A stretch of DNA of 64,000 nt from Chryseobacterium gleum (GCA_945903645.1 CAMDOM010000005.1:30493-94492); one strand, 5' to 3'; shown: positions 1-64,000, counted from the first letter of the stretch. A program made the numbers and translations. Notes: a model not told the origin generated them from the letters alone.

Positions 1-1010
1 CTGGAGATGCTTATGCAGTAAAAATTTTCAACGAGAACGGAAAGGCGCAAATGACTGCCTTCGAATACTTGTCGGATGATGAGATAAAGGCAATTCTTGG
101 TTACGTAAAGAACCCACCAGTTGCTGCAGCGCCAGTAGCAGCAGTTGCCGATGGAGGTGTTGCTACACCATCATCAGAGTCGGGAACTCTTTCTGCTGAC
201 ATGCTTACTTGTATACTAGCAGGTATAGCGGTTTTGTTGTTGCTCCTTATTTCTGTCTTAAGTGGGGTTAGGCGTTCTCTAAAGAAGGTAGTAAGCGAAA
301 AAGATGTCACAGTTGAAGAGCCTGAATTGGGAACAGGAGGTTCTGTATTTGCTTGGGTGAGTGCTCATCGGGCACTAGTTGCATTCGTCAGTTTAGCGGT
401 TCTTTTGGTTCTGGCTCGGATGGGCATTCAAGATTTGCAGAAGATTGGAGTGTATCAAGGATATGCGCCAGAACAACCTATCGCTTTCTCGCACAAACTT
501 CATGCTGGTCAAAATGGCATCAACTGTGTGTATTGCCACACTTCAGCGGAGAAGGGCAAACATTCTGGGATTCCTTCGCTCAATGTGTGCATGAATTGCC
601 ATACCTACGTGCAAGAAGGTCCAAGCGGAAAAACAGAAATAGCTAAAATCTACAAGGCGCTAGACTACAATCCAGACACACAGGTTTATGGTAGCAATCC
701 AACCCCAGTGAAGTGGGTCAGGATTCATAATTTACCTGATTTGGCTTATTTTAATCACGCTCAACACGTGGTAGCTGGAAAAGTGGAGTGCCAAACGTGT
801 CATGGTGAAGTGGAGAATATGGAAGTTATGGCTCAGCACTCGGAACTTACTATGGGGTGGTGCATTGATTGTCATCGCAATACAAATGTTCAAGTGGCTG
901 ATAATGGGTATTACGAGGATTTGGATAAGCGCACACCAGCTTGGCATGATGGCAATCCAATAACGGTTGAACGCATTGGAGGATTGGAATGCGCCAAATG
1001 TCACTATTGA
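1..1010 (+). CDS. actA: Alternative complex III subunit ActA, a multihaem c-type cytochrome. The 5' end lies outside the window, and the N-terminal part looks like a fused class I cytochrome c domain.
   Basis: The reading frame of the 51..1010 ORF stays open to the window edge (GDAYAVKIFNENGKAQ precedes the first Met). There are five CxxCH motifs (CVYCH, CMNCH, CQTCH, CIDCH, CAKCH) after an Ala/Pro/Val linker and one TM helix. The gene is followed by actBCDEF in canonical order. Confidence 0.85.
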   Translation, partial: GDAYAVKIFNENGKAQMTAFEYLSDDEIKAILGYVKNPPVAAAPVAAVADGGVATPSSESGTLSADMLTCILAGIAVLLLLLISVLSGVRRSLKKVVSEKDVTVEEPELGTGGSVFAWVSAHRALVAFVSLAVLLVLARMGIQDLQKIGVYQGYAPEQPIAFSHKLHAGQNGINCVYCHTSAEKGKHSGIPSLNVCMNCHTYVQEGPSGKTEIAKIYKALDYNPDTQVYGSNPTPVKWVRIHNLPDLAYFNHAQHVVAGKVECQTCHGEVENMEVMAQHSELTMGWCIDCHRNTNVQVADNGYYEDLDKRTPAWHDGNPITVERIGGLECAKCHY

Positions 1011-1047
1011 TTAACAGGAATATTAAATTTTTGGAGCCGACTCTAAA

Positions 1048-4000
1048 ATGAGCAAAACCAAAATATACTGGAAAGGATTAGATGAGTTGCACAACACTCC
1101 TGAGTTTCAGGAGCGTGCAGCCAGTGAGTTTATACCCGAAGCCTCTGTGGAGAGTTTTGTGGAAAATAATAACCTTGACGAAGGAACAACCAAGCGTAGA
1201 GACTTCTTGAAGTACATGGGTTTCACGGTTGGTGCAGCCACCTTAGCAGCTTGCGAGACGCCTGTAAACAGATCGGTTCCTTATCTTAACAAGCCTGAGG
1301 AGATAACTCCAGGTGTTCCAAACTATTATGCTTCTACCTATTTTGATGGTTTAGACTACGCGAGTATTCTAGTGAAAACGCGTGAGGGTCGTCCTATCAA
1401 AGTGGTAGGCAATAAGAAGTCTAAGGTCACCCACGGTGCGGTTAATTCACGTATCAATTCATCTGTTCTTTCGCTTTATGATAGTGGCCGTGCAAAAGGT
1501 CCTATGAAAGGTGGAGAATCAGCAGCTTGGAATGAAGTGGACCGTGATATTATTATTGGTCTAAAGAAAGCTGCTGCCGAAGGAAAGCAAATTGTGTTGC
1601 TTACAGAGACCATTATTAGCCCTTCTACAAAGAAAGTCATAGCTGATTTTACTTTAGTATTTCCAACAGCAAAGCATGTGATGTTGGATTCGCTTTCCTA
1701 TTCAGGAACGTTGGATGCTAACTTTGAATCTTTTGGAATCCGCTCATTGGCGGACTATCAATTTGATAAGGCGGAAGTAATCGTAAGTTTTGGAGCGGAT
1801 TTTTTGGCTTCAATGCCAAATAGTGCTGCGTATTCTTACCGTTATGCGCAAATGCGCAAACCGAAGAATGGTAAAATGTCGAGGCATTTCCAGTTTGAGG
1901 CAAATATGTCACTTTCAGGAAGTAATGCAGATGTGCGCGTGGCCTTAAAGCCCTCTGAAAGTGTAAGTGCACTTGTTGCGCTCTACAATAAAGTTGCTTC
2001 GGCCACAGGCGGAACATCAATCACAGGCGGAACAGATAGCCCTGAGGTAACTAAAGCTGCTATGGAACTTTTGGCTGCTAAGGGAAAAGGTATTGTTCTT
2101 TCAGGTTCTAATAATAAAGGGGAGCAAATTCTTGTGAATGCTATCAATAGTTTGTTAGGCAATATTGGATTTACAATAGATTTGACTAATCCTCTATATC
2201 TCCGTCAAGGAAGTGATAGTGATTATGCAACTCTTGTAGAAGATATGAATGCGGGAAAAGTTGGTGCAATTCTAATTCATGGCGTTAATCCTTCCTATTC
2301 ACAGGCCAATGCAGCTAAGTTTAATAGCGGTTTGGCTAAGGTGAAATTGTCAGTGTCTTTTGCTGACCGTTTGGATGAAACTGCTACAACTGCTGCATAC
2401 CTAGCACCAGACAACAACTATTTGGAAAGCTGGAATGATGCACTTCCAAGGTCAGGTCATTATAGCTTAACTCAACCAACGATACATCCGTTGTTTGACA
2501 CACGTCAGTTTCAAGAGTCACTGCTTAAATGGAGTGGAAATGATACTACGTTTTATGCTTATATGCAACAGAACTGGCAGTCAACCGTTTATGCCGGAAG
2601 CCTAAATCCAATCTTTTCCAACTTTTTCAATACAGCGCTATTTGAAGGCTTGTTGGAGACTCCAGTTAATGCACCTGCTGCCATTGCTTTTGCTGGAGAT
2701 GTGAAGGCAGCCGCAGCAGCTCTGCCAAAGTTGAGCGGGGATATTGAACTACAGTTGTATGTGAAGGCAGGTATCGGAGATGGAGCATTAGCAAACAATC
2801 CTTGGTTGCAAGAATTGCCTGACCCAATTTCTAGGGTTACTTGGGACAATTACTTGACGATGGCTCCCAAGCAAATGCAAGAAATGGGCTTTACGCTATT
2901 GGAGCGAGGCGATTTCATGGCAGATGTAGCTGAAGTTTCTGCAAATGGTGTAACTGTAAAAGTTCCTGTGTATCCTTCTCCAGGTCAGAAGTATGGAACA
3001 GTTGGTCTTGCTTTGGGTTATGGTCGAACGGCCGCAGGAAAATGTGGCAATGGAGTTGGGGTGAATGCATTTCCTTTTGTTAATGGAGGTCTTTGGTCTG
3101 TTTCCAATGTTACGGTTACCTCAACAGGCGAAAAATTTGAAATAGCACAACTTCAAACTCATCACACCATGATGGGGCGTGATGGTATTTTGAAGGAGAC
3201 GACATTTGAGGAATACTCCAAAAATCCAAAAGCTGGCAATCCTGACTTATTGTATTATCTAAGCAGTGCTCCTAGCCAAATGCGAAAGATGGCGGAGAAA
3301 GAAGCAGGACATGGTGCGGAAGCCGCTCATGGTCATGCGGCAGAAGGTCATACCGCGAAAGGTCACGGTGAGCATGGTGCCGAGGGAGGAGCTCATGAAT
3401 CTGAAAACTATATGGTGCCAGCAGATAAGGCTAACCTATGGGCGGATCATCCAGTTAAGAGCGGACACAGGTGGGGAATGACCATCGACTTGAATAAATG
3501 TATTGGTTGCGGAGCATGCGTTACTGCATGTGGCGCTGAGAATAACGTCCCAGTAGTTGGTAAAGAAGAAGTACGCAGAGGTCGCGATATGCATTGGTTG
3601 CGTATTGACCGCTACTACACTTCGGACATGACCGAAGAGCGTGCTGAAGCCGAAGGTATCGGTGCGATTGACAAGTTTACATTAATGGAGGCTGCTGCCG
3701 AGGCACCTCGTGTGGCCTACCAGCCGTTAATGTGTCAGCATTGCAATCACGCTCCTTGCGAAACAGTTTGCCCTGTTGCTGCTACTACACACAGCAACGA
3801 AGGAATGAACCAAATGACATATAACCGGTGCATTGGAACTCGCTATTGCGCGAATAATTGCCCGTACAAAGTGCGTAGGTTCAATTGGTTCCAGTATTAC
3901 AATGGAAGTAAAGAATTCGCTACCAATCCTTCAGGAGATGAGTTGGGTCGCATGGTTTTGAATCCAGATGTGGTGGTTCGCGAACGTGGAGTTATGGAGA

Positions 4001-4269
4001 AATGTAGCTTCTGCGTTCAAGGAATTCAGGCCGCTAAATTGAAAGCAAAAAAGGCTGGTCGCAAGGTGCAAGATGACGATGTGCAAAGCGCTTGTGCAGA
4101 GGCTTGTCCGACCCATGCTATTGCGTTTGGAGATTTGAACGACACAGAAAGTAAAGTGGCAGAAAAGGCTGCAGACGAGCGCAGCTACAATTTGCTAGAA
4201 GAAGTAGGAACACAGCCAAATGTGTACTATCTCACCAAAGTGCGGAACTTATTTGCTAACGAAGCTTAA
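1048..4269 (+). CDS. actB: Alternative complex III subunit ActB. It combines a Tat-exported molybdopterin-oxidoreductase-like domain with a 4Fe-4S ferredoxin-like domain.
   Basis: A twin-arginine motif (KRRDFLKYMGF) is present. The C-terminal half carries Cys clusters CIGCGACVTAC, CQHCNHAPCETVCP, CIGTRYCANNCP, CSFC and CAEACP. Size is 1073 aa and the gene sits between actA and actC. Confidence 0.9.
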   Translation: MSKTKIYWKGLDELHNTPEFQERAASEFIPEASVESFVENNNLDEGTTKRRDFLKYMGFTVGAATLAACETPVNRSVPYLNKPEEITPGVPNYYASTYFDGLDYASILVKTREGRPIKVVGNKKSKVTHGAVNSRINSSVLSLYDSGRAKGPMKGGESAAWNEVDRDIIIGLKKAAAEGKQIVLLTETIISPSTKKVIADFTLVFPTAKHVMLDSLSYSGTLDANFESFGIRSLADYQFDKAEVIVSFGADFLASMPNSAAYSYRYAQMRKPKNGKMSRHFQFEANMSLSGSNADVRVALKPSESVSALVALYNKVASATGGTSITGGTDSPEVTKAAMELLAAKGKGIVLSGSNNKGEQILVNAINSLLGNIGFTIDLTNPLYLRQGSDSDYATLVEDMNAGKVGAILIHGVNPSYSQANAAKFNSGLAKVKLSVSFADRLDETATTAAYLAPDNNYLESWNDALPRSGHYSLTQPTIHPLFDTRQFQESLLKWSGNDTTFYAYMQQNWQSTVYAGSLNPIFSNFFNTALFEGLLETPVNAPAAIAFAGDVKAAAAALPKLSGDIELQLYVKAGIGDGALANNPWLQELPDPISRVTWDNYLTMAPKQMQEMGFTLLERGDFMADVAEVSANGVTVKVPVYPSPGQKYGTVGLALGYGRTAAGKCGNGVGVNAFPFVNGGLWSVSNVTVTSTGEKFEIAQLQTHHTMMGRDGILKETTFEEYSKNPKAGNPDLLYYLSSAPSQMRKMAEKEAGHGAEAAHGHAAEGHTAKGHGEHGAEGGAHESENYMVPADKANLWADHPVKSGHRWGMTIDLNKCIGCGACVTACGAENNVPVVGKEEVRRGRDMHWLRIDRYYTSDMTEERAEAEGIGAIDKFTLMEAAAEAPRVAYQPLMCQHCNHAPCETVCPVAATTHSNEGMNQMTYNRCIGTRYCANNCPYKVRRFNWFQYYNGSKEFATNPSGDELGRMVLNPDVVVRERGVMEKCSFCVQGIQAAKLKAKKAGRKVQDDDVQSACAEACPTHAIAFGDLNDTESKVAEKAADERSYNLLEEVGTQPNVYYLTKVRNLFANEA

Positions 4270-4311
4270 GCTATGAGAGCAGCTCAAGTAATAATTGATA
4301 AACAATTTTAG

Positions 4312-5691
4312 ATGGCGAGTCACGAAGCTGCAATACGCGAACCACTGATTCTGAATGATAAGACCTATCATCAGATTTCTGAGGATATCGCTCGGCCTAT
4401 CGAGGGTACAGCGAATCGGTCGTGGTGGATTTTATTCACTATTTCTGTTATTGCTATGCTCTGGGGTGTTGGATGCATTATGTATACGATTGGTGTAGGT
4501 ATAGGCACTTGGGGACTTAACAAAACGGTAGAATGGGCTTGGGACATCACCAACTTCGTTTGGTGGGTAGGTATTGGTCACGCAGGTACTCTTATTTCTG
4601 CGGTTCTATTGCTTTTCCGTCAAAAATGGAGAATGGCGATTAACCGCTCTGCTGAGGCAATGACCATCTTCGCGGTAATCTGCGCTGCATTGTTCCCAGG
4701 CATACACATGGGTCGGATTTGGATGGCCTACTGGGTACTTCCTCTTCCAAACCAATTTGGTTCGTTGTGGGTCAACTTCAACTCACCGCTTCTTTGGGAC
4801 GTATTCGCAATTTCGACATACTTCTCGGTGTCATTGGTGTTTTGGTACATCGGATTGATTCCTGACTTTGCAACTATCCGCGACCGTGCAACGGCTGCAT
4901 CCAAACCCATTCGTGAAGCTATTTATGGTATTATGTCTTTTGGTTGGAGCGGAAATGCTCGTGCATGGCATCGTTTCGAGGAAATTTCTCTAGTTCTTGC
5001 GGGTATTGCAACTCCTTTGGTATTGTCGGTTCACACCATTGTATCCATGGACTTTGCAACTTCGGTAATTCCGGGTTGGCACACTACCATTTTCCCACCA
5101 TACTTTGTTGCTGGAGCTATTTTCTCAGGTTTCGCCATGGTGCAAACCCTGATGTTGGTGATGCGCAAAGTGGTAAGTTTGGAGGCATACATTACCATCA
5201 ACCACGTGGAATTGATGAATAAGGTAATCACACTTACAGGGTCTATTGTAGGTGTAGCCTATATTACAGAATTGTTTATTGCTTGGTATTCAGGTGTTGA
5301 ATATGAGCAGTACGCGTTCCTTAATCGTGCTACTGGTCCATATTGGTGGGCATATTGGGCAATGATGAGTTGCAACGTAATTACGCCACAGGTATTTTGG
5401 TTCCGCAAGGTGCGCAGAAGCATTTGGTTAACCTTCGTAATTTCCATTTTCGTAAACATTGGTATGTGGTTCGAACGTTTTGTGATTATCGTTACCTCGT
5501 TGCACCGTGACTACTTGCCATCAAGTTGGATTATGTTCTATCCATCATGGGTTGATATAGGAATCTTTATTGGTACGCTCGGCATATTTGGAACGTTATT
5601 CTTGTTGTATGCACGCACGTTCCCCGTGTTGCCTATTGCCGAGGTTAAGTCCATCTTGAAATCATCAGGTTCACAATACAAGAATCATTAA
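4312..5691 (+). CDS. actC: Alternative complex III subunit ActC, an NrfD/PsrC-like polytopic quinol-interacting membrane subunit.
   Basis: The 459-aa product is highly hydrophobic with about 10 predicted helices and is Trp-rich. Its operon position directly follows actB. Confidence 0.85.
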   Translation: MASHEAAIREPLILNDKTYHQISEDIARPIEGTANRSWWILFTISVIAMLWGVGCIMYTIGVGIGTWGLNKTVEWAWDITNFVWWVGIGHAGTLISAVLLLFRQKWRMAINRSAEAMTIFAVICAALFPGIHMGRIWMAYWVLPLPNQFGSLWVNFNSPLLWDVFAISTYFSVSLVFWYIGLIPDFATIRDRATAASKPIREAIYGIMSFGWSGNARAWHRFEEISLVLAGIATPLVLSVHTIVSMDFATSVIPGWHTTIFPPYFVAGAIFSGFAMVQTLMLVMRKVVSLEAYITINHVELMNKVITLTGSIVGVAYITELFIAWYSGVEYEQYAFLNRATGPYWWAYWAMMSCNVITPQVFWFRKVRRSIWLTFVISIFVNIGMWFERFVIIVTSLHRDYLPSSWIMFYPSWVDIGIFIGTLGIFGTLFLLYARTFPVLPIAEVKSILKSSGSQYKNH

Positions 5692-5703
5692 GTCTATATA
5701 CGG

Positions 5704-6234
5704 ATGAGCCATCACAAGGAGATACACGGTCTATTCGGTGACGAAGAAGTGTTGCTAAAGGCCGCCAAGAAATTGGTGGCAAAAGGTGTGCACATTAACG
5801 ATGTCTTTTCGCCATTTCCAATTCATGGAATTGACCCAGTAATTGGGGTACCACATACACGCCTTCACATTGCAGGTTTTATCTACGGCTTAGTTGGCTT
5901 GAGTTTAGCCCTGTTTATGTTTTGGTTCACCAGTATTTTGGATTGGCCGATGAACATTGGGGGTAAACCAAACTTCTCGTTGCTTGAAAATCTTCCGGCA
6001 TTTATTCCTATCACATTCGAGATGACAGTGTTTTGTGCTGCCCATGGCATGGCGGTCACCTACATGTTGAGAAATGGTATTTATCCAGGAAAAAAGAACT
6101 GGAATCCAGATATCAGAACAACGGACGACAAGTTTTTGATATTGATAAATATGGAAGAGAATCATGGCGTTAGTGCAGAGGAGATTAAATCGATTCTGAA
6201 AGAAAACGGTGTGGAAGAAATCTCTGAAAAGTAA
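5704..6234 (+). CDS. actD: Alternative complex III subunit ActD (DUF3341-type).
   Basis: 176 aa with a soluble N-terminal part followed by two hydrophobic helices. Position in the act operon supports the call. Confidence 0.75.
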   Translation: MSHHKEIHGLFGDEEVLLKAAKKLVAKGVHINDVFSPFPIHGIDPVIGVPHTRLHIAGFIYGLVGLSLALFMFWFTSILDWPMNIGGKPNFSLLENLPAFIPITFEMTVFCAAHGMAVTYMLRNGIYPGKKNWNPDIRTTDDKFLILINMEENHGVSAEEIKSILKENGVEEISEK

Positions 6235-6264
6235 TTGGTACACACCTGCAAGTTTTACACAAGG

Positions 6265-6861
6265 ATGAACAAGGCATTCAATTATAATCTCACATTATTG
6301 GCCTCTGCATTAGCTGCTGGGGTGGTGGTGATGAGTTCTTGCACCAAGGATCCCTTAAGTCCGGGGGTGGAATACATGCCCGATATGTATCGTTCGCCAT
6401 CGTATGAGACCTATTCTGTGAATGCGTTATTCGCTGACAGCAGCACCGCTCGTAAGCCCGTAGCTGGTACTATTACTCAAGGCGAATGGCCTCACGAGGG
6501 AAGTTTAATTAACGCACTGCCTTATGCGAGGCTAAACACACCAGAAGAGTATGCTGCTGCTGCAGCCGACAAAAGTCCGTTGGATTCTAGCGCTGTTTAT
6601 GCAGAAAAAGGCAAAGTCATTTTCGAAAAGATGTGTATGCACTGTCATGGTGAAAAAGGTGCGGGAGATGGAAAGCTTATTGCAACAGGAAAATATCCTC
6701 CTCCGCCAGCGTATAATGGTTCACTAAAGGGACTAGAAGAGGGCAAAATGTTCTTTACAATCACGTATGGTAAAGGGCTTATGGGTCCTCATGCATCACA
6801 ATTGAGTAAGGAGGATCGTTGGAATGTAATCCGATACGTACAAGAGTTACAGAAGCTCTAA
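6265..6861 (+). CDS. actE: Alternative complex III subunit ActE, a monohaem cytochrome c lipoprotein.
   Basis: I prefer the ATG at 6265 over the TTG at 6235. The signal peptide ends in a lipobox-like VVMSSC, and there is a single CMHCH haem motif. Operon position fits. Confidence 0.8.
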   Translation: MNKAFNYNLTLLASALAAGVVVMSSCTKDPLSPGVEYMPDMYRSPSYETYSVNALFADSSTARKPVAGTITQGEWPHEGSLINALPYARLNTPEEYAAAAADKSPLDSSAVYAEKGKVIFEKMCMHCHGEKGAGDGKLIATGKYPPPPAYNGSLKGLEEGKMFFTITYGKGLMGPHASQLSKEDRWNVIRYVQELQKL

Positions 6862-6886
6862 TTGGCAATCTGATAAAAAGACACAA

Positions 6887-8080
6887 ATGGATTATAAGGT
6901 TAAATCGAGCACTAGAAATCTGACATTGGGACTTGCCCTGTTAGGTGTTCTTGCTGTGGTTTATGGGGTAATGACCCATATACCGGGACAACGAATTTGG
7001 GCAAATGTGTTAGTCAATTCCTATTTCTTTCTGGGTATTTCGGTGGTTGGAACACTTTGGATGGCGGTGCAATATGTGGCCGAGGCGGGCTGGTCGTCTG
7101 GTTTGAAAAGAGTTCCAGAGGCCATGGCTCAGTTTATCCCTATTCCAGGGGCTTTGCTTTTGTTGGTTATCATTGGAGGTCACCCAAGTTTGCATTGGCA
7201 TCACCTATATCATTGGATGGATCCAGCACTTACCGATTCTACTAGTGATCACTTCGATGCCATTATTGCCGGAAAGTCTGCTTATTTGAACTTCAATTTC
7301 TTCTTTGGAAGAGCTTTGATTTATATTCTAGGTTGGATTGCTTTCACCTATTTCTTTCGCAAAGCTTCGCTCAGGGAAGATGCTGAGGCTGGAATGACCT
7401 ATTACAAGAAAAGTTTGACCATTGGCGCGATGTTCTTGGTGTTCTACGGAGTTTCATCTTCCATGTCTGCTTGGGATTGGATGATGAGCATTGACACTCA
7501 CTGGTTTAGCACCTTGTTTGGCTGGTACAATTTCGCAACTATGTGGGTATCGGGCATCGCTATGATGGCCATGATTACCGTGTCGTTGAAGCGAAATGGT
7601 TACATGGAGCACATAAACAACGACCATCTGCACGATTTGGGTAAGTTTATGTTTGCGTTCTCTATTTTTTGGACGTACCTATGGTTCTCGCAGTTTATGT
7701 TGATATGGTATTCCAACATCCCAGAGGAGGTAACTTATTTCATGGATCGTTGGGAGAATTACCGTGCAGTATGGTTTGCACTCCCAGTCATAAACTTTCT
7801 TCTGCCCATTCTTGTTTTAATGGACAGGGAGGCGAAGCGTAGTTTCAACATGATTACAATTGCAGGGGTGTTAATCGTTTTCGGGCATTGGTTGGATGTA
7901 TTTCAAATGGTAATGCCGGGTTCGGTTAAGGACGAGTGGGGTATGGGGCCACTGGAAATTGGAATGTTCTTGGGATTTCTTGGAGCTTTCCTTTTTGTAA
8001 CGCACAATGCCTTGAGTAAGGCTTCTTTGGTAGCTAAGAATCACCCATTTTTGGATGAGGCAGCTCACCATCACGTATAA
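6887..8080 (+). CDS. actF: Alternative complex III subunit ActF, a second polytopic membrane subunit.
   Basis: 397-aa polytopic membrane protein immediately after actE. Confidence 0.75.
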   Translation: MDYKVKSSTRNLTLGLALLGVLAVVYGVMTHIPGQRIWANVLVNSYFFLGISVVGTLWMAVQYVAEAGWSSGLKRVPEAMAQFIPIPGALLLLVIIGGHPSLHWHHLYHWMDPALTDSTSDHFDAIIAGKSAYLNFNFFFGRALIYILGWIAFTYFFRKASLREDAEAGMTYYKKSLTIGAMFLVFYGVSSSMSAWDWMMSIDTHWFSTLFGWYNFATMWVSGIAMMAMITVSLKRNGYMEHINNDHLHDLGKFMFAFSIFWTYLWFSQFMLIWYSNIPEEVTYFMDRWENYRAVWFALPVINFLLPILVLMDREAKRSFNMITIAGVLIVFGHWLDVFQMVMPGSVKDEWGMGPLEIGMFLGFLGAFLFVTHNALSKASLVAKNHPFLDEAAHHHV

Positions 8081-8117
8081 TTTGCACTACAAGCCTACAA
8101 CAGACAAGAACTGAGAA

Positions 8118-9164
8118 ATGGTTAATCTGCTTATTGCAATAGTTATCATCCTTGCCATCTTAGTGTTGGCGCGTGTGATTCATGTATTTGAATTGGGGTC
8201 TAAACTTCGAGGCGAAGACCCATCCACTATAACCGAGAGTGACAACCGCACGCAAGCTACGTTGCTTGTTTTGGGCGGTATTGCATTTATGGTTTATGTG
8301 TTCTACCAAATTTTTTGGGGACCTGAAATTCTCCCAGAGGCTGCCTCTGAGCATGGAGTGAAAACAGATTTCCTTCTTGGTTTGAGTTTTGTAATAATAC
8401 TTCCTGTATTTTTTATTACCCACATTCTCCTTATATATTTTGGCTACAAATACTTCTACCGCAAAAGCCACAAGTCAGATTTCTTTGCGCATAGCACTAA
8501 ACTTGAGGCTATTTGGACAATCATTCCAACGATTGTACTTTCATCGTTAATCATTTACGGTATTGGTACATGGAATGAAATTACCAGCGATGCTCCTGAA
8601 GAAGCGATTATAGTGGAGTTGTATGCCAAACAATTTGACTGGACCGCTCGTTATGCTGGTGCTGACAATCAATTGGGTGCATCGGGATACCGCTTGATAG
8701 AAGGTGCAAATACCTTAGGACTTGATACCACCGATGCTGCTACGCAGGACGATAAAGTGGTGAGAGGAGAGTTCCACCTTCCAATTGGAAAATCGGTTGT
8801 GTTTAAATTCCATAGCCGCGATGTGTTGCATAGCGCCTACATGCCTCACTTCCGCGCTCAAATGAACTGTGTGCCCGGTATGACCACCCAGTTTCACTTT
8901 GTGCCTACAATTACTTCGGCAGAAATGAAAGCGAAAACTGGAAATCCTGCATTTGAGTATATCCTGTTGTGCAACAAGATTTGTGGCGCTGCTCACAATA
9001 ACATGCAGATGAATATTATAGTAGAGTCGGAAGCGGATTTCAACGCATGGTTGGCGAAGCAAAAAACAGTTGGTGAGCAGAACACTGTTGTTGAAGCAGC
9101 TCCTGCCGATTCGCTAACTGTGACAGCTTTACCAGTTGATAGTGCTGCCACAGCGAAGCTTTAA
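8118..9164 (+). CDS. ctaC: Cytochrome c oxidase subunit II. It has a CuA domain and no fused cytochrome c domain.
   Basis: N-terminal TM helices are followed by the CuA ligand pattern HSAYMPHF ... CNKICGAAHNNM (C-x3-C-x3-H-x2-M). No CxxCH motif is present. Confidence 0.85.
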   Translation: MVNLLIAIVIILAILVLARVIHVFELGSKLRGEDPSTITESDNRTQATLLVLGGIAFMVYVFYQIFWGPEILPEAASEHGVKTDFLLGLSFVIILPVFFITHILLIYFGYKYFYRKSHKSDFFAHSTKLEAIWTIIPTIVLSSLIIYGIGTWNEITSDAPEEAIIVELYAKQFDWTARYAGADNQLGASGYRLIEGANTLGLDTTDAATQDDKVVRGEFHLPIGKSVVFKFHSRDVLHSAYMPHFRAQMNCVPGMTTQFHFVPTITSAEMKAKTGNPAFEYILLCNKICGAAHNNMQMNIIVESEADFNAWLAKQKTVGEQNTVVEAAPADSLTVTALPVDSAATAKL

Positions 9165-9213
9165 CACTCCCATTTTAATCGAATAGCATACCCAGAGCAA
9201 AAGAATTAAGAAG

Positions 9214-10992
9214 ATGTCAGATCACGAAGAACACGTACATCACGCACATCATGGCAAACCTGATTTCTGGACACATTACGTGTTCTCTCAGGATCATAAG
9301 ATGATTTCGAAGCAATTTCTTATCACAGCCATGGTGATGGGATTTATTGCTATGCTGATGTCCACCATGTTCCGCCTTCAATTGGGCTGGCCAGGTGAAT
9401 CTTTTGCAATACTAGAAACGCTATTGGGCGAGTGGGCTCCTGGTGGAGTGCTCGACCCAAATATGTACCTCGCTTTGGTGACCATTCACGGCACTATCAT
9501 GGTGTTTATGGTGCTTACGGGTGGTTTGAGCGGAACATTTGCCAACTTGCTTATTCCGTTCCAAATTGGAGCTCGAGATATGGCATCTGGCTTCTTAAAC
9601 ATGTTATCCTTCTGGTTCTTTGCTGCCTCGTCTGCCGTAATGTTGGCTTCATTGTTTATCGAAACAGGACCAGCTTCTGCGGGTTGGACCATTTATCCAC
9701 CGCTTAGTGCATTGCCACAAGCTATTCCAGGTTCAGGACTTGGAATGACCCTTTGGTTGGTTAGTATGACCTTGTTTATTGTGTCTTCACTTTTAGGAGG
9801 TATCAATTATATCGTAACCATCATCAACCTTAGAACAAAAGGCATGAGCATGGACCGCCTTCCACTTACAATGTGGGCGCTCCTTATCACAGCAATTCTT
9901 GGTGTGCTTTCGTTCCCTGTATTATTGTCAGCAGCGTTGCTGTTGGTGTTCGACCGTAGTTTTGGCACAAGTTTCTACCTAAGCGATATCTTCATCAGCG
10001 GTCAAGCATTGGAGCACACTGGTGGTAGCCCAATTCTTTTCCAACACTTGTTTTGGTTCCTTGGACATCCTGAGGTGTATATCGTGTTGTTACCTGCATT
10101 GGGTATCACTTCCGAGGTAGTTGCCACTATGGCGCGCAAACCCATCTTCGGTTACAAGGCCATGGTTGGGTCTATGTTGGCGATTGCGTTCTTGTCATTT
10201 ATCGTGTGGGGTCACCACATGTTCCTCACGGGTATGAATCCATTTCTTGGCTCGGTGTTCACATTCACCACACTATTGGTAGCTATTCCATCTGCGGTAA
10301 AAGTGTTCAATTACCTCACCACCCTATGGAAAGGCAATATCGTGTATAGCCCTGCCATGCTGTTTGCCATTGGTTTGGTAAGCACATTTATAACAGGTGG
10401 ATTGACAGGGATTATCCTTGGGGACTCCGCCTTGGACATCAACATTCACGATACCTATTTCGTGGTTGGTCACTTCCATATTGTGATGGGAGCATCAGCC
10501 ATATTCGGAATGTTTGCTGGTGTGTACCATTGGTTCCCAAAAATGTATGGCCGAATGATGAATAATCATTTGGGGTATGCTCACTTCTGGACTACTATCA
10601 TCTCGATGTATGGTGTATTCTTCCCGATGCACTTCTTAGGCTTGGCTGGCATACCACGCAGATACTACGATAACACTGCATTTCCAATTTTTGATGGCTT
10701 GCAAGACGTGAACGAACTCATCAGCATCTTCGCTATTCTAGGTGCAATTGCTCAGGTTATTTTCTTCTTCAACTTCTTCTACAGCATGTATCGTGGGCCA
10801 CGCGCTTCGCAAAACCCATGGCACAGCAATTCGCTAGAATGGACTACTCCAGTAGACCCCATTCACGGCAACTGGCCGGGTGCTATTCCAACTGTATACC
10901 GTTGGGCGTATGACTATAGCCGCCCAGATAAGGATGTAGATTTCATTCCGCAAAACGTGCCGCCTACCGAAGGCGAAAAAGAGATTCACTAA
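9214..10992 (+). CDS. ctaD: Cytochrome c oxidase subunit I (haem-copper oxidase).
   Basis: Contains WFLGHPEVYIVLLP, WGHHMF and the HDTYFVVGHFH motif. The product is a 592-aa polytopic protein. Confidence 0.95.
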   Translation: MSDHEEHVHHAHHGKPDFWTHYVFSQDHKMISKQFLITAMVMGFIAMLMSTMFRLQLGWPGESFAILETLLGEWAPGGVLDPNMYLALVTIHGTIMVFMVLTGGLSGTFANLLIPFQIGARDMASGFLNMLSFWFFAASSAVMLASLFIETGPASAGWTIYPPLSALPQAIPGSGLGMTLWLVSMTLFIVSSLLGGINYIVTIINLRTKGMSMDRLPLTMWALLITAILGVLSFPVLLSAALLLVFDRSFGTSFYLSDIFISGQALEHTGGSPILFQHLFWFLGHPEVYIVLLPALGITSEVVATMARKPIFGYKAMVGSMLAIAFLSFIVWGHHMFLTGMNPFLGSVFTFTTLLVAIPSAVKVFNYLTTLWKGNIVYSPAMLFAIGLVSTFITGGLTGIILGDSALDINIHDTYFVVGHFHIVMGASAIFGMFAGVYHWFPKMYGRMMNNHLGYAHFWTTIISMYGVFFPMHFLGLAGIPRRYYDNTAFPIFDGLQDVNELISIFAILGAIAQVIFFFNFFYSMYRGPRASQNPWHSNSLEWTTPVDPIHGNWPGAIPTVYRWAYDYSRPDKDVDFIPQNVPPTEGEKEIH

Positions 10993-11014
10993 GCAAAGTG
11001 AGCGCTACTTTGGT

Positions 11015-11050
11015 AAAAATGTCCTTGAGCAATCAGGGACATTTTTTTTT
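11015..11050 (+). terminator. Rho-independent terminator downstream of ctaD.
   Basis: AAAAATGTCC (11015-11024) pairs with GGACATTTTT (11037-11046) and is followed by a T run. Confidence 0.75.
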
Positions 11051-11051
11051 A

Positions 11052-11654
11052 GTGCGAGTGCTAGTCCTATGCTTAGGGCTTCATGTTGTCCCAGTACAAA
11101 GCCAAGCTCAAACTCCCGAGAAGAAAGTGCGGGTAATGGGCAAGGTGGAAACCCGCTACTCGTTTGTGCGCACGCATCATGCGCTGTTTATTGGGGTAAG
11201 GGCAGGCGTAGAGTTCAAATTCCCGTTGCGCATTGGTGTGGGGTATTATTGGATGCAGTCGCATTTCACATCCTCGCTTTATAAACCAAGTGAATATCCT
11301 GCCCAAGGCACATCGGCACAAACGCGCATGCACTGCGGCATTGCCTATGTGGAATACACCTTTTGGCAAGAGGATGACTGGGCGCTAAGCGTGCCGTTGC
11401 AAATTGGTTTTGGCGAAACATTGTATCGCACCAATACTGATGAAACCGTTGCCAACGGCTTTGTGATGCCCATAGAGGCGGGCATCGACATTAGTTATAT
11501 GTTCACCAAATGGGCAGGCTTGGGCGTTGGCATCGGGTATCGCGTTATGGCGATAGACAACGCTTTGGTGCACGAAACTTTCAATTCACCCTACTACCAA
11601 GTGCGCATAAACCTTGTTTTTAGCGAGATTTTTAAGAAGCGGAAAAAAAAATGA
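11052..11654 (+). CDS. Hypothetical secreted protein, possibly a small outer-membrane beta-barrel.
   Basis: The track ORF starts at 10998 but spans the ctaD terminator, so I prefer the in-frame GTG at 11052. That start gives a signal-like RVLVLCLGLHVVPVQSQAQ. The rest shows alternating aromatic/Gly-rich strands (GVGYYW, GVGIGYRV). Function is unknown. Confidence 0.45.
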   Translation: MRVLVLCLGLHVVPVQSQAQTPEKKVRVMGKVETRYSFVRTHHALFIGVRAGVEFKFPLRIGVGYYWMQSHFTSSLYKPSEYPAQGTSAQTRMHCGIAYVEYTFWQEDDWALSVPLQIGFGETLYRTNTDETVANGFVMPIEAGIDISYMFTKWAGLGVGIGYRVMAIDNALVHETFNSPYYQVRINLVFSEIFKKRKKK

Positions 11655-11805
11655 ACTTCATTTATTCTCCTTTTTGGCGCATTAAATAGCCTTAACTGTT
11701 CATGTGTTAGTTAACCTGAATATCTGAAGCCGACAGTACATTCACTTTTTCTTCCCTTCCGTGTTCTACTTATTTAAACATCTTTGAACCCAACAACTGC
11801 TACCC

Positions 11806-12222
11806 ATGAATCCATCTAGCATCAACTCCAATCGCGCTCCCGAACCTGTAGGGTTATACCCACATGCCCGCAAGGTGGGCAACCTGTTGTTTCTTTCGGG
11901 AGTTGGTCCACGCGAGCGGGGCACAACGGAAATACCAGGCGTAGAGCTCGATGCAGAAGGCCGCATCGTTTCGTATGACATAGAAACCCAATGCCGCTCG
12001 GTGTTTCAAAACGTGCGCCTCATTTTGGAAGATGCTGGCTCTAGCTGGGAGCAAATTGTGGACGTCACGGTGTTTCTTACCAACATGAAGGCCGACTTTG
12101 CCACCTACAATCGCATCTATGCCGAGTATTTCAAAGATGCCTTGCCGTGCCGCACTACAGTAGAAATAAATTGCCTGCCCACCCCCATAGCCATCGAGCT
12201 AAAGGTGATTGCCACCATTTAA
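11806..12222 (+). CDS. RidA/YjgF/L-PSP family reactive-intermediate deaminase-like protein.
   Basis: 138 aa containing PEPVGLYPHARKVGNLLFLSGVGP and a C-terminal CRTTVEI...LP..IAIELKVIA pattern, both typical of the family. Confidence 0.75.
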   Translation: MNPSSINSNRAPEPVGLYPHARKVGNLLFLSGVGPRERGTTEIPGVELDAEGRIVSYDIETQCRSVFQNVRLILEDAGSSWEQIVDVTVFLTNMKADFATYNRIYAEYFKDALPCRTTVEINCLPTPIAIELKVIATI

Positions 12223-12235
12223 TGTGCAAATCGTT

Positions 12236-12254
12236 GGCCGAAGGCGGCTTTTTT
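12236..12254 (+). terminator. Weak terminator-like hairpin after the RidA-like gene.
   Basis: A GCCG-AAGG-CGGC stem-loop followed by TTTTTT. The stem is only 4-5 bp. Confidence 0.35.
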
Positions 12255-12322
12255 GGGAACTTATATGCGTGCCGTGCGTACATCGGCCACCGCACCCAAA
12301 GCGCATTTGAACAAACCTACTT

Positions 12323-15300
12323 TTGATTAAACGCCTACTTTTTATAGCGCTATTCGTTTGTATCGGTATGCCTTGGGCTTTGGCGCAGGTATATCCGTTG
12401 CGCACGTTTACCACCGAGTCGGGTTTGCAAAGCGCCAGAATTACCGCCTTGGTGCAAGACCACCAAGGGTTTATGTGGGTGGGCACCGCGGCAGGCGTTA
12501 GCAAAACAGACGGCCTCACGTTTCAGAACTACACCGAGAAAGACGGCCTCGCAGGCGATAAAGTAACCTGCCTAGCGGTCGATAGCCAAAACCGCATTTG
12601 GGTGGGCCATCAAAATGCCGGCATCTCCATCATTAGCCGCGACACCATACTGCGCATTACCGAGCAAGATGGCCTAATAAACAACGAGGTAAATGCCCTG
12701 CTATGCGCTAAAGATGGGGCAATGTGGGCAGGCACATTTGCAGGCATCACGGTGTTTGAAGCGCAGAAAACCAAATCTTACACTACCAAAGATGGGCTAG
12801 CGGGTACTACCATTCGCGCCCTAGCACAAGATGCCCAAGGTACCATTTGGATTGGAACCTTCGGCCAAGGAATAACGCAGTTTGCCAATCAATCATTTCG
12901 CCCGTTTAATGTATCTGGCGCATTTGCCAGCGGCTACATCACTCATTTGCAACCCAGCGGCACCGACATGCTTATTGGCACTATGGATGGCGCTTTTCGT
13001 TTTGACGGTAAGCGCGTTGCCACAGTGCTTTCGGCTGTTGGGCAGGTGAATGCTATTGCACAAGTTGGGCAATCGAGTTGGGTAGCCACCCTGAGCGGCA
13101 TTGCCCGCGTGCAGCGCGATGCTACGCTGTTTCTTTCCGAACAAAACGGATTGGTGAGCAACGAAGTGCTCTGCCTTTTTGCCGATAGCGAAGGCATTTT
13201 GTGGGCAGGCACAGCCAAAGGGTTGGTGTGCATCCCCAATTTAGCGATAGCTCATTTTGCAGCACAATTGGGGCAGAGCATGGAACCCAATAGCTTGCTT
13301 AAGGATAGCAAAGGCCGCATTTGGGCAACAAACAATCTAGGCGGAGTGCTGCGCAAAGAGGGCAATCAATTTGTGCGCGGGCTAAACGATGCTGACATTA
13401 CTAGCCACGTTATTGGCCCTGTGGCGCAAGATAAAAAGGGCCATATGTGGATGGGCTCGCGCGATTTTGGAGGGCTGTTTCTATGGGATGGCGCCAAGGT
13501 GTTCAACTATTCTGACGAAATGGGGCTGGCGGATAACACTATCAACTGCCTTGCGCTGGCATCCAATGGCGATTTGCTTATTGGCACACCCAACGGACTT
13601 AGTCGGTTTAGCGATGAAAGTTTTACGCAAATACCGGTTAGCGATGAGCCCAGCACTGCCCACATCACCGCAATACTGCAAGCCTCGGATGGGCGCACTA
13701 TTATAGGTTCGTTGGATGGAACCATTTCTCTGCTTAAAGATGGAAAGGTGGTAGAATGGCAGCCTGCCAGCGCCATAGATGCCCCAATCAATCACCTTTG
13801 CGAAACGCCCGAAGGGATAGCTGTGGCCACCGAAGGCAACGGGCTTTTTGTGCTTAACGGCACCAACCTACGGCACATTAGCTCTTCCAATGGCCTGTCG
13901 GACGCGAATGTGCGTGGTCTTACTTTGTTCGATGCTCAATTGTTGATAGCAACCAATGCAGGGCTTTATCGGTTTGGGTTGAAAGATAATGTTCTTCAAA
14001 ACATAACCGCAAGCCAAGGTAGTAGCACTATAGAATGCAGACCCGGTGCTATGCTGCGCGATGGAGGTTTTGTTTGGATAGGAACCGCGGCCGGTATGGT
14101 TCGGGTGCAGATAAGTGAATTGTCAAAGCAAGGTAGTGCTCCAAAACTTACCCTTAGCGAGCTGCAACTTTTCTATCATCCCATTGATTGGAAACAGCGC
14201 GATGTGGCAACTGTAAGCAGTGGAATGCCAAGCGAATTAACCTTGGGTTATGATGATAATTATTTACGATTCCATTTCAAGGCCATCAGTCTAGCGCATC
14301 CAAAAGAGGTGCGCTACCGATGGATTTTGGAAGGTTTTGAGCAAGAATGGACGCCATTTAGCACCGAAGAAATAGCAAACTATCCCAATTTGCCGCCTGG
14401 CGATTATACCTTTAAAGTAATGGCGTGTGTGGGCAACGATGCTTGTGTGGAAGAAGTTGAAAGATTTCGTTTCACCATCAGTCCTCCCTTTTGGAAAGCA
14501 TGGTGGTTCTATGCCTTACTAGTTATTGCGGCCGTTGGCTGCACCTATTGGTATGTGAAATGGCGCGAGCGAAAATTACTCGTGGAGAAACGCATTTTGG
14601 AGCAAACCGTTGAGCAGCGCACCTTGGAACTGCGGCAGCAAAAGGAAATTGTGGAGGAACAGAACAATCATATTACCGAGAGTATTGCCTATGCGCGCAA
14701 TATCCAAATGGCGGTATTGCCTTCTACCGAGGAAATGAAGAAGGCATTTTCTGACCATTTTGTGCTCTATCGCCCTAAAGAAACAGTAGGTGGCGATTTC
14801 TACTGGACGTATACTAAGGGCAAAGTAACATGGGCTGCTGCTACCGACTGCACTGGGCATGGCGTGGCAGGTGCGTTTATGAGCATGATTGGTTCCGATT
14901 TACTGAATCAAATTATTATTGAAAAACAAACTGACAACCCTGCCGCGGTGCTCGAAGCCTTGGATAAAGGAATAAAACTGGCGTTTGCCCAAAGTGCCAC
15001 TGAATTTGAAGGCGACAAAGGCATGGATGTATGCCTTCTCCGAATAGATAAAACCAACCGAGTAGTTACGTTTTCAGGGGCTCAACGACCGCTTTATGTT
15101 GCTGCAAACAACGAAATCACCGAGTTATACGGCAATCTATTCTCCATTAGTTGCGCCATAGATGGCGACAAAGTATTCACTACCCAGCAATTTCCTTTAG
15201 TGAAGGGCATGCGTCTTTTTCTTTTTTCAGATGGCTATGCCGACCAGTTTGGTGGTTCAAAGGGCAAGAAATTTATGACTAATAAATTGAAGCAAGTCAT

Positions 15301-15424
15301 TATTTCGGGTCTTGATAGACCGATGATAGAGCAGAAAGTCGCCCTCGAATATGCATTGGATTTGTGGAAAGGAGAAGAATATCCGCAGGTAGATGATATA
15401 CTTGTAATAGGCATTCAACTCTAG
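12323..15424 (+). CDS. Membrane sensor protein. It has a periplasmic two-component-regulator propeller plus Y_Y_Y domain, one TM helix, a coiled coil and a cytoplasmic SpoIIE/PP2C phosphatase domain.
   Basis: Repeated DGL..N.V..L..D..G..W.GT blades are followed by a Y_Y_Y-like YRWILEGFEQEWTP...PPGDYTFKV, a TM helix (WWFYALLVIAAVGCTYWYV), and then GGDFYW...TDCTGHGVAGAFMSMIG...SDGYADQFGG. The track uses a TTG start, so the exact start is uncertain. Confidence 0.8.
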   Translation: MIKRLLFIALFVCIGMPWALAQVYPLRTFTTESGLQSARITALVQDHQGFMWVGTAAGVSKTDGLTFQNYTEKDGLAGDKVTCLAVDSQNRIWVGHQNAGISIISRDTILRITEQDGLINNEVNALLCAKDGAMWAGTFAGITVFEAQKTKSYTTKDGLAGTTIRALAQDAQGTIWIGTFGQGITQFANQSFRPFNVSGAFASGYITHLQPSGTDMLIGTMDGAFRFDGKRVATVLSAVGQVNAIAQVGQSSWVATLSGIARVQRDATLFLSEQNGLVSNEVLCLFADSEGILWAGTAKGLVCIPNLAIAHFAAQLGQSMEPNSLLKDSKGRIWATNNLGGVLRKEGNQFVRGLNDADITSHVIGPVAQDKKGHMWMGSRDFGGLFLWDGAKVFNYSDEMGLADNTINCLALASNGDLLIGTPNGLSRFSDESFTQIPVSDEPSTAHITAILQASDGRTIIGSLDGTISLLKDGKVVEWQPASAIDAPINHLCETPEGIAVATEGNGLFVLNGTNLRHISSSNGLSDANVRGLTLFDAQLLIATNAGLYRFGLKDNVLQNITASQGSSTIECRPGAMLRDGGFVWIGTAAGMVRVQISELSKQGSAPKLTLSELQLFYHPIDWKQRDVATVSSGMPSELTLGYDDNYLRFHFKAISLAHPKEVRYRWILEGFEQEWTPFSTEEIANYPNLPPGDYTFKVMACVGNDACVEEVERFRFTISPPFWKAWWFYALLVIAAVGCTYWYVKWRERKLLVEKRILEQTVEQRTLELRQQKEIVEEQNNHITESIAYARNIQMAVLPSTEEMKKAFSDHFVLYRPKETVGGDFYWTYTKGKVTWAAATDCTGHGVAGAFMSMIGSDLLNQIIIEKQTDNPAAVLEALDKGIKLAFAQSATEFEGDKGMDVCLLRIDKTNRVVTFSGAQRPLYVAANNEITELYGNLFSISCAIDGDKVFTTQQFPLVKGMRLFLFSDGYADQFGGSKGKKFMTNKLKQVIISGLDRPMIEQKVALEYALDLWKGEEYPQVDDILVIGIQL

Positions 15425-15499
15425 TGGTAGGTGTTGTGAATGACAGTAGCCTATCGCCCCAAAGTGTACCATTGTAAACTTCAACTAGTTTAGCAGGCT

Positions 15500-17866
15500 A
15501 TGCGGCACATGCTCTTCCTTTTGCTTTTGGTATCGCTTGGCACAGGCCAAATGGCGCATGGGCAAAAGGTAAAAATCGACAGTTTGGAGCAATTGCTGCG
15601 CACTAAATATGCTACAAAGGGTACGAAGGACGACTCCGCGCGCATTGGCATTTTGGTGCAAACAAGTGAGCTATTGCTACGAGTCAATCCAACCAAATCG
15701 CTTGAACTGAGCAAAGAAGCGCTCCGATTGAGCATCACCACGGGACACAATAGTTATGTAAGCCATATTTACAACAACACAGGCAGTGCAAACCGCATAC
15801 AGGGCAATTATGCTAAGGCCATTTCGTTTCACACAAACGCACTTGACAACGATAGGAAAAAGGGCAACCGCAGCGGAGAGGCGCTTTCGTTGAATAATTT
15901 GGCCAATGTGTATTTGAAACAGGGCAAATATGCTGATGCAGTGCGTGGCTATGAGCAATCATTGTCCATTCGCCAAGATTTGAACGATCAAGATGGTGTG
16001 GCAGCATCGCTCAATAATTTAGGAATGGTGTATAAAAACCAAGGCGACATGGATCGCGCTTTGGCCTATTATCAAAATGCTTTCAAAATATTCGAGCAGC
16101 AACGCGATAGAGTGGGCATGGCCAATGCGCTCAACAATATGGGCATTGTGCATCGGGGCAATGGGAAAACCGATAAAGCCCTTAAGGTGTACTTATCAGC
16201 ACTTAAAATTTTCGAATCGTTAGGCAATAAGGTGGGAGAAGCCAACACACTTAACAATATTGGCAATATCTATTACGAGCAAAAGAAGTTTGATCAGGCC
16301 CTACAGTTTTATGAGAATTCATTTCGCATAAGTGAGGCTGTGGGTGATATAAATGCCATGGCGGGCAAGTTGAGCAACATTGGCGGAGTGCATTTGGCCC
16401 GTGGCGATAGGCAAAAAGCCATGGAAAGTGCCGAGCGTGCCCTAGAATTGCAAGAGCGCATTGGAGACGACCAAGGTCAGATTAGCACACTCAACAATAT
16501 CGGGGCCTATTATCTTGAAGAGAAAGATTACGAGCTTGCTTTGGGCAACTTTCTGAAAGCAGAAAAGCTGGAACGCAGCACTGGCGACCGCACCTATAGC
16601 GCTATCACCCTTGCTTCCATTGGCCAAGTATATCAGCAAAAGAATCAGCATCAAAAGGCTTTGGAGTATTTAAATCGAGCGTTGAAGGAGGCAAACAGTA
16701 GCGGTAATTCGGCCACGATGCTTAGTGCCTATGCAGCTCTTGGCGAAACCTACGCTGCTCTTGGTGAATATAAGATGTCTTACAATAGCGAGCAAAGCCG
16801 CAAGCAGTTGGAGGATAGTTTGGCGCGCAGCTCCAGTACCCGCGACCTTGCCGAAATGCAAACCAAGTTTGAAACCGAGCGCAAACAACGCGAAATAGAA
16901 CTGTTGAACAAGGAGAATGAGTTGAATAAACTCAGAATGACTAAGCAAAGCATATTGCGGAATCTCATTTTGGTGGTGCTGTTATTTATCGTCATTTCCT
17001 TGTTCTTCCTCTACAGTCGCTACAAATCGAAACAGCGGGCCAACGAAAAACTGAGCAGCAAGAACCTTGAAATCGAGCGTCAAAAAGAATTAGTGGAAGA
17101 GAAAAACTGGGCCATCACTTCTAGCATTCAATATGCCAAGCGCATTCAAGAAGCCATTATGCCCAGCTTGGATGAGATATTAGAAGTGTTGCCCAATAGT
17201 TTTGTTTTTTATCGTCCAAAGGAAATTGTGAGTGGCGATTTTTATTGGTTTGCTCATCGCGATGGGCGAACCTATTTGGCAGCGGTAGATTGCACGGGGC
17301 ATGGAGTGCCTGGCGCATTTATAAGCATGATTGGCAACGACCATCTAAACCAAATTGTAAATGTGGACCACCTCAATCGCCCCGACTTCATTCTAAATCG
17401 ATTGCACAAGGAAATACAGGTAACACTAAAGCAGAAACACGGCTTAACGGATATGAATGACGGTATGGATATCGCGTTGTGCGTTATTCATCACGACCAA
17501 CAAAAATTGACCTTCTCTGCTGCCAATCGTCCGCTTTATTTTATTCGAAACGGCCAACTGACAGAGTACAAAGGAGACCATTTGAACATTACTGGCATAA
17601 TGGACGAAAATGTGGGGCAATATTCTCTTCACGAAATAGATTTGCGCGAAGGCGATGTCTTCTACATATTCTCCGATGGCGTTGCTGATCAGTTTGGTGG
17701 TCCCAATTCGAAGAAATTTGGATTCAAACGCCTTCAAGAACTGCTACTTCAAATGCAATCGCTACCAATGCAAAAGCAACACGCCTACTTCGAAACAGAG
17801 CTTTTGGAGTGGATGGGCAATAGCGAACAGATAGACGATTTCCTATTGATTGGAGTCAGAGTTTGA
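15500..17866 (+). CDS. Membrane sensor protein with TPR repeats, one TM helix and a SpoIIE/PP2C phosphatase domain.
   Basis: About 9 TPR-like units carry the signature N..G.VY...G....A...Y..AL. These are followed by a TM helix (LILVVLLFIVISLFFLY), then SGDFYW...VDCTGHGVPGAFISMIG...SDGVADQFGG. The output domain is paralogous to that of the preceding gene. Confidence 0.8.
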   Translation: MRHMLFLLLLVSLGTGQMAHGQKVKIDSLEQLLRTKYATKGTKDDSARIGILVQTSELLLRVNPTKSLELSKEALRLSITTGHNSYVSHIYNNTGSANRIQGNYAKAISFHTNALDNDRKKGNRSGEALSLNNLANVYLKQGKYADAVRGYEQSLSIRQDLNDQDGVAASLNNLGMVYKNQGDMDRALAYYQNAFKIFEQQRDRVGMANALNNMGIVHRGNGKTDKALKVYLSALKIFESLGNKVGEANTLNNIGNIYYEQKKFDQALQFYENSFRISEAVGDINAMAGKLSNIGGVHLARGDRQKAMESAERALELQERIGDDQGQISTLNNIGAYYLEEKDYELALGNFLKAEKLERSTGDRTYSAITLASIGQVYQQKNQHQKALEYLNRALKEANSSGNSATMLSAYAALGETYAALGEYKMSYNSEQSRKQLEDSLARSSSTRDLAEMQTKFETERKQREIELLNKENELNKLRMTKQSILRNLILVVLLFIVISLFFLYSRYKSKQRANEKLSSKNLEIERQKELVEEKNWAITSSIQYAKRIQEAIMPSLDEILEVLPNSFVFYRPKEIVSGDFYWFAHRDGRTYLAAVDCTGHGVPGAFISMIGNDHLNQIVNVDHLNRPDFILNRLHKEIQVTLKQKHGLTDMNDGMDIALCVIHHDQQKLTFSAANRPLYFIRNGQLTEYKGDHLNITGIMDENVGQYSLHEIDLREGDVFYIFSDGVADQFGGPNSKKFGFKRLQELLLQMQSLPMQKQHAYFETELLEWMGNSEQIDDFLLIGVRV

Positions 17867-18523
17867 GGCAACAAAAGCAATAGCTCTTCTTTCCACATAA
17901 CTCGAAAGCACCTCGTAACTCTCGCTTTCTAAGTTCCAAGAGTTTCGTTGGCAAAGGAGTTTAAAATAGTGACGCATTTCTTCCTCGCTACGTGAGTTAT
18001 TTAATTTCAGAATGGCATCTCCAAAATCGGAGGCGTTGCCCGAAAACAGATGTTTGATAATGCCAAACTTCTCGTTAAGCGGAATGGCTGAGCGCAAATC
18101 TGCAATAGGTTTGTTATTCAATTTTCCCGCCAAAATCGCGTCATTGTTCTCCTTATCAATTTTTGGAGCAATTACAGGCTGAGGTCCTATTGAAACAATC
18201 GACTTTGGCGCAGGGGCTACGGGCGGAACTGATGGTGTCTCGTCAGCAAGTATTTGCGATTTCACTTCGGCCACAACCTCAGATTGTTCTTCTTCAACCT
18301 TTTGAATAACTGGAGTTGGTGCAGTAGGTTCCGGTTGTTTTGCTGCTGGCACAATAGGCTGTTTTACCTCTTGGGTTAAGGGCATTTGCAATACCACATC
18401 ATAGCAGTTACGCAGTTCTTCCAACACCATATCTCGGCTCAATGCCGATGGATTATTTGAAAATTGCCCCATACGGTTTGTAATGCGATGGAGTTGTTCA
18501 CTCAAATTTTTCAATTCTGCCAT
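17843..18523 (-). CDS. Hypothetical protein with a Pro/Ala-rich central linker.
   Basis: A 226-aa ORF in good coding context, convergent with the upstream gene and overlapping it by 24 nt. I recognise no motif. Confidence 0.5.
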   Translation of the reverse strand: MAELKNLSEQLHRITNRMGQFSNNPSALSRDMVLEELRNCYDVVLQMPLTQEVKQPIVPAAKQPEPTAPTPVIQKVEEEQSEVVAEVKSQILADETPSVPPVAPAPKSIVSIGPQPVIAPKIDKENNDAILAGKLNNKPIADLRSAIPLNEKFGIIKHLFSGNASDFGDAILKLNNSRSEEEMRHYFKLLCQRNSWNLESESYEVLSSYVERRAIAFVASNSDSNQ

Positions 18524-18626
18524 GCCTTCAATTCAATGCTGTAACGCAATTGCATTAGATTTGTAATGTCGATATGCCTATTTCGGCACCGTCCAAAAGT
18601 ACAGACCAAACCTCTTTACCCAAAGC

Positions 18627-19205
18627 ATGTTTTTAGAGAATTCGCGCACCGGACACCGCACCAAAGGATGGATTGAGGTGATTTGTGGTTCTATGTTTTC
18701 GGGCAAAACGGAAGAGTTGATACGCAGACTGAAACGCGCCCAGTTTGCGCGCCAAAACGTGGAAATTTTCAAACCCGAAATAGATAGACGGTATGATGAT
18801 AATGCTGTGGTTTCGCACGACAGCAACTCCATTCACAGCACTCCGGTGCCAAGCTCCTCAAACATTCTTTTGCTAGCTGATAATGTAGATGTGGTGGGGA
18901 TAGATGAAGCTCAATTTTTCGATAATGGTCTAGTCGCAGTATGCAATCAGCTTGCGAGTCAGGGCATTCGTGTCATCGTAGCAGGATTGGATATGGATTA
19001 TCTAGGCAAGCCCTTTGGCCCAATGCCCCATTTACTTGCCACAGCAGAGTATGTAACTAAAGTACACGCCATCTGCATGCAATGTGGCGAACTTGCCAAC
19101 CACTCGCACCGTTTCGAGGCAGGCGAACAATTGGTAATGCTGGGAGAAAAAGACAGCTACGAACCCTTGTGCCGACACTGCTTCAATCGCTCTCAAAAAG
19201 TGTAG
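18627..19205 (+). CDS. tdk: Thymidine kinase.
   Basis: P-loop [11 protein letters not shown], the DEAQFF motif, and a C-terminal zinc-ribbon Cys pair (CMQCG ... CRHC). Confidence 0.92.
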
Positions 19206-19285
19206 TTTGAAACGGATGTGATGAGCATTCTATCTGCTTTTTGAACAACACGAAGCTTTTGTGGTTTTATCTCAAAAATAAAACC

Positions 19286-19456
19286 ATGTTTCAGTTTTTC
19301 AAGAAAAAAACCGAGCGTCAAATCCTAGAAGAGCGCTACAGCAAACTAACCGAAGAGGCATACAAACTCTCGCACACTAACCGTTCTGCAAGTGATCAAA
19401 AAACAGCTGAGGCTTATGAGGTAATGCAGCGTATTGAAGCCTTGGAGAAAGCTTAG
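19286..19456 (+). CDS. Small conserved Bacteroidota protein (Lacal_2735-like).
   Basis: I prefer the ATG at 19286. MFQFFKKKTERQILEERYSKLTEEAYKLSHTNRSASDQK resembles the small Lys/Glu-rich helical family I know under that name. Confidence 0.55.
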   Translation: MFQFFKKKTERQILEERYSKLTEEAYKLSHTNRSASDQKTAEAYEVMQRIEALEKA

Positions 19457-19881
19457 GAGGCAGGTAACCACGTTTGGGTGCGATACAGAAAAGCGATGTA
19501 TCCGCGAACTTGAAGTTTACCTTTTTCTACCCAAATTTTACCGCGATACACTTTTCCGTTTTCTGGGTCAAGAATATCTCCGCTAGCCCACTCTTCTCCG
19601 TCTTTCACCATATTTAGAATAACTTCCATTCCTTTTACGGGCTTGCCAAAACGAGGGTCTGCTTTATCGCACTCTTCGCAAACAGGATCGGGTTTAGGTG
19701 GGTCGAACAGCTCGAGCACCCGACCGTGAAGCTTACCGTTCTTTTCAAATATTTCCACTACAGATTTTACTTTACCGGTAGCATCATCCACTGTTTTCCA
19801 TTTGCCAACAGGAGAAGTGCGTTGGGCAAATGCGGAGAGTGAAAATATGGTCAAGAGGGCGAAAAGAGCAAAGCTTCTCAT
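19453..19881 (-). CDS. DUF2147 domain-containing secreted protein.
   Basis: The Met at 19881 gives the signal peptide MRSFALFALLTIFSLSAFAQ. GKWKTVDD..GK.KS.VEI and ILDPENGKVYRGKIW are typical of DUF2147. Confidence 0.7.
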   Translation of the reverse strand: MRSFALFALLTIFSLSAFAQRTSPVGKWKTVDDATGKVKSVVEIFEKNGKLHGRVLELFDPPKPDPVCEECDKADPRFGKPVKGMEVILNMVKDGEEWASGDILDPENGKVYRGKIWVEKGKLQVRGYIAFLYRTQTWLPAS

Positions 19882-19982
19882 GGAATACTGATATTGTGTA
19901 GCACAAATATAGTAGTTCACCACTAAGATTTTGGAGCCTACAATTGTATTATGGCCACTTTAAGTCACCTATCCTTTACACG

Positions 19983-19990
19983 TATCTTTG
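19983..19990 (+). promoter_or_regulatory. Candidate Bacteroidota -7 promoter box (TAnnTTTG) upstream of the DUF4175-like gene.
   Basis: TATCTTTG matches TAnnTTTG and lies 45 nt upstream of the ATG at 20035. I found no convincing -33 TTTG at the expected spacing. Confidence 0.3.
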
Positions 19991-20034
19991 CATCCTTCCC
20001 GAAAACATCTAGTGTTTCGGGGCGTTAGCATTTC

Positions 20035-23000
20035 ATGGCCAGCACAGCGGAACAAAGTCTTCTTTTAGAAAAGCTCGATGCTTTCATCCGAAAATATTAC
20101 CTCAATCAGGTAATACGCGGTGGTCTGCTTAGTGCTGGTCTTATTGTTGGGATGTTTGTTGCGCTCGCGGTTATAGAGCATTTCGGGCATTTTGGCGTAG
20201 CCACGCGCACCATTTTGTTCTACACATTTATTTGCACCGCACTCGCAGCTTTAGGAGTTTGGGTTGGTTTGCCAGCGGTTCATTTAAAACGCATCGGCAA
20301 GGTGCTTGACTATGATGCTGCAGCCATCATTGTTGGAAAACACTTCCCCGCTATAGCCGACAAGTTGCTCAATACGCTTCAATTGCAACGCATGGCGGGC
20401 GGTTCAGGTGCAGGTTCAGAGTTGCTAATGGCCAGCATTGAGCAACGCACAGCCGAGTTGCGACCTGTGCCATTTGTAGCCGCTATAGATTTGAAGGAAA
20501 ACAAACGCTTTCTCAAGTTTGCCCTTCCGCCAGCGCTAGCATTGCTTATGTTGCTCATTATTGCCCCAAGCATGGTGCGCGATAGCACTACACGCATCGT
20601 TAGGCATGGCGTAGCCTTTGAAGACATGGCCCCTTTTCGGTTTGTCGTTGTAAATAGCCAACTGGAAACCGTTGCGCTCCGTGATTTTCCTCTTGAGGTA
20701 CGAATTGAAGGCAATGAAGTGCCAAACGACTTATATATAGAAGTGGATGGTGCCCGTCAAATGATGGTGAAAGATGGTACGGGTCAGTTTGCTTTCACTT
20801 TTCGGCAGCCGCGCGAAAACAAAACATTTCAGCTTTTTGGCAGTGGATTTGGTTCGCAGGAATTCGAGCTAAAAGTGTTTCCAAAACCAACTGTTCTTGC
20901 CTTCGAAATGCAGTTGGACTATCCAGCTTACACTGGGCGAAAAAACGAAACTCGTAGCAATAGTGGTGATTTGCTCATTCCAACAGGAACCAAAGTGACG
21001 TGGAAATTTCGCACAGCCGATACAGAAAAACTCGGGTTCCTTATGGGCGATTCGGTTTATGTGCCACAGCGCATTGATAAGGATGGTTTTTCGTTTGCCA
21101 GACGGTTCAAAATGAGTACAGATTATGCCGTGCTTACCAGCAATGCGTTTCTCAAAAATGCGGATTCGTTGCGCTACACCATTGGCGTAATTCCCGATTT
21201 GTATCCGAGTATAGCAGCCGAAGAAACACCCGATTCGGTCAATGCTAAAAGGCTTTATTTCAATGGGCAAATCAAGGATGATTATGGATTTGCATCCCTA
21301 CGGTTTCGCTATCGGGTGGTGCGCACTGGTCAAGGCGAAGAAGCCATTCAAGAGCAACAGCTATCATTAGCCAAGGGTAAAACCAATGATAATTTCTACC
21401 ATTTCTGGGATTTAAGCCGCATGACACTTGCCCCTGGCGATGTGCTGGAATACTGGTTCGAAGTGTGGGACAGTGATGGTGTAAACGGTAGCAAATCGGC
21501 TCGCACGGACAAACGCACGTATCGCTTGCCAACCCTCGGAGAACTTGCCAAAGAGAATGATGCCCAAGGCGAAAAAATGAAAGACGAGCTTTCTGAAGCT
21601 GTAAAAATGGCGAAGAAAATGCAGAAGGAGTTGGGCAAAATGCAAAAGGAAATGCTGGATAAACAGCAACTCACTTGGGAAGATAAGGCCAAAATGAAGG
21701 ACTTGATTGAGATGCAAAAAGACTTGAAAAAACAAGTGGAAAGCCTCAAACAAGAAAACGAGCAGAAGAACTCAAAAATGAATGAGTTTATGCAGTTTGA
21801 CCCTGCGTTGATGGAAAAGCAGCAGCAGCTCGAAAAACTCTTCGAAGAGGTAATGTCGGACGAGATGAAAGAACTCTTCAAAAAAATGGAAGAGATGATG
21901 GACGAAATGACCAAAGACAAGGCGCAAGAACTCATGGAAGACATGAAGTTGAACAGCGAAGATTTGGAGAAAGAACTGGATAGAAGCTTGGAATTGTTCA
22001 AACAACTTGAGTTTGAGCAGAAACTGGAGCAAACGAAAGAACGCCTTGAAAAACTAGCTGAAGAACAAAATAAGCTTTCGGAAGAATCGCTAAAAAAAGA
22101 AAGCGATAAGGATAAGTTGGCCGAGAAGCAAGAAGAGCTGAGCAAGGAATTTGACGAGGTGAAAAAGGAAATGGACGACCTCGAAAATCAGAATAGCGAA
22201 CTCGAGCGACCAAATAAAATGGACGACCTTGAAGAGGAAAAAGAATCCGTAAGCGAGGAGCAAGAAAAAAGCAAGGAACAACTCGAAAAAGACCAGAAAC
22301 AAAAGGCTTCTGAATCGCAAAAAAACGCAGCCAAGAAAATGGAGAATATGGCTCAAAAAATGAGCGATATGATGTCGAAAATGCAGCAAGAATCCCAAGA
22401 AGAAGATATAGATGCGCTTCGCCAAATAGTGGACAACCTTCTTACACTAAGCTTTGACCAAGAGAAGCTTATGGTAACGGGAAAGAAGACCAACCAAAAC
22501 GACCCGCGCTACACCGAGCTTGCCAGAGAACAGCTAAAGCTAAAAGATGACAGTAAACTCATCGAAGATTCGCTGTACGCGTTGAGCAAACGCGTGCCCC
22601 AGATTGAAACTATTGTGAATCGCGAAATTCGTTCGGTAAATGGTAATATGGGCAAGGCAATACGTTCTATGGCCGAACGCAGAACTCCAGAAGCCACATC
22701 ACGCCAACAGCAAGCGCTAACATCTATCAATAATCTTGCTTTGTTGCTCAGTGAAAGCATTGACCAAATGCAGCAAGCCATGGCACAGGCCTCGGGCAGT
22801 GGTTCGTGCAAGAAGCCCGGAAAAGGAAAAAAGCCTTCGGCATCTACCATGCGTTCGCTTCAAGAACAGCTCAATAAACAAATGGAGCAAATGAAAAAAG
22901 GGATGGAAAAGGGCGGCCAAGAAAAAGGTTCAAAGCCCGGAGGCACCAAACCCGGACAAGGCGGCATGGGAGGAATGAACAAGGAATTTGCAAAAATGGC

Positions 23001-23406
23001 AGCCCAGCAAGAGGCGCTTCGCCAAATGATGCGAGAGTACGAGAACGAATTGAAAAAGCAAACTGGTGGAAAAGGCAGTAGTGGCGACATGGATGACCTC
23101 AGTCGAAAAATGGAGCAAACCGAAACCGACATTGTGAACAAACAGATTACGCGCGAAACCATGATGCGCCAACAGGAGATTCTAACCAAACTATTGGAAG
23201 CCGAAAAAGCTGAGCTAGAACGCGAGCAGGAAGAGCGCAGAGAGTCGCGCGAAGCCAAAGATGAAGACTATGGTAACCCTGAAATTTATTTTGAGTATAA
23301 GAGGCGGAAAAACAACGAAACTGAATTGCTTCGTACCGTGCCCGCCAATCTAAATCCGTTCTATCGGAGCAAAGTGGACGAGTACTTTAAGAAGCAGGTC
23401 GAATAA
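20035..23406 (+). CDS. Large membrane-anchored protein, DUF4175-like, with an extremely Glu/Lys/Met/Gln-rich coiled-coil region.
   Basis: 1123 aa. N-terminal TM helices are followed by a beta-rich region and then about 600 aa of charged low-complexity coiled coil (KMQKE, EEMMDEM repeats) plus a Gly-rich patch. The family name is recalled from memory and not verified. Confidence 0.6.
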   Translation: MASTAEQSLLLEKLDAFIRKYYLNQVIRGGLLSAGLIVGMFVALAVIEHFGHFGVATRTILFYTFICTALAALGVWVGLPAVHLKRIGKVLDYDAAAIIVGKHFPAIADKLLNTLQLQRMAGGSGAGSELLMASIEQRTAELRPVPFVAAIDLKENKRFLKFALPPALALLMLLIIAPSMVRDSTTRIVRHGVAFEDMAPFRFVVVNSQLETVALRDFPLEVRIEGNEVPNDLYIEVDGARQMMVKDGTGQFAFTFRQPRENKTFQLFGSGFGSQEFELKVFPKPTVLAFEMQLDYPAYTGRKNETRSNSGDLLIPTGTKVTWKFRTADTEKLGFLMGDSVYVPQRIDKDGFSFARRFKMSTDYAVLTSNAFLKNADSLRYTIGVIPDLYPSIAAEETPDSVNAKRLYFNGQIKDDYGFASLRFRYRVVRTGQGEEAIQEQQLSLAKGKTNDNFYHFWDLSRMTLAPGDVLEYWFEVWDSDGVNGSKSARTDKRTYRLPTLGELAKENDAQGEKMKDELSEAVKMAKKMQKELGKMQKEMLDKQQLTWEDKAKMKDLIEMQKDLKKQVESLKQENEQKNSKMNEFMQFDPALMEKQQQLEKLFEEVMSDEMKELFKKMEEMMDEMTKDKAQELMEDMKLNSEDLEKELDRSLELFKQLEFEQKLEQTKERLEKLAEEQNKLSEESLKKESDKDKLAEKQEELSKEFDEVKKEMDDLENQNSELERPNKMDDLEEEKESVSEEQEKSKEQLEKDQKQKASESQKNAAKKMENMAQKMSDMMSKMQQESQEEDIDALRQIVDNLLTLSFDQEKLMVTGKKTNQNDPRYTELAREQLKLKDDSKLIEDSLYALSKRVPQIETIVNREIRSVNGNMGKAIRSMAERRTPEATSRQQQALTSINNLALLLSESIDQMQQAMAQASGSGSCKKPGKGKKPSASTMRSLQEQLNKQMEQMKKGMEKGGQEKGSKPGGTKPGQGGMGGMNKEFAKMAAQQEALRQMMREYENELKKQTGGKGSSGDMDDLSRKMEQTETDIVNKQITRETMMRQQEILTKLLEAEKAELEREQEERRESREAKDEDYGNPEIYFEYKRRKNNETELLRTVPANLNPFYRSKVDEYFKKQVE

Positions 23407-23414
23407 TCTGCTAA

Positions 23415-23819
23415 ATGGAAAAGTTGAGCGTAAACTTTGAATCAAAGGCCGACAATATCGTAATGGTCGAGAAGTTGGTAGATGATGTGTGCTCCAGATT
23501 CAAGGTGGATGAGGACTACTATGGTAACATTCTTATCGCTCTCACAGAGGCGGTGACCAATGCCATCAACCACGGTAATCTTCAAAACCCAACTAAGAAG
23601 GTAGGAATCGAATTTTATAGCAACGATAATCAGGCATTACATTTTATCGTGAAAGATCAGGGAGTAGGGTTCGATTATGAGCATTTACCTGATCCGACTG
23701 ATCCAGCTAATTTGGAAAAAATCAGCGGTCGTGGCGTATTTTTAATGCGAAATTTGGCCGATGATGTATCATTTTCTGATAATGGAGCTACGGTAGAAAT
23801 GGTTTTCAAAACGGCATAA
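23415..23819 (+). CDS. GHKL ATPase of the RsbW/SpoIIAB anti-sigma serine kinase type.
   Basis: 134 aa with an N-box (ALTEAVTNAINHGN), a G1 box (DQGVGFD) and a G2 box (GRGVFLM). It lies 8 nt downstream of the preceding gene. Confidence 0.7.
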   Translation: MEKLSVNFESKADNIVMVEKLVDDVCSRFKVDEDYYGNILIALTEAVTNAINHGNLQNPTKKVGIEFYSNDNQALHFIVKDQGVGFDYEHLPDPTDPANLEKISGRGVFLMRNLADDVSFSDNGATVEMVFKTA

Positions 23820-23842
23820 TTGTATTAGGTACGCATTGCAGC

Positions 23843-23881
23843 AAGACGCACTTGGATATTTTCCTTGTGCGTCTTCTCGTT
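23843..23881 (+). terminator. Rho-independent terminator after the RsbW-like gene.
   Basis: AAGACGCAC (23843-23851) pairs with GTGCGTCTT (23867-23875) and is followed by a T-rich tail. Confidence 0.6.
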
Positions 23882-23893
23882 TAACACCGCACT

Positions 23894-24310
23894 ATGATTG
23901 AATTTTTTAATGAAGAGGTCGATTTTACCCTAGAGCATTCCGAACAGCTAGAGGATTGGATAGCGGCAACACTAGTGGTAGAAGGCAAATTGATGGGCGA
24001 TGTAACTTTCATTTTTTGCCAAGATGATTACTTGCTAAAGGTGAATCAAGAGCATCTTAAGCATGATTTCTACACCGATATCATCACATTCGATTACACA
24101 GAAAACGATTTGATTTCAGGCGATTTGTTCATCAGCATAGATCGGGTAAAGGAAAATGCTGAGGAGTTAAAAATCCCCTTCGAGCATGAACTTCATAGAG
24201 TAATGATTCATGGGGTACTTCATTTATTGGGATACAAAGACAAGACCAAGAAGCATAAAACGGAAATGACCGATAAAGAAGATTTTTATCTAGCACTTAA
24301 ACAGGCATAA
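23894..24310 (+). CDS. ybeY: rRNA maturation endoribonuclease YbeY.
   Basis: 138 aa with the zinc motif HRVMIHGVLHLLGY. Confidence 0.9.
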   Translation: MIEFFNEEVDFTLEHSEQLEDWIAATLVVEGKLMGDVTFIFCQDDYLLKVNQEHLKHDFYTDIITFDYTENDLISGDLFISIDRVKENAEELKIPFEHELHRVMIHGVLHLLGYKDKTKKHKTEMTDKEDFYLALKQA

Positions 24311-24352
24311 CACAAAAAAAGTCCTGTCGCAGTTGCACCAGAACTTTTGAAG

Positions 24353-24434
24353 TGCCCAGGAGGGGACTCGAATCCCTACACCTTGCGGCACACGCACCTG
24401 AAACGTGCACGTCTACCAATTCCGCCACCTGGGC
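24353..24434 (-). tRNA. tRNA-Leu, anticodon CAG, class II with a long variable arm. CCA is not encoded.
   Basis: The minus-strand sequence GCCCAGGTGGCGGAATTGGTAGACGTGCACGTTTCAGGTGCGTGTGCCGCAAGGTGTAGGGATTCGAGTCCCCTCCTGGGCA folds by hand as follows. Acceptor stem GCCCAGG/CCTGGGC, anticodon stem CACGT/GCGTG, anticodon loop TTCAGGT, and T loop TTCGAGT. The last T-stem pair is A-C instead of G-C. Confidence 0.85.
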
Positions 24435-24543
24435 AAGCTAACGGTAAAGTTAATGTTACATCCTTTCTTCGTGTCGTTTAAAGGAATTGTTATTAAAGGT
24501 GTCTCAACGACTGAAAGCAGCATTGAAGTAAAGGCCAATCTCC

Positions 24544-24551
24544 TACATTTG
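24544..24551 (+). promoter_or_regulatory. Candidate -7 promoter box (TAnnTTTG) for the LTD / TonB-dependent receptor / nuclease operon.
   Basis: TACATTTG lies 28 nt upstream of the ATG at 24579. Confidence 0.35.
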
Positions 24552-24578
24552 TCGCATTATCAATCGCACCTAAACAAA

Positions 24579-25487
24579 ATGAAAAAACAATTACTCGTCC
24601 TTTCTCTTTGCACAATTTCTTTAGCCTCGCAAGCACAAGTTACCGACTGTTCCGAAGTATTTATCTCCGAATATGTTGTAGGTACAGGAAACAATCGTGC
24701 TTTAGAGTTATATAATCCAACTTCGGAAGCCATCAATCTGGCAGGTTATAAAGTAGGTCGTTTTAGAGATGGTTCTGGAACACCTATGTTGGTGGAATTA
24801 TCTGGCACTATCCCTTCTTTAGGCACCTATGTAATTGTGGTAGATAAGCGTGACCAAAATGGAACTGGTTTTGAAGAACCAGTTGACGCAGCGTTATTGG
24901 CAGTGGCCGATGCGTTTGTAAACCCAGTTTATGTGCAGGCGAACTCTCCTTTTTATTTCAACGGAGATGATGCGGTGCCATTGATTAAAGGAACGGATGA
25001 CATCTTGGATTTGGTAGGAAAGATTGGTGAAGATCCAGGAACGGCCTGGAGCGATGCGGATGGAACTTGGTGGACCACCCAAAAGACGTTGGTAAGAAAG
25101 GCTAGCGTAAGGAAAGGAGTAACTGCAAATCCTGCAGCTTTCATAGTGGAGGCAGAATGGGACAGCCTATCTGAGGACACCTTCACCCAGCTTGGATGGC
25201 ACACTTGCGAGTGCGCTTCAGTTGGGGTGAATGAGGCTGAAGTGAGCAAAATGAACATGTTCCCCAATCCTTCTGTTGACAAACAGTTGATGATTTCAAC
25301 TTCGCAAAATATGAAGTCAATTCAGGTGTTAAACATCATTGGACAGGAAAGAGACCATGTGGTATTTACCCAAGCAACTGATCGCCATAAGTTGATTTTG
25401 GAGCACCTTCAAACAGGAATGTATATCGTGAGAGTGACCTTGACTAATGGGGTTGTAATTTCTCGCAAAGTGATGCTGGGCCAATAA
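24579..25487 (+). CDS. Secreted lamin-tail-domain (LTD) protein with a T9SS type A C-terminal sorting domain.
   Basis: I prefer the start at 24579, giving the signal peptide MKKQLLVLSLCTISLASQAQ. The longer track ORF from 24405 overlaps the tRNA. The LTD-like region is VFISEYVVGTGNNRALELYNPTSEAINLAGYKV. The C-terminal sorting tail is MFPNPSVDKQLMI...GMYIVRVTLTNGVVISRKVML. Confidence 0.7.
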   Translation: MKKQLLVLSLCTISLASQAQVTDCSEVFISEYVVGTGNNRALELYNPTSEAINLAGYKVGRFRDGSGTPMLVELSGTIPSLGTYVIVVDKRDQNGTGFEEPVDAALLAVADAFVNPVYVQANSPFYFNGDDAVPLIKGTDDILDLVGKIGEDPGTAWSDADGTWWTTQKTLVRKASVRKGVTANPAAFIVEAEWDSLSEDTFTQLGWHTCECASVGVNEAEVSKMNMFPNPSVDKQLMISTSQNMKSIQVLNIIGQERDHVVFTQATDRHKLILEHLQTGMYIVRVTLTNGVVISRKVMLGQ

Positions 25488-25500
25488 TTTCTCCAGTTTA

Positions 25501-28245
25501 ATGTCACGTTTTCTTTATGTTTTTTTGGCGGTTGCTCTAACCGCATCGTCTGTTTACGCTCAAAAAACGCGTGTTTATGGCGTGGTGAAAGATGCTAATT
25601 CTGGAGAGACTCTAATCTCCGCCAACGTGTTGGTTGCCGAAGGAAAAGGGGTTGTCACCGACTTCGATGGAAAGTATTCCATCGAGGTGGCCAATGGCAA
25701 CTATACCATGCGGATATCCTACATCGGTTACGAATCCACAACGCGTGAGATTAAAGCTAATGGTGGTCAGTTGGAAGTGAATTTCGCATTAGGTAACACA
25801 ACCTTGAATGAGGTGAGAGTGGTTGCCGATATGGCTCTTGACCGCGAAACTCCCGTGGCCTTTACCAATATTGACCCAGTCAAAATCAAGGAAGAACTGG
25901 GTTCCCAAGATCTTCCCATGTTGTTGAATTCGACACCAGGCGTATACGCTACACAGCAAGGTGGCGGAGCAGGAGATACACGAATTAATATCAGAGGATT
26001 CTCACAGAACAACATATCTGTTCAGATTGATGGCGTTCCGATGAATGATATGGAAAGCGGCTGGGTGTATTGGAGCAATTGGTTTGGCTTAGATGACGTA
26101 ACGCAACGAATTCAAGTGCAACGGGGATTGGGGGCAAGTAAGTTGGCTATTCCTGCTGTTGGGGGTAGCATGAATATTCTAACCGCAGGAATCACCTCAA
26201 AACAATCTTCGGAAGTTTCTGTCACGGTTGGAAACAACAACCTTATCCGAACCAACATCAGCTACAATTCTGGACGATTGAAGAATGGATGGGGCGTTAC
26301 TGCGGCATTTGCATACGACCATCAGGATGGGTGGGTGGAAGGAACAGGCGCAGACCGATTTTTCTATTTCATGAAAATCCAAAAGCAAATAAAGAATCAT
26401 ACCATTAGCCTTACCGGTATGGGCGCTCCTCAAAATAGGGGAACGCGCGGTTTTAAGGAGTCGATTCATATTTATGATCGAGCCTACGCAGAAAAAGTGG
26501 GAGTAAATATGAATCATCCATCCGTCACAACGGGACTTCCCGGCAACTATAGCAGAAGGTACAATCAGCAATGGGGAAACATCATTCGCGACAGGAATAA
26601 CCCGAATGCTCAATTTGAGGAGCAAAGTGTGGCTGAGAATTTCTACCACAAACCAATCATTAACTTAAAGCACTTTTGGGCCAAGGATAAGTGGGCAGTT
26701 TCCAATATTGTATATGGCTCATTTGGAGCAGGTGGAGGCACAAGGTTGAGAGGAAATACCATTTTTGACCAATATGGTCATTTGGCGCTTGATCAATTGT
26801 ATGATGAGAATATAACAGGAACTGCATTCGTTCCAGCCTACGACACCACATTGGTAAATGATACAAGCCAATATAAGTCCAAAAACTTCATTCAGGCCAA
26901 TATGAACAACCATTATTGGTATGGGCTTATATCAACCGTAAATCATCAATTCAATGATACGTGGGAACTGTCATTTGGAGTTGATCTTCGTTCGTATTGG
27001 GTCGAAAAATATAGTACCCCCTATGATTTGTTGGGAGGAGATTACGCTGCTATTTATAACCCCGCCCCAGACGCCTACAATTATTTTGATGCGGTTAAAA
27101 GAGTTGGCGATGTGGCCGGATTTCGCGCCAATACCACCGTTTATACAGGAGGTGTTTTTGGGCAAGTGGAGTACAAGAAAAATAAATTTTCAGGATTCCT
27201 AAGTGTTTCAGGGGGCTATAATGCCTACAGTAGAAAAGACCAATACCGCAAGCGCGACCTTGTTTTGTCCGATACTACCATGCGTACGGTTCTAGATATT
27301 AACGATACCATTACCTACAACGGCCAGCAGTACACCGTCAATAGCAAAGAGGCGCAAATTGCTTCAACGGATTGGGTCAATTATTGGGGTGCAACTGCCA
27401 AAGCAGGAGTCAACTACAACATAAATAATCACATGAACGTATTTGTGAATGGGGGCTTGTTCCTGCGTCCACCTACTATCACGGATGTATATTTTGGCAA
27501 CACATTCACCTTCGTAGAAGGAGTAAAAAGTGAACTTTCTTGGGGTGTGGAGTTGGGATATTCCATTCGATATCCACGTTGGGCTGCTAACCTGAACTTA
27601 TACAACACCGTTTGGGAGAATCGGTCGGTTGCTACAACAATAGTGGTTGCAGGAACTCCAACCGTTATTTCGTTGCCAAACATCGGTTCAGAACACCGAG
27701 GGATTGAGATTGATGGAGTGTATCGCACCCCATGGTTTTTCGACATCGAAGGATTGGTCTCTTATGGAGATTGGCGATGGAAGGGTAAATCAACGGCCTA
27801 CTCGTATCAAGAAGGTAGCGATGTGCCAATCGATACCATTACGGTGGATGTAGATGGCGTGCGCGTTGGAGACGCGGCTCAGTTTCAGCTTTCTGGAAGC
27901 ATCAAGATAAAGCCCATCGAGAATGTTTACATCAAAGGGCAGATTACCTATTTCGACAACTACTTTGCGCAGTTTCAACCTATAGATTTGCAAGGTGAGA
28001 ATGGAGGACGCCAGTCGTGGAAAATACCAGCGTATTACTTGTTTGATGTTCACGCAGGATGGACTATCAAACTGAAGAAAATGGACATCAACTTGCGGGT
28101 TTCCGTTCTTAACATCACCGACCACGTTTATATTTCCGATGCCGATAATAATGCCACAAGTTCGCAGACCTTTGATGCAACAGGAGCACAAGTATTTATG
28201 GGGCAAGGCCGCAGATGGACAGCAACAGTAGGAATCAAATTTTAA
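25501..28245 (+). CDS. TonB-dependent outer-membrane receptor with an N-terminal carboxypeptidase-regulatory-like domain.
   Basis: Signal peptide, then a CarbopepD_reg-like segment (VYGVVKDANSGETLISANVLV...YSIEVANGNYTMRISYIGYES), a plug segment (GDTRINIRGF), a 914-aa barrel and a C-terminal aromatic residue (VGIKF). No SusD-like partner follows. Confidence 0.85.
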   Translation: MSRFLYVFLAVALTASSVYAQKTRVYGVVKDANSGETLISANVLVAEGKGVVTDFDGKYSIEVANGNYTMRISYIGYESTTREIKANGGQLEVNFALGNTTLNEVRVVADMALDRETPVAFTNIDPVKIKEELGSQDLPMLLNSTPGVYATQQGGGAGDTRINIRGFSQNNISVQIDGVPMNDMESGWVYWSNWFGLDDVTQRIQVQRGLGASKLAIPAVGGSMNILTAGITSKQSSEVSVTVGNNNLIRTNISYNSGRLKNGWGVTAAFAYDHQDGWVEGTGADRFFYFMKIQKQIKNHTISLTGMGAPQNRGTRGFKESIHIYDRAYAEKVGVNMNHPSVTTGLPGNYSRRYNQQWGNIIRDRNNPNAQFEEQSVAENFYHKPIINLKHFWAKDKWAVSNIVYGSFGAGGGTRLRGNTIFDQYGHLALDQLYDENITGTAFVPAYDTTLVNDTSQYKSKNFIQANMNNHYWYGLISTVNHQFNDTWELSFGVDLRSYWVEKYSTPYDLLGGDYAAIYNPAPDAYNYFDAVKRVGDVAGFRANTTVYTGGVFGQVEYKKNKFSGFLSVSGGYNAYSRKDQYRKRDLVLSDTTMRTVLDINDTITYNGQQYTVNSKEAQIASTDWVNYWGATAKAGVNYNINNHMNVFVNGGLFLRPPTITDVYFGNTFTFVEGVKSELSWGVELGYSIRYPRWAANLNLYNTVWENRSVATTIVVAGTPTVISLPNIGSEHRGIEIDGVYRTPWFFDIEGLVSYGDWRWKGKSTAYSYQEGSDVPIDTITVDVDGVRVGDAAQFQLSGSIKIKPIENVYIKGQITYFDNYFAQFQPIDLQGENGGRQSWKIPAYYLFDVHAGWTIKLKKMDINLRVSVLNITDHVYISDADNNATSSQTFDATGAQVFMGQGRRWTATVGIKF

Positions 28246-28261
28246 TCAACATCATAAGTTC

Positions 28262-30481
28262 ATGAAAAAAGTAAGCGCGTTTTTGGGTTCAATTCTGGTA
28301 GGCTCTATGGCTCATGGCCAAGCGTTGCTGCCAGCCTCTTGGAATTTTGATGATTTAACCCCCACTGGCTGGACCGAGAGTTTGGACAACGTGCCGGGCA
28401 ACACCCGCTACACCACAGGCCAAGTGAATGCCGCTTGTAAGTTAGATGGCGATGATGAATATGTGGAGGTTTTCTTTAATGACGTGTGTGGTGGAGTTAC
28501 CTATTACATCAAAGGCCAAGGAACTGCCATTACCAACGACATTTTTACCATTGAGCAATCGACCAATGGCACCACGTGGACTACCATGCGCGAGCTTGTA
28601 GGTAGCCAAATTGACAATAACGCCTACGTGCAATACACCGATGTTCCTGCGGCTGGCTCACGCTACATCCGTTGGTATTTTACAGAGAAGCAAAGCGGTA
28701 GAAATGTGGCATTGGATGAGATAAGTCTCACATCGCAAGTGCCCACCAATGCCCAAGAAATTGCTGTAAATGCAAGTGGAGCTTCAGTAGTAAATGGCTC
28801 AACCCTTCTTGTGGGCAATGCCGCTACTACGCCAATGAGTATAATTAATGTAAACCTTGCAGCGGGTAGCAGTTTGAACATTTCTAGCCTTCAAATTACA
28901 GGGCCAAATGCAAGTGAATTCACCCTTAGTGGCATTTCTGCGCCTGCTGTTGTTTCTCCTGCATCTAATGTTGCCTTCACACTCAACTTTAGCACAGCTG
29001 CGCAAGGCTCGCGTTTTGCCACCCTTACCATTGGCAACAATGATGCAAATGGCGATGAGTCGACCTACGTAATAAACCTATATGGCATAGGTGGTAACTA
29101 TGCTACAGAGCCAACTGCTCAACCCAGCAACGTTACGTTTACCAACGTTACATCTTACGGATATGACGCTTCCTTTAGCGCAGCCAACCCTAGTGCCGAA
29201 AAGTATATTGTGCTGAGAGGAATAAACACTACCACATTGGCGCAACCCCAAGATGGCATGACCTACGTGAAAGGCGATTACCTTGACGCATCTACCCAAG
29301 TGGTTTACGTGGGTGCTGCTGGCAGCTTCCGTCCTTCCTACAATGTGGCAAGCACTGCCTACACCTTTAATGCATATTCCTTCAATGGCGAAGGCGGCTA
29401 CGAAAACTACCTTACCTCTGGACAAGCCATTTCTACAGCCAATACCTTGGGCAACATGATGGGCGGCTACTACGCTGGTGTTAATCCGAGCTCAGGCACC
29501 TTTTTGGCCGATTTGCAAGACCGCATAAACAGCCCTTACGACCAAACGTTTTACAGCAACTACGCTCCAATCGTAATCAATAAATTCGCTTCGCGCGATA
29601 CTACTGGTGGGCAAAAAGTAGTTACGGATGTGTATTCAGGTTATAAACACATCTACACTGGAGCTTTCTTTTGGGATGTGTTGAGTCGCGAGCATTCTTG
29701 GCCGCATAGCTGGATGCCTACCTTCCCAGACCAAGAAGGATTGGAATATTCCGATTTATTCAACCTATTCCCCGTGCATCAAAACAATGCCAACGCTGTG
29801 CGCAGCAATCGCCCATTGGGTGAGGTGGTAGATGTAACCAGCACATTCTTAGATGCAACCTATGGGCTGGATGCCAGCGGAAAAATTGTGTATGAACCCC
29901 GCGACCAACACAAAGGCGATGCCGCCCGTGCTATATTCTACATGGCTGTGAAATGGAACGGAACTGGTGGCACATGGGAATTGCCAAATCCAATCGACTT
30001 CCTAGTGCAATACGGCCAAGATCAAGAGGTATTGAAAGCATGGCATTGGCAAGATCCACCATCAGATTGGGAAATTGCCCGCAACGATTTTATTCAATCC
30101 GAGCAAGGCAATCGCAACCCGTTTGTGGATAGCGTAAACTGGGTATGCTACATCGACTTCGAAACCCTAACCTACACTGCCCAACCAAACGGACCATGCG
30201 AGGCAACGTCTATCAATGAAGTCGCGCTATTGGGAAGCCTTTCCATTGCACCAAACCCAACTGCGGGCGATGTAACAATAACCCTCGACCTCAAACAATC
30301 GGAGTTATTGCAAGTAGACGTGCTAGACTTGGCTGGCAAGCGTGTGTTTAGCGCAGCAGTAAATGCTCCACAAGGCACATCGCGCCACACCGTGGATGTT
30401 GCTTCGTTGAGCACCGGCATCTATATGATGCAAGTAAAAGGCGCAGCCGCCCAACTCACCCAAAAGTTGGTAGTGCGCTAA
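28262..30481 (+). CDS. Secreted multidomain endonuclease I family nuclease with a T9SS type A sorting domain.
   Basis: Endonuclease_1 hallmarks are SREHSWPHSW, NLFPVHQNNANAVRSNRPLG and EPRDQHKGDAARAIFYM. The N-terminal half contains lectin/discoidin-like, choice-of-anchor-D-like and FN3-like segments. The C-terminal tail is LSIAPNPTAGDVTITLD...GIYMMQVK...KLVVR. Confidence 0.8.
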   Translation: MKKVSAFLGSILVGSMAHGQALLPASWNFDDLTPTGWTESLDNVPGNTRYTTGQVNAACKLDGDDEYVEVFFNDVCGGVTYYIKGQGTAITNDIFTIEQSTNGTTWTTMRELVGSQIDNNAYVQYTDVPAAGSRYIRWYFTEKQSGRNVALDEISLTSQVPTNAQEIAVNASGASVVNGSTLLVGNAATTPMSIINVNLAAGSSLNISSLQITGPNASEFTLSGISAPAVVSPASNVAFTLNFSTAAQGSRFATLTIGNNDANGDESTYVINLYGIGGNYATEPTAQPSNVTFTNVTSYGYDASFSAANPSAEKYIVLRGINTTTLAQPQDGMTYVKGDYLDASTQVVYVGAAGSFRPSYNVASTAYTFNAYSFNGEGGYENYLTSGQAISTANTLGNMMGGYYAGVNPSSGTFLADLQDRINSPYDQTFYSNYAPIVINKFASRDTTGGQKVVTDVYSGYKHIYTGAFFWDVLSREHSWPHSWMPTFPDQEGLEYSDLFNLFPVHQNNANAVRSNRPLGEVVDVTSTFLDATYGLDASGKIVYEPRDQHKGDAARAIFYMAVKWNGTGGTWELPNPIDFLVQYGQDQEVLKAWHWQDPPSDWEIARNDFIQSEQGNRNPFVDSVNWVCYIDFETLTYTAQPNGPCEATSINEVALLGSLSIAPNPTAGDVTITLDLKQSELLQVDVLDLAGKRVFSAAVNAPQGTSRHTVDVASLSTGIYMMQVKGAAAQLTQKLVVR

Positions 30482-30501
30482 TTCAATCCTATACTATCTC
30501 C

Positions 30502-30541
30502 AAAAAAGGGGCATTCGCACAGCGGATGCCCCCTTTTTTTT
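30502..30541 (+). terminator. Rho-independent terminator after the nuclease gene.
   Basis: GGGGCAT (30508-30514) pairs with ATGCCCC (30526-30532) and is followed by a T8-9 run. Confidence 0.8.
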
Positions 30542-30603
30542 GCTCCGAGAACTAACGAATAGGATGAACTAATCAAAGAATTCTATTATCACAAACGCCT
30601 CGT

Positions 30604-30681
30604 CAATCAGAGATCCTCAATCGATAATCCTCAATCGCCAATCAGCACTAATTCGTAATTCCTTATTCGTAATTCGTAATT
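30604..30681. repeat. Cluster of short degenerate tandem repeats in intergenic DNA.
   Basis: ATCCTCAATCG occurs twice (30613-30623 and 30627-30637), CAATCAG occurs twice, and ATTCGTAATT occurs three times (30651-30681, partly overlapping). Confidence 0.6.
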
Positions 30682-30701
30682 CATAGTTCTACCTTTGCTC
30701 C

Positions 30702-31856
30702 ATGCGATTTCCGGGAGTTATACGTTCTAAACTGCCTAACGTTGGCACCACCATTTTCACCGTAATGAGCGGCCTAGCCCGCGAGCATGGCGCCATAAAC
30801 CTCTCGCAAGGCTTTCCTGATTTTAGTATTCCTGAGGGCTTACGCAATTTGGTGTCAGAGCACATGCATCTTGGCCACAACCAATACGCACCCATGCAAG
30901 GCGTGTTGGCATTGCGCGAGGCCATTGCCCAAAAGGTAGAAGAACTCTACTCTGCCACCTACGACCCGCAAGAGGAAATAACCATTACTGCCGGGGCAAC
31001 CCAAGCCATTTTCACCGCCATTATGGCCCTAGTGCGAGAGGGCGATGAAGTAATAGTTCTAGAGCCCGCCTACGATTGCTATGTGCCAGCGATTGAACTC
31101 GCTGGGGGCAAAGCTGTTTATGTGCATATGGAACTTACAGGTCCGTTGGTAGATTGGGAACGTGTAAAGCGCCTCATCAATCAGCGCACCCGCATGATTA
31201 TTATCAACACGCCCAACAATCCAACCGGTAGAATTCTTACCGCGCAGGATATGGCCAAATTGCAAAAGCTTACCGAAGGAACAGAGATTATCATTCTCAG
31301 CGATGAGGTGTACGAACACATGCTATTTGATGGATACGAGCATCAAAGCGTGGCGCGTTTCCCTAAGCTAGCCGAGCGGTCGGTGGTGGTTAGTTCATTT
31401 GGCAAAACCTATCATTGCACAGGGTGGAAGGTAGGTTATGTGCTGGCCCCCAAGGAACTGATGAAAGAGTTTCGCAGAACCCATCAGTTCAATGTCTTTT
31501 GTGTCAATACACCAGTGCAGCACGCTTTGGCCGAATATCTTAGCGACAAGGCGCATTATTTGCAATTGGGGGCGTTCTACAAACAAAAGCGCGATTATTT
31601 CTTGGACAAGTTGCAAGGCTCGCGGTTCAAGATAAAACCCAGCGAAGGCACCTACTTCCAATTGCTAGATTATTCCAATATCTCCAACGAAAAGGATACC
31701 GATTTTGCAGTGCGACTTACCAAAGAAGCAGGCGTGGCAAGCATTCCTTTGTCGGTGTTTTACCATAAGCCAACCGAAGGCCATTATTTGAGGTTTTGTT
31801 TTGCCAAAGAAGACGAAACACTCGAACGCGCTGCTCAAATATTATCTCGCCTATGA
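30702..31856 (+). CDS. Class I/II PLP-dependent aminotransferase, YbdL-like (methionine/glutamine transaminase type).
   Basis: The N-terminus SKLPNVGTTIFTVMSGLAREHGAINLSQGFPDF matches the YbdL type. NTPNNPTG is present, and SFGKTYHCTGWKVGY contains the PLP lysine. Confidence 0.8.
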   Translation: MRFPGVIRSKLPNVGTTIFTVMSGLAREHGAINLSQGFPDFSIPEGLRNLVSEHMHLGHNQYAPMQGVLALREAIAQKVEELYSATYDPQEEITITAGATQAIFTAIMALVREGDEVIVLEPAYDCYVPAIELAGGKAVYVHMELTGPLVDWERVKRLINQRTRMIIINTPNNPTGRILTAQDMAKLQKLTEGTEIIILSDEVYEHMLFDGYEHQSVARFPKLAERSVVVSSFGKTYHCTGWKVGYVLAPKELMKEFRRTHQFNVFCVNTPVQHALAEYLSDKAHYLQLGAFYKQKRDYFLDKLQGSRFKIKPSEGTYFQLLDYSNISNEKDTDFAVRLTKEAGVASIPLSVFYHKPTEGHYLRFCFAKEDETLERAAQILSRL

Positions 31857-32650
31857 ATCCGTTGCGCATCACCATTTGCCAACAATCGCTACTTTGGGAA
31901 CAACCACAAGCGAATTTAGACCATTGGACAAGCGTGCTTTCTGCGCTTAAAGGAAAAACGGACCTCATTGTTTTGCCCGAGGTGTTTACCACTGGATTTA
32001 CTATGAATGTGTCTGCCTTTGCCGAGTCTATGCATGGCCCAACAATCGCTTGGATGCGCGAAATGGCGCAGGAACTTCAGGCCACAATTACGGGTAGTTT
32101 TATTTGCGAAGTACCAGCCATAGAGTCTAGCAACTATTTCAATCGGTTGGTTTGGATGAATCCAGATGGTAGTCATTACCATTACGACAAACGACATCTG
32201 TTCAGTTTTGCAGGAGAGCACTTTCATTTTTCAGCTGGCGATGCGCGTCTTATCGTAGAACTGAAAGGTTGGCGAATTTGCCCGCTCATCTGCTACGACC
32301 TTCGTTTTCCAGTATGGAGCAGAAACAATGCGAATTCTCCCTACGACTTGTTGCTTTATGTGGCCAACTGGCCCGAAGCGCGCGCAGCAGCTTGGAACAC
32401 ATTGCTCTCCGCCCGAGCGCACGAAAATCAATGCTATGTAGCAGGTGTAAACCGCATTGGGCTCGATGGAACAGGAATTCCCTACAGTGGCGATAGTAAA
32501 GTGATTGACCCACGAGGCGCCTTGCTGGCCGCCATTCCCGCGCATCAAGCGGGCATAGAAACCGTTATATTGGATGGTAACGACCTAATAGACTATCGCC
32601 AGAAGTTTCGTGTGTTGGAAGATGCCGATAGATTTACATTGAACAATTGA
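31853..32650 (+). CDS. Carbon-nitrogen hydrolase family amidohydrolase, omega-amidase / YafV-like.
   Basis: I prefer the ATG at 31853, which forms an ATGA overlap with the aminotransferase stop. The Glu-Lys-Cys triad context is LPEVFTTG, YDKRHLF and CYDLRFP. Confidence 0.75.
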   Translation: MNPLRITICQQSLLWEQPQANLDHWTSVLSALKGKTDLIVLPEVFTTGFTMNVSAFAESMHGPTIAWMREMAQELQATITGSFICEVPAIESSNYFNRLVWMNPDGSHYHYDKRHLFSFAGEHFHFSAGDARLIVELKGWRICPLICYDLRFPVWSRNNANSPYDLLLYVANWPEARAAAWNTLLSARAHENQCYVAGVNRIGLDGTGIPYSGDSKVIDPRGALLAAIPAHQAGIETVILDGNDLIDYRQKFRVLEDADRFTLNN

Positions 32651-33261
32651 TGGGAAAACGTTTCGCCCAAATGCTCTCGGTTGTATTTCAGCCGTTGTTC
32701 ATTCCATTGTATTCCATTTTTCTGTTGTTCAATTCCAATACGTTCATCACCTATGCCGTTTCAGAAGAGGTGCAACACTTTATTTATGCTGTTGTAGCCA
32801 TCAATTCTATTGTGCTGCCTATGGCGGTGTTTATGTTTCTGTTAAAACGAGGGGTCATTCAAAGCTTGCACATGCATACTTCCCAAGAGCGTTCGTTGCC
32901 GTTCTTATCAGTCATGGCATTTCAAATATCCACGTTCTATTTGTTTCATAAAGTTCCAGTTCCTGCTATTATTCCAAACCTTGTTTTGGGCGGAGTGGTG
33001 AGCATCGCAATGGCGCTTTTCATCAATTTCAAATGGAAAATTAGCATTCACATGCTAGGCATGGGCGGACTTGTGGGCACTTTTCTTGGGCTAGCATTGC
33101 GCTACCAAGTAGATGCCTTGCAGTTGGTTTCGGCCCTAGTGCTGTTAAGCGGTTTGGTGGGTTATGCTCGCCTTCGCCTCAATGCTCATACTCCAGCACA
33201 AGTGTATGCTGGGTTTTTGTCAGGAGTAGCGCTACTCACAGCTGTTGTGGTGGTGTTTTAA
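32650..33261 (+). CDS. Polytopic membrane protein, possibly a PAP2-like phosphatase.
   Basis: About 6 TM helices. KISIHMLGMGG and GYARLRLNAHTPAQVYAG resemble the PAP2 C2/C3 motifs. The ATG at 32650 overlaps the stop codon of the preceding gene. Confidence 0.45.
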   Translation: MGKRFAQMLSVVFQPLFIPLYSIFLLFNSNTFITYAVSEEVQHFIYAVVAINSIVLPMAVFMFLLKRGVIQSLHMHTSQERSLPFLSVMAFQISTFYLFHKVPVPAIIPNLVLGGVVSIAMALFINFKWKISIHMLGMGGLVGTFLGLALRYQVDALQLVSALVLLSGLVGYARLRLNAHTPAQVYAGFLSGVALLTAVVVVF

Positions 33262-33324
33262 TCCGCTTAGCATAATTTCAATCGTTAGCTCGCATCATCT
33301 ATTTTTGTTGCTCATAGAAATCAC

Positions 33325-33633
33325 ATGGAGATTACAGATAAAACCGTTGATGAACTTGCCCACTTGGCGCGCTTGCAGTTTGAAGGTGCCGAAAAGGAAC
33401 GTATCAAAAAAGATTTGAATCGTATCCTTGGTTTCATGGAAAAACTCAACGAATTGGACACTGAGGGCGTGGAACCACTCATTTATTTGTCGGAAGAAGT
33501 AAATGTGATGCGCTATGATGAGTCGCACCAAACCATTACGCAAAATCAAGCTCTCAAAAATGCACCGAAGCGCGATAGCGATTACTTCAAAGTGCCGAAG
33601 GTGTTGAAAAACCCCTCAGAAGGCAAAGAGTAG
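33325..33633 (+). CDS. gatC: Asp-tRNA(Asn)/Glu-tRNA(Gln) amidotransferase subunit C.
   Basis: 102 aa. VDELAHLARLQFEGAEKERIKKDLNRILGFMEKLNELDTEGVEPL is typical of GatC. Confidence 0.85.
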   Translation: MEITDKTVDELAHLARLQFEGAEKERIKKDLNRILGFMEKLNELDTEGVEPLIYLSEEVNVMRYDESHQTITQNQALKNAPKRDSDYFKVPKVLKNPSEGKE

Positions 33634-33671
33634 TAAATTGGATTTCGGAAATAGACTAAAATTCCCCTAAT

Positions 33672-34796
33672 TTATCTCCCTACAGATAACCGATTAGCAA
33701 AATATCTACAAAAACTAAAAAGTAGTTCGTTAGCAATTTGAGGATTATCCTTTTTTAAGTCATCAAGAAATTTCCTACGAATAATAAGTACTTTTCCTCG
33801 TGTAACAGAATAGACATCAGAAGTTCTTTTTTGAGAGTCTAAAAAAATAGAAAGTTCACCAAACATATCGCCTTTTTCTAAAAGAGTAACTTGAAAATCT
33901 TTTTTTACTTCTTCGAAAATCCCTTCAAGTATAACCGCTATCTCTTCTTCTACTAAATCATCCCGAAATATTTTTTTGCGCGGTGGTACCTGAATAATTA
34001 AACCATAATTTGTAATCACATCCAATGCCTCTTTGGATAAATTATTTAAAAAAGAATAGGTTATTGACTGTTCTGATATTTTTTCCTGAAGCTGTTGCCA
34101 GATAATATCTTTATTAATTACAAATTTATTATCCTGTTTAATAATAGTTCGTACTAATGAAATATCATCTATTCCCGTATTTTTATAATAGGTTTTAGCC
34201 TGGCTAACTAGTGGAGAATTTTCTTTGATCAGGTATTCGTAGTCAGAACAGATAAACATCATTGGAATTCTTACGCCATCAGAAGTGAAAATTAAATTAC
34301 CTGCATAAGGTCTGAATCCCAGTTTGCGATAGTGATTCACGAGCCCGGGCGAACAATACTGAAAGCTATACTTAACTTTAGACTGATAGGCATAATCATA
34401 GCTTGTTTTTACTAAAGCAGGGAGAATAAGCAAACCGCGGAACTTCCTGGAAATAATTAATCGTCCAACTTCGCAAAGGAGTAATTCGGGAGTAAAAGGG
34501 AATAATTTAAGAGAGAAACGCTCTTTTAGCTGTTCTGAAGCATCTCCAAAACGAAAAGTATCAACACGCATACTACCTGAAATTTCTTCGCCCGACTTTG
34601 TATATAAAATAGCAGAATCTAGCGAATCATCTTCCGGATCTTTGATCCATTTTTTTATATGGTCAACATTAGTTGGATTTGCCTTGTTAAGTTCTGTAAC
34701 ATACACCTGGTAACGTAAGCGATATATTTTTTCTTTTTCTTGAGGGGTACGTGCAAAATATACTTTTTCGAAACGCGTAAGTAAATCTAATAACAT
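33672..34796 (-). CDS. Fusion protein. An N-terminal GNAT-fold N-acyltransferase of the N-acyl amino acid synthase / FeeM-like type is joined to a C-terminal cyclic-nucleotide-binding domain.
   Basis: The N-terminal ~190 aa contain YRLRYQVYVTEL, CEVGRLIISRKFRG and HYRKLGFRPY. The C-terminal ~130 aa contain the phosphate-binding cassette GDMFGELSIF...RTSDVYSV and the following helix. Local G+C is about 30%. Confidence 0.6.
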   Translation of the reverse strand: MLLDLLTRFEKVYFARTPQEKEKIYRLRYQVYVTELNKANPTNVDHIKKWIKDPEDDSLDSAILYTKSGEEISGSMRVDTFRFGDASEQLKERFSLKLFPFTPELLLCEVGRLIISRKFRGLLILPALVKTSYDYAYQSKVKYSFQYCSPGLVNHYRKLGFRPYAGNLIFTSDGVRIPMMFICSDYEYLIKENSPLVSQAKTYYKNTGIDDISLVRTIIKQDNKFVINKDIIWQQLQEKISEQSITYSFLNNLSKEALDVITNYGLIIQVPPRKKIFRDDLVEEEIAVILEGIFEEVKKDFQVTLLEKGDMFGELSIFLDSQKRTSDVYSVTRGKVLIIRRKFLDDLKKDNPQIANELLFSFCRYFANRLSVGR

Positions 34797-34805
34797 AAGT
34801 GTTAT

Positions 34806-35618
34806 TTAAACAATTCCCGTTACAGCAAAAACACTTACGAAAACAAATGGTTCAGTTTTTTGAGCGTTACAAAAAGTATCAATTTCATTAATGAGCTGGT
34901 TCGCTTCTGATGTGCCAACAATCATGGCTTTGAAGCGGGTTGTAATGTTTATGTAATCTGCTAGTTTAAAATCAAGAGAAGAAAGAGGAAGTACTTTAAA
35001 ATCAACTTTGCTAAATCCTGCCTGTTGCATTAATGATGGAAGTTTTCTACCAATATAACGATCTCCACCATATTTCATTTGTGCTTCGCAAGCCAATTGA
35101 TTTAATTTTTCGAATGCGGGGCAAGCTGGCTCAATCAATTGCATACCAGCATCTACATCAAGCACCGTTACCATTCCTCCTTTTTTACAAACTCTATTAG
35201 CTTCCTGTAATGCTTTTAATGGATTATTCAGATGTTGATAAATCAATCTGTTATAGATAAAATCATATGTGTTATTCTGGAAAGGCAATTCATAAGCACT
35301 TCCTTCAAAAAAAGAAAGATTAGAATGATGAGGTTTTACGAGTTTATCGGCCGCTTCAAGTAATTCTTTACTTGCATCCAAGCCATGCGCAGTGCCTTTT
35401 GGGACCAAGTCTCCAAGAATCCCGGTAACGAATCCCGGTCCGCATCCAATCTCAAGTACTGAGGCATTCTCGGGTAACTGCAAGGAGTCAATGAAATTTA
35501 TTTCCTGTTCTTTTGCAATGGTGGCCTGAGTATATAGTCTTTTTAATTCTTTTTCGCGGCCCTGTTCACTAAACATATCAAAATCGTATGAATAGCCTTG
35601 TTTGGTCATTTCACTCAT
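34806..35618 (-). CDS. Class I SAM-dependent methyltransferase.
   Basis: Motif I is VLEIGCGPGFVTG, followed by the acidic post-I residue (GLDAS) and post-II/III segments (YDFIYNRL, KKGGMV). It lies 9 nt upstream of the acyltransferase fusion gene and is A+T-rich. Confidence 0.8.
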   Translation of the reverse strand: MSEMTKQGYSYDFDMFSEQGREKELKRLYTQATIAKEQEINFIDSLQLPENASVLEIGCGPGFVTGILGDLVPKGTAHGLDASKELLEAADKLVKPHHSNLSFFEGSAYELPFQNNTYDFIYNRLIYQHLNNPLKALQEANRVCKKGGMVTVLDVDAGMQLIEPACPAFEKLNQLACEAQMKYGGDRYIGRKLPSLMQQAGFSKVDFKVLPLSSLDFKLADYINITTRFKAMIVGTSEANQLINEIDTFCNAQKTEPFVFVSVFAVTGIV

Positions 35619-35900
35619 AGCTCTATCTTTTCAGAAATTAATTTCTTCAGATATAATAATTGAAACTATTATTATATTATTTGTCAATAATAACAATATT
35701 TTTCAGATAAAGCGCTTGTTTAAATTTCATCCGAAAATTATTCTATAAGTCAATAATCACAGAAGAATTAAAAAATGATGATGAAACGTCCATTTATATT
35801 TAATGTCACCCCGATTGACACTTCTGCGTACTATTAAAAATTTAACGCAGCAGAATATGGCAGAAAAAATAAAAAAATCATTAGTTTCTAAACGAAAATC

Positions 35901-38900
35901 CTACCGAATTACGGTTACAGTTCCAGCTTGGTGAACGCCTCCATTGTTTTCTTGACCTCCCCACACTTCCCCGTTTCCGAACATGCCATCTATTTTCCAT
36001 ACGTAGGCACCCTGCGGTACGGGCTTACCTGCATAGCGACCATCCCATCCTTCTCCAGGTTGTCCATTATCCAATAGGCTAGATTCCCAAATCTTGTTGC
36101 CCCATTCATCAAAAATCATACATCGATAGGAGCTAAGTCCACGGCCTTTGGGCAGAAAGATACTCACTTGTGGGTCTGGGTCGCCTACAATAAGAGCATT
36201 AGGAACAAAGAGTGTTCCCGCAAATTCAACAGGAATGTAGCGGCTTATTGTATCCACACAACCGTTTACATCAACTATGGCCAAGGTTACGAACTTGTTG
36301 CCATATAAGTCGTATTGATGCGTAGCAGGCGAGTTAACAGAGGTCCCGCCATCGCCAAAATCCCACCAGTTTCCAACATAAGAAGGGGTTGATGTGTTGA
36401 AGAAAGCTACCGTTCCGTCCGAAATGGGCTCGGTTACTGGTTCATATTCAAAGTCGGCCACAGGATTGTTCCATACAGTAATAATGTTCGAAGCAAGAAG
36501 TGTATCTGCACAGCCGCCCAATCCTTCTGCAATTAGTGTTACCGAGTAGATTCCACCATCTTCAAAAATGTGAATAGGGTCTCGATTTGAAGAACCATCC
36601 GCATCTTGAAAATCCCAAATATAGCTCGAAGAATTGACGGAGCTATTTGTAAAATTTACAGTCCATTGCTGACATCCAGTGGGATTCGACCACGTGAAAT
36701 TCGCGTTAACAGTTGGGAAAACTTCAAATAGCTGCGTGGAAGTATCTACACATCCATACACATTAGTCACGATAAGTTGACCTGTGTATTGACCAATGGT
36801 ATCGTAAGCGGTAGATGTATTTGCAGTTGTGGCGCTATCCCCATTTCCAAATATCCATTGCCAAGCAACCGCACCAATGGATTGATCGGTAAACGAAACC
36901 GCAGCGGGCACAAAACACGATTGCGCGGCCGACATGGTATAATTGCTTATAGGATTGGGCAGAACGTTTACTGGTCCAGCTGCCGAGGTACCGCAACCGT
37001 TAGAACTAGTCACGGTAAGTGAGAATACATAGGTTTGCGCAGTAGAGTAGAGGTAAGTAGTGTTTTGGTTGTTGTTGGTCGCACCATCACCAAAGGCCCA
37101 TTCCCACGCTACTATACTTCCCGAACTAATACTGGAAGAATCGGTAAATACTACTTCTTCGCCAAAGCAAACATCAGTTACACTGTAGGCAGCATCGGGC
37201 AAAGGAAATACTGTAGCAGTGCGGGTTATGGTATCGGTACAACCACCAGCGGCTGTTACTACCAATTCAACAGTATAAACTGAATCTAAAGAGTAAACTA
37301 AGTTTGGATTTTGCTGTACAGAAGTAGCACCATTGCCCAATGTCCATTGCCATGTAATTATTGTTCCATTCACGGAGGACAGATCGATAAATGACGTAGG
37401 TTGAAATAAGCAAGTATCGTTGGCTGTAAAGTTTGCCGTGGGCACGGGGTTAACCACAACCACAGCCAATGCGGTATCGGTGCAACCAGAGCCACTTTCC
37501 ACCACAAGGGAAATATCGTATGTCCCTGAGTTGGTATATAAAAATGATGGATTGGTGTCTGTGCTCAACACTTCGTCCAAGTTCCAGTTCCAGCTCACAA
37601 TACTGTCTGGCCCAAGCATGGTTGAGCTACTCAAAAATGCTGAAGTATCTCCAAAACAGACATCAGCAGTGGTAAAGTTTGCTTGTGGTGCAGGGTTTAC
37701 AACTACCACTACGGTATCCGTGTTTTGGCAGGCCAGCAATTGCACTGTAACAATATATGTTGTGGTAACGGTTGGGCTAACTAATGGATTTTGGGCATTG
37801 GGGTCTGAGAGTCCAACTGGAGGAAACCAACTGTAGGTATCGCCACCAGTTGCCACCAGTTGAGCTGATTCGTTTTCACAAATGGTGAAATCTTGTCCAG
37901 CATTTACGTTTAATGGAGCAACTTGAAGTGTATCAACAGATTGATATGTGAATGAACACCCGTTGTCATCCTCTATAATGAGAGTTGGAATGTATGCTCC
38001 AAGTTGGGTATAAATGTGTGTAGCAGAAGATCCATTGCCCAAAGATCCATCTCCAAAATCCCAGGTGTAAATAGTAGCATTGGTAGTGTTAGAAATATAG
38101 GTTATCTCATACGGTGGGCAACCTATTGTATCAGGGAAAAATGTGAAATCACCAGAAGGACCCGATAGTTGAATTAAGTCGGGCATCACTAAGGTGTCTT
38201 TGCAGCCATTGAGGTTAGTTACAATGAGACGTACCGTGTAAATTCCAGATTGTGTATAGATATGAGATGGATTCTGAATCGTAGAGGTGCTGCCATTACC
38301 AAACTCCCAAAGCCAAGAAACTGCGTCAGTACTAGCATCTGTAAATGCCACAAGCAATGGAGGGCAGAAAGCAAATGTTGGGAAAGCAGTAAAATTCGCG
38401 GATGGATATGCAATGTCAATCAACCCAAATTGCGTAAGTGTGCTATCACAACCGCTACTATTAGTGGCAGTAAGTGAAACAGTATACGTTCCTAGTGCGC
38501 TGTAGCTATGTGTCGGATTAGTGTTTGTGGAGGTGGTTCCATCTCCAAAATCCCACAAATAGCTGACGGCATTAGAGGAGGATAGATTTGTGAATTGGAA
38601 AACTTCACCAATGCATCCCGAAGTTTCAGCTACGGAAAAATCAGGAGTTGGGTAATCATTAAACCGTACAATAGAGTCCAAAGTGATACTGCGAACACAG
38701 CCTTGATTGCTGGTAGCTGTTAATGTAACATCATAGTTTCCTTGAGTAGTATAGATGTGATTTGGATTTGGGTTAGTTGATGTGTTCCCATCACCAAAAT
38801 CCCAAAGCCATGAAACTATCGCACCAGTTGGGGTCGACAAATCGTTAAATTCTACTGTGAGTGCGTCACAACCATAAGCCGTATCTATTTCAAAATTGGG

Positions 38901-41222
38901 ATTAACGCCATTAGTGGTAATTAGATTAGGCATAATTAACGTATCGCGACATCCGTTGATATCTGTAACAATTAATCGAACGGTGTATGTACCGATATTG
39001 TTAAAAGTTCGAGTAGGATTTTGCGAGGTTGAGTTTGAGGCACCACCACCAAAGTTCCATTGCCATGACACAGCATCAATAGATGTGTTTGTGAAACTTA
39101 CTGCCAATGGGACGCAACCTGTAGTAACGGATGGGGTGAAATCTGCAACTGGGTCGGTTACATAAATAGTATCGCTGTCACGATCCGTACAACCGAATGT
39201 TGTATTGGTAACCGTCAAATCGACATAATATGTGCCGGGCCCAGGATAAACGTATGTAAGAAGAGCATCTGTAGTATTCAGTGTACCATCACCAAAATTC
39301 CATTCAAACGTATCGTCACCAATCGAGCCATTTGAAAAGGTAAATGAATTTGGAGTGTTGCAGTTAAAACTAATCTGGTTTATTGCAATTGGTGGATTCA
39401 CATAAATCATGTTGTTGGCCACTACAGTGTCAGCACATCCATTGTTCAAGGCAATGAGCGTAACGGTAAAAAAGCCAGTGTCTTGGTAAATATGACTCGG
39501 ATTTTGTTCTACATCAGAGGCCATATCCCCAAAGTCCCAATACCAATCAGTTGCACCAGTCGAAAGATTGACAAAGTCAAACTCTCCAGGACAGATGACC
39601 ACTGGCGTTTGCACAAAATTGGCTATGGGAGGTGTTGATACTATTATGTAACCCGTTCGAACAACGGTATTGGAACATCCTAAATTGTTGGTTATAGTCA
39701 AAGAAACATCGTAGTTTCCAGTATTTACATAAGTATGAGATGGGTTTGCAAGCGTTGAAGTGCTGCCATCGCCAAAATCCCAGGCATACGATACTATTGG
39801 AGTAGCAGAGACGCTTAAATCCGAAAAATTTACCTCCAACGGAACACAAAATCCAAAAACATCAGGTAAAAAATCGGCTGTTACTGCCGTAATATTAATA
39901 TCGGTGCTATCGGTTATGCTGCATCCCTGAGTATTGGTTGCAGTAAGGCTTGCAGTGAAAATTCCGTTACTTAAATACGTGTGCAATGGGTTTGTTTGGG
40001 TGGAAGTGTTCCCATCCCCAAAATCCCAGAAATAGGTTAGACCTGCCCCTACTGAATTATTATCGAAATTAACGGGAAATGGCGTTATACACCCAGCTGT
40101 TTGGTCAGGAACGAAATCAACAAAAGGAATTCCACCAATGGTTATATAACTGGTTTTCAATTCTGTGCCTTGGCACGAACCAGCATAAAAGGCAAATAGA
40201 GAAACGGTATAATTGCCGGGCGCTGTGTACAAATGTGATGGATTTTGTTCTGTGGAAGTTGTCCCATCACCAAAGTCCCATTGCCATGTAGTAGGTTGAG
40301 GAGAACTTAAATCTGCAAAATCAATAGGAGTCCCTAGACATCCGTTTGTGCTCGTAGTAGAAAAATCAATATTTACATCTTCTACAACGGTAATGAAATC
40401 TGGATTAAGCAATATAGTGGTGCATCCAAGTTGGTCCGTAGCAGTTAGACTAACGTCAAATTCACCATCAATGGTATAATTATGTGATGGTGTGGCATTG
40501 GTTGAAGTGCCACCATCTCCAAAATTCCATAAATACGCAAGTGCTCCTGTACCACCAGCAGAAGTGTTGGTGAAGCTTACATTAACTGGAGTCAAACAAG
40601 CCACCTGAGGGTTGCCATCAAAAGCAACTATTGGGCGGTTATTATTTGAGTTAATGAACCCAGGAAAGGTTTGATTGCTAGCACACCCATTGGCATCAAC
40701 AAGCAAAAGGGTTACTCCAAATGTGCCAGAGGTAGTGTAAGAATACGTTGGATTTTGAGCGGTGGAAGTTCCTCCATCTCCAAAATCCCATGACCAAGAG
40801 GTAATTGGAGAATCGCCCAAAATTGAGTTGTCCGTGAAATTGACTGGAAATGGAAAACACCCTGTAGTTTGCACAGCAGAAATATCTGGGTTGGGTGGAG
40901 TAAAAACCGTGATAAATGCGGTTTTTACTTCTGTATCTGTTCCTCCTGGTCCAGATATAGTGAGTGTAACCGTGTAGATGCCTGGGTTTATATAACTGGC
41001 CGATGGGTTTTGGGTAGTCGAACTGTTGCCATTACCCAAATTCCATTGGTAGGTCAGACCTACTCCAACACTAGTATTCTGAAAATTGACAATTAACGGA
41101 CTACAACCAGAACTTACCGGAGCAGTAAAATCTGCAGTTACTTGAGAAAATGCACAGTCACCCCAAAGTAATCCAGTAAAAAGAAGTAGAGAAGCATATA
41201 AACGTGAAGTAGATATAGACAT
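35901..41222 (-). CDS. Giant cell-surface protein with about 19 PKD repeats and a T9SS type B (gliding-motility-associated) C-terminal sorting domain.
   Basis: The W(D/N)FGDG.TS motif recurs about every 85 aa, and I counted 19 copies. The C-terminus is FVPNALIVGDPDPQ...FLPKG...IFDEWGNKIW...GWDGRYAGKPVPQGAYVWKI. I prefer the Met at 41222, which gives the signal peptide MSISTSRLYASLLLFTGLLWGDCAFSQ. The track ORF extends to 41336. Confidence 0.85.
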   Translation of the reverse strand: MSISTSRLYASLLLFTGLLWGDCAFSQVTADFTAPVSSGCSPLIVNFQNTSVGVGLTYQWNLGNGNSSTTQNPSASYINPGIYTVTLTISGPGGTDTEVKTAFITVFTPPNPDISAVQTTGCFPFPVNFTDNSILGDSPITSWSWDFGDGGTSTAQNPTYSYTTSGTFGVTLLLVDANGCASNQTFPGFINSNNNRPIVAFDGNPQVACLTPVNVSFTNTSAGGTGALAYLWNFGDGGTSTNATPSHNYTIDGEFDVSLTATDQLGCTTILLNPDFITVVEDVNIDFSTTSTNGCLGTPIDFADLSSPQPTTWQWDFGDGTTSTEQNPSHLYTAPGNYTVSLFAFYAGSCQGTELKTSYITIGGIPFVDFVPDQTAGCITPFPVNFDNNSVGAGLTYFWDFGDGNTSTQTNPLHTYLSNGIFTASLTATNTQGCSITDSTDINITAVTADFLPDVFGFCVPLEVNFSDLSVSATPIVSYAWDFGDGSTSTLANPSHTYVNTGNYDVSLTITNNLGCSNTVVRTGYIIVSTPPIANFVQTPVVICPGEFDFVNLSTGATDWYWDFGDMASDVEQNPSHIYQDTGFFTVTLIALNNGCADTVVANNMIYVNPPIAINQISFNCNTPNSFTFSNGSIGDDTFEWNFGDGTLNTTDALLTYVYPGPGTYYVDLTVTNTTFGCTDRDSDTIYVTDPVADFTPSVTTGCVPLAVSFTNTSIDAVSWQWNFGGGASNSTSQNPTRTFNNIGTYTVRLIVTDINGCRDTLIMPNLITTNGVNPNFEIDTAYGCDALTVEFNDLSTPTGAIVSWLWDFGDGNTSTNPNPNHIYTTQGNYDVTLTATSNQGCVRSITLDSIVRFNDYPTPDFSVAETSGCIGEVFQFTNLSSSNAVSYLWDFGDGTTSTNTNPTHSYSALGTYTVSLTATNSSGCDSTLTQFGLIDIAYPSANFTAFPTFAFCPPLLVAFTDASTDAVSWLWEFGNGSTSTIQNPSHIYTQSGIYTVRLIVTNLNGCKDTLVMPDLIQLSGPSGDFTFFPDTIGCPPYEITYISNTTNATIYTWDFGDGSLGNGSSATHIYTQLGAYIPTLIIEDDNGCSFTYQSVDTLQVAPLNVNAGQDFTICENESAQLVATGGDTYSWFPPVGLSDPNAQNPLVSPTVTTTYIVTVQLLACQNTDTVVVVVNPAPQANFTTADVCFGDTSAFLSSSTMLGPDSIVSWNWNLDEVLSTDTNPSFLYTNSGTYDISLVVESGSGCTDTALAVVVVNPVPTANFTANDTCLFQPTSFIDLSSVNGTIITWQWTLGNGATSVQQNPNLVYSLDSVYTVELVVTAAGGCTDTITRTATVFPLPDAAYSVTDVCFGEEVVFTDSSSISSGSIVAWEWAFGDGATNNNQNTTYLYSTAQTYVFSLTVTSSNGCGTSAAGPVNVLPNPISNYTMSAAQSCFVPAAVSFTDQSIGAVAWQWIFGNGDSATTANTSTAYDTIGQYTGQLIVTNVYGCVDTSTQLFEVFPTVNANFTWSNPTGCQQWTVNFTNSSVNSSSYIWDFQDADGSSNRDPIHIFEDGGIYSVTLIAEGLGGCADTLLASNIITVWNNPVADFEYEPVTEPISDGTVAFFNTSTPSYVGNWWDFGDGGTSVNSPATHQYDLYGNKFVTLAIVDVNGCVDTISRYIPVEFAGTLFVPNALIVGDPDPQVSIFLPKGRGLSSYRCMIFDEWGNKIWESSLLDNGQPGEGWDGRYAGKPVPQGAYVWKIDGMFGNGEVWGGQENNGGVHQAGTVTVIR

Positions 41223-41336
41223 ATGTAATGGATACAGCGGCTTCGTACGAACAGCTAAGTATAAAGTTCCTAAGCGGGCAAAGAAAAAAACTTTGAGTAA
41301 CGCTACCATTGTGATTCCTACATTTGGAGGGTTCAA

Positions 41337-41939
41337 ATGATGAAAACACGCATTTTAGTCATCTGTTTTATTGGCATATGCACAGCAACCCTGTGCAATG
41401 CGCAATTGGTTGATGGCATTATTGGAGTTAAACGCACGAAAGTTCAGCAGTTGCTGCGTCCTTACCATATTTTAGACTACCAGCAAGAAAGAGTTGTGTA
41501 TTCGTTTGATAAAGGAGTTCGTCAAACAGTAATATATGAGAACGATACGTGCTTTACTTTCTTTTGGGCCGTGGATAAAAACCATTTGCCCACTTTTTTT
41601 GGGCAACTCCAAAAATCTGGCTACTCTATGCGAGGGGATACCTCGTTTGTAAAAGGTGATATTCTCCTAGAAAAACGCATGTTAGATTCGGGTAAGGCAA
41701 TTTTATTTTACGCTGTTCAAGATTATGCAAAGGCCATTATTGCTAACAATCGTAATTCCGGAAACGAATCGGACTCAGGAAAGAAAGTAAGAGGGCCCGT
41801 TTTACTTGAATTGCCACGAATGCAACAGGCCATTTTAGCCGAAAAGATGGATACAGTTCCAAAAACTAAAAACCCGATTCGAAATTGGGTAGGAGCGGAG
41901 GAAAAGGCTGTAAGTATTTTGGGTTGGATAAAGGAATAA
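41337..41939 (+). CDS. Hypothetical secreted protein.
   Basis: 200 aa with the signal peptide MMKTRILVICFIGICTATLCNAQ. I recognise no motif. Confidence 0.5.
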   Translation: MMKTRILVICFIGICTATLCNAQLVDGIIGVKRTKVQQLLRPYHILDYQQERVVYSFDKGVRQTVIYENDTCFTFFWAVDKNHLPTFFGQLQKSGYSMRGDTSFVKGDILLEKRMLDSGKAILFYAVQDYAKAIIANNRNSGNESDSGKKVRGPVLLELPRMQQAILAEKMDTVPKTKNPIRNWVGAEEKAVSILGWIKE

Positions 41940-42027
41940 TTGGAGGCTAGTCTTGTCTTTCAGTTTGGACATAGTTTTATACTAAGGAGGCAACAGTAAT
42001 CTCAAATTTTTGCAGAAATACAGCGCT

Positions 42028-43197
42028 ATGCGAAAGAAAATAATGCTTTTGGGAAGTGGCGAATTAGGCAAAGAACTGGTAATCGCACTTCAAAGATTGG
42101 GGCAGTATGTAATTGCAGTAGACAGTTATACCGATGCGCCAGCCATGCAAGTGGCACACGAACATGAGGTTATAAATATGCTTGATGGCGATTTGTTGGA
42201 TAAAATAGTCGCCAAACATGCTCCAGATTTAATTGTGCCAGAAATAGAGGCCATTCGGACCGAACGGTTTTATGCCTACGAATTATTGGGTATTCAGGTG
42301 GTGCCTAGTGCCAAAGCGGCCAATTTTACCATGAATCGCAAGGCAATCCGCGATTCGGCAGCGAAAGAACTCGGGTTGCGGACGGCCAATTATCGCTATG
42401 CATCTTCCGCTCTAGAATTGCAGGAAGCTGTATCCGCGGTGGGATTGCCTTGCGTGGTGAAACCATTGATGTCTTCATCTGGCAAGGGGCAATCTGTAAT
42501 TCGAGGGCTAAATGATGTCCAAACAGCTTGGGAATATGCCAATGCTGGTTCACGCGGTGACATTGTGGAGGTTATTGTGGAAGAATTTGTGAAGTTCGAT
42601 TCTGAAATCACATTGCTTACAGTTACCCAGAAAAATGGGCCAACATTGTTTTGTCCTCCAATCGGCCATCGTCAAGAGCGAGGCGATTACATGGAAAGTT
42701 GGCAGCCAGCATCCATTGCCCCAAAGCAATTGGAAGAAGCTCAAAATATGGCTGCTAAGGTGACTGCTGCACTTGGAGGTGCTGGACTCTGGGGAGTTGA
42801 ATTTTTCTTGACTTCTGATGGAGTGTATTTCTCCGAACTTTCGCCTCGTCCGCATGATACGGGTATGGTAACATTGGCCGGTTCACAAAATTTCTCAGAG
42901 TTTGAGTTGCATGCTCGGGCAATTCTTGGCCTTTCGATTCCTGAAATTACCTTAGAGCGTGTTGCTGCTAGTGCGGTGGTTCTTGCCACAGACGAAAATG
43001 CTGCACATCCTACTTATATTGGTTTGGAGGCAGCTGCGGCAATTCCAAAAACAGATTTCCGCATTTTTGGCAAACCTACTACACGCAAGCACCGCAGAAT
43101 GGCGGTTGGATTGGCCTATGATGCCGTAGGAACAGATACCAGTAAAGTGCGCAAAACGGCACTAGACGTGGCAAATTGCATTAAGGTTAATCCTTAG
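42028..43197 (+). CDS. purT: Formate-dependent phosphoribosylglycinamide formyltransferase (GAR transformylase 2).
   Basis: I prefer the ATG at 42028. [12 protein letters not shown] is followed by an ATP-grasp core ([27 protein letters not shown]). The product is ~389 aa. Confidence 0.88.
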
Positions 43198-43883
43198 GGT
43201 ATTCGCAGGCGAAAGCCTACACCATGTATGTTTTCAATCACTATTCTAGCATCCTCTTTGAGGTATTTACGCAACCGTGAAATAAAAACATCTAGGCTTC
43301 GGCCCATGAAATAGTCGTTTTGGCCCCACACACTTTCTAGAATCAATTCTCGTGTTACGGTTTCGCCCATGTGGCGGCAGAGGAGCAATAGAATATCCGA
43401 TTCCTTTTGTGTAAGGTTCTTTTTGGTGGGTCCGGAGAGCAGTAAGTTCGTGTAATTGAACGTGTAATCGCCAATGGTAAATGTTGTAATCACCTCTTTG
43501 GGCGCAGCAGTGTAGCAGCGTTGAAGTATGACACTTAAACGCAGAAGAAATTCCTGATTACTAAAGGGTTTTGTGATATAATCATCTGCACCATTTTGAA
43601 ATCCTCGAATTCGGTCATCTTCCATTCCGCGAGCGGTTAGAAAAACTACTGGAACAGCAGGCTGCAATTGCTTCATATCGGCCACCAAAGCATAACCATC
43701 TTTTTTGGGAAGCATCACGTCCACCACGCATAAATGAGGCACAAAACTGTTGAAATCTTTTAGCGCCACTTCCCCATCTTTGCTCCAAAGAATGGAATAG
43801 CCCGCCATTTCGAGCAAATCGCTAACTACAAATCCGAGATTTTCATCGTCCTCTACCAGAAGAATTCTAAATGATGTAGGCAT
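43194..43883 (-). CDS. OmpR-family response regulator (receiver domain plus winged helix).
   Basis: [11 protein letters not shown] and the phospho-acceptor context [12 protein letters not shown] are followed by a C-terminal winged helix ([15 protein letters not shown]...VWG...[13 protein letters not shown]). No histidine kinase gene is adjacent. Confidence 0.85.
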
Positions 43884-43947
43884 GAATAATCGTGCTTGTA
43901 TTATTGTATTCTGGACACAAACCTAATGAACCCAAAGCACTAAATTG

Positions 43948-44634
43948 TTACTGAATTTTAAACCGAATCGGAATCACAAAGGGAACATTCACAGGTCTTC
44001 CTGCTTGGTAACCGGGCACAAAACAGTTTAGCAATTTCACAACCCGAAGTGCTTCTGCGTCAAGATTGCGGTCTACACCGCGGGCAATTTTCACATCGCC
44101 AATGGATCCATCGCTTTTCACCACAAAACTCACATAGACCACTCCTGAAATACCATTGTCTAAACAAATTTGTGGGTAGCGCACATTTTCATGAATTTTC
44201 CACAGAAGCGCTTGTTCTCCCCCGAAATAGGAGGGCAACACTTCTGGATTTTTTACAAACGAAGGCACATAATCAGGGTCTTCTTCCTCGGGTTCTTCTA
44301 TGTTTTTGTCAATAGAAGCCAGAATTGCCGTCTCTTCAGGAAAAACGGGCTCTTTGCTTATAGAATCCGGGTCGGGTACGTTTTTCGCAATTTCGAAGGT
44401 TGTCGAAATTGGTTTTGGTTGTGCAGGTCGCTCTACCTTAGCTTGAAGCGGGTCGAAGAGAACAGGAGGTAGCTCCAAAGTACCTTCATCAATGGAAATG
44501 TAGCGTTCAAAAGAAGGAGCAACATAAGGCGTTCTTCATTCGAATGAAATGAGCGTAAACGATACTGCAACAAGCAACCCAGCACTTAATAATACTGGTC
44601 TGCGATTTTCGAGCGATGGTCTTAGCGTTCTCAT
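43948..44634 (-). pseudogene. TonB-family protein interrupted by a single in-frame TGA (44536-44538).
   Basis: The ATG at 44634 encodes MRTLRPSLENRRPVLLSAGLLVAVSFTLISFE, then TGA. The same frame continues RTPYVAPSFERYISIDEGTLELPPV... into the track ORF 43948..44478, which carries the TonB C-terminal domain. The neighbouring paralogue has Trp at the aligned position (LLAFEW). Confidence 0.7.
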
Positions 44635-44739
44635 GGTTTTAGAATTTTAAGGTGAAGTAGCGTTTCGCCATGCATCGCAATTTGTACGCTAACGGAATTA
44701 GTTGAACTTTATTGTGAAAAGGTGAAAATATTTTTTCTC

Positions 44740-44776
44740 AAAAAAAAAGCTCGCCCCAAATGAATGGAACGAGCTC
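44740..44776 (-). terminator. Rho-independent terminator downstream of the intact TonB gene.
   Basis: On the minus strand, AGCTCG ... CGAGCT forms a hairpin (plus-strand coordinates 44748-44775) followed by a T9 run (the A run at 44740-44748 on the plus strand). Confidence 0.7.
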
Positions 44777-44796
44777 TATTTAACTAGAGTGATTTT

Positions 44797-45480
44797 TTAG
44801 TTCAACACAAATCGAATTGGAATGGTAAACTGCACTGGAACTGGCTTGCCACGCTGCTTACCAGGTTTGTAACCCTTCAAGGTTTTAACTACCCGCATCG
44901 CTTCTTTATCTAAGAAAGGATCCGCTCCTCGCACAACTTTCACATCCTTGATACCACCATCCTTATCTACCACATAGCTTACGTAAACCACACCTGTAAT
45001 GCCATTTTCCTTAGCAATTGGCGGGTAGGTAACGTTTTCAGCAATATACTTCAGAAGTGCGGCATCACCTCCTGGGAACGCAGGCATGTCCTCAACAATC
45101 GTGAAGAAATCAGGTTCGTTAGATTCTTCCTCTACCACTGGCTTAACCATTTCCTTAATCTCGGTCTTTTGGTCAGCCTCAACATCTTTGATGTCTACTT
45201 CGTCCTCAATTTCCACGTCATCGTCAACTATTTCGATTTCGGGAGCAGGTGGTGGCGGTGGCGGTGGCGGTGGTGGCGGTTTAATTTCCTGCTCAGTGAT
45301 AGGGATAATCTCTTCTTCGAGGTTGTCCACCATCAATGTGCCTAAGTCGCCAGCAGTTTGCTCAAATGTTTTCCATTCGAATGCTAGCAGAGTAACTGAC
45401 AGTGCTACAACGTAGCCTGCCATCATAAACAGCGAGCTTTTCTTCTCGATGTCGGCAATTGGGTTTTTCTTAATTTCCAT
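44797..45480 (-). CDS. Energy transducer TonB.
   Basis: An N-terminal TM anchor is followed by an 11-residue poly-Pro tract, an acidic linker and a TonB C-terminal domain (PAFPGGDAALLKYI...GITGVVYVSYVVDKDG...PVPVQFTIPIRF). Confidence 0.85.
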   Translation of the reverse strand: MEIKKNPIADIEKKSSLFMMAGYVVALSVTLLAFEWKTFEQTAGDLGTLMVDNLEEEIIPITEQEIKPPPPPPPPPPPAPEIEIVDDDVEIEDEVDIKDVEADQKTEIKEMVKPVVEEESNEPDFFTIVEDMPAFPGGDAALLKYIAENVTYPPIAKENGITGVVYVSYVVDKDGGIKDVKVVRGADPFLDKEAMRVVKTLKGYKPGKQRGKPVPVQFTIPIRFVLN

Positions 45481-45598
45481 ATTGGTTCGGATTTAAGGCG
45501 GGTAAAAGTAGTTGGGAATTCTGAATTAACGCAGTTGTTTTTCGAATTCTATTTGATAGATGCGTTTGAACAACAAATTCCACATCATCACATCAAAA

Positions 45599-46645
45599 TT
45601 AACGGTGTGCCCAGTTAAATGTGTCAAGTTCTTCCAAGCAGCGCTGCAACAAATCAATGCTTAGTTGTATGTCGCCTTTATCTGCCATTTCTATCACTTG
45701 GTGAATGTGTCGAGTTGGGATAGAAATTGCTCCAGCTATAGCTCCTCCAGCGGTCATGCGTTGTATGCCAGCTGTATCTGTGCCGCCACCCGTTAGCACT
45801 TCGGGCTGCCACGTAATCTTATGTTTGTTGGCAGTGTTCTTCATGTATTCCACCATGCGATAGTCGCAAACTGTAGACGAATCCATGATTTTGATGGCAA
45901 CACCTTTGCCCAATTCGGTAATCATTTCGTGCGCAGCGGCTCCAGGCACATCAAACGCAATGGTGGTATCAAGGCCAAATCCAAAGTCTGGTTGATGTTG
46001 CAAAGCGGAAACGTTTGCTCCGCGAATACCAATTTCTTCTTGCACAGTGAAAACTCCATACACGTCATAGGGCACAGCTTTTAGCGTGCGAAGTGCTTCA
46101 ATAAGAATGAACACAGAGATGCGGTTGTCTATGCTTTTGCAATTCACACAATTACCCATTTCTATCAACTTTCGCTCGCGGGTAACCACATCTCCCACCG
46201 AAATGATTTTGTCCACTTCTTCTTTCGACATGCCTAGGTCAATAAAGAAATCGGTCGTTTTTGGTGGTTTGGTGCGCTCTTCGGGCGTCATAACGTGAAT
46301 GGGTTTGCTGCCCATTACCCCGATTACATCTTTCTTACCATGCACAATTACGCGTTGTGCGGTAAGTGTTTTTGGGTCGAAGCCACCAAGAGTATGAAAC
46401 CGTAAAAATCCTTTATCGTCAATGTGCGTAACCATAAAGCTGATTTCGTCCATGTGGGCAGCAATCATCACTTTTTTGCGCTCGCGGCCTTTTTTTATAC
46501 CCGTCACATTGCCCATATTATCTATACTTACTTCATCTACAAGCGGTGTCACTTCGCGAATCACAATGTCACGGATTCGTTTTTCGTAGCCGGGAGCGCC
46601 TGCCACTTCGCAGATTTCGGCAAGCAACGCAATATTTAAAGCCAT
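45599..46645 (-). CDS. M42 family metallopeptidase (glutamyl aminopeptidase / FrvX-like).
   Basis: 348 aa with AHMDEISFMV, FTVQEEIGIRGA and GGGTDTAG patterns typical of M42. Confidence 0.8.
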   Translation of the reverse strand: MALNIALLAEICEVAGAPGYEKRIRDIVIREVTPLVDEVSIDNMGNVTGIKKGRERKKVMIAAHMDEISFMVTHIDDKGFLRFHTLGGFDPKTLTAQRVIVHGKKDVIGVMGSKPIHVMTPEERTKPPKTTDFFIDLGMSKEEVDKIISVGDVVTRERKLIEMGNCVNCKSIDNRISVFILIEALRTLKAVPYDVYGVFTVQEEIGIRGANVSALQHQPDFGFGLDTTIAFDVPGAAAHEMITELGKGVAIKIMDSSTVCDYRMVEYMKNTANKHKITWQPEVLTGGGTDTAGIQRMTAGGAIAGAISIPTRHIHQVIEMADKGDIQLSIDLLQRCLEELDTFNWAHR

Positions 46646-46741
46646 GTTTTTCTAGTGTAATAATGGAAGGTCAAATTTACAGGAATCTATCGAAGGTCAA
46701 AATCTGGTGTTCGGTTCTACAGCCGCAAAAGTGAAGGGTAA

Positions 46742-48169
46742 TTATTCCACATAACTCAATTTGAGCATGTTCGATGCGCCTTTGTCGGTAATTGGCATAC
46801 TGGCAATATTGATTACCAAATCGTCTTCTTTCACCATTCCTTCGGCTTTCAATCGGTTTTTAATGTCAGAGATGGTGTGGTCTGTGCTCACATAAGTATC
46901 GTAATAAAACCCTTTTACGCCCCAAACGAGGTTCAGTGTGTTGAGCATTGTGCGATTATCTGTAAAAACGAAGATATTGGTACGTGGCCGATAACTACTT
47001 ACGCGAAATGCGGTGTAACCAGAATTGGTCATAGTAATGATGGCAGCTGCGTTTATTTCCTTAGCTAATGTTACGGCATTGTGGCAAATGGCATCGCTAA
47101 TGGTGCGGTCGGGTCGACTGCTGGTGATAAGTGTGCGGAAATAAATATCCGAGAAATGTTCGGTGTGGTTAATTATGCTGCTCATGGCTTCCACCACTTT
47201 TGAAGGATGTGCGCCTACCGATGTTTCTCCGCTTAGCATAACGGCATCTGCTCCGTCCATCACCGAATTTGCCACATCATTCACCTCTGCACGCGATGGG
47301 CTTGGGTTGGTTATCATGCTTTCCATCATTTGTGTGGCAATGATGACAGGCGTGGCTTCAGCCAAGCATTTTTTCACAATCATCTTTTGAATGATGGGCA
47401 CTTCCTGCATGGGCACTTCTACTCCTAGGTCGCCACGCGCCACCATTATCGCATCGCTTTGGCGAATAATGTTGCTAATGTCTTTCACGGCTTCAGGCTT
47501 TTCTATTTTGGCAACCACTCGGGCAGTTTTGCCAGCTGCCGCAATGCGCTGCTTCAATTCTTGCACATCTTTTGCCTTGCGCACAAAGGATAGCCCTATC
47601 CATTCCACATTTTGAGTTAAAAGGAATTCTAAATCTTGGAGGTCTTTTTCGGTTAATGATGGAAGCGAAATGGCCGTGTTTGGGAGGTTTACTCCTTTGC
47701 GTGGTTCCATCATGCCGCCAAACTCTACAATGGCAGTTACGTTAGCGGTTTTATCCGTGCTTTTCACTCTAAGCACAAGTTTCCCATCGTTAATCAGAAT
47801 CTTTTCTCCCTCCGAAACATCTCCTGCAAAACTGGGGTAAGTGATATACACCCGTTTGTTATTGCCCAAGCATTTTTCGGTGGTAATGATGATTTCATCG
47901 CCTTTGCTGATTAGCACACCACCATTTTCCACATCGCCCAATCTGATTTTTGGGCCTTGCAAATCGGCCAAAATGCCCACATGTGTTCCCAATTTATCGT
48001 TCAAAGCGCGCACATGGGCAATCACCTCGGCATGGTCGGTATAACTGCCGTGCGAAAAATTGATTCGCGCTATGCACATTCCCGCCTCAATGAGGCTTTC
48101 TAGCTGGTCTTTGGACGAGGATGCAGGTCCAATGGTGCAGATAATTTTGGTACGATTGATAGGTGCCAT
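46742..48169 (-). CDS. pyk: Pyruvate kinase.
   Basis: TKIICTIGPAS, MVARGDLGVE and ATQMMESM motifs in a 475-aa product. Confidence 0.93.
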   Translation of the reverse strand: MAPINRTKIICTIGPASSSKDQLESLIEAGMCIARINFSHGSYTDHAEVIAHVRALNDKLGTHVGILADLQGPKIRLGDVENGGVLISKGDEIIITTEKCLGNNKRVYITYPSFAGDVSEGEKILINDGKLVLRVKSTDKTANVTAIVEFGGMMEPRKGVNLPNTAISLPSLTEKDLQDLEFLLTQNVEWIGLSFVRKAKDVQELKQRIAAAGKTARVVAKIEKPEAVKDISNIIRQSDAIMVARGDLGVEVPMQEVPIIQKMIVKKCLAEATPVIIATQMMESMITNPSPSRAEVNDVANSVMDGADAVMLSGETSVGAHPSKVVEAMSSIINHTEHFSDIYFRTLITSSRPDRTISDAICHNAVTLAKEINAAAIITMTNSGYTAFRVSSYRPRTNIFVFTDNRTMLNTLNLVWGVKGFYYDTYVSTDHTISDIKNRLKAEGMVKEDDLVINIASMPITDKGASNMLKLSYVE

Positions 48170-48175
48170 AGGCTA

Positions 48176-48646
48176 TTAAAATAGTAGTGGAGTAATGTTT
48201 TTAAGTGATGATGGGTCGCAGACGTATGCCAAATCGATGCCAGGCATGGAGTGCAATTCCTCACGTAATTCTTCCAATTCTTCGGGTTCAAAATTGCCTG
48301 TAAATTGAAGTAAATAATCCACTTTGGACAATTCAGGAATCAGTAAGATTATGGTTTCGGAACCAAACAAATCGCCTTCGCGGGCTAGTTCTTGCCGCAC
48401 TAAAGGGCTATTTCCCAGCAACATTACCTCGCGACAGGCCAAGTTGTCGTCCCACTGAAACCTCGCATACAATGGCATTTGCCCTTCTTGGGATTCGGCA
48501 TTCACATCGGGTTGGCGCCACAAATTAAACCGCAAGCCCGCATTTAGCAGCATTGCAATCTGATATTCTTTCAGTGTGCTGCAAATGCATATGAGCTGAA
48601 AATCTACCGGAGGGTTAAACTCTAGTTTATTTAACCGAATCACCAT
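48176..48646 (-). CDS. IPExxxVDY family protein (conserved Bacteroidota protein of unknown function).
   Basis: Contains LIPELSKVDYLL, which matches the IPExxxVDY signature. It lies 6 nt upstream of pyk on the same strand. Confidence 0.65.
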   Translation of the reverse strand: MVIRLNKLEFNPPVDFQLICICSTLKEYQIAMLLNAGLRFNLWRQPDVNAESQEGQMPLYARFQWDDNLACREVMLLGNSPLVRQELAREGDLFGSETIILLIPELSKVDYLLQFTGNFEPEELEELREELHSMPGIDLAYVCDPSSLKNITPLLF

Positions 48647-48756
48647 GCCTCAAATGTATGCAGCGGTTTGCGGGCAATGCAATGTTGATTTCGACCAAAT
48701 CGAACCAATTCCCAATTCCCAATCATCCCGTAACTTGGCCCCGCAATTCAATAGCA

Positions 48757-49320
48757 ATGGAAGAAGAATTAGACTTTATCTACGACAGCAGTAAAGAAGC
48801 CATGCAAAATGCACTAGACCGCATGGCCACCGAACTGCTTAAAGTGAGGGCTGGCAAAGCCAGTCCTGCCATGTTAGAATCGGTACGAGTAGATTATTAT
48901 GGCGCCCAAACCCCGCTAAAAAGTCTTGCCAACATCAACACGCCCGACCCAAAAACCATCACCATTCAACCCTTCGAAAAAGGGTTGATTCAAGAAATTG
49001 AAAAAGCCATAATGCGGGCCAATTTGGGGTTCAATCCGCAAAACGATGGAAAGTTGGTGCGCATTTCTATTCCGCCACTTACCGAAGAACGTAGACGCGA
49101 CTTGGTGAAACAAGCCAAAGCCATAGCCGAGCAAGCCAAGGTGAGCATTCGCAATGCCCGAAAGGACGCCAACGACAGTGTGAAAACACTTAAAAATGAT
49201 GGCCTGAGTGAAGATATTGCCAAGGCTGCCGAGGCCGAAGTGCAAGAGTACACAGCAGCTTACAGCACCAAGGTAGAAGCACTTCTTGCAGAAAAAGAAG
49301 TGGACATAATGACCATCTAA
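48757..49320 (+). CDS. frr: Ribosome recycling factor.
   Basis: I prefer the ATG at 48757. LLKVRAGKASPAMLESVRVDYYGAQTPL and a charged C-terminal helical region are typical. The product is ~187 aa. Confidence 0.92.
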   Translation: MEEELDFIYDSSKEAMQNALDRMATELLKVRAGKASPAMLESVRVDYYGAQTPLKSLANINTPDPKTITIQPFEKGLIQEIEKAIMRANLGFNPQNDGKLVRISIPPLTEERRRDLVKQAKAIAEQAKVSIRNARKDANDSVKTLKNDGLSEDIAKAAEAEVQEYTAAYSTKVEALLAEKEVDIMTI

Positions 49321-49339
49321 AATCAATCAGAATATCGCA

Positions 49340-49371
49340 AAAAGCCTCACGCTTCGGGTGGGGCTTTTTTT
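49340..49371 (+). terminator. Rho-independent terminator after frr.
   Basis: GCCTCAC / GTGGGGC form a stem with one G-T pair and loop GCTTCGG, followed by T7. Confidence 0.7.
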
Positions 49372-49387
49372 ATCTATACCCACCAGA

Positions 49388-51100
49388 ATGTTGCATCACA
49401 CGTGGAAAATTAGAGAAGTTGCCCACCCCGCGCTTGTGGCCAATCTGGCCACTGAGCTAAAGGTGCGCGAAGACATTGCCCAAATCTTGGTGTCGCGGGG
49501 TATTTTAGACTATGAAGCGGCTCGAAATTTCTTTCGCCCTTCGCTAGGAGCGCTGCATAATCCATTCTTAATGAAAGATATGGATAAGGCCGTAAACCGT
49601 CTTGAACGTGCCCTTGGCGAGGGCGAAAAAGTATTGGTATATGGCGACTATGATGTGGATGGAACCACTGCCGTTGCCCTAGTTTATGGGTTTTTGAAAG
49701 ACCTTGGGCAGTTTGATTACTACATTCCAGACCGCTATGCCGAAGGCTACGGGCTTAGTTCACAAGGTATTGATTTTGCGGCAGCGTATGGATTTTCGCT
49801 CATCATAACGCTGGATTGTGGCATTCGTGCCGTAGACAAAATAGCGTACGCCACAAGCAAAGGCATTGATATTATTATCTGCGACCACCACATTCCAGGA
49901 ACCGAACTTCCCCAAGCCGTTGCCATTTTAGACCCTAAGCAAAACGGATGCGATTATCCTTACAAAGAGCTGTGCGGTTGCGGAGTTGGCTTCAAATTCA
50001 TGCAGGCATTTTGCCAAAAGAGCAATATGGATTTAACGCCACTGTTTGCCCATTTCGACCTATTAGCTATCAGCATTGCTGCAGATATTGTGCCCATAAC
50101 GGGTGAAAATCGCATTCTTGCTGCCTTTGGTATGGAGCGCATCAACAGCCAACCATGCATAGGTATTCGCACTCTGCTCGAAAATGCCAAGGTGAAACAT
50201 GAGTTGTCTATTACCGATGCAGTATTCATCATTGGCCCGCGTATCAATGCTGCTGGTCGCATCGCTTCGGGCAAGAAAGCGGTGGAACTACTCCTATCAG
50301 ACAATGCCCAAGAAGCGGCAGCCTTTGCGGAGGAAATTGCCAGATTCAACACTACGCGTAGAGAATTGGATAAGGATGTGACGGTGGATGCCTTGGAAAT
50401 AATTGCTAAGGATAGTTTTTACAGCACCAGTCGAAGCACTGTCGTCTATTGCGACAATTGGCATAAAGGCGTGGTAGGCATCGTGGCCTCTCGCCTGATT
50501 GACCATTTTTATAAGCCAACAATAGTTCTAGCGCAGGCTGATGGCATGGCTACGGGCTCTGCGCGGTCCATTGCTGGGTTTGATGTGCATGAGGCCATTT
50601 GCGAATGTGCCGATTTGCTCGAGCGGTTTGGAGGCCATACCCATGCAGCTGGGCTTAGCCTTAAGGTGGAAAATGTAGATGCCTTTCGCACCCGATTTGA
50701 AGCCATAGCCGCTGCCCGAATAACGGAGGATATGACCATCCCAATTTTGCACATAGATGCCGAAATTGACTTGGATCGCATCAAACAACCCTTTGTTAAT
50801 CTGCTAAAACAGTTTGGACCATTTGGCCCAGGCAATATGAGTCCAGTATTTGTGTCGCGAGGGCTTCGTGCTTCGGATGTTTGTTTGGTGGGCAGCGACA
50901 AATCCCACTTGCGTTTCAAGGTCTATCAACAGGGAAAAACCACGGTTCCAATGCCCGCTATTGCCTTCAAATTGGGCCACCTTTTTCGTGAAATAAACGA
51001 TTCGGAGCTATTTGACATGGTATATTGCATCGAAGAAAACCACTGGAAAAACAAGGTGACTTTGCAATTGCAGGTAAAGGATATTCGGGTAGTAGGGTAG
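49388..51100 (+). CDS. recJ: Single-stranded-DNA-specific exonuclease RecJ.
   Basis: I prefer the ATG at 49388, because the track start at 49358 lies inside the frr terminator. DHH family motifs are GDYDVDGTT, DCG and CDHH, with the DHHA1 segment GGHTHAAG. Confidence 0.9.
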   Translation: MLHHTWKIREVAHPALVANLATELKVREDIAQILVSRGILDYEAARNFFRPSLGALHNPFLMKDMDKAVNRLERALGEGEKVLVYGDYDVDGTTAVALVYGFLKDLGQFDYYIPDRYAEGYGLSSQGIDFAAAYGFSLIITLDCGIRAVDKIAYATSKGIDIIICDHHIPGTELPQAVAILDPKQNGCDYPYKELCGCGVGFKFMQAFCQKSNMDLTPLFAHFDLLAISIAADIVPITGENRILAAFGMERINSQPCIGIRTLLENAKVKHELSITDAVFIIGPRINAAGRIASGKKAVELLLSDNAQEAAAFAEEIARFNTTRRELDKDVTVDALEIIAKDSFYSTSRSTVVYCDNWHKGVVGIVASRLIDHFYKPTIVLAQADGMATGSARSIAGFDVHEAICECADLLERFGGHTHAAGLSLKVENVDAFRTRFEAIAAARITEDMTIPILHIDAEIDLDRIKQPFVNLLKQFGPFGPGNMSPVFVSRGLRASDVCLVGSDKSHLRFKVYQQGKTTVPMPAIAFKLGHLFREINDSELFDMVYCIEENHWKNKVTLQLQVKDIRVVG

Positions 51101-51115
51101 GGAATAGCTGCGGTA

Positions 51116-52156
51116 TTAAGCGCTGCGCATCAGTACAAATCCATGCTGCTTGCCTTGGTAATGATTGTAGATAAGTACGGTGCGCAATGTCATTTTTAGC
51201 GGACTTAGCACAGACATGGCATGCGCTTGTTTTCCCGAAAGTAAATGCGCTGCATACCAACACGCAAATGCACTAGCCGATGGCGATTCCCCAAACAAGT
51301 TTTTGAACGTTATCGTTGCCGTATTCTGAAATAGCTGGGTTGTAAACTCTCCGTACCAAGAATCGGAATTCATATCTCCTGAATAGCCCAGCATCACAGC
51401 ATCTACATCCGATACGGTGAGGCCATTTTTCGCCAGAAGTGCGGTGGCTTTTGTGGTTAACTCCTCATGTGTTGGGAAAGAAATCATATCCCAATCAACT
51501 ATTTCAGCAATGGCATTTTCAGGCAATTGGTCGAGCACAAACATTGCTGCCCCTTCGCCATTCACCGCGCCAGCTGTGTTAGACTTGAAAAGAATATCTG
51601 CGGTGACTTCATCTTTCTTAATAAAACCTGCTACGGTTTCGATACGGTATTGTGCGAGCGAAATTTCTTCCACATTACCTACCAACAGGCGTTTAGCTGC
51701 ACCTTCTTGCAGCAGTAGCCAAGCATCCATCAGGCCATTTTCAAATGACAACCCTTTGTTGGCATGGGTGTTATTGTAGCCAGAGTTTTTAGCCATCAAT
51801 GCCAGTCCGCCAGCCACTGCGCTGGGACTTCCTTGAACAAAACCAGTTGGGGTTAGCGTGCCTTCGTTGTATTCAATCATTTGATTTAGAAACCGATGGC
51901 AGTCTTCCATGCCGCCATCTGTAGTGCCAATGATTATGCCGTCCACTTCCCATTTGGTGAGCAAAGGCATGGCTGCACCCGTAGCCAAACGCACCGATTT
52001 GCCCATTCTGCGCAACAACCCATTGGGGATAGTGCAAGCATAGCTTGGTTCAACTGCCCAGTATTGCGAACCTTTATGAACAATGACATCTTGCTCAAAA
52101 AAAGCCCCTTCGAACGTGAGCTGAGGCGATATGCACGCGAGGTCTTTGATGAACAT
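51116..52156 (-). CDS. Beta-ketoacyl synthase-like protein lacking the active-site Cys (chain-length-factor-like partner).
   Basis: Thiolase-fold-like sequence of ~346 aa. The nucleophile elbow reads GSPSAVAGG instead of TACSS. I prefer the ATG at 52156, 2 nt after the stop of the upstream ketosynthase. Confidence 0.65.
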   Translation of the reverse strand: MFIKDLACISPQLTFEGAFFEQDVIVHKGSQYWAVEPSYACTIPNGLLRRMGKSVRLATGAAMPLLTKWEVDGIIIGTTDGGMEDCHRFLNQMIEYNEGTLTPTGFVQGSPSAVAGGLALMAKNSGYNNTHANKGLSFENGLMDAWLLLQEGAAKRLLVGNVEEISLAQYRIETVAGFIKKDEVTADILFKSNTAGAVNGEGAAMFVLDQLPENAIAEIVDWDMISFPTHEELTTKATALLAKNGLTVSDVDAVMLGYSGDMNSDSWYGEFTTQLFQNTATITFKNLFGESPSASAFACWYAAHLLSGKQAHAMSVLSPLKMTLRTVLIYNHYQGKQHGFVLMRSA

Positions 52157-52158
52157 AC

Positions 52159-53352
52159 CTAGACCTTGGAAAAAATCAAAGAAGAACAATTGCCGCCAAA
52201 CCCAAACGAGTTGCTCAAAACGTGATTTACCGCCTCATTTTGCATATAAACGGTTTGTGGTGAACTATGAAAGCCTGTGATTGGCGTTTTGAAATTTAGG
52301 CTGGGATAAATTTCGTTGTTGAAAATGCTCAGTAAACTATAGACTGCTTCAATTGCTCCAGACGCTGCTAAAGTGTGCCCAGTATAGGATTTGGTAGAAA
52401 TATAGGGAGGGATTTTATCGAATATCTTGGTAAAACCAAGCAGTTCGGTGTAATCATTATTCTGAGTGCCAGTGCCGTGGGCGTTTATGTGGCTAATGGC
52501 TTCGGGCAGAAGGCCAGCCGTGCGAAGTGCTCCGTTAATTGCTCCCCGAACCCCAACAGCATCGGGCGACATGGAAGATGGATGATAGGCATCGTTGGCG
52601 TTGCCATATCCGCTCACTTCACCAAATATGGATTTACCGTGCGCATCTTCCTCGCGTTCTAAAACGAGATAAGCAGCGCCCTCGCCCAAGTTTAGCCCTT
52701 TGCGCGCTTCATCAAAAGGACTTGTCATTTCGTCCGAGAAGATTTGGAGAGCATTGAATCCGTTTACGGTGTATTTCGCCAAGCTATCTACGCCACCAAC
52801 AATTGCCCGTTTAGCCCGACCCGATTTTATCAATCGCGCTCCGAGCATAATCGCATTGGCCGATGATGAACATGCGGTATTTATAGTGTCGGTGTATCCT
52901 TTTAAGCCATAAAGCTTCGCAATGGAAAGGGTGTGTGAACCGCTGCGATACGAATTCACGAATTCGGATGGAAGTTTATTCGTGTTTGCATCACCATAAA
53001 TGGCTTTGGTTTCCACCATTCCGCCCACCGTGGTGGCGGATATAAATGTAGTATCACAGGACGATACTTGAGAGGGTGTAATTTTAGAGCTACTAACAGC
53101 TTCATCAAAAGCAATAATTGCTAAAAGTTCGGTTCTGGTAAGGCCAGTTTTGGATTCAAAAAGGATCCGGTCTCTCAACTCCGCGTTGCTGTAGGCCACC
53201 TCGCCAAACAGAAATGTGTCGGTAAACACCGAGTCTAAATGCTTCGCCTTACGAATGCCTGTCTGTCCAGCACGAAGATTTTTGTGATTCTGCTCGAGAT
53301 TGTTGCCAATCGCGGAGATTACTCCCATACCGGTGACTACAACCCGCGTCAT
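52159..53352 (-). CDS. Beta-ketoacyl-ACP synthase, KAS I/II (FabF-like) family.
   Basis: VVVTGMGVISAIG is followed by the catalytic Cys in INTACSSSANAI and the two His in NAHGTGTQ and GHTLAASG. The product is 397 aa. Confidence 0.85.
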   Translation of the reverse strand: MTRVVVTGMGVISAIGNNLEQNHKNLRAGQTGIRKAKHLDSVFTDTFLFGEVAYSNAELRDRILFESKTGLTRTELLAIIAFDEAVSSSKITPSQVSSCDTTFISATTVGGMVETKAIYGDANTNKLPSEFVNSYRSGSHTLSIAKLYGLKGYTDTINTACSSSANAIMLGARLIKSGRAKRAIVGGVDSLAKYTVNGFNALQIFSDEMTSPFDEARKGLNLGEGAAYLVLEREEDAHGKSIFGEVSGYGNANDAYHPSSMSPDAVGVRGAINGALRTAGLLPEAISHINAHGTGTQNNDYTELLGFTKIFDKIPPYISTKSYTGHTLAASGAIEAVYSLLSIFNNEIYPSLNFKTPITGFHSSPQTVYMQNEAVNHVLSNSFGFGGNCSSLIFSKV

Positions 53353-53357
53353 CTCAC

Positions 53358-53624
53358 CTACGCAGTTGGGTTATTGGCCAAAATATAGGCAGCCATGCTG
53401 TTCACGTCATACAGGATTTTTCGTCCTTCAGCGGGGTCGGTTATCTTGATGCCATATTCGCGTTCCATAAGGACCGATAGCTCCAATGCATCAATCGAAT
53501 CTAAACCCAAAGTTTCTCCAAAAAGGGGTTCTTCGTCAGCAATGCTTTCTGGTTTCATATCCAATAGATTGAGATATTGAATAATTTGTTCTTTCAACTT
53601 AGCCTTAAGTGCTGTTTCTTCCAT
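53358..53624 (-). CDS. Acyl carrier protein (phosphopantetheine-binding, not the housekeeping AcpP type).
   Basis: I prefer the ATG at 53624 (88 aa). The Ser attachment motif is LGLDSIDALEL. The gene lies 5 nt upstream of the ketosynthase. Confidence 0.75.
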   Translation of the reverse strand: MEETALKAKLKEQIIQYLNLLDMKPESIADEEPLFGETLGLDSIDALELSVLMEREYGIKITDPAEGRKILYDVNSMAAYILANNPTA

Positions 53625-53738
53625 AATAGGTGTAATATCTCCGCCAAAGCGGGTCAGCAAAGTAACTCAGAAATGTGTGAAATGTTTTGGAAAAGTAGTG
53701 TTATATAGAAAAATGCGACTTCCTACGCAGTACGAAAT

Positions 53739-55130
53739 TTAGCTGTAGCCAAGGGTTTTTAGCATTCCATCGGGTCCTTGCTCTTCGCAAAAGAGTTCGG
53801 TGGTTATGTTTCCTTCTTTGTCTTTATCAATGGTAATTTGCCTTGGGGATGGAATAAGGCAATGTTGAATACCTCCATAACCGCCCAGTGCGTTTTGATA
53901 GGCCCCCGTGTTGAAAAAACCAATATATAAAGGTTCTGCCCTCCTAAATTCTGGCAGGTAAATGTTGTTTACGTGAGCCTCTACGTTGTAATAATCTTGG
54001 CTATCGCAGGTAAGCCCACCAAGATTTACGCGTTCAAAAGCGCTATCCCACCTATTGACCGCCAACATTATAAACCGCTGATTGATGGCCCAAGTGTCGG
54101 GCAGTGTAGTAATGAACGAACTATCAATCATGTTCCACCATTCCACATCGTTTTGTTGTTTTTGATCGATAATGGAATACAATGCAGCACCACTATCGGC
54201 CACCGTATAACTGCCAAATTCTGAAAAGATATTGGGAACAGGCACGCGCTCTTTGTCGCAAAACTCTTTCACTTGTCGTACTATTTCATCGGCCAGATAC
54301 TGGTAGTCAAATTCTTCTGCAAGCGAATGTTTTACGGGAAATCCACCACCAATATTTAGCGAATCGAGTGTTGGACATTTCTTGCGGAGTTCGCAGTACA
54401 CGGCAAGGCATTTTTGCAATTCATTCCAGTAATACAAGCTGTCTTCAATGCCATTATCAATGAAGAAATGGAGCATTTTAAGATTGAAGAGCTTCTGTTT
54501 CTTAATGACCTGCGTGTAGTAGTCTACAATTTCGCGGTGACGAATTCCCAGACGGGCAGTGTAATAGTTGGATTGCGGCTCTTCACCAGTTGCAATTCGG
54601 ATACCGATGTTGCACTTCTTTTTCACCAATGGAATGAAATAATCCAGTTCGTTCAAGTTGTCTAAAACTGGAAGGCTATTGAATCCATCATTGATAAGCT
54701 CTGCTATCAATTTTACATACAACTCTCGTTTGTAGCCGTTGTGAACAATGAAGGTGTCCTTGTTCACTTTGCCTTTTTCATAAAGATTTCGAACAATATG
54801 AATATCGAAAGATGAGGACGTTTCTAAATGGATGTCATTCTTCAACGCTTCATTCAAAACATACGAGAAATGCGAACTTTTGGTACAATAGCAATACGTG
54901 TAGCTGCCTTCGTAATGCACTTTTTTCATCGCCTTAGAGAAGAACTTTTTCGCATTTCGGATACGCTCAGATATTACAGGCAGATACGTCAGTTTAAGCG
55001 GGGTTCCGTATTGCTTCACAATCGACATCAAGTCGATGCCATGGAAGAAGAGATTATTCTCTTTCACCTCAAATCCTTCCTGTGGGAAGACAAAGGTTTG
55101 GTCTATGAGGTTGTAATAGTTGTTCTCCAA
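53739..55130 (-). CDS. Type III (alanine-racemase fold) PLP-dependent basic amino acid decarboxylase, arginine/ornithine decarboxylase-like.
   Basis: 463 aa. YGTPLKLTYLP, CYCTKSSH (Lys context), LNIGGGFP and GAYQ patterns resemble the short Flavobacteriia arginine decarboxylase type as I recall it. Substrate cannot be assigned from sequence alone. Confidence 0.65.
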   Translation of the reverse strand: MENNYYNLIDQTFVFPQEGFEVKENNLFFHGIDLMSIVKQYGTPLKLTYLPVISERIRNAKKFFSKAMKKVHYEGSYTYCYCTKSSHFSYVLNEALKNDIHLETSSSFDIHIVRNLYEKGKVNKDTFIVHNGYKRELYVKLIAELINDGFNSLPVLDNLNELDYFIPLVKKKCNIGIRIATGEEPQSNYYTARLGIRHREIVDYYTQVIKKQKLFNLKMLHFFIDNGIEDSLYYWNELQKCLAVYCELRKKCPTLDSLNIGGGFPVKHSLAEEFDYQYLADEIVRQVKEFCDKERVPVPNIFSEFGSYTVADSGAALYSIIDQKQQNDVEWWNMIDSSFITTLPDTWAINQRFIMLAVNRWDSAFERVNLGGLTCDSQDYYNVEAHVNNIYLPEFRRAEPLYIGFFNTGAYQNALGGYGGIQHCLIPSPRQITIDKDKEGNITTELFCEEQGPDGMLKTLGYS

Positions 55131-55174
55131 TTTTTGGCGCTGCTATTTGGTGGTAAAGGTTTAAGGAGTAAAAA

Positions 55175-56110
55175 TCAATGTATGCTTGGTAAAAAAATCT
55201 CGGCCATCATGCAACGGGCACTGCCGCCACCGTATGTTTCGATGGTGCGAATGTCGGAATGAACAATGGTACAAAACGATTGGATTTCATTAATTTGGTG
55301 CAATGTTAAAGCATCGTATGCGCGCGAACTCATCACCATAAGATGTTCGCCATTTTTGCTTTCAACTTCAAGCATATTTCCAGCAAAATCGTGCTTTTGT
55401 TCTTCTGAAATGAGGACAATATGTTTGCCTGTGGCAGATAAAGAAGCGAGCAAAGCCTCCCGTTCATCAAAATTTTTCACGCAATCGGCACATAGAATGG
55501 CCAATTTGCTGCCAACGCTCATCATCACATTGGTGTGATAAATCGGAAGCAATTCACCATTCACGTTTTGTAATGCATCAAACGTGATGGTCTTATACCC
55601 AATTTGTGCAGCCCAAAGTGCCAGCACATCAGGATTCGTGCGCAGCGATAGACAGGCATAAGCAATGCGATGTTCTCTGTCCAAAACAATGCTTCCCGTT
55701 CCCTCCAAGTAGCGACCATCTTGTTCCGAATCGGTCATGTCTACCACTTGAGTAATCCGAAAATCAGAAACCCTAAGCATATCGAGGATGTCCATTCGTC
55801 TTTCGTGCCTTCGGTTTGGGGCAAACATTGGGTAGAGAAAAATGCTGCCGTCTTCGTGAAAGGAAATCCAATTGTTCGGAAATATGGAATCGGGAGTAAC
55901 AGGCATAAGCGTATCGTCTTCCACCAGCACATCCACACCTGCTGCAATAAGTTTGGCTACAAAAGAGTCGAACTCAGCCCGCGCTTTGGCTTGAATGTCT
56001 TCGGCCTGAGAGGCATCTGCTGCAGTTTGGTAATAGTTGTTTTCGGCCGTTTGAGCGTTATAGTTGAACGCCACTGGCCGAATCATTAAAATGTGAGAAG
56101 TAGTTTGCAA
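55175..56110 (-). CDS. Guanidino-group-modifying enzyme superfamily protein, CtlX-like (citrulline utilisation hydrolase / arginine deiminase-related).
   Basis: 311 aa with a C-terminal catalytic Cys context, GGGSARCMMAEIFL. The N-terminus ILMIRPVAFNYN is typical of this subgroup. Confidence 0.6.
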   Translation of the reverse strand: MQTTSHILMIRPVAFNYNAQTAENNYYQTAADASQAEDIQAKARAEFDSFVAKLIAAGVDVLVEDDTLMPVTPDSIFPNNWISFHEDGSIFLYPMFAPNRRHERRMDILDMLRVSDFRITQVVDMTDSEQDGRYLEGTGSIVLDREHRIAYACLSLRTNPDVLALWAAQIGYKTITFDALQNVNGELLPIYHTNVMMSVGSKLAILCADCVKNFDEREALLASLSATGKHIVLISEEQKHDFAGNMLEVESKNGEHLMVMSSRAYDALTLHQINEIQSFCTIVHSDIRTIETYGGGSARCMMAEIFLPSIH

Positions 56111-56120
56111 GGAGGTCGTA

Positions 56121-57593
56121 TTAAATTTCTTCGCGCAGCAATGGCATACTCATACAGTGTGTTCCTCCGCGAGCACGCGATAACTCGGCTGATGGAAGTA
56201 GAATCAAAGTATCGCCAGTGATAACGTCATCCAACTTGGCGCCAGCATCCATTTTCGATAAAAACTCTTTGGCTTTAATGACTTTAAATCCGCGTTTGCG
56301 CAGCGATTCGTTGGTTTCCACATTGCGGTCATATCCAATGATAACTCCTTCACGAAGTGCAAGAAAATTGCATGAATCTGTCCACTGTTCCCTTTCAGTG
56401 AATGGGAATCGTCCGTTGGCGTTAGGCACAATTTCTACCTTAGAACATCCAAAATCTTCTTTGCTTACTTGTATTAGAAGGTCGTCAAGATAATCTAACT
56501 CAGTTTTTTTAACCTTAAATCCATCTTTGTTTGGCTTTCGAACAAATTGCGTGACATACACTTGTTCTTCTGGCGTTTCCATCTCGTCATCTAGCATTCT
56601 GCGAAAGTCAATTTCCTCTTTAGATAGCGCAATTGCTTCGCGAGTAAATGGGGCATACATCACCCACATATCTCTTCTTATCTGCGTAAAAATGGTGTCG
56701 ATGTGCATGTATGCCCGCTCCACAGGTATGTTCACCACGCTTACTTTGTCTACAATTCCTTTGTGAAAAAGCACGGTTATAAGTTGGTGAATCGCGTTTT
56801 GGGTGGTGCGTGCGCTTAACCCAACCAAAAGATGTCGAGGGCTTATCATCATTACATCGCCACCTTCAATGCTCACTTCTTGACGTTCTTTTCCTAGCGA
56901 GTCGTTCAAAAAGTAGTATTCGTTATCTTCCAATTCAATCACCCGATCCGAAAACTTGTAGTTGTCCCAATCCGCATCTTCACCAAAAAGAATGAAGTAC
57001 GCAATGTATTTAATGAGCAATGCTTCTCGTGTGCGGCCTTTTTCAGCGGCCTTAATTAAGAGCATGTGGTCATTGATTACAATGCCGATGTCGCGTGTAA
57101 AAATGAAATTTGGAATAGGGGCAAAGAGATAATCTTCTTCGCCTTCATAGAGCCACACGCCAGAGATTAGAGTCCGAGTGAGCTCGGAAGGCGACATTTT
57201 CATAAGCAACATCTGCGTTTCGAAATCGCACTTTTCCATAGCGCAAACCGCACTAACCAAAAGCTGTTTGGCAAGACCATTTTCTAAAACCTTCATTAGA
57301 AGATTTTCAGCATCCAATACTTTGCTCGATTGCAGATAGCCTTTTTTGGTTGGTTTAAAGAAATCAGCATCCTTCGAATCGCGATTGCGCACCACTTCAG
57401 GGTCCAAAAACCAAAGCAAAACACATAGATATTGGTTGTATTCCTTTCGCATTTCGTCTAGAAACACGATGTCATCATAAAGCAAATCGTTCATCATGCG
57501 TGGAGCAATTTTGCCAATTCCCGCATCTGGACTATGAATAATTAACCGCTTTAGCGTGCCAACCTCCGAAGAAACATGAATACGTTCGCTCAT
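56121..57593 (-). CDS. Arginine deiminase family protein (long form, 490 aa).
   Basis: The N-terminus VSSEVGTLKRLIIHSP and the C-terminus GGTHCMSMPLLRE (catalytic Cys context) both match the family. It is about 70 aa longer than the classical ArcA as I remember it. Confidence 0.65.
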   Translation of the reverse strand: MSERIHVSSEVGTLKRLIIHSPDAGIGKIAPRMMNDLLYDDIVFLDEMRKEYNQYLCVLLWFLDPEVVRNRDSKDADFFKPTKKGYLQSSKVLDAENLLMKVLENGLAKQLLVSAVCAMEKCDFETQMLLMKMSPSELTRTLISGVWLYEGEEDYLFAPIPNFIFTRDIGIVINDHMLLIKAAEKGRTREALLIKYIAYFILFGEDADWDNYKFSDRVIELEDNEYYFLNDSLGKERQEVSIEGGDVMMISPRHLLVGLSARTTQNAIHQLITVLFHKGIVDKVSVVNIPVERAYMHIDTIFTQIRRDMWVMYAPFTREAIALSKEEIDFRRMLDDEMETPEEQVYVTQFVRKPNKDGFKVKKTELDYLDDLLIQVSKEDFGCSKVEIVPNANGRFPFTEREQWTDSCNFLALREGVIIGYDRNVETNESLRKRGFKVIKAKEFLSKMDAGAKLDDVITGDTLILLPSAELSRARGGTHCMSMPLLREEI

Positions 57594-57698
57594 AATGAAT
57601 AGATTTTATAGTGTGCGAAAGTAGGTAACGGATTTTACGTCCTATTCCTCAATGGCTTTTAATGCCCACAAGGAAGGTGGTTTACGTAATTTTACGGC

Positions 57699-59477
57699 AT
57701 GGAGGAAAGGCTTATTAGTGCTATTAAAAGTATCGTTTTAGAGCAATTTGCAACTGCGTTGGATGAAGGACAAATTCAATTGCAAAAAACCAGAAAGGAA
57801 TTTGAAGGAGACATCACATTAGTAGTGTTTCCGCTGGCGCGCGTATCAAAGCTTTCGCCCGAAGAGACTGGGAAACGTCTTGGTGAGGGACTTGTAGCCA
57901 CTGTGGAGGACGTTACAGCGTTTAACGTTGTGAAGGGATTTTTGAATATTACCTACAGCGATTCTTATTGGCAAGGCCAATTGAATACTATGAGAACCCA
58001 AGAGAATTTTGGTCATCATCCAAAAGGAGTCCATAGCCGAAATATTATGGTGGAGTATTCGTCTCCAAATACCAATAAACCGTTGCATTTGGGCCACATA
58101 CGTAATAATTTGTTGGGATATTCTGTGGCTGAGATATTGAAGGCCAATGGACACGAAGTGAAGAAAGTGCAGGTGATAAACGACCGTGGCATTCACATAT
58201 GCAAAAGCATGGTGGCGTGGCAGAACTTCGGTGGTGGAGAAACCCCCGCGACTTCTGGATTGAAAGGAGACAAGTTGGTAGGGAAATATTACGTTCTGTT
58301 TGATAGGAAGTACAAAGATCAAATAGCTGAGCTGGTTGAAAGCGGTGTTGCAGAGGAAAAGGCTGCACAGGATGCCGGAATAATGCTGGAGGCTCGCGAA
58401 ATGCTGCAACAGTGGGAAGCAGATGAACCGAAAGTGAAAGCGTTATGGGCCACTATGAATGGTTGGGTTTATGAAGGTTTTGAAAGTACGTATGCTAGGC
58501 TAGGAGTCAATTTTGATAAGTTGTATTTCGAATCAGATACATATCTCGTAGGCAGAGATATGGTGAAAGACGGAGTGAGTAAAGGTGTGTTTGAACAGCA
58601 ACCTGACGGTTCTATTTGGTGCGACTTAACGGGAGATGGGTTAGATAGAAAACTGCTACTTCGTTCAGATGGAACAGCTGTTTATATGACTCAAGATATT
58701 GGAACAGCCATTTTGCGCAAGCAAGATTGGAAAGCGCTTAATCAGCTTATATACACGGTTGGAAACGAGCAAGATTATCATTTCAAGGTTTTGTTTCTAG
58801 TATTGGAAAAACTAGGATACGAATGGGCAAAGCAGTGTTATCATCTTTCGTATGGTATGGTCGATTTACCAAGTGGAAAAATGAAGTCCCGCGAGGGAAC
58901 CGTTGTTGACGCAGATGACCTTATGGAGGAAATGTACAATGCGGCCAAAGCTCAAAGCGAGGAGAAAGGCAAGTTAGAAGGAATGTCAACTGATGATGCC
59001 GATTCGCTATTTGAAATGCTGGGAATGGGAGCACTCAAATATTTTATTCTTCGTGTCGACCCAAAAAAACGGATGTTATTTGACCCTCAAGAAAGCATAG
59101 ATATGCAAGGAAATACTGGGCCGTTTATCCAATACACTCATGCCCGTATTTCTTCTTTATTGCGCAAATCGGAAGCTCTTCCAGCTAGTATTTCCTATTC
59201 CACAGCATTGGATTCAAAGGAGAAAAGCATTTTAAGGATGTTGAATAGCTATCCAGAGGTAGTTCGTCAGGCAGGGGAAGAATATAGTCCAGCGTTGATT
59301 GCCAATTTTGGATACGACCTGGCTAAAGAGTTCAATCAGTTTTATCAAGAATTGCCAATTTTGAAAGATGTCAGTGATGAGACGCGAACATTTCGTTTGG
59401 CACTAACTTCATTAACGGGTCAGGTTATCTCATCTTCAATGAAACTGCTGGGAATTCAAGTTCCTCAAAAAATGTAA
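57699..59477 (+). CDS. argS: Arginine--tRNA ligase.
   Basis: HIGH-type motif PLHLGHIRN, KMSKS-type GKMKSREG, and a C-terminal DALR anticodon-binding region ending in M. Confidence 0.93.
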   Translation: MEERLISAIKSIVLEQFATALDEGQIQLQKTRKEFEGDITLVVFPLARVSKLSPEETGKRLGEGLVATVEDVTAFNVVKGFLNITYSDSYWQGQLNTMRTQENFGHHPKGVHSRNIMVEYSSPNTNKPLHLGHIRNNLLGYSVAEILKANGHEVKKVQVINDRGIHICKSMVAWQNFGGGETPATSGLKGDKLVGKYYVLFDRKYKDQIAELVESGVAEEKAAQDAGIMLEAREMLQQWEADEPKVKALWATMNGWVYEGFESTYARLGVNFDKLYFESDTYLVGRDMVKDGVSKGVFEQQPDGSIWCDLTGDGLDRKLLLRSDGTAVYMTQDIGTAILRKQDWKALNQLIYTVGNEQDYHFKVLFLVLEKLGYEWAKQCYHLSYGMVDLPSGKMKSREGTVVDADDLMEEMYNAAKAQSEEKGKLEGMSTDDADSLFEMLGMGALKYFILRVDPKKRMLFDPQESIDMQGNTGPFIQYTHARISSLLRKSEALPASISYSTALDSKEKSILRMLNSYPEVVRQAGEEYSPALIANFGYDLAKEFNQFYQELPILKDVSDETRTFRLALTSLTGQVISSSMKLLGIQVPQKM

Positions 59478-59484
59478 AGGCGTT

Positions 59485-60396
59485 TTAGTTCCAATTCAGT
59501 CCTGCAATTAAACCTTTGTGGTCTGAACCAGGAAGTACCACCGTGGTACAAAATGCTGAAGAGAAATGCTTTGAGTGAAGAATATGATCTATCGGAATCA
59601 GAGGAATGCCGAAATCCATTGGATAGGTAGCGAGAAATCCTTTTCTGGACGCTGTCATACCGCTGATTGTTTTGATAGACTGGAAATCCTGCGCCCATGG
59701 AACTACGTTCAAGTCGCCTACCAAAATAGCGGGAACATTATTCCGTGCTATTTCGCGGGCGACAGTACTCATTTGGAGGTTTCTTTTAATCGTGTTGTTA
59801 GGAAACGCTGGGGTAAGCGTATGCAATGTCCAAAGATCAAATAGAGCTTCATTCTTCTTTAATCTTATTTTGATTAAAGGGATTGCCTCACAGTAAACGA
59901 TAGTGTCACTCACTATTGGAAAGCGAGAGTAAACAGATAGTCCATAGCAGCAATGGGCGTGAGGAAGCGTAACCGAATATGGATGGCTTTCGGATAGTGC
60001 AGCGTTTAACGCTTCATTCCAATTTTTGCTCACTTCTAAAACAGATATCAGGTCACATTTAGAATTAATGATCGAAGTAATTGACTGGGAGTAATTCGTG
60101 TTTTCATGAAACACGTTGAAAATGCCTACTCTAATATTACAAGAAGATGTAATTTTTTGAGCTGTTGGTAAGAATGGGTAAAGCTGAAGGACAAGTATTC
60201 CGCAAGTAGTTAAGGAGGAAATCCTAAGCCACTTGTATTTCCAGTATAACGCTACAATTAACAAACACACGTTTAGCGCTAAAAAGTGCATAGAAAAAGC
60301 CTGAAGTAGCTCAAAAATCCAAATGCCAGCAGGAAAGCAAATGGCGATAATAAAAAGTAGTTGGGACAAGGAAGCCCACTTGGAATCAAAACTCAT
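59485..60396 (-). CDS. Membrane-anchored endonuclease/exonuclease/phosphatase (EEP) family protein.
   Basis: I prefer the ATG at 60396. About 4 N-terminal TM helices are followed by EEP motifs FNVFHEN, LVGDLNVVPW and GSDHKG. Confidence 0.65.
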   Translation of the reverse strand: MSFDSKWASLSQLLFIIAICFPAGIWIFELLQAFSMHFLALNVCLLIVALYWKYKWLRISSLTTCGILVLQLYPFLPTAQKITSSCNIRVGIFNVFHENTNYSQSITSIINSKCDLISVLEVSKNWNEALNAALSESHPYSVTLPHAHCCYGLSVYSRFPIVSDTIVYCEAIPLIKIRLKKNEALFDLWTLHTLTPAFPNNTIKRNLQMSTVAREIARNNVPAILVGDLNVVPWAQDFQSIKTISGMTASRKGFLATYPMDFGIPLIPIDHILHSKHFSSAFCTTVVLPGSDHKGLIAGLNWN

Positions 60397-60851
60397 AGTT
60401 GAGTATTTTTTACTGAGAAAAACAAGAAATTGCAAAGCAATGGAAATAGAAAATAGTATTCATTTTGGACGAAAAAGTGACGCGAATTATTTTTTCAAGT
60501 AAGAAGGGACTTGTGAAAATCACCCAAATAATTCTCTGAAAATTAAAATTAAATTTATTTATCGAATTCATATCAACTATTTTAAGTACATAACAGTATA
60601 ATAAACAGTCTAATTTTCAGATAAATTAATTTTTTCATCAAAGTGAAGCCTTATAAAGGAAGATATCTGAAAAACAAAAATATCATAATTAAGGTCGGTA
60701 AAATTCAAGCATTCAACGTTCAGATATAAACAAATGTCTAATTTAGTGGCCTGTAAAATTTGTTTTGGAGTATTATCACGGTATATTGGTAACCCAAATA
60801 TGTTGACAGGTTCTTAGATTTAGCTATCAATTGATAAACTTAACTTTTACT

Positions 60852-61862
60852 ATGAAACAGATTCTTTCATTTTCTATTGCAGCGATTTTCATCTCAATTC
60901 TTGGCTTCACCAATGTTAATGCTCAATCGGTTGGAATTTCCTCTGGTTCAGCAATCACTCCAAGCCCAAGGTCTATTTTAGAACTCCGGTCTACTTCGGC
61001 AGGTCTTCTTATACCAAGAATGACAGCAGCACAAAGAGGTGCAATTTCAGGGTTAGTAGGGAATCCGAATGATAATGCATCAGATCGAGGCATGCTTGTG
61101 TATCAATATGATGGCGCAGCTGGTTATTACTATTGGGATGGAGCGGCTTGGGTTTCCTTATCAGGTTCAGGAGGCGGAAGTTATGTGGATTTAACTACTG
61201 CTCAAACCGCTGCGGGTGCTAAGACATGGTCGAATCAATCAACGTTTTCAGCAGGTCTTTTAGCTTCTGACGGAGTAGCGGCTACTCCAGCCATTGCCTT
61301 CGCAAGCGATGTTAATACTGGTGTTTATAGAATCGCCTCCGATATTGTAGGTGTTTCTGCTGGAGGTTCAGAGCGGATGAGGGTCACTACTCTTGGTGTA
61401 GGTATAAATGGTGGAGACCCTACAGCTACCAATGCTTTAGTGGTTGCAGGTAAAGTAAAGTCCACAGGTATAAACGAAACTTCTGATGGACGCTTGAAGA
61501 AAAATATTGTGCCTATCACATCAGCTTTATCCAAGGTTTTGTCTTTACAGGGAGTTACCTACGATTGGAGAAAAGAAGAGTTCCCAGAGCGTAATTTTTT
61601 AGCTGGTAAGCAATATGGCTTGATAGCTCAAGAATTGGAGAAAGTTATTCCTGAGTTAGTGGATACCGATGAGAAGGGTTGGAAGTCAATCGAGTATAGC
61701 CATTTAGTGCCAGTGCTAATAGAGGCTATTAAGGAGCAACAAGCGATTATCGCTAATCAACAATCGGAATTAACCGCTTTAAAATCTGTGAAGGAACAAG
61801 TAGATATCTTGAAAGCTAGTGTTGAATTATTAAACGAACACATTCGTACATCTCAAAAGTAG
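60852..61862 (+). CDS. Secreted tail-fibre-like protein with a C-terminal peptidase S74 intramolecular chaperone domain.
   Basis: I prefer the ATG at 60852, giving the signal peptide MKQILSFSIAAIFISILGFTNVNAQ. The C-terminus reads SDGRLKKNIVPITSALSKVLSLQGVTYDWRKE...YGLIAQELEKVIPELV...IEYSHLVPVLIEAIKEQQ, followed by a coiled coil. Confidence 0.7.
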   Translation: MKQILSFSIAAIFISILGFTNVNAQSVGISSGSAITPSPRSILELRSTSAGLLIPRMTAAQRGAISGLVGNPNDNASDRGMLVYQYDGAAGYYYWDGAAWVSLSGSGGGSYVDLTTAQTAAGAKTWSNQSTFSAGLLASDGVAATPAIAFASDVNTGVYRIASDIVGVSAGGSERMRVTTLGVGINGGDPTATNALVVAGKVKSTGINETSDGRLKKNIVPITSALSKVLSLQGVTYDWRKEEFPERNFLAGKQYGLIAQELEKVIPELVDTDEKGWKSIEYSHLVPVLIEAIKEQQAIIANQQSELTALKSVKEQVDILKASVELLNEHIRTSQK

Positions 61863-61886
61863 AATTTACTTGGTTAAATATAAGAT

Positions 61887-61921
61887 GGGGAGAAATGCGC
61901 TTAGCATTTTTCCCCTTTTTT
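61887..61921 (+). terminator. Rho-independent terminator after the tail-fibre-like gene.
   Basis: GGGGAGAAATGC (61887-61898) pairs with GCATTTTTCCCC (61904-61915) and is followed by T6. Confidence 0.75.
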
Positions 61922-61949
61922 ATGTTCTATAATAAGTGTGATTAATGTC

Positions 61950-62699
61950 CTAAACTGATGCTATTCCTAGGATATAAAGTTTAGCAACGCCTGCATCAAA
62001 TAGAATCTTTCCTGCTGCCTCAAGTGTTGATCCCGTGGTAATCACATCATCTATTAAAATTACACTTTTCCCTTTAAAAGCGTTTGGGTTTGAACATGAG
62101 AAAACGGATTCTACATTGGTTGACCTATCATAGCGAGATTTTCGTGTTTGCGTTTCACTAGCTAGTTGACGAATTAAGCTATTCCGATATATTTTTACGT
62201 TAAGTATTTCTGAGACACCAAGTGCAATTTCCATGCTTTGATTGTACCCTCTTATTTTTTCCTTCTTGAAGTGAAGCGGAATCGGGACGATTAAATCTAC
62301 ATCGGTAAACTTGTTTTTTGTAAGAAGTTGCTGGGCGAAAAGTCTTCCAAGGGCACTGCCAATCTCGCGTTGTTCTTCATATTTCAATCGATGAAGCATT
62401 TGCTGAACAATTCCACCTTTCGTGAAGTGAACAAATGAACACGCGCCATCAATTTTTAGTCGCCCTTTAAAAAGTTGTTCCACTGGATTTTCGTCATAAT
62501 CCCAGTAGTAGGTCTTTGGCAATTGAAAAATGCATTGAATGCAAATATCTGATTCGCCACTTTGAAGGTGCGTATCGCATGCTGAACAGAGCTTTGGATA
62601 GAACAAATCAACTAAATCCACCAACAGGGATTGAATGTTCTGATACACATGTTGCAAACCCTGTCGCCCTCGCATTTCCAATTGTTGAAACATAATCAT
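61950..62699 (-). CDS. comF: ComF family protein (phosphoribosyltransferase domain).
   Basis: N-terminal Cys pairs (CSAC ... CIQC) are followed by a PRTase loop, VILIDDVITTGSTLEAA. The exact start among the N-terminal Met codons is uncertain. Confidence 0.75.
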   Translation of the reverse strand: MIMFQQLEMRGRQGLQHVYQNIQSLLVDLVDLFYPKLCSACDTHLQSGESDICIQCIFQLPKTYYWDYDENPVEQLFKGRLKIDGACSFVHFTKGGIVQQMLHRLKYEEQREIGSALGRLFAQQLLTKNKFTDVDLIVPIPLHFKKEKIRGYNQSMEIALGVSEILNVKIYRNSLIRQLASETQTRKSRYDRSTNVESVFSCSNPNAFKGKSVILIDDVITTGSTLEAAGKILFDAGVAKLYILGIASV

Positions 62700-62742
62700 T
62701 AATTTCTACTTTTGCTGCTTAAACATACATCACTTCACAACA

Positions 62743-63639
62743 ATGGAAGAGAAAGAGAAGTCTCAGAATAACAAGGTATTTTTAATTCTTGCAATAGTTT
62801 TATTGGTTTTGTCAGGTGTTCTAGGTTGGCAATTATACGAACAGAAAGCGTCCAATGACCAACTTACTGTTGAGAAGGCCCAACTTGTAGAAGAGAAATC
62901 TGCGTTAACTGCAGAACTTGACGGTCTGCTAGACAAATATAAATCATTGGAAGATGAAAATGGTCAATTGTCTGCAGAAATGGAGGCGCAACGTCAGGAG
63001 ATTCTTCAACTAAAAGCTGATGTAGAAAAATATAAAGGCGATGCCTCTAAACTTGGATGGTATAAGAGTCAATTGGCTCAGTTTAATGACAAGTTTACAA
63101 TACTGGAAGCTAGCTATGATAGTTTGGAAGGAGTTGCCACATCATTGCGTGGTGAGGTTGGAACCTTGAAAACTGAGGTAACGCAGCAGCAAAGCTTGAA
63201 TAAGGATTTAACCGATGAAAATATGGGACTTTCCAATAAGGTGGCTTTAGGTTCTGTCCTTACTGCTTACAAGATTACTCTTGAAGGAGTAAGTGGAAAG
63301 AAGGATAAGCCACAAACTAAAGGAAAACGTGCCGAAAAGCTTCACTCATGTTTTATTTTGAGTGCGAATTCAATTGCTAAGCCTGGTCAAAAAGATGTTT
63401 ACTTCAGAATCATTGGGCCAGACGGAAAGGTGTTGTCTCAGGGACGTGGTGATGAGTTTGAATTTGAAGGTTCTTCTATGACATATAGCATGGTTAAGCA
63501 AATCAGCTATGAAAATAAGCAAATGGATATTTGTATGTTCTATAATGCTCCTACCGAAGGATTTCAAGCAGGAAAGTATACAATAGAGATTTACTGCGAC
63601 AAAGCGCTGATTGGAACGTCATCAGTAACGTTTAAATAG
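62743..63639 (+). CDS. Hypothetical membrane-anchored coiled-coil protein with a C-terminal beta-rich domain.
   Basis: One N-terminal TM helix (VFLILAIVLLVLSGVLGW) is followed by ~150 aa of heptad-like Glu/Leu/Lys sequence and then a ~120-aa beta-rich domain. I recognise no motif. Confidence 0.5.
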   Translation: MEEKEKSQNNKVFLILAIVLLVLSGVLGWQLYEQKASNDQLTVEKAQLVEEKSALTAELDGLLDKYKSLEDENGQLSAEMEAQRQEILQLKADVEKYKGDASKLGWYKSQLAQFNDKFTILEASYDSLEGVATSLRGEVGTLKTEVTQQQSLNKDLTDENMGLSNKVALGSVLTAYKITLEGVSGKKDKPQTKGKRAEKLHSCFILSANSIAKPGQKDVYFRIIGPDGKVLSQGRGDEFEFEGSSMTYSMVKQISYENKQMDICMFYNAPTEGFQAGKYTIEIYCDKALIGTSSVTFK

Positions 63640-63657
63640 AGGGATTTTAGGAAATGG

Positions 63658-63697
63658 TAAAGGGGCTGTCTCGGTTGTGAGACAGCCCCTTTTTATT
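63658..63697 (+). terminator. Rho-independent terminator.
   Basis: GGGGCTGTCTC (63662-63672) pairs with GAGACAGCCCC (63679-63689) and is followed by TTTTTATTT. Confidence 0.8.
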
Positions 63698-63789
63698 TCG
63701 TTTTGTTGGATAACCCTGAAGTTCCTGCCGTCTAGGCGAGACTTCTCAAGTCGATTTGACTATCGAAATGCAAGCCTTCTAAATCGGGT

Positions 63790-64000
63790 CTATTGAAGCG
63801 TTGCGTTGTGGTCACGAGTGAACCAGCCTTTAATCTGTTTCCTGAAAAAGACAAGAATAAAAAGCAATCCCATCACGTAAGGCATGGCCATAAGGTAGAG
63901 GATTGCATTGTTTAAACCCCTTCCGGGAGTGAATGTGTCTTCACTAAACTGACTTGACCCTGTAACTGCACGACACATACTGCATTGAGCATAAACCGCA
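63790..64000 (-). CDS. Small membrane protein with its 5' end outside the window. It has a CxxC motif after a probable signal peptide end and a C-terminal TM helix.
   Basis: The frame is open to the window edge (...AVYAQCSMCRAVTGSS...). The hydrophobic segment ILYLMAMPYVMGLLFILVFF is followed by a basic tail. Confidence 0.4.
   Translation of the reverse strand, partial: AVYAQCSMCRAVTGSSQFSEDTFTPGRGLNNAILYLMAMPYVMGLLFILVFFRKQIKGWFTRDHNATLQ

Follow-up and report, generated by a model that had tools for sequence, protein, structure and literature searches.

Two minus-strand genes of low G+C content lie between gatC and a PKD-repeat adhesin gene in the 64-kb window (the whole stretch of DNA analysed here). 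They raise two questions: how such a block came to occupy this site, and what its products make. The first gene encodes a methyltransferase (MT), and the second encodes a protein in which an FeeM-type acyltransferase domain is joined to a cyclic-nucleotide-binding domain (CNBD).

Bacterial N-acyl amino acids and related compounds include signals, antibiotics and surfactants, as well as ligands of host receptors. To our knowledge, the control of N-acyl amino acid synthesis is largely unknown, and the only precedent we know of for a GNAT gated by a cyclic nucleotide (cNMP) is one mycobacterial protein acetyltransferase. The analysis supported an interpretation of the FeeM-CNBD and MT family as a mobile, cNMP-linked N-acyl synthase pair; its gating and its chemistry are predictions. 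The elements of this interpretation that could be examined held up, and none of the outcomes named beforehand as grounds for refuting it was observed.

Structure and base composition of the locus

The genes of the locus and the extent of the module were as follows.

33325-33633, plus strand: gatC (ORF call), the neighbour on one side of the islet
33668-35891, minus strand: transferred module (leader, MT gene and FeeM-CNBD gene), the DNA common to unrelated genomes
33672-34796, minus strand: FeeM-CNBD fusion gene, 374 aa, second gene of the operon
34806-35618, minus strand: MT gene, 270 aa, first gene of the operon
35901-41336, minus strand: PKD-repeat adhesin gene (ORF call), the neighbour on the other side

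The ORF calls agreed with the original prediction, made from the sequence alone, in placing two minus-strand genes 9 nt apart between gatC and the adhesin gene. All peptide blocks cited in that prediction for the 374-aa product were found in the translation.

In a sliding comparison, no 2.2-kb stretch of the window was lower in G+C than the islet (33668-35891), which has 33.5% G+C compared to about 44.4-44.5% elsewhere (sd 2.5, z = -4.3). GC3 values ranged from 24 to 28% in the two islet genes; in gatC and the aminotransferase gene they were 50-53%. The hand-counted samples behind the original description of an A+T-rich islet were recomputed, yielding 26.7% (34021-34080) and 33.3% (34501-34560) inside the islet, and 43.3% in gatC (33361-33420) and 60.0% in the adhesin gene (36001-36060) outside it; only the last had been put slightly lower, at about 58%. 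The non-coding stretch at 35619-35900, described as even richer in A+T than the genes, was calculated to contain 24.8% G+C.

Insertion of the module and signs of mobility

An exact-sequence look-up of GatC gave no match, and a metagenome scan with GatC then revealed a close relative (L035) that is collinear with the window on both sides and lacks the module. Only a spacer of about 40 nt separates gatC from the adhesin gene there, which represents the empty site. Remnants of this spacer were recognized at both ends of the islet.

33634-33667, no strand assigned: left spacer remnant (insertion junction), aligning with the left-hand portion of the gatC/adhesin spacer (~40 nt) of L035
35892-35900, no strand assigned: right spacer remnant (insertion junction), ACGAAAATC, the counterpart of TTCGAGAATC, which in L035 directly precedes the stop codon of the adhesin gene

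Copies of the module were also observed in other surroundings. A copy 96.3% identical at the nucleotide level over 2228 bp was present in contexts L025-28 and L012, and copies 90% identical in L004-6 and L013; their flanks were completely different. The host genomes of the 96%-identical copy contain about 33% G+C, and the composition of the module there matches that of its flanks. Because the site is empty in L035 and a near-identical copy resides in unrelated contexts, synteny of the pair is not kept in relatives. Horizontal acquisition, previously proposed from composition and gene context, is thus directly supported: the two-gene block was acquired horizontally and set cleanly into the gatC/adhesin spacer. 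The empty and filled sites together constitute a well-documented operon move between genomes of very different composition, without recognisable mobility machinery.

Compared with the empty site of L035, no target-site duplication was present at the junctions, and neither terminal inverted nor direct repeats were found at 33668 or 35891. The sole tRNA found lies 9 kb from the islet, and no recombinase gene was detected in any context examined, in line with the earlier remark that integrase, tRNA and flanking direct repeats were not seen. The ends of the block were not the same from context to context. Searches of IMG/VR viral contigs, PLSDB plasmids and GenBank phages returned no relatives of the module. 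As repeats, duplication, adjacent tRNA, recombinase and viral or plasmid relatives were all not found, the classical mobile-element origins were rejected, namely an integron cassette, an IS element or transposon, an integrase island, a prophage and a plasmid.

Acyltransferase domain of the fusion protein

34182-34775, minus strand: N-terminal acyltransferase domain, residues ~8-205 (Pfam FeeM match, residues 23-166)

In the Pfam scan, the N-terminal half of the fusion protein exceeded the curated cut-offs of two acyltransferase models, FeeM (PF21926; 44.6 bits, cut-off 27) and Acetyltransf_5 (PF13444; 26.1 bits, cut-off 22.4). The same scan gave no match to Acetyltransf_1 and none to Autoind_synth (PF00765) at E<=1. 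The FeeM score is modest, and it was counted as a point against the functional proposal given below.

Among NCBIfam models, the best match of the fusion protein was the ornithine-lipid N-acyltransferase OlsB; it was rejected, since its 28.9 bits fell far short of the cut-off (350) and no PlsC/OlsA-type gene was adjacent. The PEP-CTERM-associated acyltransferase (TIGR03694) was likewise rejected, as it reached 25.7 bits against a cut-off of 111.95 and covered residues 8-77 only; no exosortase gene was found near the module in any context examined. The original assignment to N-acyl-synthase-type GNATs was consequently retained in its general form, with FeeM above cut-off and the nearest folds of the FeeM/LuxI type, and its PEP-CTERM-associated part was dropped.

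The AF2 model of the full-length fusion protein had a pLDDT of 83 and a pTM of 0.81. Because a fold search with this model returned CNBD matches only, the N-domain was modelled separately (pLDDT 91.7). The top Foldseek matches of this second model were the AHL synthases BjaI, MesI, RpaI, TofI and LasI, together with FeeM (2g0b). The best E-values belonged to the LuxI-type synthases and the highest TM-scores to FeeM (2g0b_D: E 1.4e-8, TMq 0.70, TMt 0.79, rmsd 4.0 A), with which the N-domain shares only about 14% sequence identity in the structural alignment. A profile-versus-PDB sequence search of the N-domain yielded weak alignments to RpaI and BjaI and did not retrieve the FeeM entry.

Residue conservation was evaluated in 127 family members that are 21-49% identical to the query. 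R28, Y29, E35, D56, R77, R120, Y156, G160 and D185 were each kept in 117-126 of them. E109 and R112 were invariant in the 13 closest members, and occurred in 72/127 and 90/127 members of the wide alignment, where the lower values may reflect either an alignment problem or real divergence. E109, with R112 as its partner, is a candidate for the central-strand catalytic Glu of FeeM.

FeeM/NAS enzymes thus resemble the N-domain in their LuxI-like GNAT fold and in the Pfam match, and an N-terminal R-x-R-Y...E...D-x-x-D motif is common to both, as an E-x-G-R-L strand motif may be. In contrast to the known enzymes, which are stand-alone proteins of about 180-250 aa, the protein described here continues into a helical linker of about 170 aa plus the CNBD at its C-terminus.

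Cyclic-nucleotide-binding domain

33750-33992, minus strand: CNBD core, residues 269-349; the C-helix ends the protein at residue 374
33813-33863, minus strand: phosphate-binding cassette F312-G-E-L-S-I-F-L-D-S-Q-K-R-T-S-D-V328, intact

Residues 269-349 matched cNMP_binding (PF00027) with 35 bits in the Pfam scan, above the cut-off of 27.5. Sequence matches of the CNBD in the PDB comprised the CNBDs of PKG and CRP and also PycTIR, while Foldseek returned CRP/GlxR at an rmsd of about 3 A as well as CNG/HCN CNBDs. The cassette aligned with the FGE...R of PfPKG CNBDs. G313 was present in all 127 members of the conservation set, E314 in 120, R324 in 124, Thr or Ser at position 325 in 105, and Ala or Ser at position 326 in 116. 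In the 13 closest members, G313, E314 and R324 were invariant. The presence of a Crp-type CNBD with its phosphate-binding cassette, as originally predicted, was therefore confirmed, and its Gly, Glu and Arg proved near-universal in the family. An R-T-A/S cassette is found in cAMP- and cGMP-preferring domains alike.

Methyltransferase and its association with the fusion protein

The product of the first gene is a class-I SAM-dependent methyltransferase, matching Methyltransf_11, 25, 31 and 23 of Pfam with E-values of 1e-15 to 1e-19 (about 70 bits for 11 and 25). All NCBIfam equivalogs that were compared (BioC, UbiE/MenG, ArsM, Mtf2 and others) remained far under their cut-offs, and the nearest solved structure, 3mgg, is of unknown function.

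The MT gene was found directly upstream of the fusion gene in 12 distinct contexts, at 39-99% identity, with intergenic distances of -4 to 25 nt and, in one context, 91 nt. When homologs were picked from the MT side, the fusion gene followed 3-6 nt downstream in three of three cases. Both activities can also reside in a single polypeptide, arranged as MT-FeeM-CNBD in P0022 and P0159 and as FeeM-CNBD-MT in P0119, and in all three the MT part aligned over its full length with the MT of the window. These triple fusions are singletons on short metagenome contigs and could in principle be frameshift artefacts, yet two different domain orders exist. The predicted partnership of the two proteins was thus borne out by its preservation in 12 contexts and by the fused proteins.

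Family, selection and other neighbourhoods

The FeeM-CNBD architecture defines a large family, with 562 representatives at E<=1e-30, which is chromosomal and widespread; the cultured Dethiosulfatarculus sandiegensis SPR (L015) is one of its carriers. dN/dS values of 0.06-0.08 for the MT gene and 0.05-0.09 for the fusion gene indicate strong purifying selection on both.

In five Acidobacteriota-type loci, a gene for a phospholipase with two CNBDs and an NTE-patatin domain was located directly downstream of the FeeM-CNBD gene. In Solirubrobacterales, the neighbour was a PLP-decarboxylase-CNBD fusion. Both neighbourhoods fit a lipid and second-messenger theme in the family. The metK gene, which is outside the transferred block, adjoined the module in context L025 and was nearby in L001, and a type I R-M system was situated near the module in L031. 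None of the contexts examined had a nucleotide cyclase within the module or next to it, and the signal source was for this reason assumed to be the host's own cNMP pool.

Proposed function and alternative explanations

We propose, as slightly more likely than not, that the module is a self-contained two-gene operon whose products make a methylated lipid or signal of the N-acyl amino acid type under cNMP control. By homology, the FeeM/NAS-type enzyme would take a fatty acyl chain from acyl-ACP or acyl-CoA and attach it to an amino acid or amine at the amino group. The C-terminal CNBD would tie this activity to the host cAMP/cGMP level by allostery, and since the CNBD ends the protein, the signal would have to reach the catalytic domain by way of the helical linker. 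The dedicated MT would modify the substrate or the product, for instance as a methyl ester or by N- or O-methylation. The expected methylated compound would be produced only on a second-messenger cue. Acyl donor and acceptor, methylation site, direction of gating and identity of the nucleotide are predicted elements of this scheme.

If the proposal is true, a synthase with a built-in cNMP sensor would let a second messenger control lipid-signal output directly and at the post-translational level. Such a regulatory logic would be new to the N-acyl synthase class, and it would apply to a family of hundreds of members. The MT partner, sometimes part of the same polypeptide, predicts a specific product.

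Other readings of the same data were considered. An OlsB/GlsB-like enzyme could catalyse the first N-acylation of an ornithine-, glycine- or lysine-type lipid, with the MT N-methylating the head group in the manner of OlsG and cNMP tuning the membrane. Bacteroidota commonly contain aminolipids, members of the family are widespread and lie on chromosomes, OlsB is the best NCBIfam match and the CNBD-patatin phospholipase is a conserved neighbour in Acidobacteriota. Nevertheless, such membrane aminolipid remodelling is unlikely: OlsB scored less than a tenth of its cut-off, no OlsA/GlsA-type O-acyltransferase accompanied the module in any context, and core membrane-lipid synthesis would hardly be expected on a dispensable, recently transferred two-gene islet. 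A LuxI-like synthase using SAM as acyl acceptor to form an AHL-type autoinducer under cNMP control would agree with the CoA-dependent AHL synthases BjaI, MesI and RpaI at the top of the fold search (with TofI and LasI also present), with the weak matches to RpaI and BjaI in the sequence search, and with metK beside the module. However, FeeM passes its cut-off and has the highest TM-scores, whereas Autoind_synth is not matched; a LuxR-type receptor gene occurred in no context, and metK lies outside the transferred block, the MT alone being able to account for a link to SAM. We consider this reading quite improbable, and the probability is similarly low that the CNBD-like domain binds another ligand or none and acts in dimerisation or as a scaffold, leaving the enzyme ungated by a second messenger. 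Many sensor domains of the Crp/Fnr superfamily do bind other ligands, the Pfam score is modest and the module has no linked cyclase, but the residues that contact ribose and phosphate in canonical CNBDs (Gly-Glu ... Arg-Thr/Ser-Ala) are kept in 120-127 of 127 diverged members, the adjoining genes in other phyla have canonical CNBDs of their own, and superfamily members with other ligands typically do not have those cassette residues.

A small A+T-rich islet that moves horizontally also brings to mind an anti-phage or conflict module, with a Pycsar-like cNMP-activated effector or a GNAT toxin and the MT as modifier or immunity partner. PADLOC matched the CNBD to Pycsar effectors (E 1e-5 to 1e-6), PycTIR was among the PDB matches and an R-M system was near one copy. 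The PADLOC matches were, however, limited to the CNBD (residues 250-359) and a generic methyltransferase core. Pycsar requires an adjacent pyrimidine cyclase and a CNBD effector that kills through a TIR or transmembrane domain, whereas neither module nor flanks contained a cyclase here; in place of a TIR domain, a transmembrane domain or a tRNA-acetylating GNAT, the protein has a domain of the FeeM/LuxI type. An antitoxin-like gene was absent, and the flanks are housekeeping genes rather than defence islands, making a defence role very improbable. The lowest probability was assigned to a cNMP-dependent protein acyltransferase with proteins as targets. Rv0998/MSMEG_5458, a CNBD-GNAT fusion that regulates protein acylation through relief of auto-inhibition upon cAMP binding, likewise combines both domains in one polypeptide and is the best mechanistic precedent for gating. 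In that protein the CNBD comes first and an Acetyltransf_1-type GNAT acts on protein lysines with acetyl-CoA, whereas here the GNAT precedes the CNBD and does not match Acetyltransf_1, so that the opposite order and different GNAT subgroup mentioned in the original prediction both hold. Moreover, the mycobacterial structures were found neither among the PDB sequence matches (E<=1) nor among the best 50 fold matches of the N-domain, and the conserved partner is a small-molecule-type methyltransferase.

Comparison with described systems

No description of the FeeM-CNBD and MT pair was found in the literature searched, consistent with the first impression that it was not a described system. LuxI-type AHL synthases also yield a diffusible N-acylated amino-acid derivative, but the profile match and LuxR partner that characterize them are absent here.

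NAS genes adjoin methyltransferase genes in proposed N-acyl-tyrosine clusters, and in the Stieleria nasY clusters for methylated N-acyl (dehydro)tyrosines a class-I methyltransferase, UbiE-like in S. neptunia, adjoins the NAS (PMC12479983). The module described here likely follows a similar logic, in which an amino acid is acylated and methylated. The nasY clusters differ in needing ThiF-like and nitroreductase genes and in having no CNBD, whereas the present module consists of two genes that move as a unit.

The biosynthetic genes of NAME-type compounds were reported as still unidentified (PMC11580390). NAME-type molecules are the product class expected from an NAS and a carboxyl methyltransferase, a likeness at the level of the hypothetical product only. 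For methylated N-acyl amino acids without assigned biosynthetic genes, the module could offer candidates. A bolder version of the proposed function, which we consider rather doubtful, is a portable converter of a second messenger into a secreted lipid signal: a rise in cAMP/cGMP would lead to an N-acyl amino acid, a methyl ester cap would turn it into a membrane-permeant, AHL-like NAME-type molecule, and, with two genes and a leader sufficing, the 2.2-kb unit could spread between phyla as a plug-in without a recombinase of its own.

The A+T-rich leader

35619-35891, minus strand: 5' leader/promoter region, 24.5% G+C, travelling with the module
35671-35695 and 35737-35761, no strand assigned: 25-nt direct repeat in two copies, 80% identical and 66 nt apart (repeat search)

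According to the proposed function, the module would bring its own conserved leader and require no further dedicated gene, which would explain how it could function in the unrelated genomes that it reached. Some 200 nt preceding the MT start codon (ATG) were kept in four of four near-identical contexts. The 273-nt leader gave no Rfam match at E<=1, and scans for sigma-70-type promoters, with a model not made for Bacteroidota promoters, and for terminators remained at chance level. Both copies of the 25-nt repeat fall within the conserved part of the leader, and the pair is a possible candidate site for a regulator.

Layout and composition of the islet

The methyltransferase and fusion genes both lie on the minus strand, separated by a 9-nt gap, and are flanked by gatC and by the 3' end of a PKD-repeat (adhesin) gene:

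33325-33633, plus strand, gatC (Pfam GatC, 80.6 bits)
33672-34796, minus strand, fusion gene, 374 aa
34806-35618, minus strand, methyltransferase gene, 270 aa
35901-41336, minus strand, PKD-repeat protein gene, 1811 aa, with 19 PKD_4 stretches

The G+C counts of the original prediction were reproduced, with 26.7% (34021-34080) and 33.3% (34501-34560) inside the islet, 43.3% at 33361-33420 and 60.0% at 36001-36060; the upstream non-coding stretch (35619-35900), described there as A+T-rich, contained 24.8% G+C on recount. The islet (33.5%) was the lowest 2.2-kb window in the 64 kb (others 44.5 ± 2.5%, z = −4.3). G+C at third codon positions was 24-28% in the two genes, compared with 50-53% in neighbouring housekeeping genes.

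A 25-nt direct repeat was observed at 35671-35695 and 35737-35761 (80% identical, 66 nt apart, TTGAC in each copy). Both copies lie within the module's conserved, A+T-rich leader and could form a regulator-binding site.

Horizontal acquisition of the module

Horizontal acquisition, as originally predicted, was directly supported by an empty site, by near-identical copies in unrelated contexts and by a composition that matches those contexts. In the metagenomic contig L035, from a close relative (GatC 96% identical), collinearity extended over window 30648-33633 (93.6%) and 35893-41851 (88%), while the gatC and adhesin stop codons were only about 40 nt apart with no module between them. Base-level comparison placed the insertion within such a spacer, whose remnants are still recognisable at 33634-33667 and 35892-35900; no target-site duplication was found at the junctions relative to the L035 spacer.

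Window 33668-35891 was 96.3% identical over 2228 bp to contigs L025-L028, L012 and L115, where metK and the gene of a CHU_C protein flank the module. The block was 90% identical to the copies in L004-L006 and L013, located in L004-L006 between a relA/spoT-type gene and terC. The flanks of all these copies had nothing in common with the window. The module (about 33% G+C) fits its flanks (33-34%) in those genomes and mismatches them in the window; the window's lineage is therefore the recipient, and the source was likely a lineage of roughly 33% G+C. Two of these contigs, L012 and L013, belong to MAGs labelled Chitinophaga pinensis with contigs of about 33% G+C, a value that presumably does not suit this species, so the label is probably placeholder taxonomy.

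The dS between the module and its L025 copy was 0.06-0.10, below the host's divergence from L035. As dN/dS was 0.05-0.09 for both genes, they have remained functional.

No terminal repeats of the module were found, no recombinase gene in any context examined, no tRNA adjacent to the module, and no relatives among IMG/VR viral contigs, PLSDB plasmids or GenBank phages. The module ends were ragged among contexts: the 5' end varied by 70-90 nt, and the 3' end, which in the window stops 4 nt past the stop codon, was 41-45 nt longer elsewhere. These data would be better explained by a DNA fragment that integrated illegitimately or through micro-homology than by a site-specific element.

Compositional mismatches were also noted at L031 6001-7955 (Desulfobacter sp. 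MAG, GCA_036881925.1; module 31.4%, flanks 48.7% G+C), with a type I R-M system nearby, and at L007 7204-9116 (44.0% and 35.1%). These suggest additional independent transfers, including across phyla.

Family size and gene partners

A word-indexed search returned 13 clusters of the same architecture, and an exhaustive profile search 562 representatives (50%-identity clusters) at E ≤ 1e-30, the majority of the best 150 being full length; FeeM-CNBD proteins, with an N-terminal FeeM-type GNAT and a C-terminal cyclic-nucleotide-binding domain (CNBD), thus form a large family. Where names given by the source were seen, they were limited to 'hypothetical protein', 'predicted GNAT family N-acyltransferase' and generic labels for cNMP-binding domains.

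All members with 39% or more identity to the query had a methyltransferase homolog directly upstream on the same strand, in 12 distinct genomic contexts whose flanking genes were never in common. Conversely, 3/3 chosen methyltransferase homologs (42-52% identical) had a FeeM-CNBD gene 3-6 nt downstream. In the cultured Dethiosulfatarculus sandiegensis, a more distantly related methyltransferase lies downstream instead. One-chain metagenomic proteins carried the order MT-FeeM-CNBD (P0022, P0159) or FeeM-CNBD-MT (P0119), with a methyltransferase (MT) part aligning full-length to that of the window, including the subfamily-specific C-terminal GGDR..GRKL...AGF. These are singletons on short contigs and hence provisional; the occurrence of two domain orders speaks against a simple read-through artefact. 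The two genes are a conserved unit.

Another metagenomic protein, P0052, from an NCBI MDTC01 metagenome record, is 546 aa long, with 2 members in its cluster, and has a third domain in the order FeeM-CNBD-GGDEF. Such a diguanylate-cyclase domain behind a cNMP sensor would tie two second-messenger systems to the acyltransferase.

In five Acidobacteriota/Holophagales-type loci (L016-L020, e.g. L019 11153-13375), the fusion gene is directly followed by the gene of a 740-aa phospholipase that combines a pair of CNBDs with an NTE P-loop-like and a patatin domain (63-91% identical across the loci). In Solirubrobacterales MAGs (L022 7956-9851, minus strand; L023), the divergent neighbour codes for another enzyme-CNBD fusion, a PLP-dependent decarboxylase that ends in a CNBD and might provide an amine acceptor. 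Lipid or amine chemistry controlled by cyclic nucleotides is a recurring theme across distant branches.

The metK gene (S-adenosylmethionine synthetase) was located directly upstream of the module in L025 (7096-8349) and within 5 kb in L001 (1192-2355). It lies outside the transferred block, and its proximity may be coincidental or may offer a setting that favours SAM supply. Transporter genes adjoining or near the module (AI-2E family, PF01594, twice; MFS; OPT) were present at L011 4926-5987, L003 3579-4646, L007 5541-6869 and L033 4097-5908; they are possible product exporters, in an inconsistent pattern.

Domains of the two proteins

In Pfam, the fusion matched FeeM with 44.6 bits (cut-off 27; residues 23-166) and Acetyltransf_5 with 26.1 bits (cut-off 22.4), in agreement with the predicted N-acyl-synthase-type GNAT. 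In contrast, the proposed PEP-CTERM affinity was not borne out, the exosortase-associated model TIGR03694 reaching 25.7 against a cut-off of 112 (NCBIfam). The NCBIfam OlsB model reached 28.9 against 350.

The AlphaFold model of the whole fusion was confident (pLDDT 83, pTM 0.81) except for the linker at about residues 220-250, and its PDB fold matches were exclusively CNBDs, with CRP and GlxR at about 3 Å rmsd. Residues 1-205 modelled separately (pLDDT 91.7) were nearest to the LuxI-type AHL synthases BjaI, MesI, RpaI, TofI and LasI and to FeeM (2g0b; TM 0.70 and 0.79, rmsd 4.0 Å), with generic GNATs ranking after. These neighbours assign the N-terminal half to the GNAT superfamily's FeeM/LuxI branch; since the Pfam scan gave no Autoind_synth match, it is FeeM-like rather than LuxI-like at profile level.

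The C-terminal part matched cNMP_binding with 35 bits (cut-off 27.5; residues 269-349). In canonical CNBDs, Gly-Glu and Arg-Thr/Ser-Ala residues touch the ribose and cyclic phosphate; they are present in the cassette F-G313-E314-L-S-I-F-L-D-S-Q-K-R324-T-S-D-V, which was aligned by the search with FGE...R of Plasmodium PKG domains. Among 127 full-length members (21-49% identical to the query), conservation was 127/127 for G313, 120/127 for E314, 124/127 for R324, 105/127 for T/S325 and 116/127 for A/S326, and the structural glycines G292 and G309 were each kept in 126. The phosphate-binding cassette noticed originally is intact, and the predicted cNMP site appears to be functional.

The methyltransferase belongs to the class-I SAM enzymes (Methyltransf_11/25, E about 1e-19) and attained no characterised equivalog among NCBIfam models; its best solved relative, 3mgg, is of unknown function.

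Proposed function and alternatives

A combined reading is favoured with moderate confidence: FeeM-type N-acylation, CNBD gating and a dedicated methyltransferase. The enzyme would transfer an acyl group from acyl-ACP or acyl-CoA to the nitrogen of an amino acid or amine, the CNBD would gate it allosterically in response to the host cAMP/cGMP pool, and the methyltransferase would methylate the substrate or product. The mycobacterial cAMP-dependent lysine acetyltransferase, a GNAT under CNBD control, is the mechanistic precedent. For the pathway, NAS genes with adjacent methyltransferase genes have been described (PMC12479983).

Synthesis of a membrane aminolipid is an unlikely alternative, the OlsB score lying far below its cut-off. 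An AHL-type synthase, as the fold neighbours could indicate and the profiles do not, is improbable, and so, to the same degree, is a CNBD that binds another ligand, considering its conserved cassette. Very little weight is given to a defence or toxin module, and slightly less again to acylation of proteins, the role of the mycobacterial enzyme.

Both domains, NAS with a tailoring methyltransferase, and CNBD-regulated GNATs are already known kinds; the concept extends them, with its putative chemistry, and is not a new category. In line with the earlier impression that the pair is not a described system, full-text searches of an incomplete literature collection gave no account of proteins built as FeeM-CNBD, of the obligatory methyltransferase that accompanies them or of the pair acting as a minimal mobile operon. 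Its value lies in a large, conserved and experimentally tractable family, a specific testable prediction and an unusually clean insertion record.

Other features of the window

A second low-G+C patch (30-35%) was observed at 60001-61000. Its centre is the intergenic region 60436-60830, which is bordered on one side by a 316-aa membrane-anchored ORF and on the other by the gene of a 343-aa secreted protein; by eye, the C-terminal part of this secreted protein resembles a tail-fibre/S74-type chaperone domain. At 21.5-23.5 kb the AT skew is extreme (up to 0.52), which is explained by the very long Glu/Lys/Gln/Met-rich, coiled-coil-like low-complexity middle of a 1123-aa ORF (20035-23406, plus strand).
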